64,000 bases of DNA from Flavobacterium sp. (GCA_012837155.1 CP051546.1:897404-961403), one strand, 5' to 3'. Positions 1 through 64,000 are shown, counted from the stretch's first letter. Translations and numbers: made by a program. The notes: generated by a model from the letters alone, not told the origin.

Positions 1-1913
1 TTTGTTTTAAAAAGATAGTAATTATTGTCTTGTGGGTCGGTTTTGGTTGTTTTTGAGAAAGTAAAGTTTGTGGCAAAAATAAAATCATCCTCGGCAAGTC
101 TGACGCGACGTTCTTCAATACTATTTATGGTTTTATAGTCGGCTGTACTAGGAAAAACGGTCGGATTTGCTCCCAGTACATCATTAGAAAATCCAGAGGT
201 TCCGTCTTCTATTTTCAGATTGCCATCTGAGTCAAAATATTCAGGATGATTGGTGTTATATGTCTTTCCTAAATTATTTAAAGCGGTATAGGAGGATTTA
301 TAAACACGAAAATAATTAGCAGGGTTTAAATTTCGTACATATTGAATATTTAACAAATCAAAACGCGCCGTGTTGTTCTTTTTTGGAGTCCAATTATAAG
401 AAAAAGAACCGGTTAAATTTTCTTTGTTTAACCCAATATTCCTTTGCGACGACAATCCTGCCGAGATAAGCGTTGATGGAATCATGCTTTTTGGAATGAT
501 TTTTTTAGTGTTAAAAGGAAACCATATTCTAGGAATATTTAGTTTTAAATCGATACCATATTCCGAGACGTTAAAAAAAGAATTGTTTGGATTTGCCAAG
601 TCTTTTGATGAACCAATATTCCCTCTTCCAGAAATTTCTAGTGTTTCGGCACCATTAAACACATTTCGAATGGTTCTAGAAAGGCTTAGCGCAATCCCAA
701 CGGTTTGTATGTTTGAATGGGTTATATCCGTGGTCCATCCTAAGCTATTTTTTTCTCTAGGGGTCAAATATATTTTTGCAATCAAGGATTGTGCGCTAGG
801 ATCTCTTTTGTCTACTTCATATAAAATAGCGGGAGGGTAGCTAAAAATTTTGAGATTATTTAAATACCTAGATGTTAAAACAGTTTTATTATCGGCAAAC
901 AAATCCCCTTTTGTAATAAATACGGCGTCGGTTATGGCTCTTGGTTTGTACTTTAATTTAGCATGACTATATAAGTTGAAATTGTTGAAAGAAGTGCTGT
1001 CTGTAATTGGTAAATTATTTTTGGCTGGTGAATAATCAGTATAAATATTTACGTCGCTTATCTTAAAAACTTTGAACGGTTCGGTAATAGTCGAATCATT
1101 CTTTTGATAGGAATGGTCGCTTATGTTTAAACTTATATTTGCTTTGTTTTTTGTGTTTAGCGTGTCAATGTCAAAGGTTATATTATTGGGCTGAAAATGA
1201 TAAACGCCATTGTTTCTAAAATGAGAGGTAATTCGGTTTTTTTCATTGTCAAAATCTTGTTTTTTATATTGTTTTCCCGATTTTAAGAACGAGTTGGCTA
1301 TGGTTGCCTTATACATTGAATCCAGCACTTGGGTCTGAATGTTTGTTTTAATAGAATCTAATAGATACGGATTTCCTGTGGTTATGGTATATTTTACTTT
1401 GGCTTTTTTAACATCTAAACTGTCTAACTTGTAATTTGCTTTTACGTTAAAATAACCCTCGTTAAAATAATAGTATTTTAATCGAACAATCGATTTTTCA
1501 GTTTTGGCTGAGTCAATAATTACGGGAGGTTCGCCAGTTTTTTTTAAGAAATCATGTATGCCATGATACCAAAAAGATTTTCCAAGTCTGTCGACTTGTT
1601 TTGCCGATAATAATTTTGACATTCGTTCGTATTTGCCCGGATGATTAGCAAATTTAGCTTGATATGTCGAGTCAGGATTTGGATTAGCTAAATTAAATAA
1701 GTTTAATCGCAAGCGATAACCCAAGATTTTGCTGTTGGGTTTTTGATACAATTGATTAATAATAGTTTCCTCCTTTTTAACCTTATTATTTACCAAAATC
1801 TCGTTTTTAGTAAGAAGTTGTTTCCCTTTTGGAACTCTTCTCACAGTATTGCAAGCCGAGATAATTACTCCTATTAAAATAAATGTCACTATTTTTGTGC
1901 TACTCTTTTTCAA
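1..1913 (-). CDS. BamA/TamA-family outer-membrane lipoprotein (TamL-like), runs off the window start
   Basis: Read manually from TTG at 1913: MKKSSTKIVTFILIGVIISACNTVRRVPKGKQLL... with a lipobox (SAC) and POTRA-like GEPPVIID / YFNEGYF segments. Missing from the ORF track because no stop lies inside the window. Divergent from trmH as in flavobacteria. Confidence 0.75.
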   Translation of the reverse strand, partial: MKKSSTKIVTFILIGVIISACNTVRRVPKGKQLLTKNEILVNNKVKKEETIINQLYQKPNSKILGYRLRLNLFNLANPNPDSTYQAKFANHPGKYERMSKLLSAKQVDRLGKSFWYHGIHDFLKKTGEPPVIIDSAKTEKSIVRLKYYYFNEGYFNVKANYKLDSLDVKKAKVKYTITTGNPYLLDSIKTNIQTQVLDSMYKATIANSFLKSGKQYKKQDFDNEKNRITSHFRNNGVYHFQPNNITFDIDTLNTKNKANISLNISDHSYQKNDSTITEPFKVFKISDVNIYTDYSPAKNNLPITDSTSFNNFNLYSHAKLKYKPRAITDAVFITKGDLFADNKTVLTSRYLNNLKIFSYPPAILYEVDKRDPSAQSLIAKIYLTPREKNSLGWTTDITHSNIQTVGIALSLSRTIRNVFNGAETLEISGRGNIGSSKDLANPNNSFFNVSEYGIDLKLNIPRIWFPFNTKKIIPKSMIPSTLISAGLSSQRNIGLNKENLTGSFSYNWTPKKNNTARFDLLNIQYVRNLNPANYFRVYKSSYTALNNLGKTYNTNHPEYFDSDGNLKIEDGTSGFSNDVLGANPTVFPSTADYKTINSIEERRVRLAEDDFIFATNFTFSKTTKTDPQDNNYYLFKT

Positions 1914-1950
1914 ATGCTTTGTAATATTTAATTCAAAAGTACATTATTTT

Positions 1951-2676
1951 ATGGTTAGTAAAAACCAAATAAAACTTATAACGAGTTTGCAGCAAAAAAA
2001 ATATCGATTCGCCAATCAATTATTTTTTGCCGAAGGGATAAAGGTAATTCAAGAATTATTGGAATCAAACTTTGAATTGAATCATTTGTACACCACTCAA
2101 AATGATTTTGAGGAAGTTTTAAACGAAAAAAAAACAATAATTAGTGCAAATGATTTAAAAAAAATGAGTGCTTTGGCAGCGCCCAACACCTGTTTAGCCC
2201 TGTTTAAAATCCCAGCCGAAAAAAAAATGAAAGAATCAGGTTTGATTCTCGCCCTCGATGCTATCCGTGATCCAGGAAATTTAGGAACCATCCTGCGTTT
2301 GTGCGATTGGTTTGGTATCGAGCAGTTGGTTTGCTCAAAAGATGCTGTTGATATTTATAATCCAAAAGTGATTCAAGCGACAATGGGTTCTATTGCTAGA
2401 GTCAACGTGAATTATATTGATTTGGTTTCTTTTATAGAACAAACTAAATTGGCTGTTTTTGGCACTTTTATGGATGGAAAAAATATTTATAAAGCTATTT
2501 TGCCACAAGAAGGAATCATTATTATGGGAAATGAGGCCAACGGAATATCGTCAGAAATAGAAAAATTAATTCAAAATAAACTTACAATTCTTCGTTTTGG
2601 TAATCTTCAGCAAACAGAAAGCTTAAATGTAGCCACCGCCACGGCAATTGTTCTAAGTGAGTTTCGCCGAGGATAG
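1951..2676 (+). CDS. TrmH/SpoU-family RNA methyltransferase
   Basis: SPOUT motifs DPGNLGTILR, IIMGNEANG, ESLNVA. ATG 1951 (MVSKNQIK) preferred over the TTG at 1849. Confidence 0.92.
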   Translation: MVSKNQIKLITSLQQKKYRFANQLFFAEGIKVIQELLESNFELNHLYTTQNDFEEVLNEKKTIISANDLKKMSALAAPNTCLALFKIPAEKKMKESGLILALDAIRDPGNLGTILRLCDWFGIEQLVCSKDAVDIYNPKVIQATMGSIARVNVNYIDLVSFIEQTKLAVFGTFMDGKNIYKAILPQEGIIIMGNEANGISSEIEKLIQNKLTILRFGNLQQTESLNVATATAIVLSEFRRG

Positions 2677-2715
2677 TTTTAGTCTGAGTGTTTTATTGTG
2701 GTAGAAAATTATTTT

Positions 2716-3432
2716 CTAATGAAAAGTAAAGTTGATAAAAACAGCTCTAGTTTTTAGTGATTCTATGTTGCCTGTCCATGGACTATTAGGGTCTTTGTCG
2801 CGAATTAGTTCGTCATTAATTCCGAAAACACCTCTTATGGAAGGCGAGAAAATAAAATATTCTGAAAAAATATCAATACCCAAACCCAACTCATAATTTG
2901 TTGTCCAAGGTTTTAATCTGAAACGATTTTCTAAATTGTCCTCTTTTGATTTTGAATTACTCGACAAATTCAACGTTGCCGATACGCCGCCAAGCAAGTA
3001 AGGACGGACATTTCCCGTTCTAAGCGAGGAAAATTTTAGCAATAACGGAAAATGGATATTGGTGCTGTTTGCTTCTCGAATTTTTTGAGAGGAAGTAGGT
3101 TCTGTCTGGAAATAATTCGAAGGATAATTTAGCACCCTTAATGTATAATACAAACCGGGTTCAAAACGCAAACTTACATATTCTTGAAGTTTTAAATCTG
3201 CTACAAGACCTACGTTGAAACCAGTAGATTTTTTTATGAGTATGTCTTTGCTAACGGTTTTGTAATCTATTTTGAAGTCGTAAGAATTGAATCCTAAATA
3301 AAAACCAAAATAGATTTTTTGTTTCTGAAAATTTTCTAGATTTATAATTGGATCCTTGCTAAATATGCCTTTAGTTTGGGCGTGTCCCTTTATAATTAAG
3401 GCAAATAAAAGTAAGGCAATTATTTTTTTCAT
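2716..3432 (-). CDS. porT: Type IX secretion/gliding motility outer-membrane protein PorT/SprT
   Basis: Signal peptide, beta-barrel pattern, C-terminal F-x-F-H, LRFEPGL and FSPSIRGVFG motifs, and position next to ubiE/menG. Confidence 0.85.
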   Translation of the reverse strand: MKKIIALLLFALIIKGHAQTKGIFSKDPIINLENFQKQKIYFGFYLGFNSYDFKIDYKTVSKDILIKKSTGFNVGLVADLKLQEYVSLRFEPGLYYTLRVLNYPSNYFQTEPTSSQKIREANSTNIHFPLLLKFSSLRTGNVRPYLLGGVSATLNLSSNSKSKEDNLENRFRLKPWTTNYELGLGIDIFSEYFIFSPSIRGVFGINDELIRDKDPNSPWTGNIESLKTRAVFINFTFH

Positions 3433-3524
3433 ATGTTGGTATTTATTGATTTTTATTGGTCATATGTAATTCGCATATCATCATTGGTGTTTGCGACCCA
3501 ATAACGGTCATGCTCATTTCATAC
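3427..3524. repeat. Dispersed ~90-bp repeat, copy 1 (second copy at 42792-42918)
   Basis: Core CATATCATCATTGGTGTTTGCGACCCAATAACGGTC is identical in both copies. Both are bounded by TTTCATA direct repeats (here 3427-3433 and 3517-3523). Confidence 0.85.
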
Positions 3525-4256
3525 TGTTTTTTTTGAGGCTGAATAAATGGTTGCTACGCCAAAGGTTTGTGGCATTGCAACTACATCTATAAACCCAATT
3601 TTGTTCAAAATATTGTTCAAGGCTTTGCCATAAGGAAAAGCTGCTGCCGATTCTGATAAGTAACCATAAGCAACAGTATCTTTTGAGAATAATCTTCCAA
3701 TAATTGGGAGGATATTTTTGCTATAAAAAGTATAGCCTTGTTTGTATGGAAATTTTTCTGGTACCGAAGTTTCTAGGATTACAAAAACGCCATTGGGTTT
3801 CAAAACTCTCAAAATCTCAGACAATCCTTTTTCTAGATTTTCGAAATTTCTAACACCAAAAGCTACCGTGATGGCGTCGAAATAATTGTTCTCAAACGGC
3901 ATGTTTTCTGAATCTCCCAACACCATTTCGATTACGTGGTTCAGGTTTTTATCCATAATTTTTTTCTTTCCCACTTCGAGCATTCCTGCCGAAATATCCA
4001 ATCCAATGATTTTTTTAGCATTGGTTTGTGCCATCAAAATAGCTAAATCGCCCGTTCCTGTTGCAATGTCTAAAATTGTTTTGGGATTTGTTTGGGTTAC
4101 AATTTGCAACACTTTCTTGCGCCATTTTACATCTGTGCCAAAAGAGATAACCCGATTAAGATTGTCATAATTTCCAGAAATAGTGTCGAACATGGAGGCT
4201 ACCTGTTCTTTTTTGCTTAAAGGCGAATCTTTGTATGGTGTTATGTTTTTTGACAT
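3519..4256 (-). CDS. ubiE: Demethylmenaquinone methyltransferase UbiE/MenG
   Basis: [13 protein letters not shown] motif, FGVRN, YLSES. Confidence 0.95.
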
Positions 4257-4368
4257 TTTTTAAAATTTAAGACAAAGGTAAACTAGATTTTTGGATAATA
4301 AATAATCAACAGCAGATTCGCTTGTTTTTTCGAATACTTTTAATAAATCTGCGATTGTGTTAGCTGTT

Positions 4369-4854
4369 TTATTTTCTTCTAACAAAGGTTTGAAAAGTAT
4401 AATCAAAAAGGTGTTTTTCGTCTTTTGGTTGAAATGATTCAGAGGTCAATTCCCAGATTTTCGAATCTATTTCGGGAAAATAAACATCAGCTTCAAACGA
4501 TTGATGCACTCTCGTAATGTCTAGTTGATCCGCTAAAGAAATCGATTGTTTGTAAATTTCGCCTCCGCCAATGATGAATATATCCTCGTTTTTAGGGCAG
4601 GCCTCAATGGCTTTTTCGATAGTGTCTACAACGACACACCCTTGCTTGAGAAAGTCTTTTTGTCTCGAAATAATGATATGCGTTCTGTTTGGTAAAGGTT
4701 TGGGGAAACTCTCAAAAGTTTTTCTTCCCATAATGATATGATGTCCAGTAGTAATCTCTTTGAAACGCTTGAAGTCATTGGGTAAATGCCAAAGTAAATC
4801 ATTATTTTTTCCCAACGCATTATTTTCGGCAACGGCCGCAATGATGACAATCAT
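4369..4854 (-). CDS. folA: Dihydrofolate reductase
   Basis: LLWHLPND, IMGRKTFES, IIGGGEIY. Confidence 0.96.
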   Translation of the reverse strand: MIVIIAAVAENNALGKNNDLLWHLPNDFKRFKEITTGHHIIMGRKTFESFPKPLPNRTHIIISRQKDFLKQGCVVVDTIEKAIEACPKNEDIFIIGGGEIYKQSISLADQLDITRVHQSFEADVYFPEIDSKIWELTSESFQPKDEKHLFDYTFQTFVRRK

Positions 4855-4857
4855 ATT

Positions 4858-5199
4858 TTATTCGGGTTTGTTAGAGGATTTTTCCTCAATTTGAGGGTGT
4901 AACTGGTCGATTTTTCGTTGTTGTTGGGCTACAAGTCGGTCAATTTGTTCTCTTTCCCAGTTTTTATTCATAAAACGATCGGTAATAAATACTTTTATAA
5001 AGTGTAAAATAAATAAAAAAGTCCAGGCCGTGATTACCCAAATGGCCCAATTTGCAGTATAACCAAAAGCTTCAAAATAATTAGACAAAGACAAAAAGAT
5101 ACTGCCCAAAAGAATTAAAACAAAATGAAAATAGAGTCTTTTTTTTTGGTTTAATCTTTTTCTAGCATACTCATATTGCTCGTGTTGTTCTTTTTCCAT
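4858..5199 (-). CDS. 2TM-domain membrane protein
   Basis: Two hydrophobic helices flanked by YEYARKR and WEREQI, next to folA. Confidence 0.75.
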   Translation of the reverse strand: MEKEQHEQYEYARKRLNQKKRLYFHFVLILLGSIFLSLSNYFEAFGYTANWAIWVITAWTFLFILHFIKVFITDRFMNKNWEREQIDRLVAQQQRKIDQLHPQIEEKSSNKPE

Positions 5200-5436
5200 T
5201 AATCAAAATTTAGTTTATAAAGGTAAAATTTATTTTGAAATGTTGTTATTTAGGTTGGGGATTATTTAAAGGGAAAACGTTTTCTGGTTTGAGATATAAA
5301 ATTTTATCGAATTTAAATTAGGAATATCCTTGTAAATCAGCGGTGTTGTTAGCATACTCATAAAACGTCACTCTAAATATTGAATGTTCAAAAAAGATTG
5401 TTTTCTTTGCTGCATAATTCTAAAAATGAAATAGTT

Positions 5437-5733
5437 ATGTCTATAAAAAAACAATTTATAAAAACAAAACCAGTTTGCAAGGTTACTTTTTCGGTAGAGG
5501 CAAAAGACGCAAAAGCTGTTTCAGTAGTTGGCGATTTCAATAATTGGAACTCAGAAGCAGGCGAATTAAGTAAGCTGAAAAACGGTACTTTTAAAGGCGT
5601 TTTTGATTTGCCAAAAGAAGCTTCTTACGAATTCAGGTATCTAGTTGATGGGACTTATATAAACGAAACCGAGGCGGATTCCTATAAATGGAATGAATTT
5701 GCAGGAGCCGAAAACGGTGTTTTGACGGTTTAA
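5437..5733 (+). CDS. Isoamylase early-set / CBM48-like domain protein
   Basis: VSVVGDFNNW and YEFRYLVDG motifs. ATG 5437 (MSIKKQF) preferred. Confidence 0.85.
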   Translation: MSIKKQFIKTKPVCKVTFSVEAKDAKAVSVVGDFNNWNSEAGELSKLKNGTFKGVFDLPKEASYEFRYLVDGTYINETEADSYKWNEFAGAENGVLTV

Positions 5734-5750
5734 TCACTTTATCTAAAAGC

Positions 5751-5789
5751 AAAAAAATCTGTTTCGATTTATCCAAAACAGATTTTTTT
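5751..5789. terminator. Bidirectional intrinsic terminator
   Basis: AAAAAAATCTGTTT...AAAACAGATTTTTTT between convergent genes. Confidence 0.7.
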
Positions 5790-5893
5790 GTTTTATAACA
5801 GGTCATTGCGAATACAAACCTCTTTATTCTCTTACTATTTGATTCCACAAAAATAAGCTTCTGTTTTTCTTCGTAACAGATTTTACAAATTCT

Positions 5894-6760
5894 TTAGGAG
5901 GGAGTGGTAGGTTGGAAATTCTCTATGATCTGAAAAGGCTTAATAATAGTCACATTCATTTGTTTCATTCTTGAAAAACGTTCTTCGGTGTTGTTCGATA
6001 AAAGCCATTCGTGCTGTGTTTCGGCAATCATTTTTTCATCATTTATGCTAATTCCTTTCCAATCAAAAGCAACACTTACGCTAAAAGTAGCATCCTCGTT
6101 TTTTGTAATTTTTAAGTTTTTATAGCTGTGTGAGCTGGTTTTTATCCTGAGAGGAATTGAATCAATCCAAATTTTAAAATTTTCAAAATCAGAAATGTGC
6201 TCATTAGTGCTTAGATTGAGTACAAAATCGGCATCTAATAATTCTCTGAATTTTTCTAAATCGGGACACTCCATCAAGTATAGCCAATAATGCATGAATG
6301 ACTTGACTCTGTTCTCGGTATAAGCTTCATCAAATTGAAATTCTTCAACAACACCAATAGGTTGTAAATTAAGCATCGTAAATACAGGCAAATCGTTATC
6401 TCTTTGTTTTAATAACGTAGAATAGTGTAGCGTGTAGCTGTATTTGCTATGGTCTGGCCGGATGTTTTGGTAAAGAATGTCGGCTTCTAAAGATAAATTT
6501 CCATCTTCTAATAATTTAATATCGGTTTTTTGAACGTGATGAGCGTTTTGCCAACCAGTAAAAACCCTTAGTCGCTCTTCTAGACCATTTTTGCCTTTGG
6601 TTGTTCCGTTTTGCGAGATAATTTCCACGTCATCACTTAATATATCTTTTTGATTTTTAATAGTGCAATCCGTAAAAGGGGTTTCGTAGACCTGATACCA
6701 ACGGTGATATTGGGCTAATACTAAGTGTGTAAGTTGCTCTAATTTAAAAATAGTTTGCAT
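5894..6760 (-). CDS. Hypothetical protein, probably two tandem SnoaL/NTF2-like domains
   Basis: 288-aa ORF with two similar halves (YHRWYQVYE..DILSDDV / MHYWLYLME..ELLDADF). Fold is inferred. Confidence 0.55.
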   Translation of the reverse strand: MQTIFKLEQLTHLVLAQYHRWYQVYETPFTDCTIKNQKDILSDDVEIISQNGTTKGKNGLEERLRVFTGWQNAHHVQKTDIKLLEDGNLSLEADILYQNIRPDHSKYSYTLHYSTLLKQRDNDLPVFTMLNLQPIGVVEEFQFDEAYTENRVKSFMHYWLYLMECPDLEKFRELLDADFVLNLSTNEHISDFENFKIWIDSIPLRIKTSSHSYKNLKITKNEDATFSVSVAFDWKGISINDEKMIAETQHEWLLSNNTEERFSRMKQMNVTIIKPFQIIENFQPTTPS

Positions 6761-6862
6761 TTTTTTTTGATTTGTTATGATTCGTATAAGGGATTTAAAT
6801 TCTCTTGAATTTATTAAATCTTAATAATAGCCCAGAAATATAGCTAGATTGACACCAAATAG

Positions 6863-7714
6863 TTAAACCGCCACGCTGCCTTTTATGCTTTCATGAGGTT
6901 CGTATCCTTCGAGGGTAAAATCCTCAAAGGTAAAGTCGAAAATATCTTTTATAGCTGGGTTCAAAATCATTTTGGGTAAGGATTTTGGCTTTCTAGATAA
7001 TTGTAATTCTAGTTGTTCAAAATGGTTATTGTAAATGTGAGCATCGCCAAAAGTGTGAATAAATTCGCCAACTTCTAATTCGCCAACTTGGGCAATCATC
7101 ATGGTTAATAGTGCATACGAAGCAATGTTAAACGGAACACCAAGAAAAATGTCGGCACTGCGTTGGTATAATTGGCAGGATAACTTTCCTTTCTTCTCTC
7201 CTTTGGAAAGGTCGGGTGAGCTAACATAGAATTGAAAGAAAGCATGACAAGGAGGCAAAGCTGCTTTATTATTAGCTACGTTTTCTTCAAAAGAGCGAGT
7301 CGTATCGGGCAACACCGAAGGATTCCAAGCCGAGACCAACATTCTGCGACTATTCGGATTGGTTTTAAGTTCTCGAATTAACTCCGAAATTTGGTCAATT
7401 TCCTCACTATTCCAGTTGCGCCATTGGTGTCCGTACACGGGGCCTAAATCGCCGTTGGCATTTGCCCACGCGTCCCAAATTTTTACTCCATTTTCTTGAA
7501 GGTATTTAATATTGGTGTCTCCTTTCAGAAACCATAGCAATTCGTATATAATCGATTTTAAATGCAGTTTTTTGGTGGTTACCATCGGAAATCCATCTGA
7601 TAAATCAAATCGCATTTGGTAACCAAAGACGCTTTTTGTTCCTGTTCCTGTTCGATCTCCTTTTTGATTTCCGTTTTCTAAAACGTGTTTAACTAAGTCT
7701 AGGTATTGTTTCAT
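6863..7714 (-). CDS. thyA: Thymidylate synthase
   Basis: [26 protein letters not shown]. Confidence 0.98.
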
Positions 7715-7750
7715 TGTGAGATTATGCTATCATCTGTAAGTTGTACAGGG

Positions 7751-9034
7751 TTAGTTTTTATAAATTTTACCATCTTTCATGACAAAGATAACTCTTTCTA
7801 AAGTTCTGATGTTTTGCAAAGGGTTTTCATCAACAGCAATTATATCGGCAAAAAAAGAAGGCTTAATTTGTCCAACTTCTTTTTCAATTCCTAACAATTT
7901 TGCATTCGTTAGTGTTGCTGCCTGAATGGCTTCTAAAGGCGGCATTCCCGCTTCGACCATATAGCCAAATTCCATTCCATTTTTGCCATGAGGAAAAACG
8001 CCAGCGTCAGTTCCAAAAGCAATTTTCACTCCTTTTTTGTAGGCTTTGGCAAAAGTGGCTTTAATTTGTGGACCAACTTCTCTTGCCTTTGGCACCACAA
8101 TTTCAGGATAAAAACCAGCAATTTCTGCATTTTTTTCAACTTCTTTTGCAGCGGTCAATGTTGGAACTAAATAGGCATCATATTTTTTCATCATTTCCAT
8201 GGTCTCCTCACTCATAAATGTTCCGTGTTCGATTGTTTTTATGCCTCCTAAAATGGCTCTCTGCATTCCTTCATCTCCATGAGCATGTGCCGCAGTAAGC
8301 ATATTGTAGTCCTTAGCTGTTGTTGTGATGGCTTTGATTTCGTCTAATGAAAATTGTGGATTTTTCCCGCTTTTAGCTACGCTTAAAACGCCTCCTGTTG
8401 CTGTTATTTTTATAACATCGGCTCCTTCTTTATAGCGTTCTCTAACTGCTTTTACGGCTTCTTCGGGCGAATTTATTACGCCTTCATGTGGGCCTGGGTC
8501 TCCTACCAATTTTCGATTACTGCCGTTGGTTGGGTCTGCATGACCTCCGGTTGTTGCTATGGCTTTTCCAGCGGTATAAATTCTAGGGCCTTTAACTAAT
8601 CCTTTGTTGATGGCATTTCGTAACGAAATATTGACTCCTGTTCCGCCTAAATCGCGAACGGTAGTAAATCCAGCTAAAAGCGTGATTTCGGCGCAACGGG
8701 CAGATTCAAAAGCGATGTCGGCTTCGTTGTCTATGTATTTTGACATATAGCTTTTGTTGTTTATCTCGCCCTCGATATGCACATGTAAATCGATAAGTCC
8801 GGGTAAAACAAATTTATTTTTTAAGTCAATTTCAATGTCTTCGGGGTTTGTTTTTGAAATAAATCCGTCCTGTATTTTCGAAATTCTATTTTTCGAAACG
8901 ACAATGGTTTGGTTTGTTACTACTTTGCCAGATTGAGTATCTAGAATTTTTCCACAGTATAAATAATACTCTTGCGAAAAAGCGACTTGCACAAATAAAA
9001 AGCTTGTGAGAATCAGGAGGTGTTTTATTTTCAT
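7751..9034 (-). CDS. Secreted amidohydrolase-family protein (Xaa-Pro dipeptidase-like)
   Basis: Signal peptide, PGLIDLHVH, AHAHG, IEHG, FGTDAG. Confidence 0.88.
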   Translation of the reverse strand: MKIKHLLILTSFLFVQVAFSQEYYLYCGKILDTQSGKVVTNQTIVVSKNRISKIQDGFISKTNPEDIEIDLKNKFVLPGLIDLHVHIEGEINNKSYMSKYIDNEADIAFESARCAEITLLAGFTTVRDLGGTGVNISLRNAINKGLVKGPRIYTAGKAIATTGGHADPTNGSNRKLVGDPGPHEGVINSPEEAVKAVRERYKEGADVIKITATGGVLSVAKSGKNPQFSLDEIKAITTTAKDYNMLTAAHAHGDEGMQRAILGGIKTIEHGTFMSEETMEMMKKYDAYLVPTLTAAKEVEKNAEIAGFYPEIVVPKAREVGPQIKATFAKAYKKGVKIAFGTDAGVFPHGKNGMEFGYMVEAGMPPLEAIQAATLTNAKLLGIEKEVGQIKPSFFADIIAVDENPLQNIRTLERVIFVMKDGKIYKN

Positions 9035-9236
9035 ATTTGGGTTGTTTTACAATTTGCAAAAAGAGATTTAGTACCGTTGTGTTGAATAGTGTAATTTGGA
9101 TACCAAAATAGGGAAAAACTAAATACAACCGTATGATTTTCTAGATAATTATGGTTAACCGATGAGCGTTTCTTGAGAAGAGCGTATAAAGGCATAAAAC
9201 CACACCATTCGTGTTGCTTTGTTCGAAAATAAATTA

Positions 9237-9857
9237 TTACCTTTTTGAAATTTCGTCCCTAATCTTAGCTGCTTTTTCATAATCTTCGCGACTAACGGCT
9301 TGATCTAGCAATTCATTGAGTTCTTGTAAGCTATGTTTCGAATAGGTTTCGCCAGATTGATTGCTTTCTTCATGACCAAAAGTTTCGGGATTCGAAAGAA
9401 TATCATCTATTTCCTGAGAATCTTTATCGGTTTCCATAGGATTGCTTTTCAAATAAATGCCAGCCTTGTCCAAGATGTTTTTGTAAGTAAAAATGGGAGC
9501 ATTAAATCGTAAAGCCAGCGCAATAGCGTCGGATGTTCGGGCATCGATAATTTCCTCTATTTTATCTCTTTCGCAAATAATGCTCGAATAAAAAACACCA
9601 TCTATCAGCTTGTGGATGATGACTTGTTTGACCACGATGTCAAACCGATCTGCAAAATTTTTAAATAAATCATGGGTCAAGGGACGTGGTGGTTTTATTT
9701 CTTTTTCTAAAGCGATTGCAATGGATTGCGCTTCGAAAGCACCAATAACAATGGGTAATTTTCGCTCTCCGTCGACCTCGTTCAAAATTAAGGCGTAAGC
9801 ACCATTTTGAGTTTGACTGTATGAAATTCCTTTTATTGATAATTTGACTAAGCTCAT
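9237..9857 (-). CDS. Bifunctional nuclease family (DUF151) with C-terminal UVR domain
   Basis: LPIVIGAFEA, RPLTHDL, DARTSDAIALA, EDYEKAAKIRDEI. Confidence 0.9.
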   Translation of the reverse strand: MSLVKLSIKGISYSQTQNGAYALILNEVDGERKLPIVIGAFEAQSIAIALEKEIKPPRPLTHDLFKNFADRFDIVVKQVIIHKLIDGVFYSSIICERDKIEEIIDARTSDAIALALRFNAPIFTYKNILDKAGIYLKSNPMETDKDSQEIDDILSNPETFGHEESNQSGETYSKHSLQELNELLDQAVSREDYEKAAKIRDEISKR

Positions 9858-10130
9858 ATATTGTGGCGGTAAAAAGCACCAAGTGCCTTAATTTATGGAT
9901 TGTTTTTTCTTGAAAAATAAAAATGCAATTTTAATCAAAAAACGGCAAACAAAAAAGTTACCCAAAAACAAAGGTACGAATATCTTGATTGTGGGTAACT
10001 ATGTTTTTTCAGGTCAAACGCATTAAAAACCATTAAATTTTAAAATGATTTTTTTAATATAACCATCTGAAATACAACGAATTAAATTTGTTTTAGCAAA
10101 TTAAATTTTGTATATTTATCTGATAATCAG

Positions 10131-12527
10131 ATGCTTAATATGAAATTAAAAAACAAATTGTTTATATTTGCTCAAACTATTCCAGACTTTAGATTGAACA
10201 GAAAAAAATTACACCCTTCGGAAAATATTGTTTTCATAACCATACTTGCCGTCATATGCGGGGCAGAAACTTGGGAAGAAATTGAAGATTACGGCATTGT
10301 TAAGCGTGAGTTTTTGGAAACTATCTTAGATTTAGAAAACGGGATTCCTTCTCACGACACGTTTAATCGTTTTTTCTCTTTGCTAAAACCCTCTTTTTTC
10401 GAAGAACATTTCGTGTCTTGGATTAAATCAATATCTAACCATTACAAGGGTGTCGTGGCAATTGACGGCAAAACAGTTCGAGGTTCTAAGCAATCTGGAT
10501 TGAAGTCTGCCATTCATTTGGTAAGCGCTTTTTCTACAGAAAACGAAATCTTTTTAGGTCAAATTAAAACAGAAGAGAAATCAAATGAAATTACGGCAAT
10601 CCCAGAACTTTTAAAAGTGTTAGACCTTGAAAATGCTATTGTTACCATAGATGCAATGGGTTGTCAAACAGATATAGCAGAAGTGATTATTGAACAAAAG
10701 GCAGATTATATTTTGGCGGTAAAAGAAAACCAAAAAGAATTATATCAAGATATTGAAAGTGCTTTTTTGATTCCATCAAAAGACAAATCAAAAATTTATA
10801 TAACCGAGGAAGTTGGTAGCGGAAGGGTAGAAAAAAGGACTTGTACTGTGATGGATGATTTGAGTCATTTATTAAATCCAACTAAATGGAATTCATTACA
10901 ATCTATTGCAAAGGTTCTACTGGATATTTTGTGAAAGTTGTAAATTTACAAAATGGAATACGACATCAGAACAATACTAGAGAAAATTATTTTACCCATC
11001 CAAGATGGTTGGAAGTTATCTAAGTTAGATATAAGCGAAGAAAAGCTAGAAGTGCATGTTTATCTTTATTATGAGCCAAAAAAATATAAAATAGGCGATT
11101 TAGAATATGACCTTTATGATGATAGAGCGGAACGTAAATGGCGACATTTAGATTTATGGCAATACAAGACATTTATTTATTGTAATTTGCCAAGATACAA
11201 AGACAGCAATAACAAAGTAAAAACCATCGATGTTCCTTGGGCAGAACCTTATGAGCGGATGACTTGGTTACTTGAAAAAAAACTTTAGACACATTACAAT
11301 GCACTAAAAGTCAGAGTAAAACGGCGAGATTATTAGGCTTAAGTTTTGATCAAGTACATAGAGTAATGCACAATTTTGTTGAACGAGGAATGAGTAAAAG
11401 AAGTGCCGATGATAGATATTATTATTTGAGTATTGATGAAAAATCAGTCTCAAGAGGACATGATTATTTTAGTATTCTATCGGAGGAATCTACAGGAGTA
11501 GTTATAGATGTTGTTGAGGGTAGAACCAAAGAAAGTGTTGACAAACTTTGCAACAAGCTCACTAAAGACCAGCGTGATGAGGTAAAAACGATATGCACAG
11601 ATATGTGGGATGCTTTTATATATGGAGCAAAAACACACTTCGAAAAAGCGATTCATTGCCATGATAATTTTCATTTAGTAGGCTATCTCAACAAAGCCGT
11701 TGATAAAGTCCGAAGAAGAGAAGTTCGTGAGGTAGAAGAATTAAAAAAGACAAAGTACATTTGGTTAAAAGACATCTCTAATATGACTGAAAAACAACGA
11801 ATTATATTTGAATCCATCGACAAAGTGAATTATGAGGTCTCTAAAGCATGGAGAATAAAAGAGAATTTTAGAGACATACAATTTAGGCAGAAAACCAAAG
11901 AAAATGCTTTTTTAATACTAGCAAATTGGAGACGAAGTGCCCTTTATAGTAAGATTCCAGAAATAGTAGAAGTAGTAAAAATGTTCGACAGGCATTTTCA
12001 AGGAATATTAAATGCAATAGTAACAGGCTCTAATAATGCTAGAGCAGAAAGAATAAACGGAGCAATTGAAGAACTAAAACGAATAGGACGTGGATACAGA
12101 AATAAGCAAAATTTCAGAACCGCTATCCTATTTTTTCACGGAGACTTAAATGGCTTTTCACACAAAACCCAGTAGAACCATTGCAAAAATAGAAAGTGAA
12201 AGGTTTATAAAATCAACTGGTAAAACACAGAAATCAACTCGGTTTTATATAACAAGTTTACCTTGTGATGCCAAGAAAATAGCGGATGCTGTTCGTTCAC
12301 ATTGGAAAATTGAAAACAATTTACATTGGCATTTAGACGTTTCCTTTGGAGAAGATAAGAGTAGAAAAAGACATAAAAACGCGGCACAAAATTTTTCGTC
12401 AGTCTTGAAATTATCATTAAAAATACTGCTCAATGAAACAATTAGTCCTGTAAAGAAGAGCGTCAGAAGAAAACGTAAAATAGCAGGTTGGGATAATCAT
12501 TATCTTTTATCTTTGTTCAACTTTTAA
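10131..12527 (+). pseudogene. ISAs1 transposase split by ISL3 insertion
   Basis: Halves 10131-10912 and ~12188-12527 match the intact 373-aa copy at 51089-52210. Confidence 0.92.
10913..12179 (+). mobile_element. ISL3-family IS nested in ISAs1
   Basis: TIR GGTTCTACTGG... / ...CCAGTAGAACC, 8-bp TSD ATTGCAAA. ORFs 10953-11288 and 11366-12175 (RKWRHLD, SIDEKS, CTDMW, RGYRN) join across an A8 run at ~11275. Confidence 0.94.
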
Positions 12528-12567
12528 TGCGTTTGACCTGATGTTTTTTGTGGAGAATTCTAAAAAT

Positions 12568-13536
12568 TTATGAATGGGATGCTTTAAAGGCTTTTAGCTT
12601 TTCAGTTAATCTAGGCACGATGTCAAAAGCATCACCCACGACTCCATAATCGCCCACTTTAAAGAAAGGAGCTTCAGAATCACTATTGATAACGAGTTTT
12701 ACTTTTGAGGAATTGATTCCTGCAATATGTTGTATCGCCCCCGAAATTCCTATGGCAATATATAAATTAGCAGACACGGGTTTTCCTGTTTGTCCCACGT
12801 GTTCAGAATGAGGTCTCCAATCTAAATCAGAAACGGGTTTAGAACAGGCTGTTGCTGCACCAAGAACACGAGCTAATTCTTCAATCATTCCCCAGTTTTC
12901 AGGCCCTTTTAGTCCACGACCTCCAGAAACTACAATATCGGCGTCGGCAATAGAAACTTTTCCCGAAACTTTTTCTACGGATTCTACTTTTATTCCAAAA
13001 TCATTTTCTCCAATGCTTGGATTAAAATCTTCTTCGGTTAAAGTGGATGAGTTTTCGAAAATTCCATAAGAGTTTTTGGCAAGACCAAGAACTTTTATAT
13101 CGGTAGTAATCTCGGTAATATTGAATGCTTTAGTCGAAAAGGCATTTCTTCGAACCTGAAAAGGTGTGGTACTTAGGGGCAGTCCTACTACATTCGAAGC
13201 GAAACCAGCATTTAGTGAAACGGCAACCAAAGACGAAAGATAAATGCTATCGGTAGTCGATGAGAGCAAAATTAATTTTGTGTCTTCTTTTTGCGCAGCT
13301 TGTTTGATGACATCGGCATAAGCTTTTGCAGAAAAACCTGCTAATTTATCGTTCTTAATTTTTAAAACTTTATCGACTCCATATTTTGATAATTCCGAAA
13401 CATCTGTCGTATTTATTGTTATTGCCGTAACGGTAGTTCCTAGTGATTCAGCCACTTTTTTTGCATAAGAAGCTAGTTCGAAAGCTACTTTTCTAAATTT
13501 CCCTTCTGCGGATTCTGCGTATATTAGTATTGACAT
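12568..13536 (-). CDS. etfA: Electron transfer flavoprotein alpha subunit
   Basis: VVSGGRG, VGQTGK, GISGAIQH. Confidence 0.96.
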   Translation of the reverse strand: MSILIYAESAEGKFRKVAFELASYAKKVAESLGTTVTAITINTTDVSELSKYGVDKVLKIKNDKLAGFSAKAYADVIKQAAQKEDTKLILLSSTTDSIYLSSLVAVSLNAGFASNVVGLPLSTTPFQVRRNAFSTKAFNITEITTDIKVLGLAKNSYGIFENSSTLTEEDFNPSIGENDFGIKVESVEKVSGKVSIADADIVVSGGRGLKGPENWGMIEELARVLGAATACSKPVSDLDWRPHSEHVGQTGKPVSANLYIAIGISGAIQHIAGINSSKVKLVINSDSEAPFFKVGDYGVVGDAFDIVPRLTEKLKAFKASHS

Positions 13537-13560
13537 TTTCTGTGATTTAAAGATTTCAAA

Positions 13561-13592
13561 AATTCGTAATTCGTAATTTTTAATTCGTAATT
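13561..13592. repeat. Short intergenic heptamer tandem repeat (AATTCGT)
   Basis: AATTCGT AATTCGT AATTTTT AATTCGT AATT between etfB and etfA. Confidence 0.6.
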
Positions 13593-14337
13593 AAATAACT
13601 TTGGCTTCGTTGTGTAATAAGTTGATTAATTCATCTAAATTGTCAGCAGCTACTAATTTTACGGCCGATTTTGGAGCTGGTTTCTCGAATTTTACGACCT
13701 TGGTATTTATAGGAGCGTCAACAGGTTCTACAACAGTTAGTGTTTTTGTTCTCGCGGTCATAATTCCTCTCATGTTTGGGATGCGTAAATCTTTTTCTTC
13801 GACTAGTCCTTTTTGTCCGCCAATGATTAGCGGTAAAGTTGTCGAAACGGTTTCTCTTCCACCGTCGATTTCGCGAATTGCTTTTACAGTAGTACCATCA
13901 ACAAGTATATCGGTGCAAGAATTCAGAAAATTATATCCAAGAATACCAGCAATCATTCCGGGAACCATTCCGCCGTTATAATCTAATGATTCTTTACCAG
14001 CAATGATGATGTCGTAAGCGCCATTTTTTATAACTTCGGCAAGCTGTTTGGCTACAAAAAAACTATCGCTAGGGTCGGTATTTACACGAATGGCGTCGTT
14101 AGCACCAATAGCTAATGCTTTTCTTAGTGTGGGTTCTGTTTCTGGTCCGCCAACATTGACAACGGTAACTATCGCGCCCTGTTGTTCCTGAAACCAAATG
14201 GCTCTTGTTAAGCCATATTCGTCATTAGGATTGATTACAAATTGCACACCATTAGTGTCAAAAAGAGAATCATTAGCGGTAAAATTAATTTTTGAAGTAG
14301 TATCAGGAACGTGGCTGATGCAAACTAATATTTTCAT
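13591..14337 (-). CDS. etfB: Electron transfer flavoprotein beta subunit
   Basis: MKILVCISHVPDT, INPND, LRKALAIGA, REIDGG. Confidence 0.96.
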   Translation of the reverse strand: MKILVCISHVPDTTSKINFTANDSLFDTNGVQFVINPNDEYGLTRAIWFQEQQGAIVTVVNVGGPETEPTLRKALAIGANDAIRVNTDPSDSFFVAKQLAEVIKNGAYDIIIAGKESLDYNGGMVPGMIAGILGYNFLNSCTDILVDGTTVKAIREIDGGRETVSTTLPLIIGGQKGLVEEKDLRIPNMRGIMTARTKTLTVVEPVDAPINTKVVKFEKPAPKSAVKLVAADNLDELINLLHNEAKVI

Positions 14338-14603
14338 AAGAATGGATTTTTTTTGAAAAATAGGTGCTACAAAATTATGATAATAAATGGAATAACATAT
14401 TATGCACGCATAATATTTTTAAGAACTATATCGATTTCGTTATTTTGATAGAAATGCTATTCTTTCCTCGTTCATAGAAAGCGAAGAAGGATTTAGCGTA
14501 CAGTAAAATAAGCTTCAAGTTATTTTAAACAGAAAGTAGCTTTAAGTGATTTAAAATATTTATTTTTGCGGTTCAAAAATTACAAAGACACAATAATATA
14601 ACT

Positions 14604-15581
14604 ATGAGAACGATACAATTTAGAGAGGCCATTTGCGAAGCGATGAGTGAAGAAATGCGTCGCGACGAGTCAGTTTACTTGATGGGTGAAGAAGTTGCCG
14701 AATATAATGGAGCTTATAAAGCATCGAAAGGAATGCTTGCTGAATTTGGAGAAAAAAGAGTCATTGATACACCAATTGCTGAACTTGGTTTTACAGGAAT
14801 TGCAGTGGGTTCTGCCATGAACGGTTGCAGACCAATTGTTGAGTATATGACTTTCAATTTTTGTCTAGTTGGTATTGACCAAATTATAAATAATGCAGCC
14901 AAAATGCGTCAAATGACAGGCGGACAATTTAATGTTCCTATCGTTTTTCGTGGACCAACCGCTTCGGCAGGTCAACTTGGAGCAACGCATTCGCAGGCTT
15001 TGGAAAACTGGTTTGCCAATACGCCAGGTTTAAAAGTAATTGTTCCGTCAACGGTTTATGATGCCAAAGGCTTACTAAAATCGGCTATTCGTGATAATGA
15101 CCCAGTTATTTTTATGGAATCAGAACAAATGTATGGCGATAAAGGCGAAGTTCCAGAGGGCGAATATACAATTCCAATTGGGGTTGCCGATATTAAACGC
15201 GAAGGGAACGATGTGACTATCGTATCTTTTGGAAAAATTATAAAAGAAGCTTTTATTGCTGCTGATGAATTGGCCAAAGAAGGAATTTCTTGTGAAATTA
15301 TCGATTTAAGAACGGTACGTCCTATGGATAATGAAGCGATTCTAACTTCGGTTCGAAAAACAAATAGATTGGTAATTCTTGAGGAAGCTTGGCCTTTTGC
15401 AAGTGTTTCTTCGGAGATTACTTATATGGTTCAAGAACGCGCTTTTGATTTTCTTGATGCTCCAATTCAACGTATTACTACTGCCGATACGCCTGCGCCA
15501 TATTCTCCGGTTTTACTTAAAGAATGGTTGCCTAATTCTAACGACGTAGTAAAAGCGGTTAAAAAAGTGATGTATAAATAA
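14604..15581 (+). CDS. pdhB: Pyruvate dehydrogenase E1 beta subunit
   Basis: GEEVAEYNGAYK, DTPIAE, ATHSQ. Confidence 0.95.
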   Translation: MRTIQFREAICEAMSEEMRRDESVYLMGEEVAEYNGAYKASKGMLAEFGEKRVIDTPIAELGFTGIAVGSAMNGCRPIVEYMTFNFCLVGIDQIINNAAKMRQMTGGQFNVPIVFRGPTASAGQLGATHSQALENWFANTPGLKVIVPSTVYDAKGLLKSAIRDNDPVIFMESEQMYGDKGEVPEGEYTIPIGVADIKREGNDVTIVSFGKIIKEAFIAADELAKEGISCEIIDLRTVRPMDNEAILTSVRKTNRLVILEEAWPFASVSSEITYMVQERAFDFLDAPIQRITTADTPAPYSPVLLKEWLPNSNDVVKAVKKVMYK

Positions 15582-15648
15582 AGGTGTTAAATTTTTCTGA
15601 ATATTAGAAACAATAAAAATCTAATACATAAGAAATGAACTAAATTTG

Positions 15649-15687
15649 AAACTTCATCGAATGCTTATATTTGATGAAGTTTTTTTT
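15649..15687 (+). terminator. Intrinsic terminator after pdhB
   Basis: AAACTTCATC...GATGAAGTTTTTTTT hairpin plus U-tract. Confidence 0.6.
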
Positions 15688-15692
15688 GGATT

Positions 15693-18178
15693 ATGAAGAA
15701 AATTATTTTATTCCGTTTGTTGTTTTTAGTTGCTTTTGCCAATGCCATTTTTGCGCAAACAAAAGTAAGCGGTATTATTATAGACAAGTCTAAGAATCCC
15801 GTGCCTTTTGCCAATGTCGCTTTTAAGAATTCGAATGAAGGGGTTGTGTCTAACGAAGATGGGCGTTTTTATCTTGAGTCTGCAAAAACCTATCAAACAC
15901 TCGTGGTAACATCGGTAGGATTTTCGGATAAAGAAATCACATTAGAAAAGGCAGTCAATTACAATTTTACAGTTCAGTTAAGCGAAATAGAAAAATTGAA
16001 TGAGGTTGTAATTTTTAGCGGAAAAACGTCAAAAAAGAATAATCCTGCACTTGATATTCTTAGAAAAATTTGGGAAAGAAAACGCAAGAATGGTTTGCAC
16101 TTATTCCATCAATACCAAATGGAAAAGTATGAGAAAGTGGAGTTTGATATGAATACCATTGATAGTGCTTTTATGAAAAGTAAGATTTTCAAGGGAATGG
16201 AATTTATATTTAAACAAGTAGATACGTCAAGAGTTACGGGGAAAACATATTTACCTATTTTTATTAATGAATCCCTGTCAGATGTTTATGGGGACAATAA
16301 TTTAAAAAAAACAAAGGAAATACTGAAGGCCAATAAAAATTCTGGATTTAGCAGCAATCAGCAAATTTTGGCTTTTGTAAAAGATTTGTATTCAGAGTAT
16401 GATATTTATGACAATCATTTAACTTTTTTGACAAAAGTTTTACGAGTCCCTTGTCTAAAACAGGAATTGATACTTATAATTATGTGTTGAGAGATAGTGC
16501 TTTTATTGGAAAAAAATGGTGCTACAACATTATTTTTTATCCAAGGCGAAAAAACGAATTGACATTCAAAGGCGATTTTTGGGTTAATGACACCACTTTT
16601 GCCATAAAAAGCCTCAACATGGCAGCCACCAAAAGCGCCAATATTAACTGGATAAAAGACATTTATATCGAACAGGAATTTGATGTTTTAAATGATTCTG
16701 TTTTTCTTTTAACTAAGGATTATATGATGTCGGATTTTGCGTTAAACAAAAAAGAAAAATCCAAAGGCGTCTATGGCAAGCGAACCACTTTTTATCAAAA
16801 TCATCAATTCAACAACGAGAAACCTGTTTCTTTTTATAAAGAAGAGGTAAACTATAATAATGATGAGATTTATAAAAAATCAGATGAATACTGGCACAAG
16901 AACCGATTTGAAAATCTAAGCAAAGATGAGCTGGGAGTGTATAAAATGCTAGACACATTGAAGACAGTCAGGAAATTCAAGCAATTGTATAATTTAGTTT
17001 CTATTCTTGGGACGGGTTATGCACAATTTGGACATTTCGATTATGGACCTATTTTTTCCTCATTTGGAGTAAATGAAGTCGAAGGATTACGGCTGCGAGT
17101 AGGGGGAAGAACTTTTTTTAGTCCTGATGATGCTTGGCGACTACAAGGCTATACTGCTTATGGTTTTGGGGATAATAAACTGAAGTATGGACTTTCTGGA
17201 AAATGGATGATGAACAAGGCAAATAGAATTATTTTGTCTGGCGGAAATAGGAGGGACATAGAGCAAATTGGCGCAAGCCTGACGACAACGAATGACGTTT
17301 TAGGAAGAAGTTTTGCTTCTTCGGCTTTGTTTACAACGGGTAGCAACGGGAAATTGACAAATATTAATTTGAGTAATGTTGCTCTCGAAATAGAACCTGT
17401 AAAGAATTTGACTTTTCAAACGGGATTTTCGTATCGAACCTTAGTATCGGCTTCGCCAAGTTTTAGCTTGGATTATTATATTGATCAGGCAAGAACGATT
17501 ACTAAAAGAGATGTAAAACAGTCAGAAGTGAATTTGCAAGTAGAGTACACGCCTAACCGAAAAGCGATTGGTTTTGGGGTCGAAAGAAATTTTGTAGACA
17601 GTCCGTATACTCGATTATTTGTTAATTATAGTCACGGATTTAAAGGGTTGCTCAATAGTGATTTTAAATATGAAAAAGTGCAATTATATTACAAGCAGCC
17701 CATCATTATTGGTCCGTTGGGTCGCACGAATGTTATTGTAGAATTAGGAAAAACTTTTGGCACAATTCCTTTGGGATTGATGAGTGTTATTCCGGGGAAT
17801 CAAACTTATTTTTCTATTGATAACACTTTTAGCAATCTAAATTTTTATGAGTTTGTCACAGATCAATATGCCACGTTGCAATGGAATCATAATTTTGGTG
17901 GGAGACTTTTTTCTAGAATTCCATTCATGCGAAAACTCAATTGGAGAGAAATTATTGGAATTAAAGGAGTTTACGGAACGATTTCGGATGCGAATCGAGC
18001 AATAAATGCTTCTGGATTGGTTTATAGAGCACCAGAAACCCCTTATTGGGAATATAGTGCGGGAATAGGAAATATTTTTAAGGTTTTTAGGATAGATTTT
18101 GCTTGGAGAGGAAATTATTTAAATATACCAGATACCCAAAAATTTTCTGTAAAAGGGTCATTCGGGTTTTATTTTTAA
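15693..18178 (+). CDS. Carboxypeptidase-regulatory-like + DUF5686 outer-membrane protein (one frameshift at ~16425)
   Basis: ORFs 15693-16490 and 16451-18178 join at a T6 run (expected LTFFDKSF). Signal peptide and C-terminal aromatic F-Y-F. Confidence 0.82.
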
Positions 18179-18180
18179 AT

Positions 18181-18538
18181 GTGATGACATTAAAAAAGAT
18201 ACTCAATATATTCGAGTTTTATAAAAGTATTGTATTTATTGATTTAATAGTTTCAACAGTTGCTTCTATACCATTTGGAGTAGAGACGGGATTAGTTGTG
18301 TTTATGTCAATGGGATTTTTGTTGAGCATTTTTATTTTTGAAATTCGCAATAAGAAACAATCAATTAATCATTTCCAATTCTAAAAATAAAGGAATTATA
18401 ATTACAGATCATAATTATCTAAATGTGATTAAGGTTTCCAATAGATTAATTTTGATGAAAGCTGGTGCAATGTATAATCTAAAGAATAAATCGGAGCTAA
18501 TCAGTCATGGTTATCTTAGCGAAAATGTGGTTTTATAA
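18181..18538 (+). pseudogene. Remnant: membrane-protein N-terminus fused to C-terminal fragment of an ABC ATPase
   Basis: KGIIITDHNY...SNRLILMKAG is an ABC H-loop region with no Walker A/B upstream. Preceded by a short hydrophobic ORF. Confidence 0.6.
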
Positions 18539-18714
18539 AGATTTCATTTTTGAGGTTAAGTTTTGTATTTATAAAGCGAATGATATAAATCGAGTTTTTT
18601 CTCATTAGGAGGTTCTTTGTTAAAATTTAATTAGGAGATAAGGTTGTATTTTTATTGTAAAACCGCATGATTTGCGTACTTTTGCGGTCTTAAAATTTAG
18701 AAAATAAAAATAGA

Positions 18715-19245
18715 ATGACAGCAGCTAAATTAAAATCTTTCGATGTTTTAATCGAAATACCAAGAGGAAGTAGAAATAAATATGAATACGATTTCGAGAT
18801 AAAAAGAATGCGTTTCGATAGGATGTTATTCTCATCGATGATGTATCCAGCCGATTACGGATTCATCCCAGAAACATTAGCTTTAGACGGAGATCCATTG
18901 GATGTATTGGTTTTGGTAAACGAACCTACCTTTCCGGGCTGTGTTATGGAGGTAAAACCAATTGGAGTTTTTCACATGGCAGACGATAAAGGACCAGACG
19001 AAAAAATAATTTGTGTGCCAGTTTCTGATCCCATTTGGAACTCGTTAAATAATCTTTCGGATATTAATCCCCATTTATTAAAAGAGATAGAGCATTTCTT
19101 TTTGGTTTATAAAGATCTTGAGAATAAAGTTGTAGATGTAGAAGGTTGGGGAGATTTAAGCGAAGCTCATGCGATTATCACTGAATGTACGGAGCGTTTT
19201 AATCAAATCCCGAACAAACTAGAGGGGTTATTTAGTATAAAGTAA
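18715..19245 (+). CDS. ppa: Family I soluble inorganic pyrophosphatase
   Basis: YPADYGFIP, DGDPLDVL. Confidence 0.96.
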   Translation: MTAAKLKSFDVLIEIPRGSRNKYEYDFEIKRMRFDRMLFSSMMYPADYGFIPETLALDGDPLDVLVLVNEPTFPGCVMEVKPIGVFHMADDKGPDEKIICVPVSDPIWNSLNNLSDINPHLLKEIEHFFLVYKDLENKVVDVEGWGDLSEAHAIITECTERFNQIPNKLEGLFSIK

Positions 19246-19263
19246 ATTTTTTTTAAAATAAAT

Positions 19264-19299
19264 AAGAAAGCAATATTCAGAAATGGATATTGCTTTTTT
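19264..19299 (+). terminator. Intrinsic terminator after ppa
   Basis: AAAGCAATAT...ATATTGCTTTTTT. Confidence 0.65.
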
Positions 19300-19355
19300 A
19301 TTTGTTGCGGTTTAGTTACATTTGCAACCAATTATTAATAACCAACAAGTAGAAT

Positions 19356-21917
19356 ATGAATACAATAATGATTTATGTGCCAATAGTTATGGCATTAATT
19401 GGACTAGCTTTTATGGCTTTTAAAAAAGCTTGGGTCTTAAAGCAAAATGCTGGCGATGGGAAAATGGCAGCCATTTCAGAACATATTTATGAAGGAGCAT
19501 TGGCTTTCCTTAAAGCAGAATATAGGTTATTGTCTGTATTTGTGGTTTTGGCAAGTGTTGTTTTGGCTGGAATTACTTTTTTACCAGGCGTTAAAACAGA
19601 TATATTAATCGTTGTTGCTTTTGTTTTTGGCGCATTTTTCTCGGCTTTGGCTGGAAACATGGGAATGAAAATTGCAACAAAAACTAACGTTAGAACCACA
19701 CAAGCCGCTCGTACCAGTTTGCCACAAGCACTAAAAGTGTCTTTCGGTGGAGGAACGGTAATGGGATTAGGCGTTGCAGGTTTGGCTGTTTTAGGTTTGA
19801 CAGGATTCTTCGTTATCTTATATAATTTATTTATGGGAGGTGTTTGGACTACTACCGAAGACATGACTAAAGTTCTTGAAACATTGGCGGGATTTTCTCT
19901 TGGAGCTGAATCTATCGCTTTGTTTGCGAGAGTTGGTGGTGGTATTTATACTAAAGCTGCCGATGTTGGAGCGGATTTAGTAGGTAAAGTTGAGGCTGGA
20001 ATTCCAGAAGACGACCCGAGAAATCCTGCTACAATCGCAGATAACGTTGGGGATAACGTGGGTGACGTTGCAGGAATGGGTGCTGATTTATTTGGTTCCT
20101 ACGTAGCAACGGTTCTTGCTGCAATGGTTCTTGGAAATTATGTGATTAAAGATATGGGTGGAAGTATTCAAGATGCCTTTGGTGGAATTGGGCCTATTTT
20201 ATTGCCAATGTCAATTGCAGGTTTCGGAATATTGTTTTCTATCATTGGAACAATGGTTGTAAAAATATCGGATGATAACGCTAAAGAGGCTCAGGTGCAA
20301 AAAGCATTAAATATTGGAAACTGGATTTCTATTGCTTTAACGGCTGTTGCTTGTTATCTTTTAGTGCAATATATGTTGCCTGCAACGATGAAAATGAGTT
20401 TCTTCGGTGAAGGATTAAAAGAAATTTCTTCGATGAGGGTTTTTTATGCAACAATCGTAGGATTAGTGGTTGGTGGGGTTATCTCATCGGTAACGGAGTA
20501 TTATACAGGATTGGGTACAAAACCAGTTTTAGCAATCGTACAAAAATCGTCAACTGGAGCGGGAACTAATGTAATTGCTGGTTTGGCAACTGGGATGATT
20601 TCTACTTTTCCAACAGTATTATTATTTGCTGCTGCGATTTGGACTTCTTATGCTTTTGCAGGTTTCTACGGAGTAGCTTTGGCGGCTTCTGCTATGATGG
20701 CAACAACGGCAATGCAATTAGCAATCGACGCTTTTGGGCCAATTTCGGATAATGCTGGTGGTATTGCTGAAATGAGCGAATTACCAAAAGAAGTTCGTAC
20801 ACGTACCGATATTTTGGATTCAGTTGGTAACACAACTGCTGCAACAGGAAAAGGTTTTGCCATCGCTTCGGCGGCATTAACATCCTTAGCTTTATTTGCT
20901 GCTTATGTAACTTTTACAGGAATCGACGGAATCAATATTTTTAAAGCACCAGTTTTAGCGATGTTATTTGTGGGCGGAATGATACCGGTTGTTTTTTCAG
21001 CATTGGCAATGAACTCTGTTGGAAAAGCTGCAATGGATATGGTATATGAAGTACGTCGTCAGTTCAAGGAAATTCCAGGAATTATGGAAGGAACTGGAAA
21101 ACCAGAATACGCTAAATGTGTTGATATTTCTACTAAAGCCGCTTTGCGTGAAATGATGTTACCGGGAGTTTTGACTATTGGTTTTCCAATTGCAATTGTA
21201 CTTTTAGGAAAATTAGTTTACGGAGATAACAATCAATTAATCGCCGAAATGTTAGGTGGATATATGGCTGGAGTTACTGTTTCTGGAGTGCTTTGGGCAA
21301 TTTTTCAAAACAATGCTGGTGGTGCTTGGGATAATGCAAAAAAATCCTTTGAAGCTGGCGTTATGATTAATGGAGAAATGACATATAAAGGTTCTGATGC
21401 GCATAAAGCAGCCGTAACCGGAGATACTGTTGGAGATCCATTCAAAGATACTTCTGGGCCATCAATGAATATTTTGATTAAATTAACTTGTTTAATTGGA
21501 TTAGTAATCGCTCCAATTTTAGGAAACGGAGTGGAGACAAAAGAAATTCCTCATTGTTCTATGCCAGTTAAGGAAATGAAATGCTCTGGTGAAATGATGG
21601 GCAAATGCGATATGAGCAAATGTGCTACCATGACTAAAGAAGAATGTGCTGCTATGTGTGATTCTTTAAAATGTACTCCAGAACAAAAAGAAATGTGCTT
21701 GTCGCATTATGATGCAAACGGAAAATTTGTTGCGCCAACAGCTGAAAAAGTATGTTGTGCTAAAACAACAACAGAAAAAAATGTTAAAGTTGAAATTACA
21801 AATACTGACGGAAGAGCAAAGGCAACGGTGATCACTTCTGAAAACGGGAAAGTAAATGCTCAAATTTTTGAAGGTTCATTAGAAGAAGTGAAAGCTAAAG
21901 TAGAAAATTTGAAATAG
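19356..21917 (+). CDS. hppA: K+-dependent membrane pyrophosphatase (Na+ or H+ pumping) with Cys-rich C-terminal extension
   Basis: [45 protein letters not shown] (Ala) marks the K+-dependent class. Confidence 0.94.
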
Positions 21918-21940
21918 AGACTTTGTTTCTAAAGCATATT

Positions 21941-21973
21941 AAAATGCCTCGCAGATTTTGCGAGGCATTTTTT
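21941..21973. terminator. Bidirectional intrinsic terminator
   Basis: AAAATGCCTCGCA...TGCGAGGCATTTTTT. Confidence 0.8.
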
Positions 21974-22052
21974 GTATGGGCAGTTTTAAAATCTTAACCT
22001 AAGGATTTTTAGGCTTTGTATTACATCCTAAATCTTAGAAAAAGGACAGGTG

Positions 22053-22463
22053 TTATTTACTCGGTTTTATCAAAAGTACATTGCTGTATTTCTTTTTAAT
22101 GTCAATTAGAGCGTGTTCTGCTTCGATTCGGGTTCTAAAATTTCCGACCCAAACTTTATAATTAGGAGTGTTAAAAACAATCGTAGCGTCTGTATTACTG
22201 AAATTTTGTTTAAAGTCGCTTAAAGTTTTTTTTGCGTTAGCACTTCCACCATTATAAATTTGAATCTTATAGGAGTCATTTACGGTAAGTGAAGTGTTTA
22301 TCTTTCTTTTTTCGCTCAAGAGTTGTTCGAATTTTGAGTCTTGATTTAGTGTAACCTTTTGGTCTTGAGCATATAAATTAAAGCCCCAAGAGCATAACAT
22401 AACAAAGGGTAAAAAGATTTTTATTGATGTTGTCATTCTCATAATAAGATTGTTTTTATGCAA
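22053..22463 (-). CDS. SPOR-domain protein
   Basis: YKIQIY, PNYKVWVGNFRTRIEAE, plus signal peptide. The true start may be slightly downstream. Confidence 0.8.
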   Translation of the reverse strand: MHKNNLIMRMTTSIKIFLPFVMLCSWGFNLYAQDQKVTLNQDSKFEQLLSEKRKINTSLTVNDSYKIQIYNGGSANAKKTLSDFKQNFSNTDATIVFNTPNYKVWVGNFRTRIEAEHALIDIKKKYSNVLLIKPSK

Positions 22464-22658
22464 AAATAAGGTTTAATCTGTAAAACTAAATCGTCAAGGT
22501 TATTTAGAATTAATATAAATTATATTTAAGATTATTTTAGGGTTTTGAGAATAGTTCTTAAAGTGTATTTTTGTCGAATATTTTAAATAAAGTGATTTTT
22601 ATCCTATTTTAAATTTGGTAAAATTCATTTTCAATATTGTAGATAATCACTAAACTAT

Positions 22659-23980
22659 ATGAAAAAGGTGGGTTACCATAATTCGATTTCGAGGAAATTA
22701 TATTTAAGTTTAGCTTTAACACTAAGCTTATCATTAACTTCGTTTGCACAAAATGCAGCTCCAGCCGCAGCGGCAGCTCCAGCAGCTACCGTTACTCAAG
22801 GTGGCGATCCTGTAAAAGGGAAAGAAATTTTTAACACCAATTGTGCTGCTTGTCACAAGCTAGATGCAAAAGCAACTGGGCCTGCTCTTAGAGGTGTGGG
22901 AGACAGACACGAAAAAGCATGGTTTTATAAATGGATTCACAACAGTGCTGATTTAATTAAGTCTGGTGATGCTGCGGCAGTAAAACTTTTTGAAGAAAAC
23001 AATAAAATACCAATGACACCTTTCCCACAATTGTCGGAAGCGGATATTGATAATGTTATTGCTTATACCATGGAGGCAAAAGCCGCTGCTCCTGCACCAG
23101 TTCCTGGAACGAAACCACCAGGAGAAGAGACTGGCGGAGGAATATCAAACAATGTCATTCTTGGTGCGTTAGCATTAATCATGTCAATTTTGATTGTGAT
23201 GTTGTTTTTAGTGAACAAGGTTCTAAGAAAAGTGGCTGCGGCAAATGGAATCGCTGTTGCTCCAAAAGAACCAACTTTGCCCATCTGGAAGGCTTTTGCT
23301 AAAAATCAATTTTTAGTATTGATTACTTCGATATTCTTATTATTGGCGAGCGGATATTTTGTTTATGGTTACTTAATGCAAGTTGGGGTTGATCAAAACT
23401 ATTCTCCAGTTCAGCCGATTCATTTTTCACACAGAATTCATGCCGGAAGTAACGGGATTAATTGTAATTACTGCCACTCGGCGGCGCGTGTAAGTAAAAA
23501 TTCAGGAATTCCATCTCTGAATGTTTGTATGAATTGTCATAAAAACATTTCTGAAGTTTCAGATACTACTGCTACACCTGAGTTTTCAAAAGCGGCTTAC
23601 GATAAAGAAATCGAAAAATTATACACAGCAGTAGGTTGGGACAAAGCCAATCAAAATATACAGGAATTACTCAGCCAATCAAGTGGGTTCGTATTCATAA
23701 CATGCAAAGTTTTGTTTACTTTAATCACTCGCAACACGTGACTGTTGCTGGGGTTGAATGTCAAACGTGTCATGGGCCAGTTCAAACTTTTGAAGTTCAA
23801 AAACAATTTGCCAAAATGACCATGGGTTGGTGTATAGATTGCCATAGAAAAACCGAAGTTAAAATGGAAGGCAATGGCTATTATACCAAAATTCACGAGC
23901 AACTTTCCAAAAAATATGGTGTAGACAAGTTGACTGCAGCACAAATGGGCGGGTTAGAATGCGGTAAATGCCACTACTAA
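22659..23980 (+). CDS. actA: Alternative complex III multiheme cytochrome c ActA (frameshift at ~23653)
   Basis: Six CxxCH motifs (CAACH, CNYCH, CMNCH, CQTCH, CIDCH, CGKCH) across ORFs 22659-23741 and 23636-23980. The break is in an A run (expected NQKYTG). Confidence 0.9.
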
Positions 23981-24015
23981 AAATAATAATTAAGAAGCTA
24001 ATATTTATATAGAAT

Positions 24016-27000
24016 ATGTCATCAAACAAAAAATACTGGAAAAGTGTTGAAGAACTAGACAAAAATAGTTCTATTGTTGAGGCGCTTAGAAATAACGAAT
24101 TTGTTGAAGAAATTCCTACTGATGAATTTTTAGGAAATGGTGGTGCTTTATCATCGTCAGCTACAACACGTCGTGATTTTTTAAAGTACGTTGGGTTTAC
24201 CACAGCGGCAGCCACACTTGCAGCCTGCGAAGGCCCCGTGCATATGTCGATACCTTATGTGGTTCAACCAGAACAAATCATCCCTGGAATTGCAGATTAT
24301 TATGCAACTTCGGTTTTTGATGGTTTTGATTTTGCAAACCTTTTAGTAAAAACTCGTGAAGGGCGTCCTATTAAAATAGACAATAATACTATGCCTGGTG
24401 CAAAATTTGCGGCAAACGCTAGAATCCATGCATCCATATTGTCATTATATGATAGCATGCGTTTGAAAGAGCCAAAAATTGCTGGAAAAAATGCCACTTG
24501 GGTCGATGTTGATTCAAAGATAAAATCAAGTTTGACCGATGCTAAAGCAAAAGGAGGTCAAGTAGTTCTTTTGACCAATACTTTAGCGAGTCCATCTACA
24601 GAAAAGTTAATTGCCGAATTTATTGCTAATAACCCAACCGCAAAACATGTAGTTTATGATGCTGTTTCTTCATCAGAAGCATTAGATGCATTTGAAACGG
24701 TCTATGGCGAAAGAGCTTTGGTTGATTATGATTTTTCAAAAGCTTCGTTGATAGTTTCTGTTGGTGCTGATTTCCTTGGCGATTGGCAAGGAGGAAGTTA
24801 TGATTCAGGGTATGCTCAAGGCAGAATTCCTAAAAACGGAAAAATGTCACGTCATTTTCAGTTGGAATCAAATATGACTTTGTCTGGAGCGGCGGCTGAC
24901 AAGCGTTTAGCAATGTCAACTGCAAATCAAAAACAAGCATTAGTTCTTATATATAATACAGTTGTTGGAGCTTCGGTTCCAGTAACTTTAGATGCAAAAT
25001 TAAAGGCTGAAGTTTCAAAAGCGGCTCAGCAGTTAAAAGCTGCAGGAAGCAAAGGAGTTTTGGTTTCTGGAATTCAAGATAAAAATGCACAGTTGTTAGT
25101 TTTGGCTATCAATCAAGCATTGGCAAGTGAGTCTTTTTCGACTATTGGAACAAGACAAATAAGAAAAGGATCTAGCGAAAAAGTAGCGCAATTAGTAAAT
25201 GATATGAAAGCAGGAAGCGTTCATACCTTGATTATGAGCGGCGTTAATCCAGTTTATTCTTTGCCAAATTCAAAAGATTTTGTCGACGGATTGAAAAAAG
25301 TCAATCTTTCAGTTTCTTTCTCCTTGAGAGAAGACGAAACTGCTTCGATAACAACTATAGCTGCTGCCGTTCCTCATTATTTAGAGTCTTGGGGAGATTT
25401 GAGTATTACAAAAGGAACGTATGGTTTAACACAACCTACGATTCGTCCTTTATTTAATACCAAACAATTTCAAGAGGTGTTGATGTCTTTGAACGGAAGT
25501 GTTGGAAGCTATTATGATTATCTAAAAGCAAGTTCGGCATCAATAATTGCAGGTGCTACTTGGAATCAAGTATTGCATGATGGGATTTTTGTTGGAACAA
25601 TACCTTCAGTTTCTGCTGGCTCAGCTGATTATACCGCTGCTGCAAATACTTTAGCACAATCAAAAGCGGCACCAAGTTTAGAGTTGGTTTTATATACTAA
25701 AACGGGTCTAGGAGATGGGCAGCAAGCAAACAATCCTTGGTTGCAAGAGTTTCCGGATCCAATTACAAGAGTTTCTTGGGATAATTATGTTACTGTTTCG
25801 AATGCCGATGCTAAGTTGTTGCAATTGTCAAATGAAATTGTTGCTAATGGAGGTTTAAACGGAAGTTATGCTACCATTAAAACGGCTGATGGCCTTACAT
25901 TAGAAAATGTACCAGTAATTGTTCAGCCAGGACAAGCAGTTGGAACAGTAGGTTTGGCTTTGGGTTATGGTAAAAAAGCCGCCTTAAAAGAAGAAATGCA
26001 AGTAGGTTTAAATGCGTACTCCTTATATAAAGGGTTTAATAATGTGCAATCGGTTACATTGACAAAAGTTGATGGAGATCACGAATTTGCTTGTGTTCAG
26101 GGTCAAAAAACTTTGATGGGAAGAGGCGATATTATTAAAGAAACTACTTTAGAAATATTCAATACAAAAGATGCCGAGGTTTGGAATGAGCAACCAGTGG
26201 TTTCTTTAGATCATAAAGAGGTTAAAACAACTTCAGTAGATTTATGGGAGTCGTTTGATCGTTCAGTAGGACACCATTTCAATCTTTCGATAGATTTGAA
26301 TGCTTGTACAGGTTGTGGATCTTGCGTTATTGCTTGCCATGCAGAGAACAACGTTCCAGTAGTTGGAAAGTCTGAAGTGAGAAGAAGTCGTGATATGCAC
26401 TGGTTGCGTATTGACAGGTATTATTCTTCGGAAGAAACTTTTGCAGGCGATGACGAAAGAAAAGATAATATCGCAGGTTTGTCTAGTTCGCTTTCTACTT
26501 TTAGAGAAATGGAACAGGCATCGGATAATCCGCAGGTTTCTTTTCAACCTGTAATGTGTCAGCATTGTAATCACGCACCTTGTGAAACTGTTTGTCCCGT
26601 TGCGGCAACTTCGCACGGTCGTCAAGGTCAAAATATGATGGCGTATAACCGATGCGTTGGAACTCGTTATTGTGCCAATAACTGTCCGTATAAAGTACGT
26701 CGTTTTAACTGGTTCTTGTACAGTCAAAATAAAGAATTCGATTTCCACATGAATGACGATTTAGGTCGTATGGTCTTGAATCCAGATGTAGCTGTTCGTT
26801 CTCGTGGAGTTATGGAAAAATGTTCTATGTGTATTCAAAAAACACAAGCAACTATTTTGGCTGCTAAAAATGAAGGAAGAGAAATTGTTGATGGCGAATT
26901 TCAAACGGCTTGTTCTAGTGCTTGTACTACTGGGGCTATGATTTTTGGAGACGTTAACGACAAAGAAAGTCAAGTTGCCAAGTTAGCGCAAGAAGAGAGA

Positions 27001-27072
27001 GCGTATCATTTGTTAGAGCACATTGGAACTAAACCTAATGTTGTTTATCACGTTAAAGTTAGAAATACTTAA
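24016..27072 (+). CDS. actB: Alternative complex III ActB (TAT-variant molybdopterin-oxidoreductase-like + Fe-S domains)
   Basis: TRRDFLK Tat motif, KYWKS N-terminus, Fe-S motifs CTGCGSCVIAC, CQHCNHAPC, CVGTRYC, CSMC. Confidence 0.94.
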   Translation: MSSNKKYWKSVEELDKNSSIVEALRNNEFVEEIPTDEFLGNGGALSSSATTRRDFLKYVGFTTAAATLAACEGPVHMSIPYVVQPEQIIPGIADYYATSVFDGFDFANLLVKTREGRPIKIDNNTMPGAKFAANARIHASILSLYDSMRLKEPKIAGKNATWVDVDSKIKSSLTDAKAKGGQVVLLTNTLASPSTEKLIAEFIANNPTAKHVVYDAVSSSEALDAFETVYGERALVDYDFSKASLIVSVGADFLGDWQGGSYDSGYAQGRIPKNGKMSRHFQLESNMTLSGAAADKRLAMSTANQKQALVLIYNTVVGASVPVTLDAKLKAEVSKAAQQLKAAGSKGVLVSGIQDKNAQLLVLAINQALASESFSTIGTRQIRKGSSEKVAQLVNDMKAGSVHTLIMSGVNPVYSLPNSKDFVDGLKKVNLSVSFSLREDETASITTIAAAVPHYLESWGDLSITKGTYGLTQPTIRPLFNTKQFQEVLMSLNGSVGSYYDYLKASSASIIAGATWNQVLHDGIFVGTIPSVSAGSADYTAAANTLAQSKAAPSLELVLYTKTGLGDGQQANNPWLQEFPDPITRVSWDNYVTVSNADAKLLQLSNEIVANGGLNGSYATIKTADGLTLENVPVIVQPGQAVGTVGLALGYGKKAALKEEMQVGLNAYSLYKGFNNVQSVTLTKVDGDHEFACVQGQKTLMGRGDIIKETTLEIFNTKDAEVWNEQPVVSLDHKEVKTTSVDLWESFDRSVGHHFNLSIDLNACTGCGSCVIACHAENNVPVVGKSEVRRSRDMHWLRIDRYYSSEETFAGDDERKDNIAGLSSSLSTFREMEQASDNPQVSFQPVMCQHCNHAPCETVCPVAATSHGRQGQNMMAYNRCVGTRYCANNCPYKVRRFNWFLYSQNKEFDFHMNDDLGRMVLNPDVAVRSRGVMEKCSMCIQKTQATILAAKNEGREIVDGEFQTACSSACTTGAMIFGDVNDKESQVAKLAQEERAYHLLEHIGTKPNVVYHVKVRNT

Positions 27073-27099
27073 TAAATTTAAAAATCAATTTAAAGGATT

Positions 27100-28503
27100 A
27101 TGTCTCATATATACGACGCACCCATTAGAAAACCTTTAATCATAGGTGATAAATCTTATCACGATGTAACAGTAGAAGTTGCTGCGCCTGTCGAAGGGAA
27201 AGCGAACAAACAGTGGTGGATTGTATTTTCAATCGCATTGACAGCTTTTCTTTGGGGATTAGGCTGTATCATTTACACTATTTCTACTGGTATAGGAACT
27301 TGGGGATTAAACAAAACAGTTGGTTGGGCTTGGGATATTACTAACTTCGTTTGGTGGGTTGGTATTGGTCACGCAGGAACATTAATTTCGGCAGTACTTT
27401 TATTATTCCGACAAAGATGGAGAATGGGTATCAACCGTTCTGCTGAAGCCATGACTATTTTCTCGGTTATTCAAGCAGGTTTGTTTCCAATTATTCACAT
27501 GGGTCGTCCATGGTTGGCTTTTTGGGTAGTGCCAATCCCAAATCAATTTGGGTCACTTTGGGTAAACTTTAACTCTCCATTACTTTGGGACGTGTTTGCA
27601 ATTTCAACCTATCTTTCTGTTTCATTGGTTTTCTGGTGGACAGGTTTGTTACCCGATTTTGCTATGCTAAGAGATAGAGCGATTACTCCTTTTAATAAAA
27701 GAATTTACTCTATATTGAGTTTTGGTTGGAGTGGTAGAGCAAAAGATTGGCAGCGTTTTGAAGAAGTTTCATTAGTTCTTGCCGGTTTAGCAACTCCTCT
27801 TGTACTTTCTGTTCACACCATCGTATCGATGGACTTTGCTACCTCGGTAATTCCTGGTTGGCATACCACAATTTTCCCTCCTTACTTTGTTGCGGGAGCC
27901 GTTTTCTCTGGTTTTGCGATGGTAAATACCTTGCTTATTATTATGAGAAAAGTTTCTAATCTTGAAGCTTACATTACCCTTCAGCATATCGAGTTGATGA
28001 ATATCATCATCATGATTACAGGTTCTATTGTAGGGGTTGCTTATATTACTGAACTTTTTATTGCTTGGTATTCAGGAGTAGAATATGAGCAATATGCATT
28101 CTTAAATAGAGCTACTGGGCCTTATTGGTGGGCTTATTGGTCGATGATGACTTGCAACGTATTTTCTCCACAATTTATGTGGTTCAAAAAATTAAGAACA
28201 AGTATCATGTTCTCTTTCGTTATTTCTATTGTTGTAAATATTGGAATGTGGTTCGAAAGATTTGTAATTATTGTAACTTCGTTGCATAGAGATTACCTTC
28301 CGTCTTCATGGACGATGTTTTCGCCAACGTTTGTCGATATTGGAACTTTTATAGGAACAATAGGTTTTTTCTTTGTGTTGTTCTTGTTATATGCTCGAAC
28401 ATTCCCTGTGATAGCTCAGGCCGAAGTAAAAACAATATTGAAAGCAACAGGAGATAATTATATTAGAGAAAGAGAAGTAAATAAAGATTCACATCATGAG
28501 TAA
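27100..28503 (+). CDS. actC: Alternative complex III ActC (NrfD/PsrC family)
   Basis: WDITNFVWWVGIGHAGTLIS, HMGRPW. Confidence 0.94.
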   Translation: MSHIYDAPIRKPLIIGDKSYHDVTVEVAAPVEGKANKQWWIVFSIALTAFLWGLGCIIYTISTGIGTWGLNKTVGWAWDITNFVWWVGIGHAGTLISAVLLLFRQRWRMGINRSAEAMTIFSVIQAGLFPIIHMGRPWLAFWVVPIPNQFGSLWVNFNSPLLWDVFAISTYLSVSLVFWWTGLLPDFAMLRDRAITPFNKRIYSILSFGWSGRAKDWQRFEEVSLVLAGLATPLVLSVHTIVSMDFATSVIPGWHTTIFPPYFVAGAVFSGFAMVNTLLIIMRKVSNLEAYITLQHIELMNIIIMITGSIVGVAYITELFIAWYSGVEYEQYAFLNRATGPYWWAYWSMMTCNVFSPQFMWFKKLRTSIMFSFVISIVVNIGMWFERFVIIVTSLHRDYLPSSWTMFSPTFVDIGTFIGTIGFFFVLFLLYARTFPVIAQAEVKTILKATGDNYIREREVNKDSHHE

Positions 28504-29020
28504 TAAAGTAATACACGCCATTTATAATGACGATGATATATTGATGGATGCCGTTAAGAAAACCCGTGCGGCGCATCATCATATTGAAGAAGTTTTTACT
28601 CCATTTCCGGTTCACGGATTGGATAAAGCAATGGGGCTTGCGCCAACAAGATTAGCAATTTGTGCTTTTATCTATGGTTTGTGTGGTTTGTCCTTCGGAA
28701 CTTGGATGATGAACTATATAATGATTCAAGATTGGCCACAAGATATTGGTGGTAAACCAAGTTTTAGTTATATTCAAAACATGCCCTCTTTTGTGCCAAT
28801 TATGTTTGAAGAAACGGTGTTTTTTGCAGCACACTTAATGGTTATCACTTTTTATATGAGAAGTAAATTGTGGCCTTTCAAAGCAGCTGAAAACCCAGAT
28901 GTACGTACAACAGACGATCATTTCTTGATGGAAGTTGCGGTAAACAATAATGAAAATGAACTTGTTTCATTTTTAGAAAATACAGGAGCAGTAGAAGTAA
29001 AAGTAATTGAAAAGCACTAA
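28496..29020 (+). CDS. actD: Alternative complex III ActD (DUF3341)
   Basis: TPFPVHGLD, IGGKP, operon position. Confidence 0.9.
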   Translation: MSNKVIHAIYNDDDILMDAVKKTRAAHHHIEEVFTPFPVHGLDKAMGLAPTRLAICAFIYGLCGLSFGTWMMNYIMIQDWPQDIGGKPSFSYIQNMPSFVPIMFEETVFFAAHLMVITFYMRSKLWPFKAAENPDVRTTDDHFLMEVAVNNNENELVSFLENTGAVEVKVIEKH

Positions 29021-29027
29021 TAGGGAT

Positions 29028-29579
29028 ATGAAAAGCGTATATAAAATAGCACTTTTAGTAGGTATTACTATTTTGGTTTCATCTTGTAAAGATGATTCAA
29101 AACCAAATTATCAATACATGCCTAATATGTATGAGTCGGTAAGTTATAATACTTACTCTGAATCGAGTGCTTTCAAAAATGGCAAAGAAGGACAACTTCC
29201 GGTTGAAGGGACTATAAATAGAGGTTTTGAACCTTATGAATATCCGAATACTCCAGAAGCTTTAGTGGCAGTAAAGGCAGCAAATTTAAAATCGCCTCTT
29301 GGGCCATTATCTGCAAAAGATATGGAAAAAGCAAAAGGTCTTTTCGAAATTTATTGCGCAATATGTCATGGTGTTGGTGGTAATGGACAAGGAAAATTAG
29401 TTACTCAAGGTAAATTCTTAGGTGTTCCTAATTACAAAGACAGAGAAATTAATGAGGGAAGTATTTTTCATGTTGAAACTTACGGACTTAATTTAATGGG
29501 GTCGCATGCCAATCAATTGAGTAAAAAAGAACGTTGGTTAGTGGCAGCTTATGTGGTTGAACTAAAAAGTAAATTATAA
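29028..29579 (+). CDS. actE: Alternative complex III ActE monoheme cytochrome c lipoprotein
   Basis: Lipobox VSSC, YMPNMY, CAICH. ATG 29028 preferred. Confidence 0.9.
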   Translation: MKSVYKIALLVGITILVSSCKDDSKPNYQYMPNMYESVSYNTYSESSAFKNGKEGQLPVEGTINRGFEPYEYPNTPEALVAVKAANLKSPLGPLSAKDMEKAKGLFEIYCAICHGVGGNGQGKLVTQGKFLGVPNYKDREINEGSIFHVETYGLNLMGSHANQLSKKERWLVAAYVVELKSKL

Positions 29580-29606
29580 TTGTAGAACAAACTCATCGTA
29601 ATAGAT

Positions 29607-30935
29607 ATGTATACATTTTCAAGTAAATTAAAAACATTTTCTCTAATCTTAATGGTCGTTGGTCTTTTAGGAGTTGGATATGGTTTTTACTCTGCACCCA
29701 AAGATATTCAAGAAGTTGAGGCAATTCTTGCTTCTGATGCCCACGGAAGTCATCACGAAGGTTCTAATTCTTCAGCCGAAGCACATGCTGCTGCTGGAGA
29801 AAATAAAGTAAATGCCGAAACGGAACACAAAGAACATTTAGAACATGTTTTGAACCAACTTCAAAATAAACCATGGGCGGCGTTTTATGTTGCCTGTATT
29901 TTCTTCATGTTAATTTCTCTTGGTGTTTTAGTTTTTTATGCCATTCAGCAAGTAGCACAAGCAGGTTGGTCTCCAGTTTTGTTTCGAGTGATGCAAGGAA
30001 TTACGGCTTATTTGCCTGTGGGATCAATAATTTTCTTTATTGTTTTAATTCTTTGTGGTTTGCAGTATAATCATTTGTTTGTTTGGTTAAATCCTGAAGT
30101 TGTTGCGGCTGATAAACTAATTCAAGCAAAATCAGGTTATTTGAATTTTCCTTTTTGGATTATTAGAGCAGCCATATTTTTGATTGGATGGAATCTTTAT
30201 AGGTATTTTTCTAGAAAAAATTGCTTGGCACAAGATGCATCTAATGATGATAGTTTTTACAAAAAGAATTTCAATATATCTGCTGGATTTTTAGTGTTTT
30301 TTATTGTGACTGAATCGATTATGTCTTGGGACTGGATTATGTCAATTGATCCACATTGGGCGAGTACATTATTTGGATGGTATGTTTTTGCTAGTTTCTT
30401 TGTAAGTGCAATTACTACTATTTGTTTGATTACCTTATACCTGAAATCAAGAGGCTATTTAGAGCATGTTAACACGAGTCATATTCACGATTTGGCAAAA
30501 TTTATGTTTGGTTTTAGTGTTTTTTGGACTTACTTATGGTTTTCACAATTTATGCTAATTTGGTACGCTAACATTCCTGAAGAGATCACTTATTTTGTAA
30601 CAAGAATACAAGTGTATAACCTTCCATTCTTTGGTGCTGTTGCTATGAATTTCTTGTTTCCAATTCTGATTTTAATCAATACTGATTTCAAAAGAATCAC
30701 TTGGATATTGTTAATGGCAAGTACGGTTATATTGTTTGGTCATTATATTGATTTCTTCAATATGATTATGCCAGGAACAGTTGGCGATCAGTGGTTCATT
30801 GGAACTTCAGAAATAGGATCTTTACTTTTCTTCCTTGGATTATTCATATATGTTGTTTTCACAGCATTGACTAAAGTTCCTTTGTTAGCAAAAAGAAATC
30901 CGTTTATTGAAGAAAGTAAGCATTTTCATTATTAA
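29607..30935 (+). CDS. actF: Alternative complex III ActF membrane subunit
   Basis: WDWIMSIDPHW, QFMLIWYANIPEE. Confidence 0.9.
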   Translation: MYTFSSKLKTFSLILMVVGLLGVGYGFYSAPKDIQEVEAILASDAHGSHHEGSNSSAEAHAAAGENKVNAETEHKEHLEHVLNQLQNKPWAAFYVACIFFMLISLGVLVFYAIQQVAQAGWSPVLFRVMQGITAYLPVGSIIFFIVLILCGLQYNHLFVWLNPEVVAADKLIQAKSGYLNFPFWIIRAAIFLIGWNLYRYFSRKNCLAQDASNDDSFYKKNFNISAGFLVFFIVTESIMSWDWIMSIDPHWASTLFGWYVFASFFVSAITTICLITLYLKSRGYLEHVNTSHIHDLAKFMFGFSVFWTYLWFSQFMLIWYANIPEEITYFVTRIQVYNLPFFGAVAMNFLFPILILINTDFKRITWILLMASTVILFGHYIDFFNMIMPGTVGDQWFIGTSEIGSLLFFLGLFIYVVFTALTKVPLLAKRNPFIEESKHFHY

Positions 30936-30953
30936 TATTTAAAGTAAAATTAG

Positions 30954-32105
30954 ATGACAAGTTTGTTGGTAATTATAGTTTTAGTTCTGTTAGCTATTGC
31001 ATTATGGCAGTTGACTAAAATATTCGATTTGACTCAAGTAGGTAGCGCCGATAATTCGCAAATAGCCAATGATGGTGATAATAACACCCAAGGATATTTG
31101 ATGTTTGGTTTCTTAGCATTCATTTATATTTTCACCATTTACGGATTGTTTAAATGGGGACCATTAGTATTGCACACTCCAGCTTCAAAACACGGAGCGA
31201 CAATTGATAATTTGATGAATGTTACTTGGATATTAATATTTACTGTTCAAGCAATAACCCAAGTATTGTTGCATTATTTTGCATTCAAATACCGAGGGAA
31301 AAAAGACCAAAAGGCCTTGTATTTTTCTGACAGTACAAAACTAGAAGTGATTTGGAGTGGAATTCCTGCGGTTGTTTTAGCTGTTTTAATTCTTTTTGGA
31401 CTTTATGCTTGGACAAACATCATGTTTGTTGACGAAAGTGAAGATACAATTGTAGTTGAAGTTTATGCGCAACAATTCAAATGGACTGCTCGCTATTCAG
31501 GCGCCGATAATGTACTTGGTAAAGCCAATGTTAGATTAATTGAAGGGGTAAATTCACTTGGAGTTGATTTGTCTGATCCAAATGCTCAGGACGATATTGT
31601 GGTTTCTGAATTGCATATCCCAAAAGGGAAAAAGATACATTTCAAGTTTAGATCTCAAGATGTTTTGCACTCTGCTTATTTTCCTTATTTCAGAGCACAA
31701 ATGAATTGCGTTCCTGGAATGGTTACCGAGTTTGCTTTTGAACCCATTTATACTACTGCAGAATATAGAGAATTGCCTTATATGATTGAGAAAGTGGCGG
31801 CTATTAATGCAATTAGAGCTAAAAAAAGTATAGAACTTGTTGCTAAAGGAGAAACGGCTCTAGATCCTTATACATTCGACTATTTGTTGCTTTGTAATAA
31901 AATATGTGGAGCATCTCACTACAATATGCAAATGAAAGTTATTGTTGACACACCAGAAGATTATAAAAAATGGTTAAGTGAGCAAGCTACTTTAGTGCAA
32001 CAAGTTAAGGCTGCTAATGCGCCTAAACCAGTTGAAGGTGCTACAGGAATAGACTCTACAAAAACGAAAGATACTACAGCTGTTGTGAAAATAGCAATGA
32101 AATAA
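30954..32105 (+). CDS. coxB: Cytochrome c oxidase subunit II
   Basis: DVLHS and the CuA motif CNKICGASHYNM. Confidence 0.93.
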   Translation: MTSLLVIIVLVLLAIALWQLTKIFDLTQVGSADNSQIANDGDNNTQGYLMFGFLAFIYIFTIYGLFKWGPLVLHTPASKHGATIDNLMNVTWILIFTVQAITQVLLHYFAFKYRGKKDQKALYFSDSTKLEVIWSGIPAVVLAVLILFGLYAWTNIMFVDESEDTIVVEVYAQQFKWTARYSGADNVLGKANVRLIEGVNSLGVDLSDPNAQDDIVVSELHIPKGKKIHFKFRSQDVLHSAYFPYFRAQMNCVPGMVTEFAFEPIYTTAEYRELPYMIEKVAAINAIRAKKSIELVAKGETALDPYTFDYLLLCNKICGASHYNMQMKVIVDTPEDYKKWLSEQATLVQQVKAANAPKPVEGATGIDSTKTKDTTAVVKIAMK

Positions 32106-32134
32106 TTATTTAAGAAAATTTAAAGTATAAAGAT

Positions 32135-33925
32135 ATGTCAGCAGAAGTTCTCGATAACGGACACGAACACGAACACCACCATAAAGACACTTTTATTACT
32201 AAATATATTTTTAGTATAGATCACAAAATGATTGCCAAACAATACTTGATTACAGGAATTGTTATGGGTGTTGTTGGTGTGATGATGTCAATGCTTTTCA
32301 GAATGCAATTGGCTTGGCCTGAACAATCATTCAAAATATTTAATGTATTATTAGGTGATAAATTTGCTCCAAATGGAGTAATGGCAAATGATATTTATTT
32401 AGCATTGGTTACCATTCACGGAACCATAATGGTTTTCTTTGTTTTAACAGCCGGATTAAGCGGAACTTTCAGTAATTTGTTGATTCCACTTCAAATTGGT
32501 GCACGAGATATGGCATCTGGATTTTTAAATATGATTTCCTATTGGTTGTTCTTTTTATCTAGCGTTGTGATGCTTAGCTCTTTGTTTGTCGAAGCTGGGC
32601 CAGCATCGGCAGGATGGACAATTTATCCGCCATTAAGTGCTTTACCACAGGCAATTCCAGGTTCTGGAGCGGGGATGACACTTTGGTTGGTTTCTATGGC
32701 ATTATTTATTGCGGCTTCCCTAATGGGGTCTTTAAATTATATTGTAACGGTTATCAATCTTAGAACAAAAGGAATGTCCATGACACGATTGCCTCTTACT
32801 ATTTGGGCTTTCTTTATTACTGCAATTATCGGAGTTGTTTCTTTTCCTGTTTTATTATCAGCAGCATTATTATTAATTTTTGACAGAAGTTTCGGAACGT
32901 CATTCTTCCTTTCGGATATTTATATCGCTGGAGAAGTATTGCATTATCAAGGAGGTTCGCCAGTATTGTTCGAGCATTTATTTTGGTTCTTAGGACATCC
33001 CGAAGTGTATATTGTAATTTTACCTGCTTTAGGAATTACTTCCGAAATTATTGCAACCAACTCTCGTAAACCAATTTTTGGTTACAGAGCGATGATTATG
33101 TCTATAATGGCAATTGCTTTCTTATCGACTATTGTTTGGGGACATCACATGTTTATTTCTGGAATGAACCCGTTCTTGGGTTCGGTCTTTACTTTTACCA
33201 CCTTGTTAATTGCGATTCCATCGGCAGTAAAAGCCTTTAATTATATCACAACACTTTGGAAAGGGAACTTGCAACTAAATCCTGCCATGTTATTTTCTAT
33301 TGGTTTGGTTTCAACATTTATAACGGGAGGATTAACAGGGATTATTCTGGGAGATTCTACTTTAGATATTAATGTTCACGATACTTACTTCGTTGTGGCG
33401 CACTTTCACTTGGTAATGGGTATATCTGCTCTTTACGGAATGTTCGCAGGTATTTACCATTGGTTTCCAAAAATGTTTGGAAGAATGCTAAATAAAAACC
33501 TTGGATATGTACACTTTTGGGTAACTGCGGTTTGTGCTTATGGGGTATTTTTCCCGATGCATTTCATTGGTTTAGCAGGTTTGCCAAGACGTTATTATAC
33601 GAATACTAACTTTCCATTATTTGACGATTTACAAAACGTAAACGTGCTAATCACTACTTTTGCCTTGATTGGTGGTGCTTTCCAATTGGTATTCTTGTAT
33701 AATTTCTTTAGCAGTATTTTCTATGGAAAGAAAACAGTTCAAAACCCTTGGAAATCTAATACCTTAGAATGGACAGCTCCTATTGAACATATTCACGGAA
33801 ACTGGCCAGGTGAAATTCCAGAAGTACACCGTTGGCCTTACGATTACAGCAATCCTGCTCATGAGGAGGATTTTGTGCCGCAAAATGTTCCAATGAAAGA
33901 AGGCGAAGAAGTTCTTCATCATTAA
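32135..33925 (+). CDS. coxA: Cytochrome c oxidase subunit I (A1 type)
   Basis: GHPEVY, WGHH, HDTYFVVAHFH. Confidence 0.96.
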   Translation: MSAEVLDNGHEHEHHHKDTFITKYIFSIDHKMIAKQYLITGIVMGVVGVMMSMLFRMQLAWPEQSFKIFNVLLGDKFAPNGVMANDIYLALVTIHGTIMVFFVLTAGLSGTFSNLLIPLQIGARDMASGFLNMISYWLFFLSSVVMLSSLFVEAGPASAGWTIYPPLSALPQAIPGSGAGMTLWLVSMALFIAASLMGSLNYIVTVINLRTKGMSMTRLPLTIWAFFITAIIGVVSFPVLLSAALLLIFDRSFGTSFFLSDIYIAGEVLHYQGGSPVLFEHLFWFLGHPEVYIVILPALGITSEIIATNSRKPIFGYRAMIMSIMAIAFLSTIVWGHHMFISGMNPFLGSVFTFTTLLIAIPSAVKAFNYITTLWKGNLQLNPAMLFSIGLVSTFITGGLTGIILGDSTLDINVHDTYFVVAHFHLVMGISALYGMFAGIYHWFPKMFGRMLNKNLGYVHFWVTAVCAYGVFFPMHFIGLAGLPRRYYTNTNFPLFDDLQNVNVLITTFALIGGAFQLVFLYNFFSSIFYGKKTVQNPWKSNTLEWTAPIEHIHGNWPGEIPEVHRWPYDYSNPAHEEDFVPQNVPMKEGEEVLHH

Positions 33926-33945
33926 AAAAAATTAGCCAAATATAT

Positions 33946-33976
33946 AAAAATGCCTTTCCTGTCGAAAGGCATTTTT
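33946..33976 (+). terminator. Intrinsic terminator of act-cox operon
   Basis: AAAAATGCCTTTC...GAAAGGCATTTTT. Confidence 0.8.
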
Positions 33977-34006
33977 ATTTGCTTCTAACTTTGTTATATT
34001 TGTAGA

Positions 34007-35029
34007 ATGAATGAAAATTTAGACCCAACCGCCAACGGATACAATCCAGAAGAACTCGATCTCGATAAAAAATTGAGACCGCTTTCGTTTGATGATTTTG
34101 CAGGTCAGGAACAAATACTGGAAAATCTAAAGGTTTTTGTTCAAGCGGCAAATCAAAGAAATGAAGCACTTGATCATGCACTATTTCACGGTCCTCCAGG
34201 ATTAGGAAAAACTACTTTGGCAAATATTTTGGCTAATGAATTGCAAGTGGGTATCAAAATTACTTCTGGTCCAGTCCTTGACAAACCTGGGGATTTGGCT
34301 GGTTTGTTGACCAATCTCGAAGAAAGAGACGTCCTGTTTATAGACGAAATCCATAGATTAAGCCCAATTGTGGAAGAATATTTGTATTCGGCAATGGAGG
34401 ATTTCAAGATAGATATTATGATTGAATCAGGGCCTAATGCCAGGACGGTTCAAATTAATTTGAATCCGTTTACACTTATTGGTGCCACCACGCGTTCGGG
34501 TTTATTAACCGCTCCGATGCGCGCCCGTTTCGGAATTTCATCGCGATTACAATATTATACCACAGAACTTTTGACGACAATTGTCGAACGAAGTGCCGAT
34601 ATATTAAAAATGCCAATTTTTTTAGAAGCAGCCATTGAAATTGCTGGGCGCAGCCGAGGAACACCGCGTATTGCTAATGCCTTATTGCGTCGTGTGCGCG
34701 ACTTTGCACAAATAAAAGGAAACGGAACAATCGATATTGAAATCGCTCGGTATGCACTAAAAGCATTAAATGTTGATGCGCATGGTTTGGATGAAATGGA
34801 CAATAAAATCTTAAATACCATCATCGATAAATTTAAAGGTGGTCCCGTTGGGTTGTCTACTTTGGCGACAGCCGTATCCGAAAGTAGCGAAACGATAGAA
34901 GAAGTTTATGAACCTTTTTTAATTCAAGAAGGTTTCATTATGCGAACACCACGAGGACGAGAAGTAACTGAGAAAGCATACAAACATCTCGGAAAAGTGA
35001 AAACTAATATTCAAGGTGGATTATTTTAA
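34007..35029 (+). CDS. ruvB: Holliday junction branch migration helicase RuvB
   Basis: [32 protein letters not shown]. Confidence 0.98.
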
Positions 35030-35031
35030 TT

Positions 35032-35955
35032 TTGATAAACAATAAAGAAAAATACACACAATTTATAAAAGCCGAATCTAAAAGACTCGGCTTTTTGTCT
35101 TGTGGCATATCTAAAGCTGGATTTCTAGAAGAAGAAGCGCCCCGATTGGAAAGTTGGCTAAACAAGCAAATGAACGGTCAAATGTCCTATATGGAAAATA
35201 ATTTTGACAAAAGATTAAATCCAACTTTGTTGGTCGATGATGCTAAAAGTGTGGTTTCGCTTTTGTTAAATTATTATCCTTCGGAGTTTCAAAATCAAGA
35301 TTCTTATAAAATTTCGAAATATGCTTACGGACAGGATTACCATTTTGTCATTAAGGAAAAACTCAAAGAATTGCTTTTCTCTATTCAATCAACAATTGGT
35401 GAAGTTTCGGGAAGGGCTTTTGTAGATTCGGCTCCAGTTTTAGACAAAGCTTGGGCGGCCAAAAGTGGTTTGGGATGGATTGGTAAAAACAGCAACATGA
35501 TAACCCAAAAAGTAGGTTCTTTTTATTTTATAGCCGAATTAATTATCGATTTAGATTTAGAATACGATCACGCCACAACGGATCATTGTGGTTCTTGTAC
35601 GGCTTGCATTGATGCTTGTCCAACAGAGGCTATTGTAGCACCTTATGTGGTTGATGGCAGCAAGTGTATTTCTTATTTTACTATTGAATTGAAAGATAAT
35701 ATACCTTTAGAGATGAAAGGAAAGTTCCGTGATTGGGCTTTTGGTTGCGACATTTGTCAAGATGTTTGCCCTTGGAACAGATTCTCGAAAGCACATAAAG
35801 AACCCCTTTTTGCGTCTAATCCAGAGTTGCTTTCTATGTCTAAAAAGGATTGGCAGGAAATTACCGAAGAAACTTTCAAAAAGGTTTTTAAAAACACGCC
35901 TTTGAAAAGAGCCAAGTTTGAAGGCTTGAAGCGGAATATAGAACTTTTAAAATAA
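35032..35955 (+). CDS. queG: tRNA epoxyqueuosine reductase
   Basis: [39 protein letters not shown]. Confidence 0.95.
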
Positions 35956-36217
35956 TTTTTAGAGGGTATTCATTTGTTGTTTTTAAGAGGATTACTTTTT
36001 TTTTTTTTTTTTGAAAATCCACAGTTTATTGCTTTAATGGTCAAGTTTTAAAAAATATTTTTTGACTAAAAAAGCAACAATGTCGTCTATTATCATAAAA
36101 CACCTAAGTAAGGTGTTTTTTTATTCAAAAAAATATTCCAAAAAAATCGATATTTGTATATTATTCGATAAATTTAGTCCCTGAGAGAATAATGTTCAGG
36201 TATTTAAACAAAGACAA

Positions 36218-37147
36218 ATGAAAAAAAACGTTACTTTATTCGTTTTTATGCTTCTATCGGGTGTAGGTTATGCACAACAAGATGCACAGTTTACCCAGTA
36301 TATGTATAACACGATTGTTGTCAATCCTGCCTATGCTGGTTCAAGAGAAGCGATGAGTATATTAGCCTTGCACAGGACACAATGGTTGGGGCTTGATGGG
36401 GCTCCTGTAACTAATACCTTTTCAATTCATACACCCATCAATGGAACTAATGTTGGTTTGGGGCTGTCGGTTGTTAATGATAGGATAGGACCATCAACTG
36501 AAAATAATATTGCTGTGGATTTTTCTTATACTATTCCAATGTCGGACAACTATAAATTGTCATTTGGTTTAAAGGCAAGTGCTAATTTGTTGAATGTAGA
36601 TTACTCAAAATTTATCACTTATAATCCAAGCGATCCCAGGTTTCAAGATAACATAGACAATAAATTTTCTCCAAACATAGGAGTTGGGGTGTATTTGCAT
36701 TCTGATAAGACCTATTTTGGGTTGTCTGCACCTAATCTATTAGAAACAAAACATTTTGATGGAACAACAAGCCATACTGCCTCAAGTTTTATTTCTAGGC
36801 AACTTTTGCATTATTATTTTATAGTTGGACATGTATTTGATTTGAATGAAGGGGTAAAATTCAAACCGTCAGTACTTGCCAAAATGGTTAAAGGAGCTCC
36901 GTTACAAGTAGATTTGTCAGGAAATTTTTTGATAAATCAGAAGTTTACGGCAGGCGTTTCTTATAGATGGGATGCGGCGGTAAGTGCTTTGGTTGGATTT
37001 CAAATTGATGGCTCTTGGTTTATAGGTTATTCTTATGATTTCGAAACCACAAAATTAGCAAATTACAACTCGGGTTCTCATGAGTTATTTTTGCGCTATG
37101 AATTGTTCAAAAAAAATAATCGAATAATATCCCCAAGATTCTTTTAA
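36218..37147 (+). CDS. PorP/SprF-family T9SS membrane protein
   Basis: QQDAQFTQYMYN...NPAYAG, GSHE, C-terminal SPRFF. Confidence 0.92.
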   Translation: MKKNVTLFVFMLLSGVGYAQQDAQFTQYMYNTIVVNPAYAGSREAMSILALHRTQWLGLDGAPVTNTFSIHTPINGTNVGLGLSVVNDRIGPSTENNIAVDFSYTIPMSDNYKLSFGLKASANLLNVDYSKFITYNPSDPRFQDNIDNKFSPNIGVGVYLHSDKTYFGLSAPNLLETKHFDGTTSHTASSFISRQLLHYYFIVGHVFDLNEGVKFKPSVLAKMVKGAPLQVDLSGNFLINQKFTAGVSYRWDAAVSALVGFQIDGSWFIGYSYDFETTKLANYNSGSHELFLRYELFKKNNRIISPRFF

Positions 37148-37158
37148 TTCCGCCAATT

Positions 37159-39099
37159 ATGAAAACTAAAAATATATTTTACAGTATGCTTTTGTGTCTA
37201 TTTTTTTTACAAGGATATTCACAAAAAGCTAAAGTTGCTGCCGCTGATAAACAATACAAAAACTACGCTTATATTGATGCAATTGCAACTTATGAGCGGG
37301 TAGCCGAAAAAGGATATAAAGAAGAAAAGATGTTTCAAAACCTAGGAAACGCCTATTATTTCAATGCGGAATTAGAAAAAGCATCAAAATGGTATGCGGA
37401 ACTTTTTGCGATGAACCCAAATCAGGATTTAGAATATTGTTACAGATACTCTCAGGCTTTAAAGGCAACAGGCGATTATGTGAAGGCCGATAAAATGATG
37501 CAACAATTCAATACCAAATCTGGAAAGGATCTTAGAGGTAAATTATTTGTAGACCATAAGAATTATCTCGAAGAAATCAAGGCTAATTCTGGACGTTACA
37601 AAATTGCCGATGCGGGAATCAATTCGGAATACTCAGATTATGGAAGCTCATTCTTAGGAAATCATTTAGTGTTTGCCTCAGCTCGCGATACGGGTAGTGT
37701 ATCTAAAAGAGTTTTCGCTTGGACAAATCAATCTTTTACCAATTTTTATAGTTCTGATTTGCAATCAGATGGTTTGTTAAGTGAGCCAAAACGTTTTGGT
37801 AATAAGATAAATTCAAAATTCCACGAAGCTTCGGCAGTTTTTACCAAAGATGGAAAAACAATGTATTTTACCAGGAACAACTTTTTGGACGGAAAAAAAG
37901 GAGCTGATGATCAAAAAATCACTTTATTGAAACTGTATAAAGCGACTTTTGAGGATAATAGTTGGGGTAATGTAACTCCATTGCCATTTAGTAACGATCA
38001 GTATAGTACGGCGCATCCAGCACTTAGTTTAGATGAAAAAACATTGTATTTTGCATCGGATATGCCGGGAACACTCGGTCAGTCAGATTTGTTTAAAGTA
38101 GCAATAAACGAAGAAGGGGGTTTTGGTATTCCAGAAAATTTGGGGGCTACAATTAATACAGAAGGAAGAGAAACTTTTCCTTTTGTTAGTGGCGACAACG
38201 AATTGTATTTTGCTAGTGATGGTCGACCAGGACTGGGCGGATTAGATGTGTTTGTCGCTAAAATGGGAGAAAACGCTAACTTTAATAATGTGCAAAATGT
38301 TGGGGCTCCAGTAAATAGTTCTCAAGATGATTTTGCCTTTATGATAGACAGCAAAAGTCGAAATGGATTTTTTACTTCAAATAGAATTGGAGGTTTGGGA
38401 TACGATGATATTTACAAATTGACCGAAATAAAAAAATTAGATTGTGAACAACTGTTGTTTGGAATCATAACAGATAGAGAAACCCATTCCATTCTTTCAG
38501 GAGTAAAAGCAGGATTATTTGACGAAAAATTCAAATTCCTGCAGCAATGTTTGTCTGATGAAAATGGGAAATATATTTTTGAGGTAACATGCGGTAAGAC
38601 TTATTATATGCGGGTCGAAAAAGGAGGCTATGAAACTAGAGAGGCAAAAGTTAGTATTGAAAATGCTAATGGAGAAACAGATTTTCCGCTGACTTTAGAA
38701 AAACGTATCAAACCAGTAGTGGTGGGAACTGATTTGGCTAAAACAGTTAACATTCCGAGTATTTATTTTGATCTAGACAAATCGGATATACGAGACGACG
38801 CAGCATTCGAACTTGAAAAAATAGTAGCTATAATGAATCAATATCCAACGATGAAAGTCGAGGTGCGCTCGCATACCGACAGTCGCTCGTCGGCTGCATA
38901 TAACGAAAAATTGTCTAGTCGCAGAGCTAAATCTACGATGGAATGGTTAATTAAAAACGGAATACACGCCAGTCGATTAAAAAGCAAAGGATATGGAGAA
39001 ACACAATTAATTAATCTATGTTCTGATGGGGTTGAGTGTACAGAAGCCGAGCATCAAGCCAACAGACGTAGCGAATTTATTGTTATTTCGATGGAATAA
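37159..39099 (+). CDS. OmpA-family protein (TPR + PD40 + CarboxypepD-like + OmpA; PorE-like)
   Basis: YFASDMPG and GGLD PD40 repeats, IYFDLDK, HTDSR, LSSRRA, NRRSEF. Confidence 0.9.
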   Translation: MKTKNIFYSMLLCLFFLQGYSQKAKVAAADKQYKNYAYIDAIATYERVAEKGYKEEKMFQNLGNAYYFNAELEKASKWYAELFAMNPNQDLEYCYRYSQALKATGDYVKADKMMQQFNTKSGKDLRGKLFVDHKNYLEEIKANSGRYKIADAGINSEYSDYGSSFLGNHLVFASARDTGSVSKRVFAWTNQSFTNFYSSDLQSDGLLSEPKRFGNKINSKFHEASAVFTKDGKTMYFTRNNFLDGKKGADDQKITLLKLYKATFEDNSWGNVTPLPFSNDQYSTAHPALSLDEKTLYFASDMPGTLGQSDLFKVAINEEGGFGIPENLGATINTEGRETFPFVSGDNELYFASDGRPGLGGLDVFVAKMGENANFNNVQNVGAPVNSSQDDFAFMIDSKSRNGFFTSNRIGGLGYDDIYKLTEIKKLDCEQLLFGIITDRETHSILSGVKAGLFDEKFKFLQQCLSDENGKYIFEVTCGKTYYMRVEKGGYETREAKVSIENANGETDFPLTLEKRIKPVVVGTDLAKTVNIPSIYFDLDKSDIRDDAAFELEKIVAIMNQYPTMKVEVRSHTDSRSSAAYNEKLSSRRAKSTMEWLIKNGIHASRLKSKGYGETQLINLCSDGVECTEAEHQANRRSEFIVISME

Positions 39100-39296
39100 T
39101 TTTTAAAAACGATCTTTTTTTAAAGAACCCATTAGCGATTCCTTTTGTGCTTTTCGAGCGACTATTTGTCATTGATTCAGTACTTTATTAAGAAAGAGAA
39201 TTTCATAAATTCATTTAGATTCAAAATAAATTTCTACAAAGGTGTCGCTTGTTTGATGTTTTTTTTTATTTTTATAGTGAATTAAATTTATCTATC

Positions 39297-39722
39297 ATGA
39301 CGGTCAATCAAATATTAAGCACAAAAGGAAAAGAAGTTTTTTCGGTACTGTCAACCATAACGGTATATGAAGCTTTAGGAGTAATGAGCGAAAAAAATAT
39401 TGGAGCTATTTTAATAATAGAAGACTATGTTTTGAAAGGAATTTTGTCTGAAAGAGATTATGCTAGAAAAATAGCTTTGAAAGCTAAATCTTCTAAAAAG
39501 ACTTTGGTTCATGAAATCATGGAAAAAGAGGTAATTACCGTAAAACCAACAGACAATCTCGACTATTGTATGGAATTGATGAATACAAAAAGAGTGCGGC
39601 ATTTACCAGTTTCCGAGAACAATAAAATTATCGGAATTATATCGATAAGCGATGTTGTAAAAGCGATAATCGAAATGCAGAAAAACACCATTAAGCATTT
39701 AGATTCCTATATTTCGCAATAA
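39297..39722 (+). CDS. CBS-domain protein
   Basis: GILSERDY, VRHLPV, GIISISD. ATG 39297 preferred. Confidence 0.9.
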   Translation: MTVNQILSTKGKEVFSVLSTITVYEALGVMSEKNIGAILIIEDYVLKGILSERDYARKIALKAKSSKKTLVHEIMEKEVITVKPTDNLDYCMELMNTKRVRHLPVSENNKIIGIISISDVVKAIIEMQKNTIKHLDSYISQ

Positions 39723-39746
39723 AGACAAAAAATAGTCATTATCTTC

Positions 39747-39774
39747 AATAGCTGCATTATGTGCAGCTATTTTT
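39747..39774 (+). terminator. Intrinsic terminator
   Basis: AATAGCTGCA...TGCAGCTATTTTT. Confidence 0.7.
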
Positions 39775-39791
39775 ATTATAGAATGCGGTAG

Positions 39792-40061
39792 CAGGGCGGG
39801 GCTTTTGAATCATTCCATAAGGTCGCATTGAGCAATCGAAAATAATTTGCATTGGAATTTGGATGTAATTTTCAAAGAAGACCATCAAGAAAAGGGCAAT
39901 CAAACGGCAATAGAAAATTCAAATTTAATTGCAAAATTTGCAATCACGATGCTCGACCAAGAAAAAACCTATCCAAAATCGAAAAATAGAAAACGACAGA
40001 AAGTCTTTGGTAGTGATGCTTACAGAGAATTAATATTGCAAGTTTAAAAGCGAATACCCTG
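39792..40061 (+). mobile_element. Internally deleted ISAs1-family remnant (different from the three full copies)
   Basis: Encodes only the transposase C-terminus (IENNLHWNLDVIFKED...). Imperfect ends CAGGGCGGGGCTTTTGAA / TTTAAAAGCGAATACCCTG. No clear TSD. Confidence 0.65.
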
Positions 40062-40130
40062 GTAAATAACAGCGTTGCTCTATGGTAGTACCGACTTCGA
40101 AACAATAATAAAAAACGGCATCATCGTTTT

Positions 40131-40250
40131 GTGACCAAAAAAATATTTTAAAAAAAACAATCACAAACATGTGACAAAATATCATTTTTTGAAAAAAATA
40201 GCACAACTTTGTGACAAACAAATATTTTTCGAAAAAAATAGCACAAGATG
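40131..40250. repeat. Three tandem units of exactly 40 bp upstream of XRE gene
   Basis: Units start GTGAC at 40131, 40171 and 40211. Each has an AT-rich core and (T/G)CACAA near its end. Confidence 0.85.
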
Positions 40251-40362
40251 CCATGAACACTAGTGAACAGGAGAGGTAAACGCCTATGGCAATTATCGTT
40301 GGCATAGGGATTTGATTAAGGGTATTCCATCTTCCAATAAAAAAAACAATAACGATAACCAG

Positions 40363-40866
40363 ATGAAAGCAGCACAATTATTTAGAGATCAACTCGGACT
40401 TTCCCAAGAATTGATGGCACAATATTTAGGCGTAACCAGAAGCCAGTTAGCAATGTACGAAGCAGGAAAACGCGAATTGTCAACTTCTGCATTGGCAAAA
40501 CTTGCCGAGATTGCCTTGTTCTTTGACCAAAAGAATGTTACGGAAAAAGAAGGCCACCAACTCCTAGAAAAGCAAGAATTGGAAGTAAAAGTATTCTTGA
40601 CTCGTCATATCAAAGAATTAGAATACAAGCAAATTAAAGAACAACGTTTGCTCGAGACCATTCAAAAAAAACACCATCAAAACCTGCAACTTCATTCGCT
40701 TGCACTGTATTTGCAAAAAAATAAAGTGATACAGGCTGAAGTACTGTTGCAACAAGCGATAGCAGGAATCGAAAAGAATGGGTTGGCAAGACAAGCCAAA
40801 CAAATGTTAAAGATTGAAAGTAGTAAGAGCCAGATGGTTTATAGTAACATTCTTAAAGAAAAGTAA
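40363..40866 (+). CDS. XRE-family HTH protein with coiled-coil C-terminus
   Basis: RDQLGLSQELMAQYLGVTRSQLAMYEAGKR. ATG 40363 preferred. Confidence 0.85.
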   Translation: MKAAQLFRDQLGLSQELMAQYLGVTRSQLAMYEAGKRELSTSALAKLAEIALFFDQKNVTEKEGHQLLEKQELEVKVFLTRHIKELEYKQIKEQRLLETIQKKHHQNLQLHSLALYLQKNKVIQAEVLLQQAIAGIEKNGLARQAKQMLKIESSKSQMVYSNILKEK

Positions 40867-40950
40867 ATAAAATACTAAATTTTTATTAATGAACACTAAA
40901 CAGAAATGAGGTAACGTTGATAAGTTATAGTAACTTTTAAATACTTTTTT

Positions 40951-41902
40951 AGGTATAGGCGTTTAGGTCGCAATAGATTATTTTTGCCAAATGGCAGATT
41001 CAAATATTTTCAGAGGAGTGAATTCGATAAAATTTAATCAACGATTTAAAGACGATAATGATTGTTTAGATTATCTTTCTCAAATAAAATGGGAAAATGG
41101 TTTTGTTTGTAAAAGATGTCAAAACGATAAATTTTGTAACGGTAAAAATCCATATAATAGAAGATGTACTAAATGTAGATATGATGAAAGTCCAACAACA
41201 GGGACTATGTTGGAAAAACTAAAATTTTCAATATTGATTGCGTTTCATATCGTCTTTAAAATAAGTACAAAGAAAAAAGGAATGTCTTCTTTGGAGTTGA
41301 GTTCCGAGTTTGAACTTCGACAAAAAACATGTTGGTCTTTTAAATTAAAGATACAACAAGCTATGAAAAGTAGTCTTAATTACCCATTAACAGGGACAAT
41401 TCACGTTGACGAGTTTATGGTTGGTGGTCCAGAAGAAGATAAAAGAGGCAGAAGTAAAGGATTAAAAAAGCTTATTGTTCTAGCTGTTGAAGTTTTAGAT
41501 GATGGAGTTGGTAGAGCTTATGCTGAAGTTATTGAGCATTCTTCTGCAAATGAATTAGGTGCTTTTCTGAGAAAATATATTTCAAAAGAAGCAACTATAA
41601 TTACAGATAAATGGAGGGGATATAGTCCACTAAAAAAAGAGTTTCCGAATCTAAAACAACTAGATTCTAATGATGGGAAAAACTTTAAAGAGTTACATAT
41701 TCATATAATGAACATCAAAGGTTGGCTCAGAGGAATACATCATCATTGTAGTAAAGAACATATACAAGATTATCTGAATGAATATCATTTTAGATACAAT
41801 AGAAGGTCAAATATGGATACAATATTCAATGTGTTGGTCAAAAGAATGGTCAAAAACGATAAAATATCAACAAAATCAAGTGTGGCTTAAACGCCTATAC
41901 CT
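40951..41902 (+). mobile_element. IS1595-family IS (transposase 40991-41890)
   Basis: TIR AGGTATAGGCGTTTA / TAAACGCCTATACCT, flanking direct repeat ATACTTTTTT. Zn ribbon (CKRC..CTKC), VDE, TDKWRGY, YLNEYHFRYNRR. Confidence 0.93.
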
Positions 41903-41912
41903 ATACTTTTTT

Positions 41913-42323
41913 ATGTCGTATTCAACTAGCAAAATCACAACGGTAGCCGATTGTGATTTATTACTGGCTTGGGCTGCAAAAGAAAAAGCAGACCTAAATT
42001 TTAAAAAACTTTCTGAAGAAAGATTGACCAACAATTACAGTACCGCCTCGATTGAGATTGATGCTGAATTACAATCAGTGCTTACTGAAATTACGGCGAC
42101 CGAAACTATTATTGCAGCTTTGCCCGCAGGCAATAGTAAGGACGATGCCGTAAAGAAAAAAGTAAGACTGGAGTACAAAAAGTTTTTACTCGAAAACCGA
42201 AAAGAAAGCTATGGTGTTGTAGCACTTTTAGAAAAAGAATTAGACTTGACGAAAGTTACTCTAGAGCTAACAGAGATTGATGCTTTTACAGATGCTATTA
42301 CCACTCGAAAAGCGGCATTGTAG
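41913..42323 (+). CDS. Hypothetical alpha-helical/coiled-coil protein
   Basis: 136-aa ORF from ATG 41913 (MSYSTSKITT), followed by a terminator. Confidence 0.7.
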   Translation: MSYSTSKITTVADCDLLLAWAAKEKADLNFKKLSEERLTNNYSTASIEIDAELQSVLTEITATETIIAALPAGNSKDDAVKKKVRLEYKKFLLENRKESYGVVALLEKELDLTKVTLELTEIDAFTDAITTRKAAL

Positions 42324-42363
42324 TTTTGTAACATCACAATTGTAAAAAGGTTGTCCGTAATGG

Positions 42364-42574
42364 GAGGGCACTGAAAAAGTCCCTCGAATAAGGAAAATGA
42401 AAATAACTAAAAAGGAGCGAAAACACAATGGTTTCGCTCCTTTTAGTTATTACAAACCCCTTGTAATCTAAGAAGATTAAATTTGACTAAAAAAAGACGA
42501 TTAAATAAAATCAAAGCCTTATTTAATCACTTTTTTTAATGATTTTTGAAAATAGGGACTTTTTCAGTGCCCTC
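42364..42574. mobile_element. 211-bp MITE with IS1182-like ends inserted in a terminator
   Basis: 21-bp perfect TIR GAGGGCACTGAAAAAGTCCCT, 8-bp TSD CGTAATGG (42356-42363 / 42575-42582), no ORF. Confidence 0.9.
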
Positions 42575-42791
42575 CGTAATGGGCAGCCTTTTTTTGTCAT
42601 TAAAAACAGTATTTATTGAATTTAAGTGATAGCTATGGTATACTGTTGCATTTTGAAATCTGATAAAACGATATAAGTCTTTGATTGTAAATAGACTTTA
42701 TTACTATTCATTCGTTTGACTTTATGACATTAAAACTTTCGACTTACTTATTTGCTAAGTTTTCAATTTTTTATCTTTTTAAAATACATTC

Positions 42792-42918
42792 TTTCATAAT
42801 GTTGATACCTTTTGATTTTTTATCGGTCATGTGTAATTGCTTAGCCTATTCGCTATCGCTCGGGTCACATATCATCATTGGTGTTTGCGACCCAATAACG
42901 GTCGTACTCATTTCATAC
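42792..42918. repeat. Dispersed ~90-bp repeat, copy 2, with a ~27-bp internal insert
   Basis: Aligns with 3427-3524. Extra TGCTTAGCCTATTCGCTATCGCTCGGG at ~42838-42864. TTTCATA at 42792-42798 and 42911-42917. Confidence 0.85.
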
Positions 42919-43255
42919 CATTCGATTGCTTTTTCCGAAAGGAATTGATAACAATACTCCTGTTGAACCCCCTTTTTGTTTATTACTAATGAGAATCTAT
43001 TTTCTTCAGGAAGTAGTAATTTTTTTTGGTCAATTTGGTACAGGTTTACCAAGATGGTATTATTTATGCGAAAATAGACTAAGAATATCTTAAATTGTAC
43101 GAAAATAGAGTGGGATTTTATAAAACTGAATAGGATAAAATCGTATATTTGACTTATGAAAGAATTTGTATCAACAGAAATTGTTTTATGAAAAAACAAG
43201 ATAAAATAAATCGTTAAATAAAAACAATTAAAAAAAATCTCAAAATTCTAAACCT

Positions 43256-44264
43256 ATGAAAATTAAATTACTTTTTCTTTTTGTTATCCTTTTTTCTTTA
43301 AAAACAAATGCACAAACGGTAACCGCTCTTCAACAACAAAATGCAAGAGCAACAGGATATGCTATTGTAGCAGCAAGAAATCCAGGTAAAAGTTTCTCTG
43401 TTTTAATGGTAAAATGGGATGGAGTTAACACTTTAGACTATAACGCTATGACACAAATAAATCAGGTATGGCACGCACAAGCAGCGGTAAAAGGCAATTA
43501 TTTCGACCAAACATTTAATGGTACTGATTTTACCGTACAGTTCAGTAATCGTAAGTCAAGCTGAATTTGACACCTACAAATCTACGGGTACAGATTGGTG
43601 GATAGTTTGTTCCCCTCTTCCTGCTTTTAGTAATTCTGGATTAACGATTGCGGAAAATGGTAATATAGGTATTGGTGAGGTCTCTCCTCCCGTTAAACTT
43701 GTTATTAAAGATGGTAATCAAAATTTAAATTTTTTAACAAATCAAAAATTACTAGGAACTTGGCCTCCTTCGTCCGAAGCAACTACTATGACAATTCAAT
43801 CTTCTGGATCATTTTCTGGAAATTTAGCCTTTGCAACTGGCAATAATGAGAATATGCGAATTGTTCCTAACGGCAACGTTGGCATCGGTACCACGCATCC
43901 CGACGAAAAACTTACCGTGAAAGGGAAAATACATGCCGAAGAAGTAAAAGTAGATTTGTTTGTTCCTGCTGACTACGTTTTTCAAAAATACTACACCGGA
44001 AAATCGGAATTGAAATCAGATTATTCTTTGCCAACATTGGCAGAAATCGAAAGTTTCAGCAAGAAAAATCATCATTTACCTAATGTACCATCGGCAAAAG
44101 AAATGCAACAAAATGGGGTGTCACTAGGCGAAATGTCGAATGTTTTACTCCAAAAAGTAGAGGAACTTACATTATATGTCATCGAGCAAAACAAAGAATT
44201 GGAAAGACAAAACAAAACTATTGCAACCCTTGCTACAAGATTGGCAAGTTTTGAAAAAAAATAA
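43256..44264 (+). CDS. Secreted GNVGIGT-repeat fibre-like protein 1 (frameshift ~43530-43550)
   Basis: Signal peptide, GNIGIG / GNVGIGTTHP repeats, C-terminal DYVF..HLPNVPSA..LLQKVEELTLY coiled coil. ORFs 43256-43564 + 43518-44264. Confidence 0.7.
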
Positions 44265-44291
44265 GATAAAAAAATTCAAAATTCTAAACCT

Positions 44292-45515
44292 ATGAAAATC
44301 AAATTATTATTTTTAGGATTATTCCTTTTTGGAATAACAGTTACTAGAGCGCAAATTTCTACTTCTACGGGAGGGGCAACCAATGTTTTGCCTAATGTGC
44401 CAAGCACAAATACCAATGTGGGTATAGGAACCACAAATCCAACGGGAAAATTAGACATTATGGGCCCTTATGCAGAAGTTTCATTGAATGCAAATTCTCC
44501 TGCATCTGCAAATTTCAGAACTGGTGGTCACGTCCAGTTGGCAATTAATACTTCTGCAACAACACCATATACCACTTCATTGCAATCTAAACATGCAATA
44601 TCTGACGGAGGTTTCTATCCAATTGCATTAAACCCTTTAGGGGGCAATGTTGGAATAGGTACAATTAGCCCAAATTCAACATTAGATGTTTATGGAAATT
44701 TAAAAGTCGGAGCATCAACAATAGGTACTGTAAATGCAATTGAAGTTGTCACAAATTTAGGATCCCCTTTCTCAGGCAAATTATTGTATGGCACTGACAA
44801 CACAGGATGGAAATTCGCAATAAGCAAGAAAAATGGAAGTACCATTACAGATCAATTTGCCATTCAAGATAATGGTAATATAGGTATCGGAACTACTACA
44901 CCTAGTTATAAATTGGATGTAAATGTGGCTTCGGTCAATGATAGATTCCAAGTTCAACAAGCGGGTAATGTAAAATTTTATGCTAGTGGTGATGGTGTTG
45001 TTAAATGGGGACATTCTGCAGATTTTGGATGTTTAACTTGGGATACTGATTTAGCTATGATTGGAGGTCTATCTGGGAAAGCTTTATCATTGCGTGCTAA
45101 TGGAACTGATCAAGTTAGAATTACTACTGTTGGCAACGTAGGCATAGGAACCACCACCCCAGACACAAAACTCACCGTAAACGGAAACATCCATGCCAAA
45201 GAAGTCAAAATCGATCTAAGCATTCCCGCACCCGATTATGTTTTTGCTCCAGATTACAAACTCAAAACGCTTCAGGAAGTAGAGAAGTACATTAATAAAA
45301 ACAATCACTTACCCGAAATACCATCAGCAGCCGAACTTGAGAAAAACGGACTTATGCTCGCCGAAATGAACATGAGTTTGTTGAAGAAAATAGAAGAAAT
45401 GACGCTTTATATGATTGAGCAAAATAAAGAATTGGAGCGTTTAAAAACAGAAAACAAGAATTATAAACTGTTGTCTGAAAGATTATCAGCAATTGAAAAA
45501 GAGTTAAAAAAATAA
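44292..45515 (+). CDS. Secreted GNVGIGT-repeat fibre-like protein 2
   Basis: Signal peptide, four (G)N(V/I)GIGT repeats, same PDYVF..HLPEIPSA..LLKKIEEMTLY C-terminus. Confidence 0.8.
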   Translation: MKIKLLFLGLFLFGITVTRAQISTSTGGATNVLPNVPSTNTNVGIGTTNPTGKLDIMGPYAEVSLNANSPASANFRTGGHVQLAINTSATTPYTTSLQSKHAISDGGFYPIALNPLGGNVGIGTISPNSTLDVYGNLKVGASTIGTVNAIEVVTNLGSPFSGKLLYGTDNTGWKFAISKKNGSTITDQFAIQDNGNIGIGTTTPSYKLDVNVASVNDRFQVQQAGNVKFYASGDGVVKWGHSADFGCLTWDTDLAMIGGLSGKALSLRANGTDQVRITTVGNVGIGTTTPDTKLTVNGNIHAKEVKIDLSIPAPDYVFAPDYKLKTLQEVEKYINKNNHLPEIPSAAELEKNGLMLAEMNMSLLKKIEEMTLYMIEQNKELERLKTENKNYKLLSERLSAIEKELKK

Positions 45516-45519
45516 GAAT

Positions 45520-45975
45520 ATGAAAAAGTATTTACTACTACTATTTCTAGGGTTTTCACTATTTACTAAAGCCCAAAATCAAGATAAAATAATTTTTGAT
45601 TACGATGCGGCAGGCAACCAAATTAAAAGAGAGTTGTGTTTAAGTTGTACCAAGACGGGTTATAAAACCAAAGCTCCAAAAGAAATCGCTGCGCTTCAGG
45701 AAGAAGATTTACAAAAATTCTTTCCAGAAGATGTTATTTCCTATTATCCCAATCCAGTAAAAGAAGAATTGTATCTTAAATGGGAACTCGTGGCAGACAA
45801 AACCGTTAGCTCGATTTATTTGTATGGTATAAATGGGCAAGTTTTAAAAACGTATGACAATCTTGAGAAAGCGAACAATCTAAACATTCCATTCTTTAAT
45901 TACCCAACAGGGACTTATCTGGTTGTTTTGGCATATAGTGATGGAAAACAAAAAACAATAAAAATTGTAAAATAA
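45520..45975 (+). CDS. Small T9SS type-A sorting-domain protein with one YD repeat
   Basis: Signal peptide, FDYDAAGNQIKR, CLSC, then CTD motifs YPNP, GTYLV and C-terminal KIVK. Confidence 0.85.
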   Translation: MKKYLLLLFLGFSLFTKAQNQDKIIFDYDAAGNQIKRELCLSCTKTGYKTKAPKEIAALQEEDLQKFFPEDVISYYPNPVKEELYLKWELVADKTVSSIYLYGINGQVLKTYDNLEKANNLNIPFFNYPTGTYLVVLAYSDGKQKTIKIVK

Positions 45976-46781
45976 CAATAAGTATGAAGAAATATTACTA
46001 TATCCTACTATTTTTGGGCTTTAGTTTTTTTGTAAAGGCTCAAGATTTAGGAGGTACACCTGTACAGGGCATAATTCCTATAAAAAGAATCAGCACCACA
46101 ACAAAAGCCACGGGCGATAGTGGCAGCAAAATTAGTAAAACCAGTACAACAGCCAAAACAGCAGCTGTAATCACAACCCCATCTTCCACAGGAACTTCTA
46201 ATGAAGTAGGTATTACCGAAGGGCAATTGTCGGTTTCACTTTCTGGAGGGGCTAATTATTCGATTCCTATTGCAGTACCTCCCGGTATTAATGGAGTGGT
46301 GCCACAACTAGGTTTGGTTTATAACAGTCAGGGAAGCAATGGTGTGGCGGGTTATGGCTGGAATATTTCCGGAGTATCTGCTATTACTCGCATTCCTAGG
46401 ACCAAGTTTCACGATGGTATAATTGGAGGTGTAAATCTCGATGCGAATGACCGTTTTGCCTTTGACGGACAACGTTTGATTTTAAAATCAGGCACCGTTT
46501 ATGGAGCAGCAGGTACAATTTATGAAACCGAAAATTTTTCAAATGTAAAGGTTACTGCTGTTGGAGTATCGCCATTAGGTGCAAATTATGGGCCTGCTTC
46601 TTTTTTGGTAGAATATCCCGATGGTTCTAAAGCGGAATATGGAGCTACTACCGGTTCTCGTTCTATTACCACTTGGGGTATTACCTATTGGGAAAACCCA
46701 CAGGGGGTTAGGATAAGCTATACATACAATTTGTCCAATAACAATTTAAGTATTCAATATATTGAATATGGTAGCATTGGT

Positions 46782-48037
46782 CAGGTCAAACGCATTAAAA
46801 ACCATTAAATTTTAAAATGATTTTTTTAATATAACCATCTGAAATACAACGAATTAAATTTGTTTTAGCAAATTAAATTTTGTATATTTATCTGATAATC
46901 AGATGCTTAATATGAAATTAAAAAACAAATTGTTTATATTTGCTCAAACTATTCCAGACTTTAGATTGAACAGAAAAAAATTACACCCTTCGGAAAATAT
47001 TGTTTTCATAACCATACTTGCCGTCATATGCGGGGCAGAAACTTGGGAAGAAATTGAAGATTACGGCATTGTTAAGCGTGAGTTTTGGAAACTATCTTAG
47101 ATTTAGAAAACGGGATTCCTTCTCACGACACGTTTAATCGTTTTTTTCTCTTTGCTAAAACCCTCTTTTTTCGAAGAACATTTCGTGTCTTGGATTAAAT
47201 CAATATCTAACCATTACAAGGGTGTCGTGGCAATTGACGGCAAAACAGTTCGAGGTTCTAAGCAATCTGGATTGAAGTCTGCCATTCATTTGGTAAGTGC
47301 TTTTTCTACAGAAAACGAAATCTTTTTAGGTCAAATTAAAACAGAAGAGAAATCAAATGAAATTACGGCAATCCCAGAACTTTTAAAAGTGTTAGACCTT
47401 GAAAATGCTATTATTACCATAGATGCAATGGGTTGTCAAACAGATATAGCAGAAGTGATTATTGAACAAAAGGCAGATTATATTTTGGCGGTAAAAGAAA
47501 ACCAAAAAGAATTATATCAAGATATTGAAAGTGCTTTTTTGATTCCCTCAAAAGACAAATCAAAAATTTATATAACCGAGGAAGTTGGTAGCGGAAGGGT
47601 AGAAAAAAGGACTTGTACTGTGATGGATGATTTGAGTCATTTATTAAATCCAACTAAATGGAATTCATTACAATCTATTGCAAAAATAGAAAGTGAAAGG
47701 TTTATAAAATCAACTGGTAAAACACAGAAATCAACTCGGTTTTATATAACAAGTTTACCTTGTGATGCCAAGAAAATAGCGGATGCTGTTCGTTCACATT
47801 GGAAAATTGAAAACAATTTACATTGGCATTTAGACGTTTCCTTTGGAGAAGATAAGAGTAGAAAAAGACATAAAAACGCGGCACAAAATTTTTCGTCAGT
47901 CTTGAAATTATCATTAAAAATACTGCTCAATGAAACAATTAGTCCTGTAAAGAAGAGCGTCAGAAGAAAACGTAAAATAGCAGGTTGGGATAATCATTAT
48001 CTTTTATCTTTGTTCAACTTTTAATGCGTTTGACCTG
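46782..48037 (+). mobile_element. ISAs1-family IS, copy 2, in Rhs gene
   Basis: Same 19-bp TIR, 10-bp TSD TAGCATTGGT. The transposase has two compensating T-run indels. Confidence 0.96.
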
Positions 48038-50968
48038 TAGCATTGGTTCCAACACTCCTATTAATCAAATTCAATTTGTATATGCACCGAGACAAAGACC
48101 TGAGCAATCTTATGTAGCAGGGCAAAGTATCCTAATGAACACCATATTAAGTGAAATAAAAACTATTGGAAATGGGGTGGGTTTTAGGAGTTATGTTTTA
48201 GAATCAGAACAAACCTCCCTAGGATACCAACGACTTAAAAGCATTACCGAAAAAAGTGGAGATAATTTAAAAAGTTATAATCCTACGGTGTTTAGTTATG
48301 ACACGACTAACAATGCTAATTTATTTAATATTCAGGATCCTACCATAATAAGTTTATCTGAAATAGATTATAATAATACTGGAAAAATTTCAGGAGATTT
48401 TGACGGTGATGGTAAAACGGACTTTTTACTTTATCCCACCAAAGGGGCAGACAGCAAAGCTAAATATTGGCTATTTTCTGAGATTAACTCTCAAACGAGT
48501 CTTAACATAGGTTGGGAGCACCCTGTAGGTAAATTTGATGAAATTTTTCCCGTTTCTTGGTTAAGCTGGAACAATAAGTTGATGCCAATGCAAGGTTGGA
48601 CGGTAATTAAAGGTCTTTCAACAGATGCTACCACATTTACTACTTATTGTGTTGGGTCTACAAGTCCAATTTATTATCAATACGAAAAAGCATATAATTT
48701 TCCAAAATTCACTTACTACAATGATTATAATTGTGGTAATACGAATTCAATGCAAAAACAAGCAAGTAAAGCAGCAAGTAGGATGATTATCCCAATTGAT
48801 GATAATGAACCACCCGCACCCACACCAATTGAACTAACTATACCTAAAAGTTATGTGAGCGGAGATTTTAATGGGGATGGTCTCACAGATGCTGTAGTTA
48901 TCGAAAAGCCAATAAGCTATTCTTATCAATCGGGGTGCTACGGTTATTCAACAACACGTGCTGGAGGACAGGCTTATTTTGTAAATTTAGACAGAAGATT
49001 AACTGCCAATTTTGTAAATCAAGCAGGTTACATAACTTCTAGTGCAACTAGCGAGTTTGAAGTTGCTGATTTTAACGGTGATGGGAAAGCGGACATTTTT
49101 GTTTTTGATACAGGCTATATAAAAGTGTATACCCTAAATGATGCTAACTATTTTGTCTTGCTGTATCAAAATACGACCTCAGATGCTAGTATTGTTCTTG
49201 ATAAACCGTTTTTGATGGGGGATTATAATGGTGATGGAAAAGCTGATTTTGTTATGCCAACAGCAGTAGATCAGGACAGTTGGAATTTCTATTTGTCTAC
49301 TGCTACTTCTTTTAATAAGTTTACCAGTTCTATTGGAGTGAAATTTAAGCAGTTTGAATATGGTTTTTATGGTGTTATGGGTTGGGATCCTCTTTATACT
49401 TATAGTTTAAATGAGAATAGTTTTATTGCGAATGATTATAATGGAGATGGTAAAACAGATATTCTTTACCAGCAGAACTTAACAGTTGAACGCATTGGTA
49501 ATGATTATTCAAGCAGAGGAACTTCTCAAATTACAAAACTAATATTACTTGAAAATAAATCAATAACAGGAAATGCCATCAATTTTAGTGTGGCAACTAC
49601 CCCTGCAAAATTTAGTGGAGTAAAAAGAGCCCCCATTCCAATATTTACTAATCATAACAAAATCAATCAGAGTTTAGAATATTCAGTAATCAGTAATAAT
49701 GTCATACATTCTTTCAAGGGTTCAATTGATACTAGAGAAGATGTGGCTCACATAAAAAAGTTGGGGAGAAGTTCTAAATTTGTCTAAAAAAACAAATGGA
49801 TTTTTCAATTTTTTCTTCCTTTTTACCAGAAGGGCTATTGATACATTTTGATATTGTCGATTTCAAAGAGTTAGGAGATTTACATACAAAGAAAGACTGT
49901 TTATTCATTTATTTAGATGAGAAAAACATACTGCCAAATAATTATGATTTGAATGAATTTGAGTCAAAAGGATTCTACGAACGAACTTTAATTCAAGACT
50001 TTCCAATTAGAGGAAAGGCGGTTTATTTAGGCATTAGAAGGCGTCGATGGCGAAATAAATTTGATAAATCAATAGAAGTTAAAAGTGATTATACTTTTAT
50101 AGCAGAAGGTTCAAAATTGACCGTTGAACTTTCTGATTTTTAAAAGATACAGGTCGAGACCCGAGAAGATACGATAAGTAATATCGCCAGTTATTACGGA
50201 GTCAAAGCCAATTTATTGCAACGCCATTACAAGAAAAAAGTTAGTGGATTTAAGGATTGGGATCAGTTCAATCACTCCGAAGATTATTTGATTTATCCTC
50301 AGAATATAGGTGAAAATCTAGGAATTGATGAGTTAAGTTTGTCAAAAGGAGAACTCTATACCTTTGTAACCAATAAAAACGGTAGAGGCAAGAAAAAAAC
50401 ATTAGTAGCAGTTATAAAAGGCACTAAAAGTCAAGATATTATTGATGTTTTAAACAAAATTCCGTTAGAAAAAAGGAAGTTGGTAAAGGAAATTACCCTT
50501 GATATGGCTAATAATATGCAATTGGCTTCAAGAATATGTTTTCCAGAAAGCAATTTGGTTACCGATCGTTTTCACGTAGTAAAGCTGGTAATGGAAGCCT
50601 TGCAACATCAAAGAATTAAGTTACGATGGGAAGCAATTGAAAAAGAAAATCAAGCCATTAAAATAGCCAAAGAACAAGGAATTAAATATGTTCCTATCGT
50701 TTTTGAAAATGAGGACACTCCAAAACAATTATTAGCTAGAAGCCGTTATATTATTGCTAAAAAAACAAATGAATGGACTCCTAATCAGAAGGTAAGAGCC
50801 GAATTGTTATTCAAAATTTATCCACACTTACATCAAGCATATAAACACACTCTCGAGTTCAGGAACATCTATGAACAAACCTCAAAAGAATTAGCCAAAG
50901 AACAATTTTTTAAACTGGATTGAAAAACAAAATTATTAAAATTAAATGATTTTAATACCGCAGCAAAC

Positions 50969-52223
50969 CAGGTCAAACGCATTAAAAACCATTAAATTTT
51001 AAATGATTTTTTTAATATAACCATCTGAAATACAACGAATTAAATTTGTTTTAGCAAATTAAATTTTGTATATTTATCTGATAATCAGATGCTTAATATG
51101 AAATTAAAAAACAAATTGTTTATATTTGCTCAAACTATTCCAGACTTTAGATTGAACAGAAAAAAATTACACCCTTCGGAAAATATTGTTTTCATAACCA
51201 TACTTGCCGTCATATGCGGGGCAGAAACTTGGGAAGAAATTGAAGATTACGGCATTGTTAAGCGTGAGTTTTTGGAAACTATCTTAGATTTAGAAAACGG
51301 GATTCCTTCTCACGACACGTTTAATCGTTTTTTCTCTTTGCTAAAACCCTCTTTTTTCGAAGAACATTTCGTGTCTTGGATTAAATCAATATCTAACCAT
51401 TACAAGGGTGTCGTGGCAATTGACGGCAAAACAGTTCGAGGTTCTAAGCAATCTGGATTGAAGTCTGCCATTCATTTGGTAAGTGCTTTTTCTACAGAAA
51501 ACGAAATCTTTTTAGGTCAAATTAAAACAGAAGAGAAATCAAATGAAATTACGGCAATCCCAGAACTTTTAAAAGTGTTAGACCTTGAAAATGCTATTAT
51601 TACCATAGATGCAATGGGTTGTCAAACAGATATAGCAGAAGTGATTATTGAACAAAAGGCAGATTATATTTTGGCGGTAAAAGAAAACCAAAAAGAATTA
51701 TATCAAGATATTGAAAGTGCTTTTTTGATTCCCTCAAAAGACAAATCAAAAATTTATATAACCGAGGAAGTTGGTAGCGGAAGGGTAGAAAAAAGGACTT
51801 GTACTGTGATGGATGATTTGAGTCATTTATTAAATCCAACTAAATGGAATTCATTACAATCTATTGCAAAAATAGAAAGTGAAAGGTTTATAAAATCAAC
51901 TGGTAAAACACAGAAATCAACTCGGTTTTATATAACAAGTTTACCTTGTGATGCCAAGAAAATAGCGGATGCTGTTCGTTCACATTGGAAAATTGAAAAC
52001 AATTTACATTGGCATTTAGACGTTTCCTTTGGAGAAGATAAGAGTAGAAAAAGACATAAAAACGCGGCACAAAATTTTTCGTCAGTCTTGAAATTATCAT
52101 TAAAAATACTGCTCAATGAAACAATTAGTCCTGTAAAGAAGAGCGTCAGAAGAAAACGTAAAATAGCAGGTTGGGATAATCATTATCTTTTATCTTTGTT
52201 CAACTTTTAATGCGTTTGACCTG
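50969..52223 (+). mobile_element. ISAs1-family IS, copy 3, intact, nested in ISL3
   Basis: Same TIR, 9-bp TSD GCAGCAAAC. Confidence 0.96.
51089..52210 (+). CDS. ISAs1-family transposase (intact, 373 aa)
   Basis: Uninterrupted ORF with IDGK, TIDAMGCQ, HWKIENNLHW. Confidence 0.95.
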   Translation: MLNMKLKNKLFIFAQTIPDFRLNRKKLHPSENIVFITILAVICGAETWEEIEDYGIVKREFLETILDLENGIPSHDTFNRFFSLLKPSFFEEHFVSWIKSISNHYKGVVAIDGKTVRGSKQSGLKSAIHLVSAFSTENEIFLGQIKTEEKSNEITAIPELLKVLDLENAIITIDAMGCQTDIAEVIIEQKADYILAVKENQKELYQDIESAFLIPSKDKSKIYITEEVGSGRVEKRTCTVMDDLSHLLNPTKWNSLQSIAKIESERFIKSTGKTQKSTRFYITSLPCDAKKIADAVRSHWKIENNLHWHLDVSFGEDKSRKRHKNAAQNFSSVLKLSLKILLNETISPVKKSVRRKRKIAGWDNHYLLSLFNF

Positions 52224-55200
52224 GCAGCAAACAGCTTAAAATATCATTTAGAAACCATTTTAAACTTCTTCATCAAACGACATACAAATGCAAACGCAGA
52301 ATCATTTAATTCTAAAATAAAACTCTTTAGAGCAAATCTAAGAGGTGTAGTTGATGTGAAATTCTTTCTATTCAGAATGGAAAAACTTTTTGCTTAATCC
52401 CCAAAAAATTACGTGAGCCGAAGATGTTTTGTTGAAGAAAATTACCACTGGGAACGGAGTTACAGAATCCGTCACATACAACCCATTACGGCAGGATTAT
52501 TACGAGTCCATTTATACCCCTAGTGCTTATACCGAAACATATCCTAATATTGATATAGTAGTTGCCCCCAGTTTTCAAGTTGTTACTAAACTCGAAAAAC
52601 AAAGTGCCTCTGTTTACAAAAAGCAATTGTTTTCCTATGCAGGAGCAACTTCCAATGTAGAGGGATTAGGGTATCTGGGTTTTCGTGCTTCGATGCGCAC
52701 CAACTGGTTCAATAATGATGCTCAAATCATTAGTTCCATCTCCAAATTTGACCCTAGTTTGCGTGGTGCTAATGTAGCCAGTTATACCTATCTTGGATTA
52801 GTTCAACCCTCAGTTGCAGTTAATTCCTCAGCCCCAAACATTCCTAGAACGAGTGCCATCACGATAAACAACACCAGAACAACGACCGAAACGGTACAAG
52901 CAACTAACAGTATTCGATTCCTGCCCGGTGCAACGATATCGCCTCCAGCAGGAAATACTTTCGTAGCTCAAATCACGCCCGATTATGATGCCAATGGTTT
53001 TGCCGAAACCAATACTGTTCCACCAAGTAATTTGATAAGCAAATCATTGTCGTTTTACGAAGCAAGCATGTCCCCAACTAAAGTGTATACCCTACAAAAC
53101 ACACAATCAAATAGCTACAACATTCTAGAAAATACCAGTAGTGAAACCGTTACAGTATACGATAGTTACCATAATCCTACGGAGTCCATCAGCAAAACAA
53201 GAAATGGAGGAGTTGGCGAGCAAACTACTATTAGTGCCATAACTTATCAGTCCCCTAGCATTTCTCCTTATGTTGTGGGCAGACCTAGCAGTAAGACCCA
53301 AAAGATAACGGCTTCTGGAGATACCATGACTAGTGAAGAATTGTATGCCTACACAAATCAGCTACTTACTCAGGTAAAGAAAAAAGGAAATAATACGGAC
53401 TATATTACCGAAGACAACACCTACGATACCTTTGGTAATATTACAAAAAAAAACAATTACAGCTCCTGGACTCACACCAAGAGTTACCCATTATGAATAC
53501 GATTCATCGGGACGTTTTTTAACAAAAAAGCATTGATATTGAAGGATTGGCAACAAGCTTTGCTTACAACCCTAGTAACGGATTATTGAACTCTGAGACC
53601 AATCCGTATGGCTTAACCACCGCCTATCTATACGATTCTTGGTTCAAGAGAACAAAAATTACCGATTATTTAGGCAAGACCAAAACACTTGACTATGCTA
53701 GAAGTGGCACAACAAATACACTCATTACTTCCACAGGAGGCGATGATGGTAGTTATAGCCAAGAACTGTATGATGAACTAGGTAGAAAAATACGGTCAGG
53801 GATAAAAGACCTTCAAAACAATATGTCCTACAAAGATTTGAATATGACATCTATGACCGAAATTACAGAGTTAGTGAACCTCATACGGGCAGTCCCTCAT
53901 TATGGAATACCACTACTTATGATGTGTATGGTCGCCCAAAACGGTTACCGACTTTAAGGGTAAAGTGATGAGTATGACCTATAACAAATTGACTACCACC
54001 ACAACAGATAGCAGCACGGGGAATACTAAAACTGCTACCAAAAATGCTATGGGCAATGTCATTACAATGACCGATGCCCCAATAGGAGGCACAGTAAATT
54101 ACAGCTATTTTGCCAATGGTAACCTCAAGGAAACGAACTATGCAGGTACCAAAATAGCTATAACCCAAGACGGTTGGGGACGAAAAACCAGTTTGATAGA
54201 TCCTTCGGCAGGGACTTACACTTATGACTATAATGCTTTGGGTGAAATGATAAAAGAAACGACGCCAAATGGCGCAACCACCTATAATTTAGATGCTTGG
54301 GGCAAGCCTAATTCAAAACCATAGTAGGCAAGAATACGGATACTAATACAGTTTATACCTATGACACAGTAGCTAGCAAGTTGCTCAAAAAAACGGTATT
54401 TACTGATGCCAAAGATGCTAGCAACACGATTACCACCGACTATTTTTACGATGCTAAAAAACGACTAGAAAAAACAATAGAAACCACAGGTTACGGGGCT
54501 GTTTTTACCAAAACACTCTCTTACGATGCTTGGGGTAGAGTGGCTACCGAAACCAGCGAGGCTAGTCTTAACGGAAAATCGAGTAAAACGGTAATTCAAA
54601 ACGATTACAAAAACGGCTTTGCGTATAAAATAACAGATACTCAAAATCCTAAAATTCTTTGGGAAACCAAAGAAATCAATGCTCGAGGGCAGCTGACCAA
54701 AGCCACTTTAGGCAACGGAATTGACATTGTAAACACCTACGACAGCAGTAATTATGGTTATTTGACTAACACTAAGCATACATTAACCGCTACTACTGCC
54801 ACGATTATGGAACTGACCAACGATTTTGACTCGCAACGAGGCAACCTCAACTGGCGCAAAAACAGTCTTTTTGGCAATGTTCAGGAAAACTTTACGTATG
54901 ACACACAAGATCGTTTACTTACTTACCCCAACGCACAGGGTGCAATGGTAAACCAAAGCTACGAAGCCGATGGACGCATCAAGGAAAATACATTAGGAAC
55001 CTACAACTATGCCAACACGGCAAAAAAATATCAAAACACCTCGGTAACCTTAACGCCCGATGCCAAAGCCTATTACCAAGCCACCCCTTTGCAAACGGTA
55101 AGTTACAACGTTTTCAAGAGTCCCGTAGAAATAGTAGCGACAGGCGTAGACAAAATGAGTTTTGTTTATAACGACAACAACAGCCGTAGTGTGATGTTTT

Positions 55201-56600
55201 ATGGCAGCCTAGACGATAACAAAACCCTGCGTCCTAACCGCAAGTACTACTCTGCCGATGGTACGATGGAGATAAAACACAACATCTCGACTGGAGTGAC
55301 CGAGTTTGTTACCTACCTAGGAGGCGATGGCTACTCTGCACCAGTAGTATATAAAAAGAATTATAATAGTGCAGGAGCGATAACTAATGAACAAATGTTA
55401 TATTTGCATCGGGATTACCAAGGCAGTATCTTGGCAATTACCAATGATACTGGCGCAATAGTAGAAAAACGACAGTTCGATGCTTGGGGAGCAATTATAC
55501 AAGTACAAGATGGCGCAGGAAATGTATTAAACGGTCTTACTATACTGGATAGAGGTTACACAGGACACGAACATTTGCAAAGTGTAGGATTGATTAATAT
55601 GAACGGTCGTTTGTATGACCCTAAGCTACACAGGTTTTTGCAACCTGACAATTATGTGCAGGATGCAACGAACACACAGAACTTTAATAGGTATGGGTAT
55701 TGCTGGAATAACCCGCTGAAGTACACTGACCCGAGTGGAGAGTGGATTTGGATTGTAGTTGCAGCTGTTGTAGGAGGTGTTGTTAACTGGGCAGTTCACG
55801 GAGCACAATTTAATATGGAAGGGCTTAAAGCTTTCGGAATTGGTGCAGCCGCAGGTACCATAGGAGCACTTACAGGAGGGGCCGCATTTGCAGGAGCAGG
55901 AGGTGCAGCAGGAGGAATAGGTGGTTTTATAGCGGGTGCAGCGGGCGGTGCAGCTGGTGCTGCATCTTCACAAGCTTTTTTAAGCATAGGAAATCATATT
56001 GCTTTTGGAGACCCATTAATGTCGGGTAAAGAATTATTACTGGTGTCGCTTTTGGGGCAGTACTTGGAGGTGCTACCAATGGTATTGCTGCTTTGAGAAA
56101 CGGAAGAACATTTTGGAAAGGTACACTACCGAATCCTAAAGTTTTGCCTATTTCTTTGCCAAGTGTTGGTATACAACAAGGAAAAGCTCCTGAACCAACA
56201 GCTGACGCAAAACTGCCGAGTACAACACAGGCAAGTACAGCACCTACAACACAAAACAATACGGCGACTACTATAAATAAAGAACTTGGTGTTGTAGATG
56301 TTTCTAAGAATCCAAGCTTTAGGATTGTTGATGATGGAACTAAATCTTTCTTCGATAATACACAATATACAGATAAAGTAATAAGTCAAATGAAAACTGG
56401 TGATTTTCATTCATTCCCCCGATCTGTTGAAGCATTTGAACTGAATGGGACAGTTTCGCCACTCAAAGGAGGTGATGGAATTTATAGACAAATTTTTAAA
56501 AATCCCAGGTCAATATGGGAATAGAAGCGGATTTTTTGAATTTATAAAAGAAGCAGATGGAATGATAAATCATAGGTTATTTAATATAAAACCGTAAAAT

Positions 56601-56951
56601 ATGAATGTATTAAAACAGATTGACGAGTTATTAAAAAAAGGTTACCTTCTTCAGGGAATAGGAATAAATAATTGGGCATTTTCTAAGAAAGATGCGATGG
56701 AAATTTTGAATCGATTTGAAGAATTGAAAGTTTCTATTTTAGGTGGAGATGTATATGAATTAACAAATAATATTGTTCAACCTAATTATGATAATTGGTA
56801 TTGCAATAGATTGTCAAATGAAACAGATATTGAGTTTTTAAAAAGGAGTATTAAAAGAGCAAAGGACTATATTACGAATTATAATGTTAGTGATCCTAGT
56901 CAAATATTTTTTGCTTTTGTGCTTGATAAACCAGGCTCGGAAATGCAGTAA
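56601..56951 (+). CDS. Immunity protein, Imm40-like
   Basis: Starts 4 bp after the Rhs stop. ILGGDVY and YDNWY motifs typical of Imm40. Confidence 0.78.
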   Translation: MNVLKQIDELLKKGYLLQGIGINNWAFSKKDAMEILNRFEELKVSILGGDVYELTNNIVQPNYDNWYCNRLSNETDIEFLKRSIKRAKDYITNYNVSDPSQIFFAFVLDKPGSEMQ

Positions 56952-56958
56952 ATATCTT

Positions 56959-56996
56959 GTGAACGATAGCGCAGATTTGCAATCTGTGTTCACAAA
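56959..56996. repeat. REP-like palindrome after immunity gene (related copy 57181-57212)
   Basis: GTGAACGATAGCGCAGATTTGCAATCTGTGTTCACAAA vs TAGCGCGATGCCTCAGGCTCGTGCCCACAAA. Confidence 0.55.
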
Positions 56997-57023
56997 CAAG
57001 AGCAAACAAATAAGCCAAGAACC

Positions 57024-57055
57024 AAAAAACCTCGCAGGATTTGCGAGGTTTTTTT
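57024..57055. terminator. Intrinsic terminator of Rhs-immunity operon
   Basis: AAAAAACCTCGCA...TGCGAGGTTTTTTT. Confidence 0.8.
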
Positions 57056-57212
57056 GTGTTTTATAAAGTTGCTATAAACTATGTGGATCAATAACTTGGA
57101 GACCTTTATGTTTTTAAAATCGGAGGTATTACGAGAAATTATAGTCCCCAGCTGGTCCGAGCAGAAATAACTACAACGGCTAGCGCGATGCCTCAGGCTC
57201 GTGCCCACAAAG

Positions 57213-58623
57213 TGTCTCGTCCTAAAATAAGTTTACATATTTATACTTAATCCTAAAATACATTTACAACTCATTTTTAGTCCTATTATTGGTTTACAAT
57301 AATAGGACTTTTTATATAATAATTCTTCCATAATTTTTCTGTTTTAATATTATTTTGATGTACGTGGTTTGGTGTGAGATTCCCTATACTCATATGAGGT
57401 CTTTCATTATTATACATTTGGATTACTGCATCCAATAATTCCTTGGCATCTTCTATATTATTAACTTGATAATCATTTAAATATTCTTCCTTTATAATAC
57501 CATTAACCCTTTCTGCAATAGCATTTTCTAGAGGATTTCCGTTTTCTGTCATACTAATTCCTATCTTGCTATCTTCTAGAAGTTTTACGTATTCACTGCT
57601 ACAATATTGGGTTCCTCTATCGGAATGATGTATCAATTCTAATTCTTTTCTTTCATTTGAAATACTTAAAATTGCCATTTCTAAAGCCTGAATTGTTTCT
57701 GAAGTTTCTAAACTCTTGCCTAAATTATAGCCAACTATTTTTTTGGAATACGCATCAGTAATAAAACTAATGTATAGAAAAGTATCTTTAATTCTCCAAT
57801 AAGTTATATCGCATACCCATAATTGATTTGGAGAACGAGGGATAAAATCTCTAATTAGATTTGGATATTTCTTGAATCTATGAAATGAATTGGTAGTGAT
57901 GGTTTGTTTTTTTCTACGCTTAACTAAAAGATAATTAGCCGATAAAACGTCGAATAGTCGGTCTCTACCCATCTTAATTTGATGTTCTAACAAGAAGGGT
58001 TGCAGTAATTCATATAATTTTCTACCTCCCATGTGACGATGATTTTTTCTTATTCTTAATACTTCAGAAATCACTAGTTCATCTTCAAAAACAAGCTGTT
58101 CTTGTTGCCAAAAGTATTGATAATAAGATTGTCTAGTAACGCCAAGTAATCGGCAAAATTTGCCTAAACTAACTTTGGGATAATTATGTTTCATCTCTTG
58201 AATCACTTGGTATTGGACTTTTTTACAATCTTTATTTTGAATTCCTGTTCGGCTATGGTTATCATTCTTCGATAGGTTTCGGCTAAAAGCTGAGCCTCTT
58301 CAAGTTCTTTTTTTAATTGTAATAAAAGATCTTTCTCCTTGGATGTCAGTGTTTTATTTTCAATATTTTCCATACTTGGCAAAACTACGATACTGGGTTG
58401 AGAATAATCATATCCAAGGTCTTTTAACCAATAAGAAATTCGAGAATGACCAATATTATATTTGTCTTCTACCTCTCTTCTTGTCAAAGTTCCCGTTAAA
58501 AAATCATTACAAACAAATCTCTTAAATTCTTCCGAATATTTAGACTGCCATTTTGAGGAATGTTCCTTTAAATATCTTTCCATATTTTTACACTTTTGTG
58601 TAAACCTATTTTAGGACAAGACA
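57213..58623 (-). mobile_element. IS3-family IS (orfA 58203-58583, orfB 57286-58206)
   Basis: TG...CA TIRs TGTCTCGTCCTAAAATAAGTTTACA / TGTAAACCTATTTTAGGACAAGACA, 3-bp TSD AAG, A6G frameshift motif at the orfA end, DDE motifs WVCDITY, HHSDRG, ENAIAER. Confidence 0.95.
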
Positions 58624-58673
58624 AAGTTAATCAGGCAAAACAAGTCAAGAAGTAAAAAAGCCCCGCAGGAATT

Positions 58674-60425
58674 GAGGGTACTGAAAAAGTCTTTTTTCGA
58701 ATAAATTGATAAATAAAAGGAGTAGAAAGCTTAGGATTTCTACTCCTTTTTTGGTATATTTAGCTGTAATTATAAGGTTTTTTACATGTTAGTACAGCAA
58801 CAAACAATACAGTTCAGCGAGCATTCCTCTTTATATGATTTAATTATTCCAAGGAATAATCTTTTGAGAAAAATTAACGATTTGATAGACTTTTCATTTA
58901 TCTACGATGAGTTGTTAAATAAATACTGCACCAATAATGGACGTATGGCAGAAAGTCCCGTTCGTATGTTCAAGTATTTGCTTCTTAAAACAATTTACAC
59001 CGTTTCCGATGTTGATGTAGTGGAACGTTCGCGTTACGATATGTCCTTTAAATATTTTTTGGATATGAATCCAGAAGACGATGTTATAATCCGAGTTCGT
59101 TGACCAAATTCAGAAAACTACGTTTGAAAGACACCGACTTGTTAAATCTGTTGATAAACAAAACGGTAACCATAGCTATTGAAAAAGGCATCATCCGTTC
59201 TAAGTCTATTATTGTTGATGCCACACATACTTTATCAAGATCTAATCCGTTTTTAGCCATCGATGTATTGAGAGAACGCTCCAAGTTACTTCGAAAAACA
59301 GTATACACCTTTGACGACCAATTCAAAGAACGTATGCCCAAAAAAAAATACCGACAATGATTTAGAAAAGGAGCTGGCTTATTGCAAAGAGTTAGAAAAA
59401 CGCATAGAAAATGAGCCGTCTATAAGTTCAATACCCGCTGTGAAGGAAAAATTAAATCTGCTAAAAGAAACCGTAGAAGACACTCAAGAAAATTTAACCC
59501 TATCCAAAGATACCGATGCAAAAATAGGTCATAAATCTGCCGAGAGTTCCTTTTTTGGCTACAAAACTCATTTGGCTATGACCGAAGAGCGCATCATTAC
59601 CGCGGCTGTAGTACATCTGGAGAAAAAGGCGATGGACCAGAATTACCTAAACTTTTAGAAATCAGTCAAGAAAACGGAGTTGATGTAGATACCATTATTG
59701 GCGATGCGGCTTATTCTGGAAAAGAGAATCTTAAAATTACAACTGAACAAAACATAAAAATAGTAGCGCGTCTAAATCCATCTATAACCCAAGGCTTTAG
59801 GAAAGATGAAGATAAATTTGATTACAATAAAGATGCCGATAGGTTTGTTTGCCCAGCAGGGCATTTAGCAATACGAAAAGCGCGCCAAGGCACTAAAGAT
59901 GTCGGGGTAAATCAAGTAGATACTTACTATTTTGATGTCGAAAAATGCAAGCATTGCCCTTTAAAGGAAGGTTGTTATAAAGATGGAGCCAAGACAAAAA
60001 CGTATTCGGTATCCATAAAATCAGAATTGCATCAAGACCAAATGGCTTTTCAAGAAACAGAATATTACAAAGAAAAAGCAAAACATCGATACAAGATAGA
60101 AGCTAAAAATAGCGAGTTAAAAAATATACACGGTTATGATAGAGCAATATCATACGGTATTACCAATATGCAAATGCAAGGTGCAATAGCAATTTTTACA
60201 GTCAACTTAAAAAGAATACTCAAATTAATGTAGAAAATGTAATCTACACGTGCATTTTACCAAATGAACCTGTATAAGTCAAAAACAGACACATACAATC
60301 AACAATAAAAAACAGTTACAAAAATAAAACCGCTTATAACGGATGCTTAAAATCCTGTTATAAGCGGTTTTTTAATATCTAAAAAAGAACGTTGATCAAA
60401 ATAAGTGATGTTTTTCAGTACCCTC
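58674..60425 (+). mobile_element. IS1182-family IS (transposase 58786-60233 with several frameshifts) inserted in a terminator
   Basis: TIR GAGGGTACTGAAAAA / TTTTTCAGTACCCTC, 8-bp TSD CAGGAATT. IVDATH, FFGYKTH, GDAAY, FVCPAG, RYKIEAKNSELK. Confidence 0.9.
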
Positions 60426-60455
60426 CAGGAATTGCGGGTTTTTTTTGAGATGTTT

Positions 60456-60788
60456 TTAAAGCAGTCGGGCTTCTTTGAGGATTTTATCAATTTCTTTGTC
60501 AGAAATAGAATTTTTGTCTCCTTTATTGTAAATTGAGAAGAGATACACAGTTGTTTCTACCACTTTTACAAAAGACATCACCCTTGCCCCGCCTGACTTT
60601 CCTTTTCCTTTTGAGGCAACAGCCAATCGGATTTTATAGATATTGTTGCCAAGGTCTGTCCCTAAAGTTGGGTTTTCTTCTAGTTCATCGCTCAAGGTTA
60701 AAAGTTCGTTTTTGAGCGATGGATATTTTTTTATCAATCGTTTTGCTTCTTTTTGGAAGTTTTCAATTGGGATGATTTTATAGTTCAT
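60456..60788 (-). CDS. RelE/ParE-superfamily type II toxin
   Basis: LIKKYPSL, YKIRLA..KGKSGGARV, LFSIYNK. Confidence 0.85.
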   Translation of the reverse strand: MNYKIIPIENFQKEAKRLIKKYPSLKNELLTLSDELEENPTLGTDLGNNIYKIRLAVASKGKGKSGGARVMSFVKVVETTVYLFSIYNKGDKNSISDKEIDKILKEARLL

Positions 60789-60996
60789 TCAAAAACTCTT
60801 TTAAAGTAATTTTAGGACTTGTTTTGCCCTCTTGAATGTCTTTTAATTCCCGTATTCCTTGTTTGATATTATTTGCAATGGCTTCTTTGGAATCTTCTTG
60901 ATCTTGTTCTATTTTAACAAAATCAAAACTACTGATAAGTTCCATAAAAAATGGAAACTTGGTATCGTTTACAGAAAGTGTTACTTGTTTCATCAT
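60778..60996 (-). CDS. Putative antitoxin
   Basis: 72-aa acidic ORF directly upstream of, and overlapping, the RelE-like gene. Confidence 0.7.
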   Translation of the reverse strand: MMKQVTLSVNDTKFPFFMELISSFDFVKIEQDQEDSKEAIANNIKQGIRELKDIQEGKTSPKITLKEFLNEL

Positions 60997-61005
60997 TATG
61001 ATATT

Positions 61006-61359
61006 TTATATTGCGTAGGCTTGTTTTGTTTGGTAATCCCTTACAAGAGCCGATATTACCCGAACAATTGTTTTTTTTTCTTCTTCTGGCAAGGCTTCTA
61101 CTTTTTGAAATTCCCTTATTATCTCGGCATCTTTTAAACTTTGTTGTGCTTTATCATTTGTATTTCCGTTTACAATATAATCGATAGAAACACCAAATAA
61201 ATCGGCTAACCTTTTTAGCACATCTGCTGGAGGTTGCACGTCTTTGTTTTCATAACGCACAATTTGAGGATGAGAAATATTAATTTTTTCCCCTAATTCC
61301 AATTGTGTTATTTTATTCTCTTTTCTTAATTCCTGTATTCTTTTACCTAAAGTTATCAT
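61006..61359 (-). CDS. XRE-family transcriptional regulator
   Basis: LGKRIQELRKENKITQLELG..IVRYE..LADLFGVSIDY. Confidence 0.92.
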   Translation of the reverse strand: MITLGKRIQELRKENKITQLELGEKINISHPQIVRYENKDVQPPADVLKRLADLFGVSIDYIVNGNTNDKAQQSLKDAEIIREFQKVEALPEEEKKTIVRVISALVRDYQTKQAYAI

Positions 61360-61403
61360 ATTTAATCATCGTATTAGAAAAGTTATTAACCTAAATACAT
61401 CCA

Positions 61404-61467
61404 CAAAGATAAGTATTTACTGTTTTATTTTATCTTATTGTTGATAATTAAAAGGTTTGTATATTTG
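61404..61467. promoter_or_regulatory. Back-to-back Bacteroidota sigma70 -7 boxes for xre and primase
   Basis: TATCTTTG on - (61404-61411) and TATATTTG on + (61460-61467), both matching TAnnTTTG. Confidence 0.55.
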
Positions 61468-61526
61468 TTTAATTTATCTTTTATGACTTAATTTGCTCTT
61501 ATAAGACAAACAAAAACTTTTCAACA

Positions 61527-63761
61527 ATGGAAATCTCCGAAATAAAACAAAACCTAACCCTCGCCCAAATCCTGCAACATTACGGCTTGAAACCCAAAAA
61601 CAGCATGCTCAACTGCCCTTTTCATGAGGACAAGACGGCGAGTTTGCAGGTAAACCTAACAAAAAACTTCTACAAATGCCACGCCTGCGGGGCCAAAGGC
61701 GACCAGATACAATGGGTGCAAGATTATGAAAAGCTGGGTAAGCACGAAGCAATTTTGAAATGTACTGAAATGGTTGGAAGTGGGAAAATGGAAGTTGGGA
61801 GCTTGAAGCCACAAGAACCAATCGACATAAACGATAAAATCCTTTTTCTAGAAAAGCTATTTACCACGTTCAAGAAATCGGTTTATAACTCCAAACCGGC
61901 ACAGGATTATTTGCAAAGTCGGAATTTAGATTTTAAGAAAATAGTTGTGGGATATAATGGCGGACAGTTCCACCACGGCACACGAAAAGAAGAAACTCTA
62001 ATCAAACAAGCCCTAGAATATGGGTTATTAATAGACAATAATCTCAAAGAGGGTTATAATGTTTTTGGAAAATATGGAATTGTTTTTCCTTTAAAGAATC
62101 AAGAAAATCAAATCGTATCATTGTATTTTAGAAGCGTTTTAGACAAACAAAATGCGAAGCATTTTACCTGAAGAACCGAACAGGACTTTATCCAAATTAC
62201 CCAAAACCAAACACAAAAAAACTCATTTTAACCGAAGCAATTATAGATGCAGCTTCATTGTTACAAATTGAAGAAGTAACAAACAATTACAGTGTTTTAA
62301 CGTGTTACGGAACAAATGGACTGAACGAAGAAATCCAAAAAGCCATTTTAGAACTTCCAGAATTAGAAGAAATTATATTTTGTTTTGACAATGACGATGC
62401 AGGAAAGAAGCGGTTAAAAAATATGCTGAACAGTTCAAACAGTATAAAATATCTACAATAGAACTACCCAACAAAGACATAAACGAAACCCTGCAACTGC
62501 ACGAAAATGAAATCATTATAGAACTTTTAAACCAAAGAAAAGAACTGAATCTTTTATTTTCTATTGAAGAGCAAGCCACAAAAAGGCCTGACGAACCAAA
62601 GCCAAAAACTAACAGCCAAGAGCCAATAGCTTTTTTAAAAGCCAAAGATTTACTCAAAAGATTGAACGAACAAATCGGCAAATCAGGTATTGTTGGCGAA
62701 GAAAACAGCCGTTTGTTATTGTTCTTAATCATAATCAGTTATATGAACAAAAGCCCAATTCACGCCATAGTACAAGGGAGTTCGGGAAGTGGAAAGACAC
62801 TTGTTATTAGTCGAATTGCAGACTTAATGCCTGGCGAAGATGTGTTACGTTTTACCAGGATCACAGAAAGCAGTTTGTACAATTGGGGAGAATTTGATTT
62901 GTTTAGAAAGATAATTATAATCGAAGATTTGGACGGACTAAAAGAGGATGCTTTGTATGCACTTCGAGAATTAATATCGAATCAAATATTGAGTAGTTCC
63001 GTTTCTATAAAAGACAAAAAAGGGAATAATAAATCAGCAAGAAAAGAAGTAAAAGGGCAGTTTTCAAGCCTGTCAGCGACCACAAAAGGCGAATTATACG
63101 AAGACAATATGAACCGCTCTTTTATCATAGCAATTAACGAAAGTGAGGAACAAACCCAAAGAATTATTGAATACCAAAACAAAATTATATCGGGAGAAAT
63201 TGACCCAAAAGAGCGAGAAAAAGCCGTGAGTTTTATTCAAAGTTTGGTTCGGAATTTAAAGCATTATGAAGTACAAAACAGCTATGCTAACAAAATACAT
63301 TGCCTAATAATGTGCGAAATAAAAGAAGATTAAACGAAATGTTCCAAAGTGTAATCAAACAAATAACGCTTCTGAATCAGTACCAAAGAGAACTCACAAA
63401 CGACAATAAATTAATCACCACAATCGAAGATATAGAAAACGCCATTGAGATACTTTTTGAGAGTGTAATTCTGAAAATTGACGAATTAGACGGCAGTTCG
63501 AGACAGTTTTTTGAGAAACTAAAAAAGGGTTTTGGAGAGAAAGATTTTACACGTTTTGAAGCGATGGAAGTTACAGGATTTAAGAAAAGTCAATTGCAGG
63601 TTTATCTGTCAGATTTGGTGCGGTTAGAATATTTAAAACAGTTTGGACACGGCAACAAAGGTTTTCGATATAAAGTCTCTTATTTTGATAATAACCAAAG
63701 AGTTAGAGAAGAAATGAAAGAACATTTTAGAAAACAAATCGAAGAACTAAAGAAAGCATAA
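61527..63761 (+). CDS. CHC2 Zn-finger / Toprim primase fused to P-loop NTPase (several homopolymer frameshifts)
   Basis: CPFHEDKTAS..CHACG, Toprim EAIID..CFDNDDAG, Walker A GSSGSGKT, Walker B-like IIIIEDLDG. Fragments 61527-62171, ~62170-62461, ~62410-63333, 63300-63761. Confidence 0.8.
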
Positions 63762-63801
63762 ACGGAAGCTAACGGACACTAGCGGAAGCCAAACGGAAGC
63801 T
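63761..63801. repeat. Four 10-11 bp direct repeats right after primase-NTPase
   Basis: AACGGAAGCT AACGGACACT AGCGGAAGCCA AACGGAAGCT. Confidence 0.75.
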
Positions 63802-63913
63802 AAAATCTTGGAAAGTACTGCAAACACTCATAAAAAATCTAGCTCCCGATAAAACCCAAAAAAAGAAGTAAGCAAAAGCATCATAACCATTAAAAACATC
63901 ATACTTAAAACAA

Positions 63914-64000
63914 ATGATTGCTTATAAAAAACACCTCGAACTTATTGGTTATCAACCGTCCACCATTTATTCTTTGCTGTACGTTGCCAAAGAATATCTC
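63914..64000 (+). CDS. Partial ORF, possibly N-terminus of a tyrosine recombinase
   Basis: MIAYKKHLELIGYQPSTIYSLLYVAKEYL resembles the integrase N-terminal SAM-like Y/F..HL...GY..ST...Y pattern. Only 29 codons are visible. Confidence 0.45.
   Translation, partial: MIAYKKHLELIGYQPSTIYSLLYVAKEYL

Follow-up and report, generated by a model that had tools for sequence, protein, structure and literature searches.

A polymorphic Rhs toxin locus of Flavobacterium predicted to borrow a type IX secretion signal from a linked hairpin protein

The locus described here lies in a stretch of 64,000 nucleotides from Flavobacterium sp. [quoted passage not shown] Such an arrangement would solve the problem of export, since the C-terminus of the toxin is a swappable warhead that leaves no room for a C-terminal signal. 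More tentatively, the locus may represent a phylum-wide form of antagonism in Bacteroidota, in which a detachable hairpin tag would carry the T9SS signal for a 240-kDa Rhs shell and optional trimeric fibres would choose the prey; we regard this broader reading as possible rather than probable.

Two fibre genes, the partner, the Rhs gene and an Imm40 gene follow each other on the + strand (Table 1) with gaps of only 27, 4, 8 and 3 bp, in the packed order that the first-pass annotation had reported. Its claim that every product but Imm40 bears a Sec signal peptide was borne out by a crude rule, which found signal-peptide-like N-termini in both fibres, the partner and the Rhs and none in Imm40. 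Library scans likewise confirmed the T9SS C-terminal domain (CTD) of the small gene (PF18962/TIGR04183, residues 76-151), the SpvB and FG-GAP N-terminal domains of an Rhs with no match to PAAR, VgrG or a T9SS CTD, and Imm40 as the last gene (E 7e-15). No terminator-like site was found on the + strand in 43256-46800, and promoter scans of the locus gave matches at chance level.

Table 1. Features of the locus at positions 43256..56951 of the window
Feature	Coordinates	Strand	Description
Fibre gene 1	43256..44264	+	signal peptide, GNVGIG-type repeats, conserved C-terminal domain; one gene, divided by a frame break in the assembly
Fibre gene 2, 407 aa	44292..45515	+	signal peptide; repeats like those of Bdellovibrio MAT trimeric fibres
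Partner, 151 aa	45520..45975	+	signal peptide, YD hairpin, variable linker, T9SS type A CTD
Partner hairpin	~45586-45636		
Partner CTD	~45745-45972		
Rhs piece 1	45984..46781	+	signal peptide and SpvB domain
ISAs1-family element inside Rhs	46782..48037	+	19-bp inverted repeats, 10-bp target duplication
Rhs piece 2	48038..49744	+	last part of the SpvB region, then FG-GAP beta-propeller
ISL3 (ISAon1) element inside Rhs	49745..52420	+	holds a nested ISAs1 copy, 50969-52223
Rhs piece 3	52421..56597	+	YD-repeat shell, Rhs core, Gly/Ala-rich pre-toxin region, Ntox19-like tip
PxxxxDPxG motif in Rhs piece 3	55710-55739		
Toxin tip in Rhs piece 3	~56324-56597		
Imm40 immunity protein, 116 aa	56601..56951	+	without signal peptide

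By its signal peptide and C-terminal PF18962/TIGR04183 match the partner belongs to the T9SS cargo with type A CTD. No enzyme or adhesin domain was found in it, and without the CTD only about 50 residues would be left. Its 84 homologs share the signal peptide, a single YD-type hairpin (F-x-Y-D-x-A-G-N-Q-x-x-R), the variable linker and the CTD, and residues Y28, D29, G32, N33 and Q34 are invariant in a set of 39 homologs. The hairpin has the sequence of an Rhs shell repeat. In the AlphaFold model of a partner homolog it stands by itself (E21-26/E32-38), with a moderate pLDDT of 72-77, and is followed by an Ig-like CTD that matches structurally those of RemA and mirolase; as modelled, the hairpin alone does not make up an independent fold. 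Some homologs keep the hairpin but carry added passenger domains on one or the other side of it. No natural fusion of partner and Rhs was found among proteins of 330-2000 aa, an upper limit too low to rule such a fusion out.

We propose that the Rhs and the partner would cross the inner membrane separately by Sec, and that in the periplasm the YD hairpin would pair with a free edge of the Rhs beta-strip. PorV/SprA would then read the CTD of the partner, and the folded shell would be towed across the outer membrane; after cleavage of the CTD the complex would be released or anchored at the surface. The Rhs core would cleave itself and the Ntox19-like RNase would enter a neighbouring bacterium, the cytoplasm of the producer and its kin being protected by Imm40. 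The fibres would be an optional adhesion accessory.

Of the association of these genes, the Rhs-partner part proved near-invariant, and the link to the fibres is optional. Starting from the Rhs, among the best 80 of 529 GTDB stretches, which are close kin, a gene with hairpin and CTD lies upstream in 79 of 80 loci, and the eightieth has only 181 bp of upstream sequence; the spacing is mostly 1-11 bp, and once a fibre gene stands in between. F. pectinovorum and F. daejeonense are among the species with an intact locus. Starting from the partner, 31 of 150 genus genomes match, at 42 places, and an SpvB-Rhs (split in three cases) is found directly downstream in all 41 loci fetched. At the level of the phylum, a profile of the Rhs N-terminus matches 25 of 400 genomes, 20 of them outside the genus, and the resulting distant set comprises 26 loci in 17 genomes, with weak matches from other classes (G552, G480) and a 5-kb contig (G442) excluded. 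A hairpin donor accompanies the Rhs in 25 of these 26 loci, ten times upstream and 15 times downstream within a few genes, counting among the latter one degenerate hairpin and one donor known only from a profile match at positions 5-149; near the Rhs of G660 no donor was found. Since donors occur on either side, the linkage outlasts re-ordering of the genes.

The hairpin persists in the 25 distant donors while the C-terminal domain varies: it is a type A CTD in 21, GCX_COOH in one and a domain without library match in three. The type A CTD is not universal, given these three donors and the locus of G660 that has none. The unnamed C-terminal domain of the three has only eight matching places, in two genomes. 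It could be argued that the hairpin is a periplasmic folding aid or cap, whose CTD disposes of it or localises it while the Rhs leaves independently. [quoted passage not shown] However, a chaperone needs no export signal, yet a C-terminal sorting-type domain is kept in 22 of the 25 distant donors and in 79 of 79 GTDB partners, and we consider this explanation quite improbable. Towing of the shell by the partner is the simplest account, because the inseparable gene consists only of a shell-type hairpin and an export signal.

A second class of signal-peptide SpvB-Rhs proteins, of 3,260-4,200 aa, was found at 19 loci, 13 of which were fetched. In all 13 a gene of 570-980 aa ending in a CTD-like domain lies upstream; the domain was called by Pfam at E<=0.01 in 10 of 11 scanned, with 6 above the cut-off, and in the rest by NCBIfam or our own profile. 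The hairpin motif occurs in none of these 13 CTD partners. Two TcB-TcC fusions without signal peptide, which served as internal control, have no upstream CTD gene. Partnered Rhs proteins show no hairpin-sized deletion relative to a comparison set, a blunt test in that most of the set later proved to be downstream-partnered. A mutual-information analysis of 84 paired sequences, of low power, gave no inter-chain signal, the maximum z being 3.2 for the hairpin against 3.6 for the signal-peptide control.

The distribution of secretion systems agrees with export by the T9SS. SprA is present in 20 of 20 carriers outside the genus, and the Rhs class occurs in none of 88 SprA-negative genomes, a weak correlation given that 86 of these belong to one family. 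The TssC of T6SSiii was found in only 7 of 31 genus carriers. In the genome of the window (G000, 86% complete) searches for VipB, Phage_base_V and TssC found no match, and the Rhs itself has no PAAR or VgrG match, so that neither mark of a T6SS Rhs effector is seen. Linkage, SprA and the rarity of TssC together give strong comparative support to the earlier suggestion of a T6SS-independent, T9SS-linked Rhs with an adaptor.

No CTD was matched on the Rhs chain, in the pieces of the window or in intact homologs, and the loci showed neither an autotransporter nor a two-partner gene that might act as outer-membrane exporter. A point against towing is that a folded BC-type shell comes close in size to the most that the SprA pore can pass. 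The same linkage and the same conservation of the hairpin would be explained if the partner were a T9SS-exported surface anchor that captures Rhs released by a cryptic signal, vesicles or lysis, and thus served display and not export. Type A CTD cargo is typically anchored to LPS (PMC9143113), and the passenger domains that precede the hairpin in some partners are adhesin-like. However, this leaves the outer-membrane step unexplained, with none of the above exporters in the loci, and Rhs and partner first meet in the periplasm; we therefore hold it to be unlikely. Both this explanation and that of a folding cap fit less well than the towing of the shell by the partner.

The Rhs resembles the TcdB/TcaC-like toxins of Zhang et al. 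(2012, PMC3482391), with which it shares the signal peptide followed by SpvB and an integrin-like beta-propeller, the RHS repeats and core ending in PxxxxDPxG, and a variable tip with a downstream immunity gene and an orphan tip; its pieces match SpvB, FG-GAP, RHS_repeat and TIGR03696. It differs from that class, as far as the accessible text of PMC3482391 goes, in its link to the T9SS (the terms 'type IX', 'T9SS' and 'Por secretion' do not occur there) and in its hairpin partner. The predicted model of the N-terminal 1,180 residues of a homologous Rhs (pLDDT 89) has YenB and TcdB2-TccC3 as best structural matches (E 5e-36, TM 0.50-0.57), which suggests a fold like that of the Tc BC shell (YenB/YenC2, TcdB2-TccC3). 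Unlike this shell, the Rhs of the window is a single chain with a Sec signal and a cognate immunity gene, and no TcA was seen in the loci inspected.

The tips are polymorphic, falling into 25 clusters among 41 complete Rhs proteins and into 18 among 21 in another set. That of the window has 320 relatives at E<=0.001, and among 22 scanned these end CdiA-type, T6SS-type, DUF6443 and SpvB Rhs carriers. It has Imm40 as neighbour (Imm38 or Imm40 being expected beside Ntox19), and its sequence agrees with the motif of Ntox19 (D,H,DxxxR,E,HxxF), which was read in the pieces of the window, Pfam being without an Ntox19 model, and which is kept in 70 of 150 aligned homologs. In the accessible text of PMC3482391, Ntox19 is a predicted RNase of BECR fold that is paired with Imm40 in Bacteroidetes. 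We predict that the tip is an Ntox19-like RNase with this fold, the activity being that of the published prediction. No solved structure was found for the tip or for Imm40, and Imm40 is rare in the family (one weak match in 200). Since Ntox19 is found also in amoeba-associated microbes (PMC3482391) and YenB and TcdB2-TccC3 are the best structural matches, the Rhs might be taken for a Tc-like BC component that targets eukaryotes and relies on a TcA-like subunit for its delivery. This is very improbable, however, as the cognate immunity gene, 3 bp downstream, is cytoplasmic, the same tip occurs on CdiA-type carriers, the Rhs has a signal peptide, and no large TcA-sized gene was seen in the loci inspected.

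In the assembly three IS copies lie within the Rhs gene and its frame is broken at seven places, each by a single base; fibre gene 1 contains one further break. Both IS sites are bridged by short-read contigs of X1 at single-copy depth (23.2 and 23.9) and also by those of X4; X1-X3 are three runs of one sample, possibly the source sample and for that reason not independent support for anything else, and X4 is one run from a different study. The X1 contigs show no substitutions across 3.3 kb of the Rhs. Compensating indels were found at all seven Rhs breaks in X1 and X2, and at five in X3 and three in X4 where these are covered; the break in fibre gene 1 has one in X1 and X4. Because there are short-read contigs without IS copies and frame breaks, an intact Rhs allele of about 2,200 codons exists, which rules out a dead pseudogene. 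The IS copies either inserted very recently or are confined to the clone that was assembled.

Assembly error is the most likely source of the frame breaks, since the IS copies carry indels, a mark of long-read error, and sprA, present in this 3.1-Mb single-contig genome, is frameshifted in the assembly. Full-length IS copies, when compared with their own consensus, show 0.9-1.8 indels per kb, and they differ from each other mostly by indels. Multi-copy repeat makes up about 10% of the genome (211 blocks). Two further copies of the module are present in it, both IS-damaged in the assembly, together with an orphan toxin tip at G000:C1:964008.

Several elements of this picture are known already. 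The carrier class was described in PMC3482391. In Apibacter, most rhs genes have SpvB/TcdB and not PAAR, lie beside genes with type A sorting domains and are probably T9SS-associated (Steele and Moran 2021, PMC8125069); as far as the accessible text goes, this remark is short, concerns one genus and does not extend to the anatomy of the partner, a hairpin, a mechanism or fibres. TANFOR toxins, which have a signal peptide and no CTD and lie in neighbourhoods rich in CTD genes, were hypothesised to be T9SS substrates (Jana et al. 2020, PMC7073777). Their carrier is different, however, and their neighbours, in the sections available, are large SprB/Fn3/PKD proteins within 10 genes and not a dedicated hairpin-tag gene. 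The literature searched, which included few subscription papers, describes neither the hairpin module nor its linkage irrespective of gene order, and neither the exchange of C-terminal signals nor the fibres; secretome tables for F. johnsoniae may already list such an Rhs.

Delivery of antibacterial toxins by the T9SS is, in the accessible parts of PMC7073777 and PMC8125069, a hypothesis. The 17-residue hairpin would offer a precise, deletable handle on piggy-back export through SprA, and if the shell is indeed towed, T9SS substrates would extend beyond CTD-bearing proteins, and donors ending in GCX_COOH or the unnamed domain could reveal further sorting signals. Roughly a fifth of the sampled Flavobacterium genomes (31/150) carry the module.

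The fibres had been regarded as a component of the system that provides target recognition. This part of the earlier proposal was weakened by their placement, which is not fixed, and regained some ground from their recurrence beside Rhs or partner in four other families. Fibre 1 matches a PHROG tail fibre (E 4e-11) and fibre 2 matches phrog_9942 (E 1e-15) and 8ond (E 1e-5), and the repeats of both match Bdellovibrio Bd2133 in sequence. With the MAT fibres of Bdellovibrio (Caulton et al. 2024, PMC10769870, accessible text) they share the signal peptide and V-G-(I)-G-x-x-x-P capping-loop repeats, but they are shorter (340-410 aa) and have no match to Pfam S74, the C-terminal peptidase with SDxxxK, the likeness resting on the repeats.

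A fibre gene is adjacent in 14 of the 79 GTDB loci, leaving 65 without, and in 5 of the 41 genus loci. Among the 31 carriers the fibre family has matches in 15, compared with 29 of the 119 non-carriers; it was not found in the other 16 carriers at E<=1e-12, and it forms large arrays without Rhs, as in G012, which has 27+ copies and no such Rhs match. Obligatory fibres are ruled out by the adjacency counts, the carriers without match and the G012 array. In the distant set, fibres flank 9 of 26 loci in four families, once as a tail-collar family, in the orders fibre-Rhs-immunity-partner (five G449 loci), partner-fibre-Rhs and Rhs-partner-fibre. Because this recurrence exceeds chance for a gene family of few copies, the fibres are plausibly optional accessories to Rhs and partner.

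The fuller version of the first-pass annotation, in which integral fibres set the target range of the toxin, draws on the same abutment in other gene orders, on the excess in carriers, on the binding of prey glycans by MAT fibres (PMC10769870) and on the fact that all four fibre genes of this genome sit in its three Rhs loci. Those three loci, however, have a duplicated upstream block in common and do not count as independent cases. Moreover, the fibres have no CTD, so their export would be left unexplained, and most loci and about half of the carriers do without them; we judge an integral role to be rather unlikely and favour that of optional accessories. A paralog of fibre 1, at G000:C1:31325-32353, is a single ORF of 342 aa.

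The Rhs operon of the window, comprising two fibre genes, a small hairpin-bearing partner, the Rhs gene and Imm40, is accompanied by two further copies of this module in the same genome (Table). The module copies share 96-98% identity over the upstream HTH gene, the 136-aa gene and approximately 700 bp of upstream DNA. In the assembly, two IS copies interrupt each Rhs gene of L254 and L255, and in the third module copy the 5' part of Rhs is inverted and flanked by two ISAs1 copies, with the partner reduced to its first ~40 bases. Altogether, the three Rhs genes hold six independent insertions, versus about two expected from the genome average; some 210 repeat blocks make up 10% of the genome. 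At window 40940-58621, five IS insertions lie within 18 kb, all of them skipped by the short-read contigs of a near-identical strain, which suggests that the assembled clone underwent a very recent IS burst.

The 136-aa gene is conserved and has no known family, and together with the HTH gene it could form a regulator or mobility module. In the window, an IS1595 element, also skipped by the short-read contigs, separates the two genes. The orphan Rhs tip of L253 has a similar pre-toxin region but a different toxin/immunity pair, and a second primase-recombinase block is found 3' of it.

Features of the window, of the same genome (contig G000:C1) and of other loci (L)
Feature	Location	Remarks
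Second and third module copies	G000:C1:21936-34088 (L254); G000:C1:2429416-2444672 (L255)	
Xre-type HTH gene and conserved 136-aa gene	window 40312-42323	ahead of all three Rhs loci
PorE/CHU_0125-like PD40-OmpA protein	window 37159-39099	5' of Rhs locus; neither of the two models reaches its cut-off
RstR-like repressor, CHC2 primase, ATPase and tyrosine recombinase genes, then orphan Rhs tip	window 61006-64000; G000:C1:958409-965285 (L253)	
Hairpin donors without type A CTD	L287:9068-9673; L288:347-1183; L289:441-1271; L292:2857-3390	C-terminus GCX_COOH (3-coathanger) or unnamed domain

The GCX_COOH and unnamed C-terminal domains of hairpin donors are candidates for further T9SS sorting signals. 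Very large SpvB-Rhs genes with a signal peptide form a second class (L107-L119), each of them preceded by a CTD-ending gene of 570-980 aa lacking the hairpin, which may be a second in-trans carrier. The Rhs shell of the window also contains an extra segment (~52880-52975), presumably similar to the 3-coathanger motif; a scanned homolog gave no library match for it, and similar segments occur N-terminally in some distant Rhs proteins. In three soil-type Flavobacterium genomes (G012, G081 and G139), signal-peptide fibre genes form tandem arrays of 13 to at least 27.
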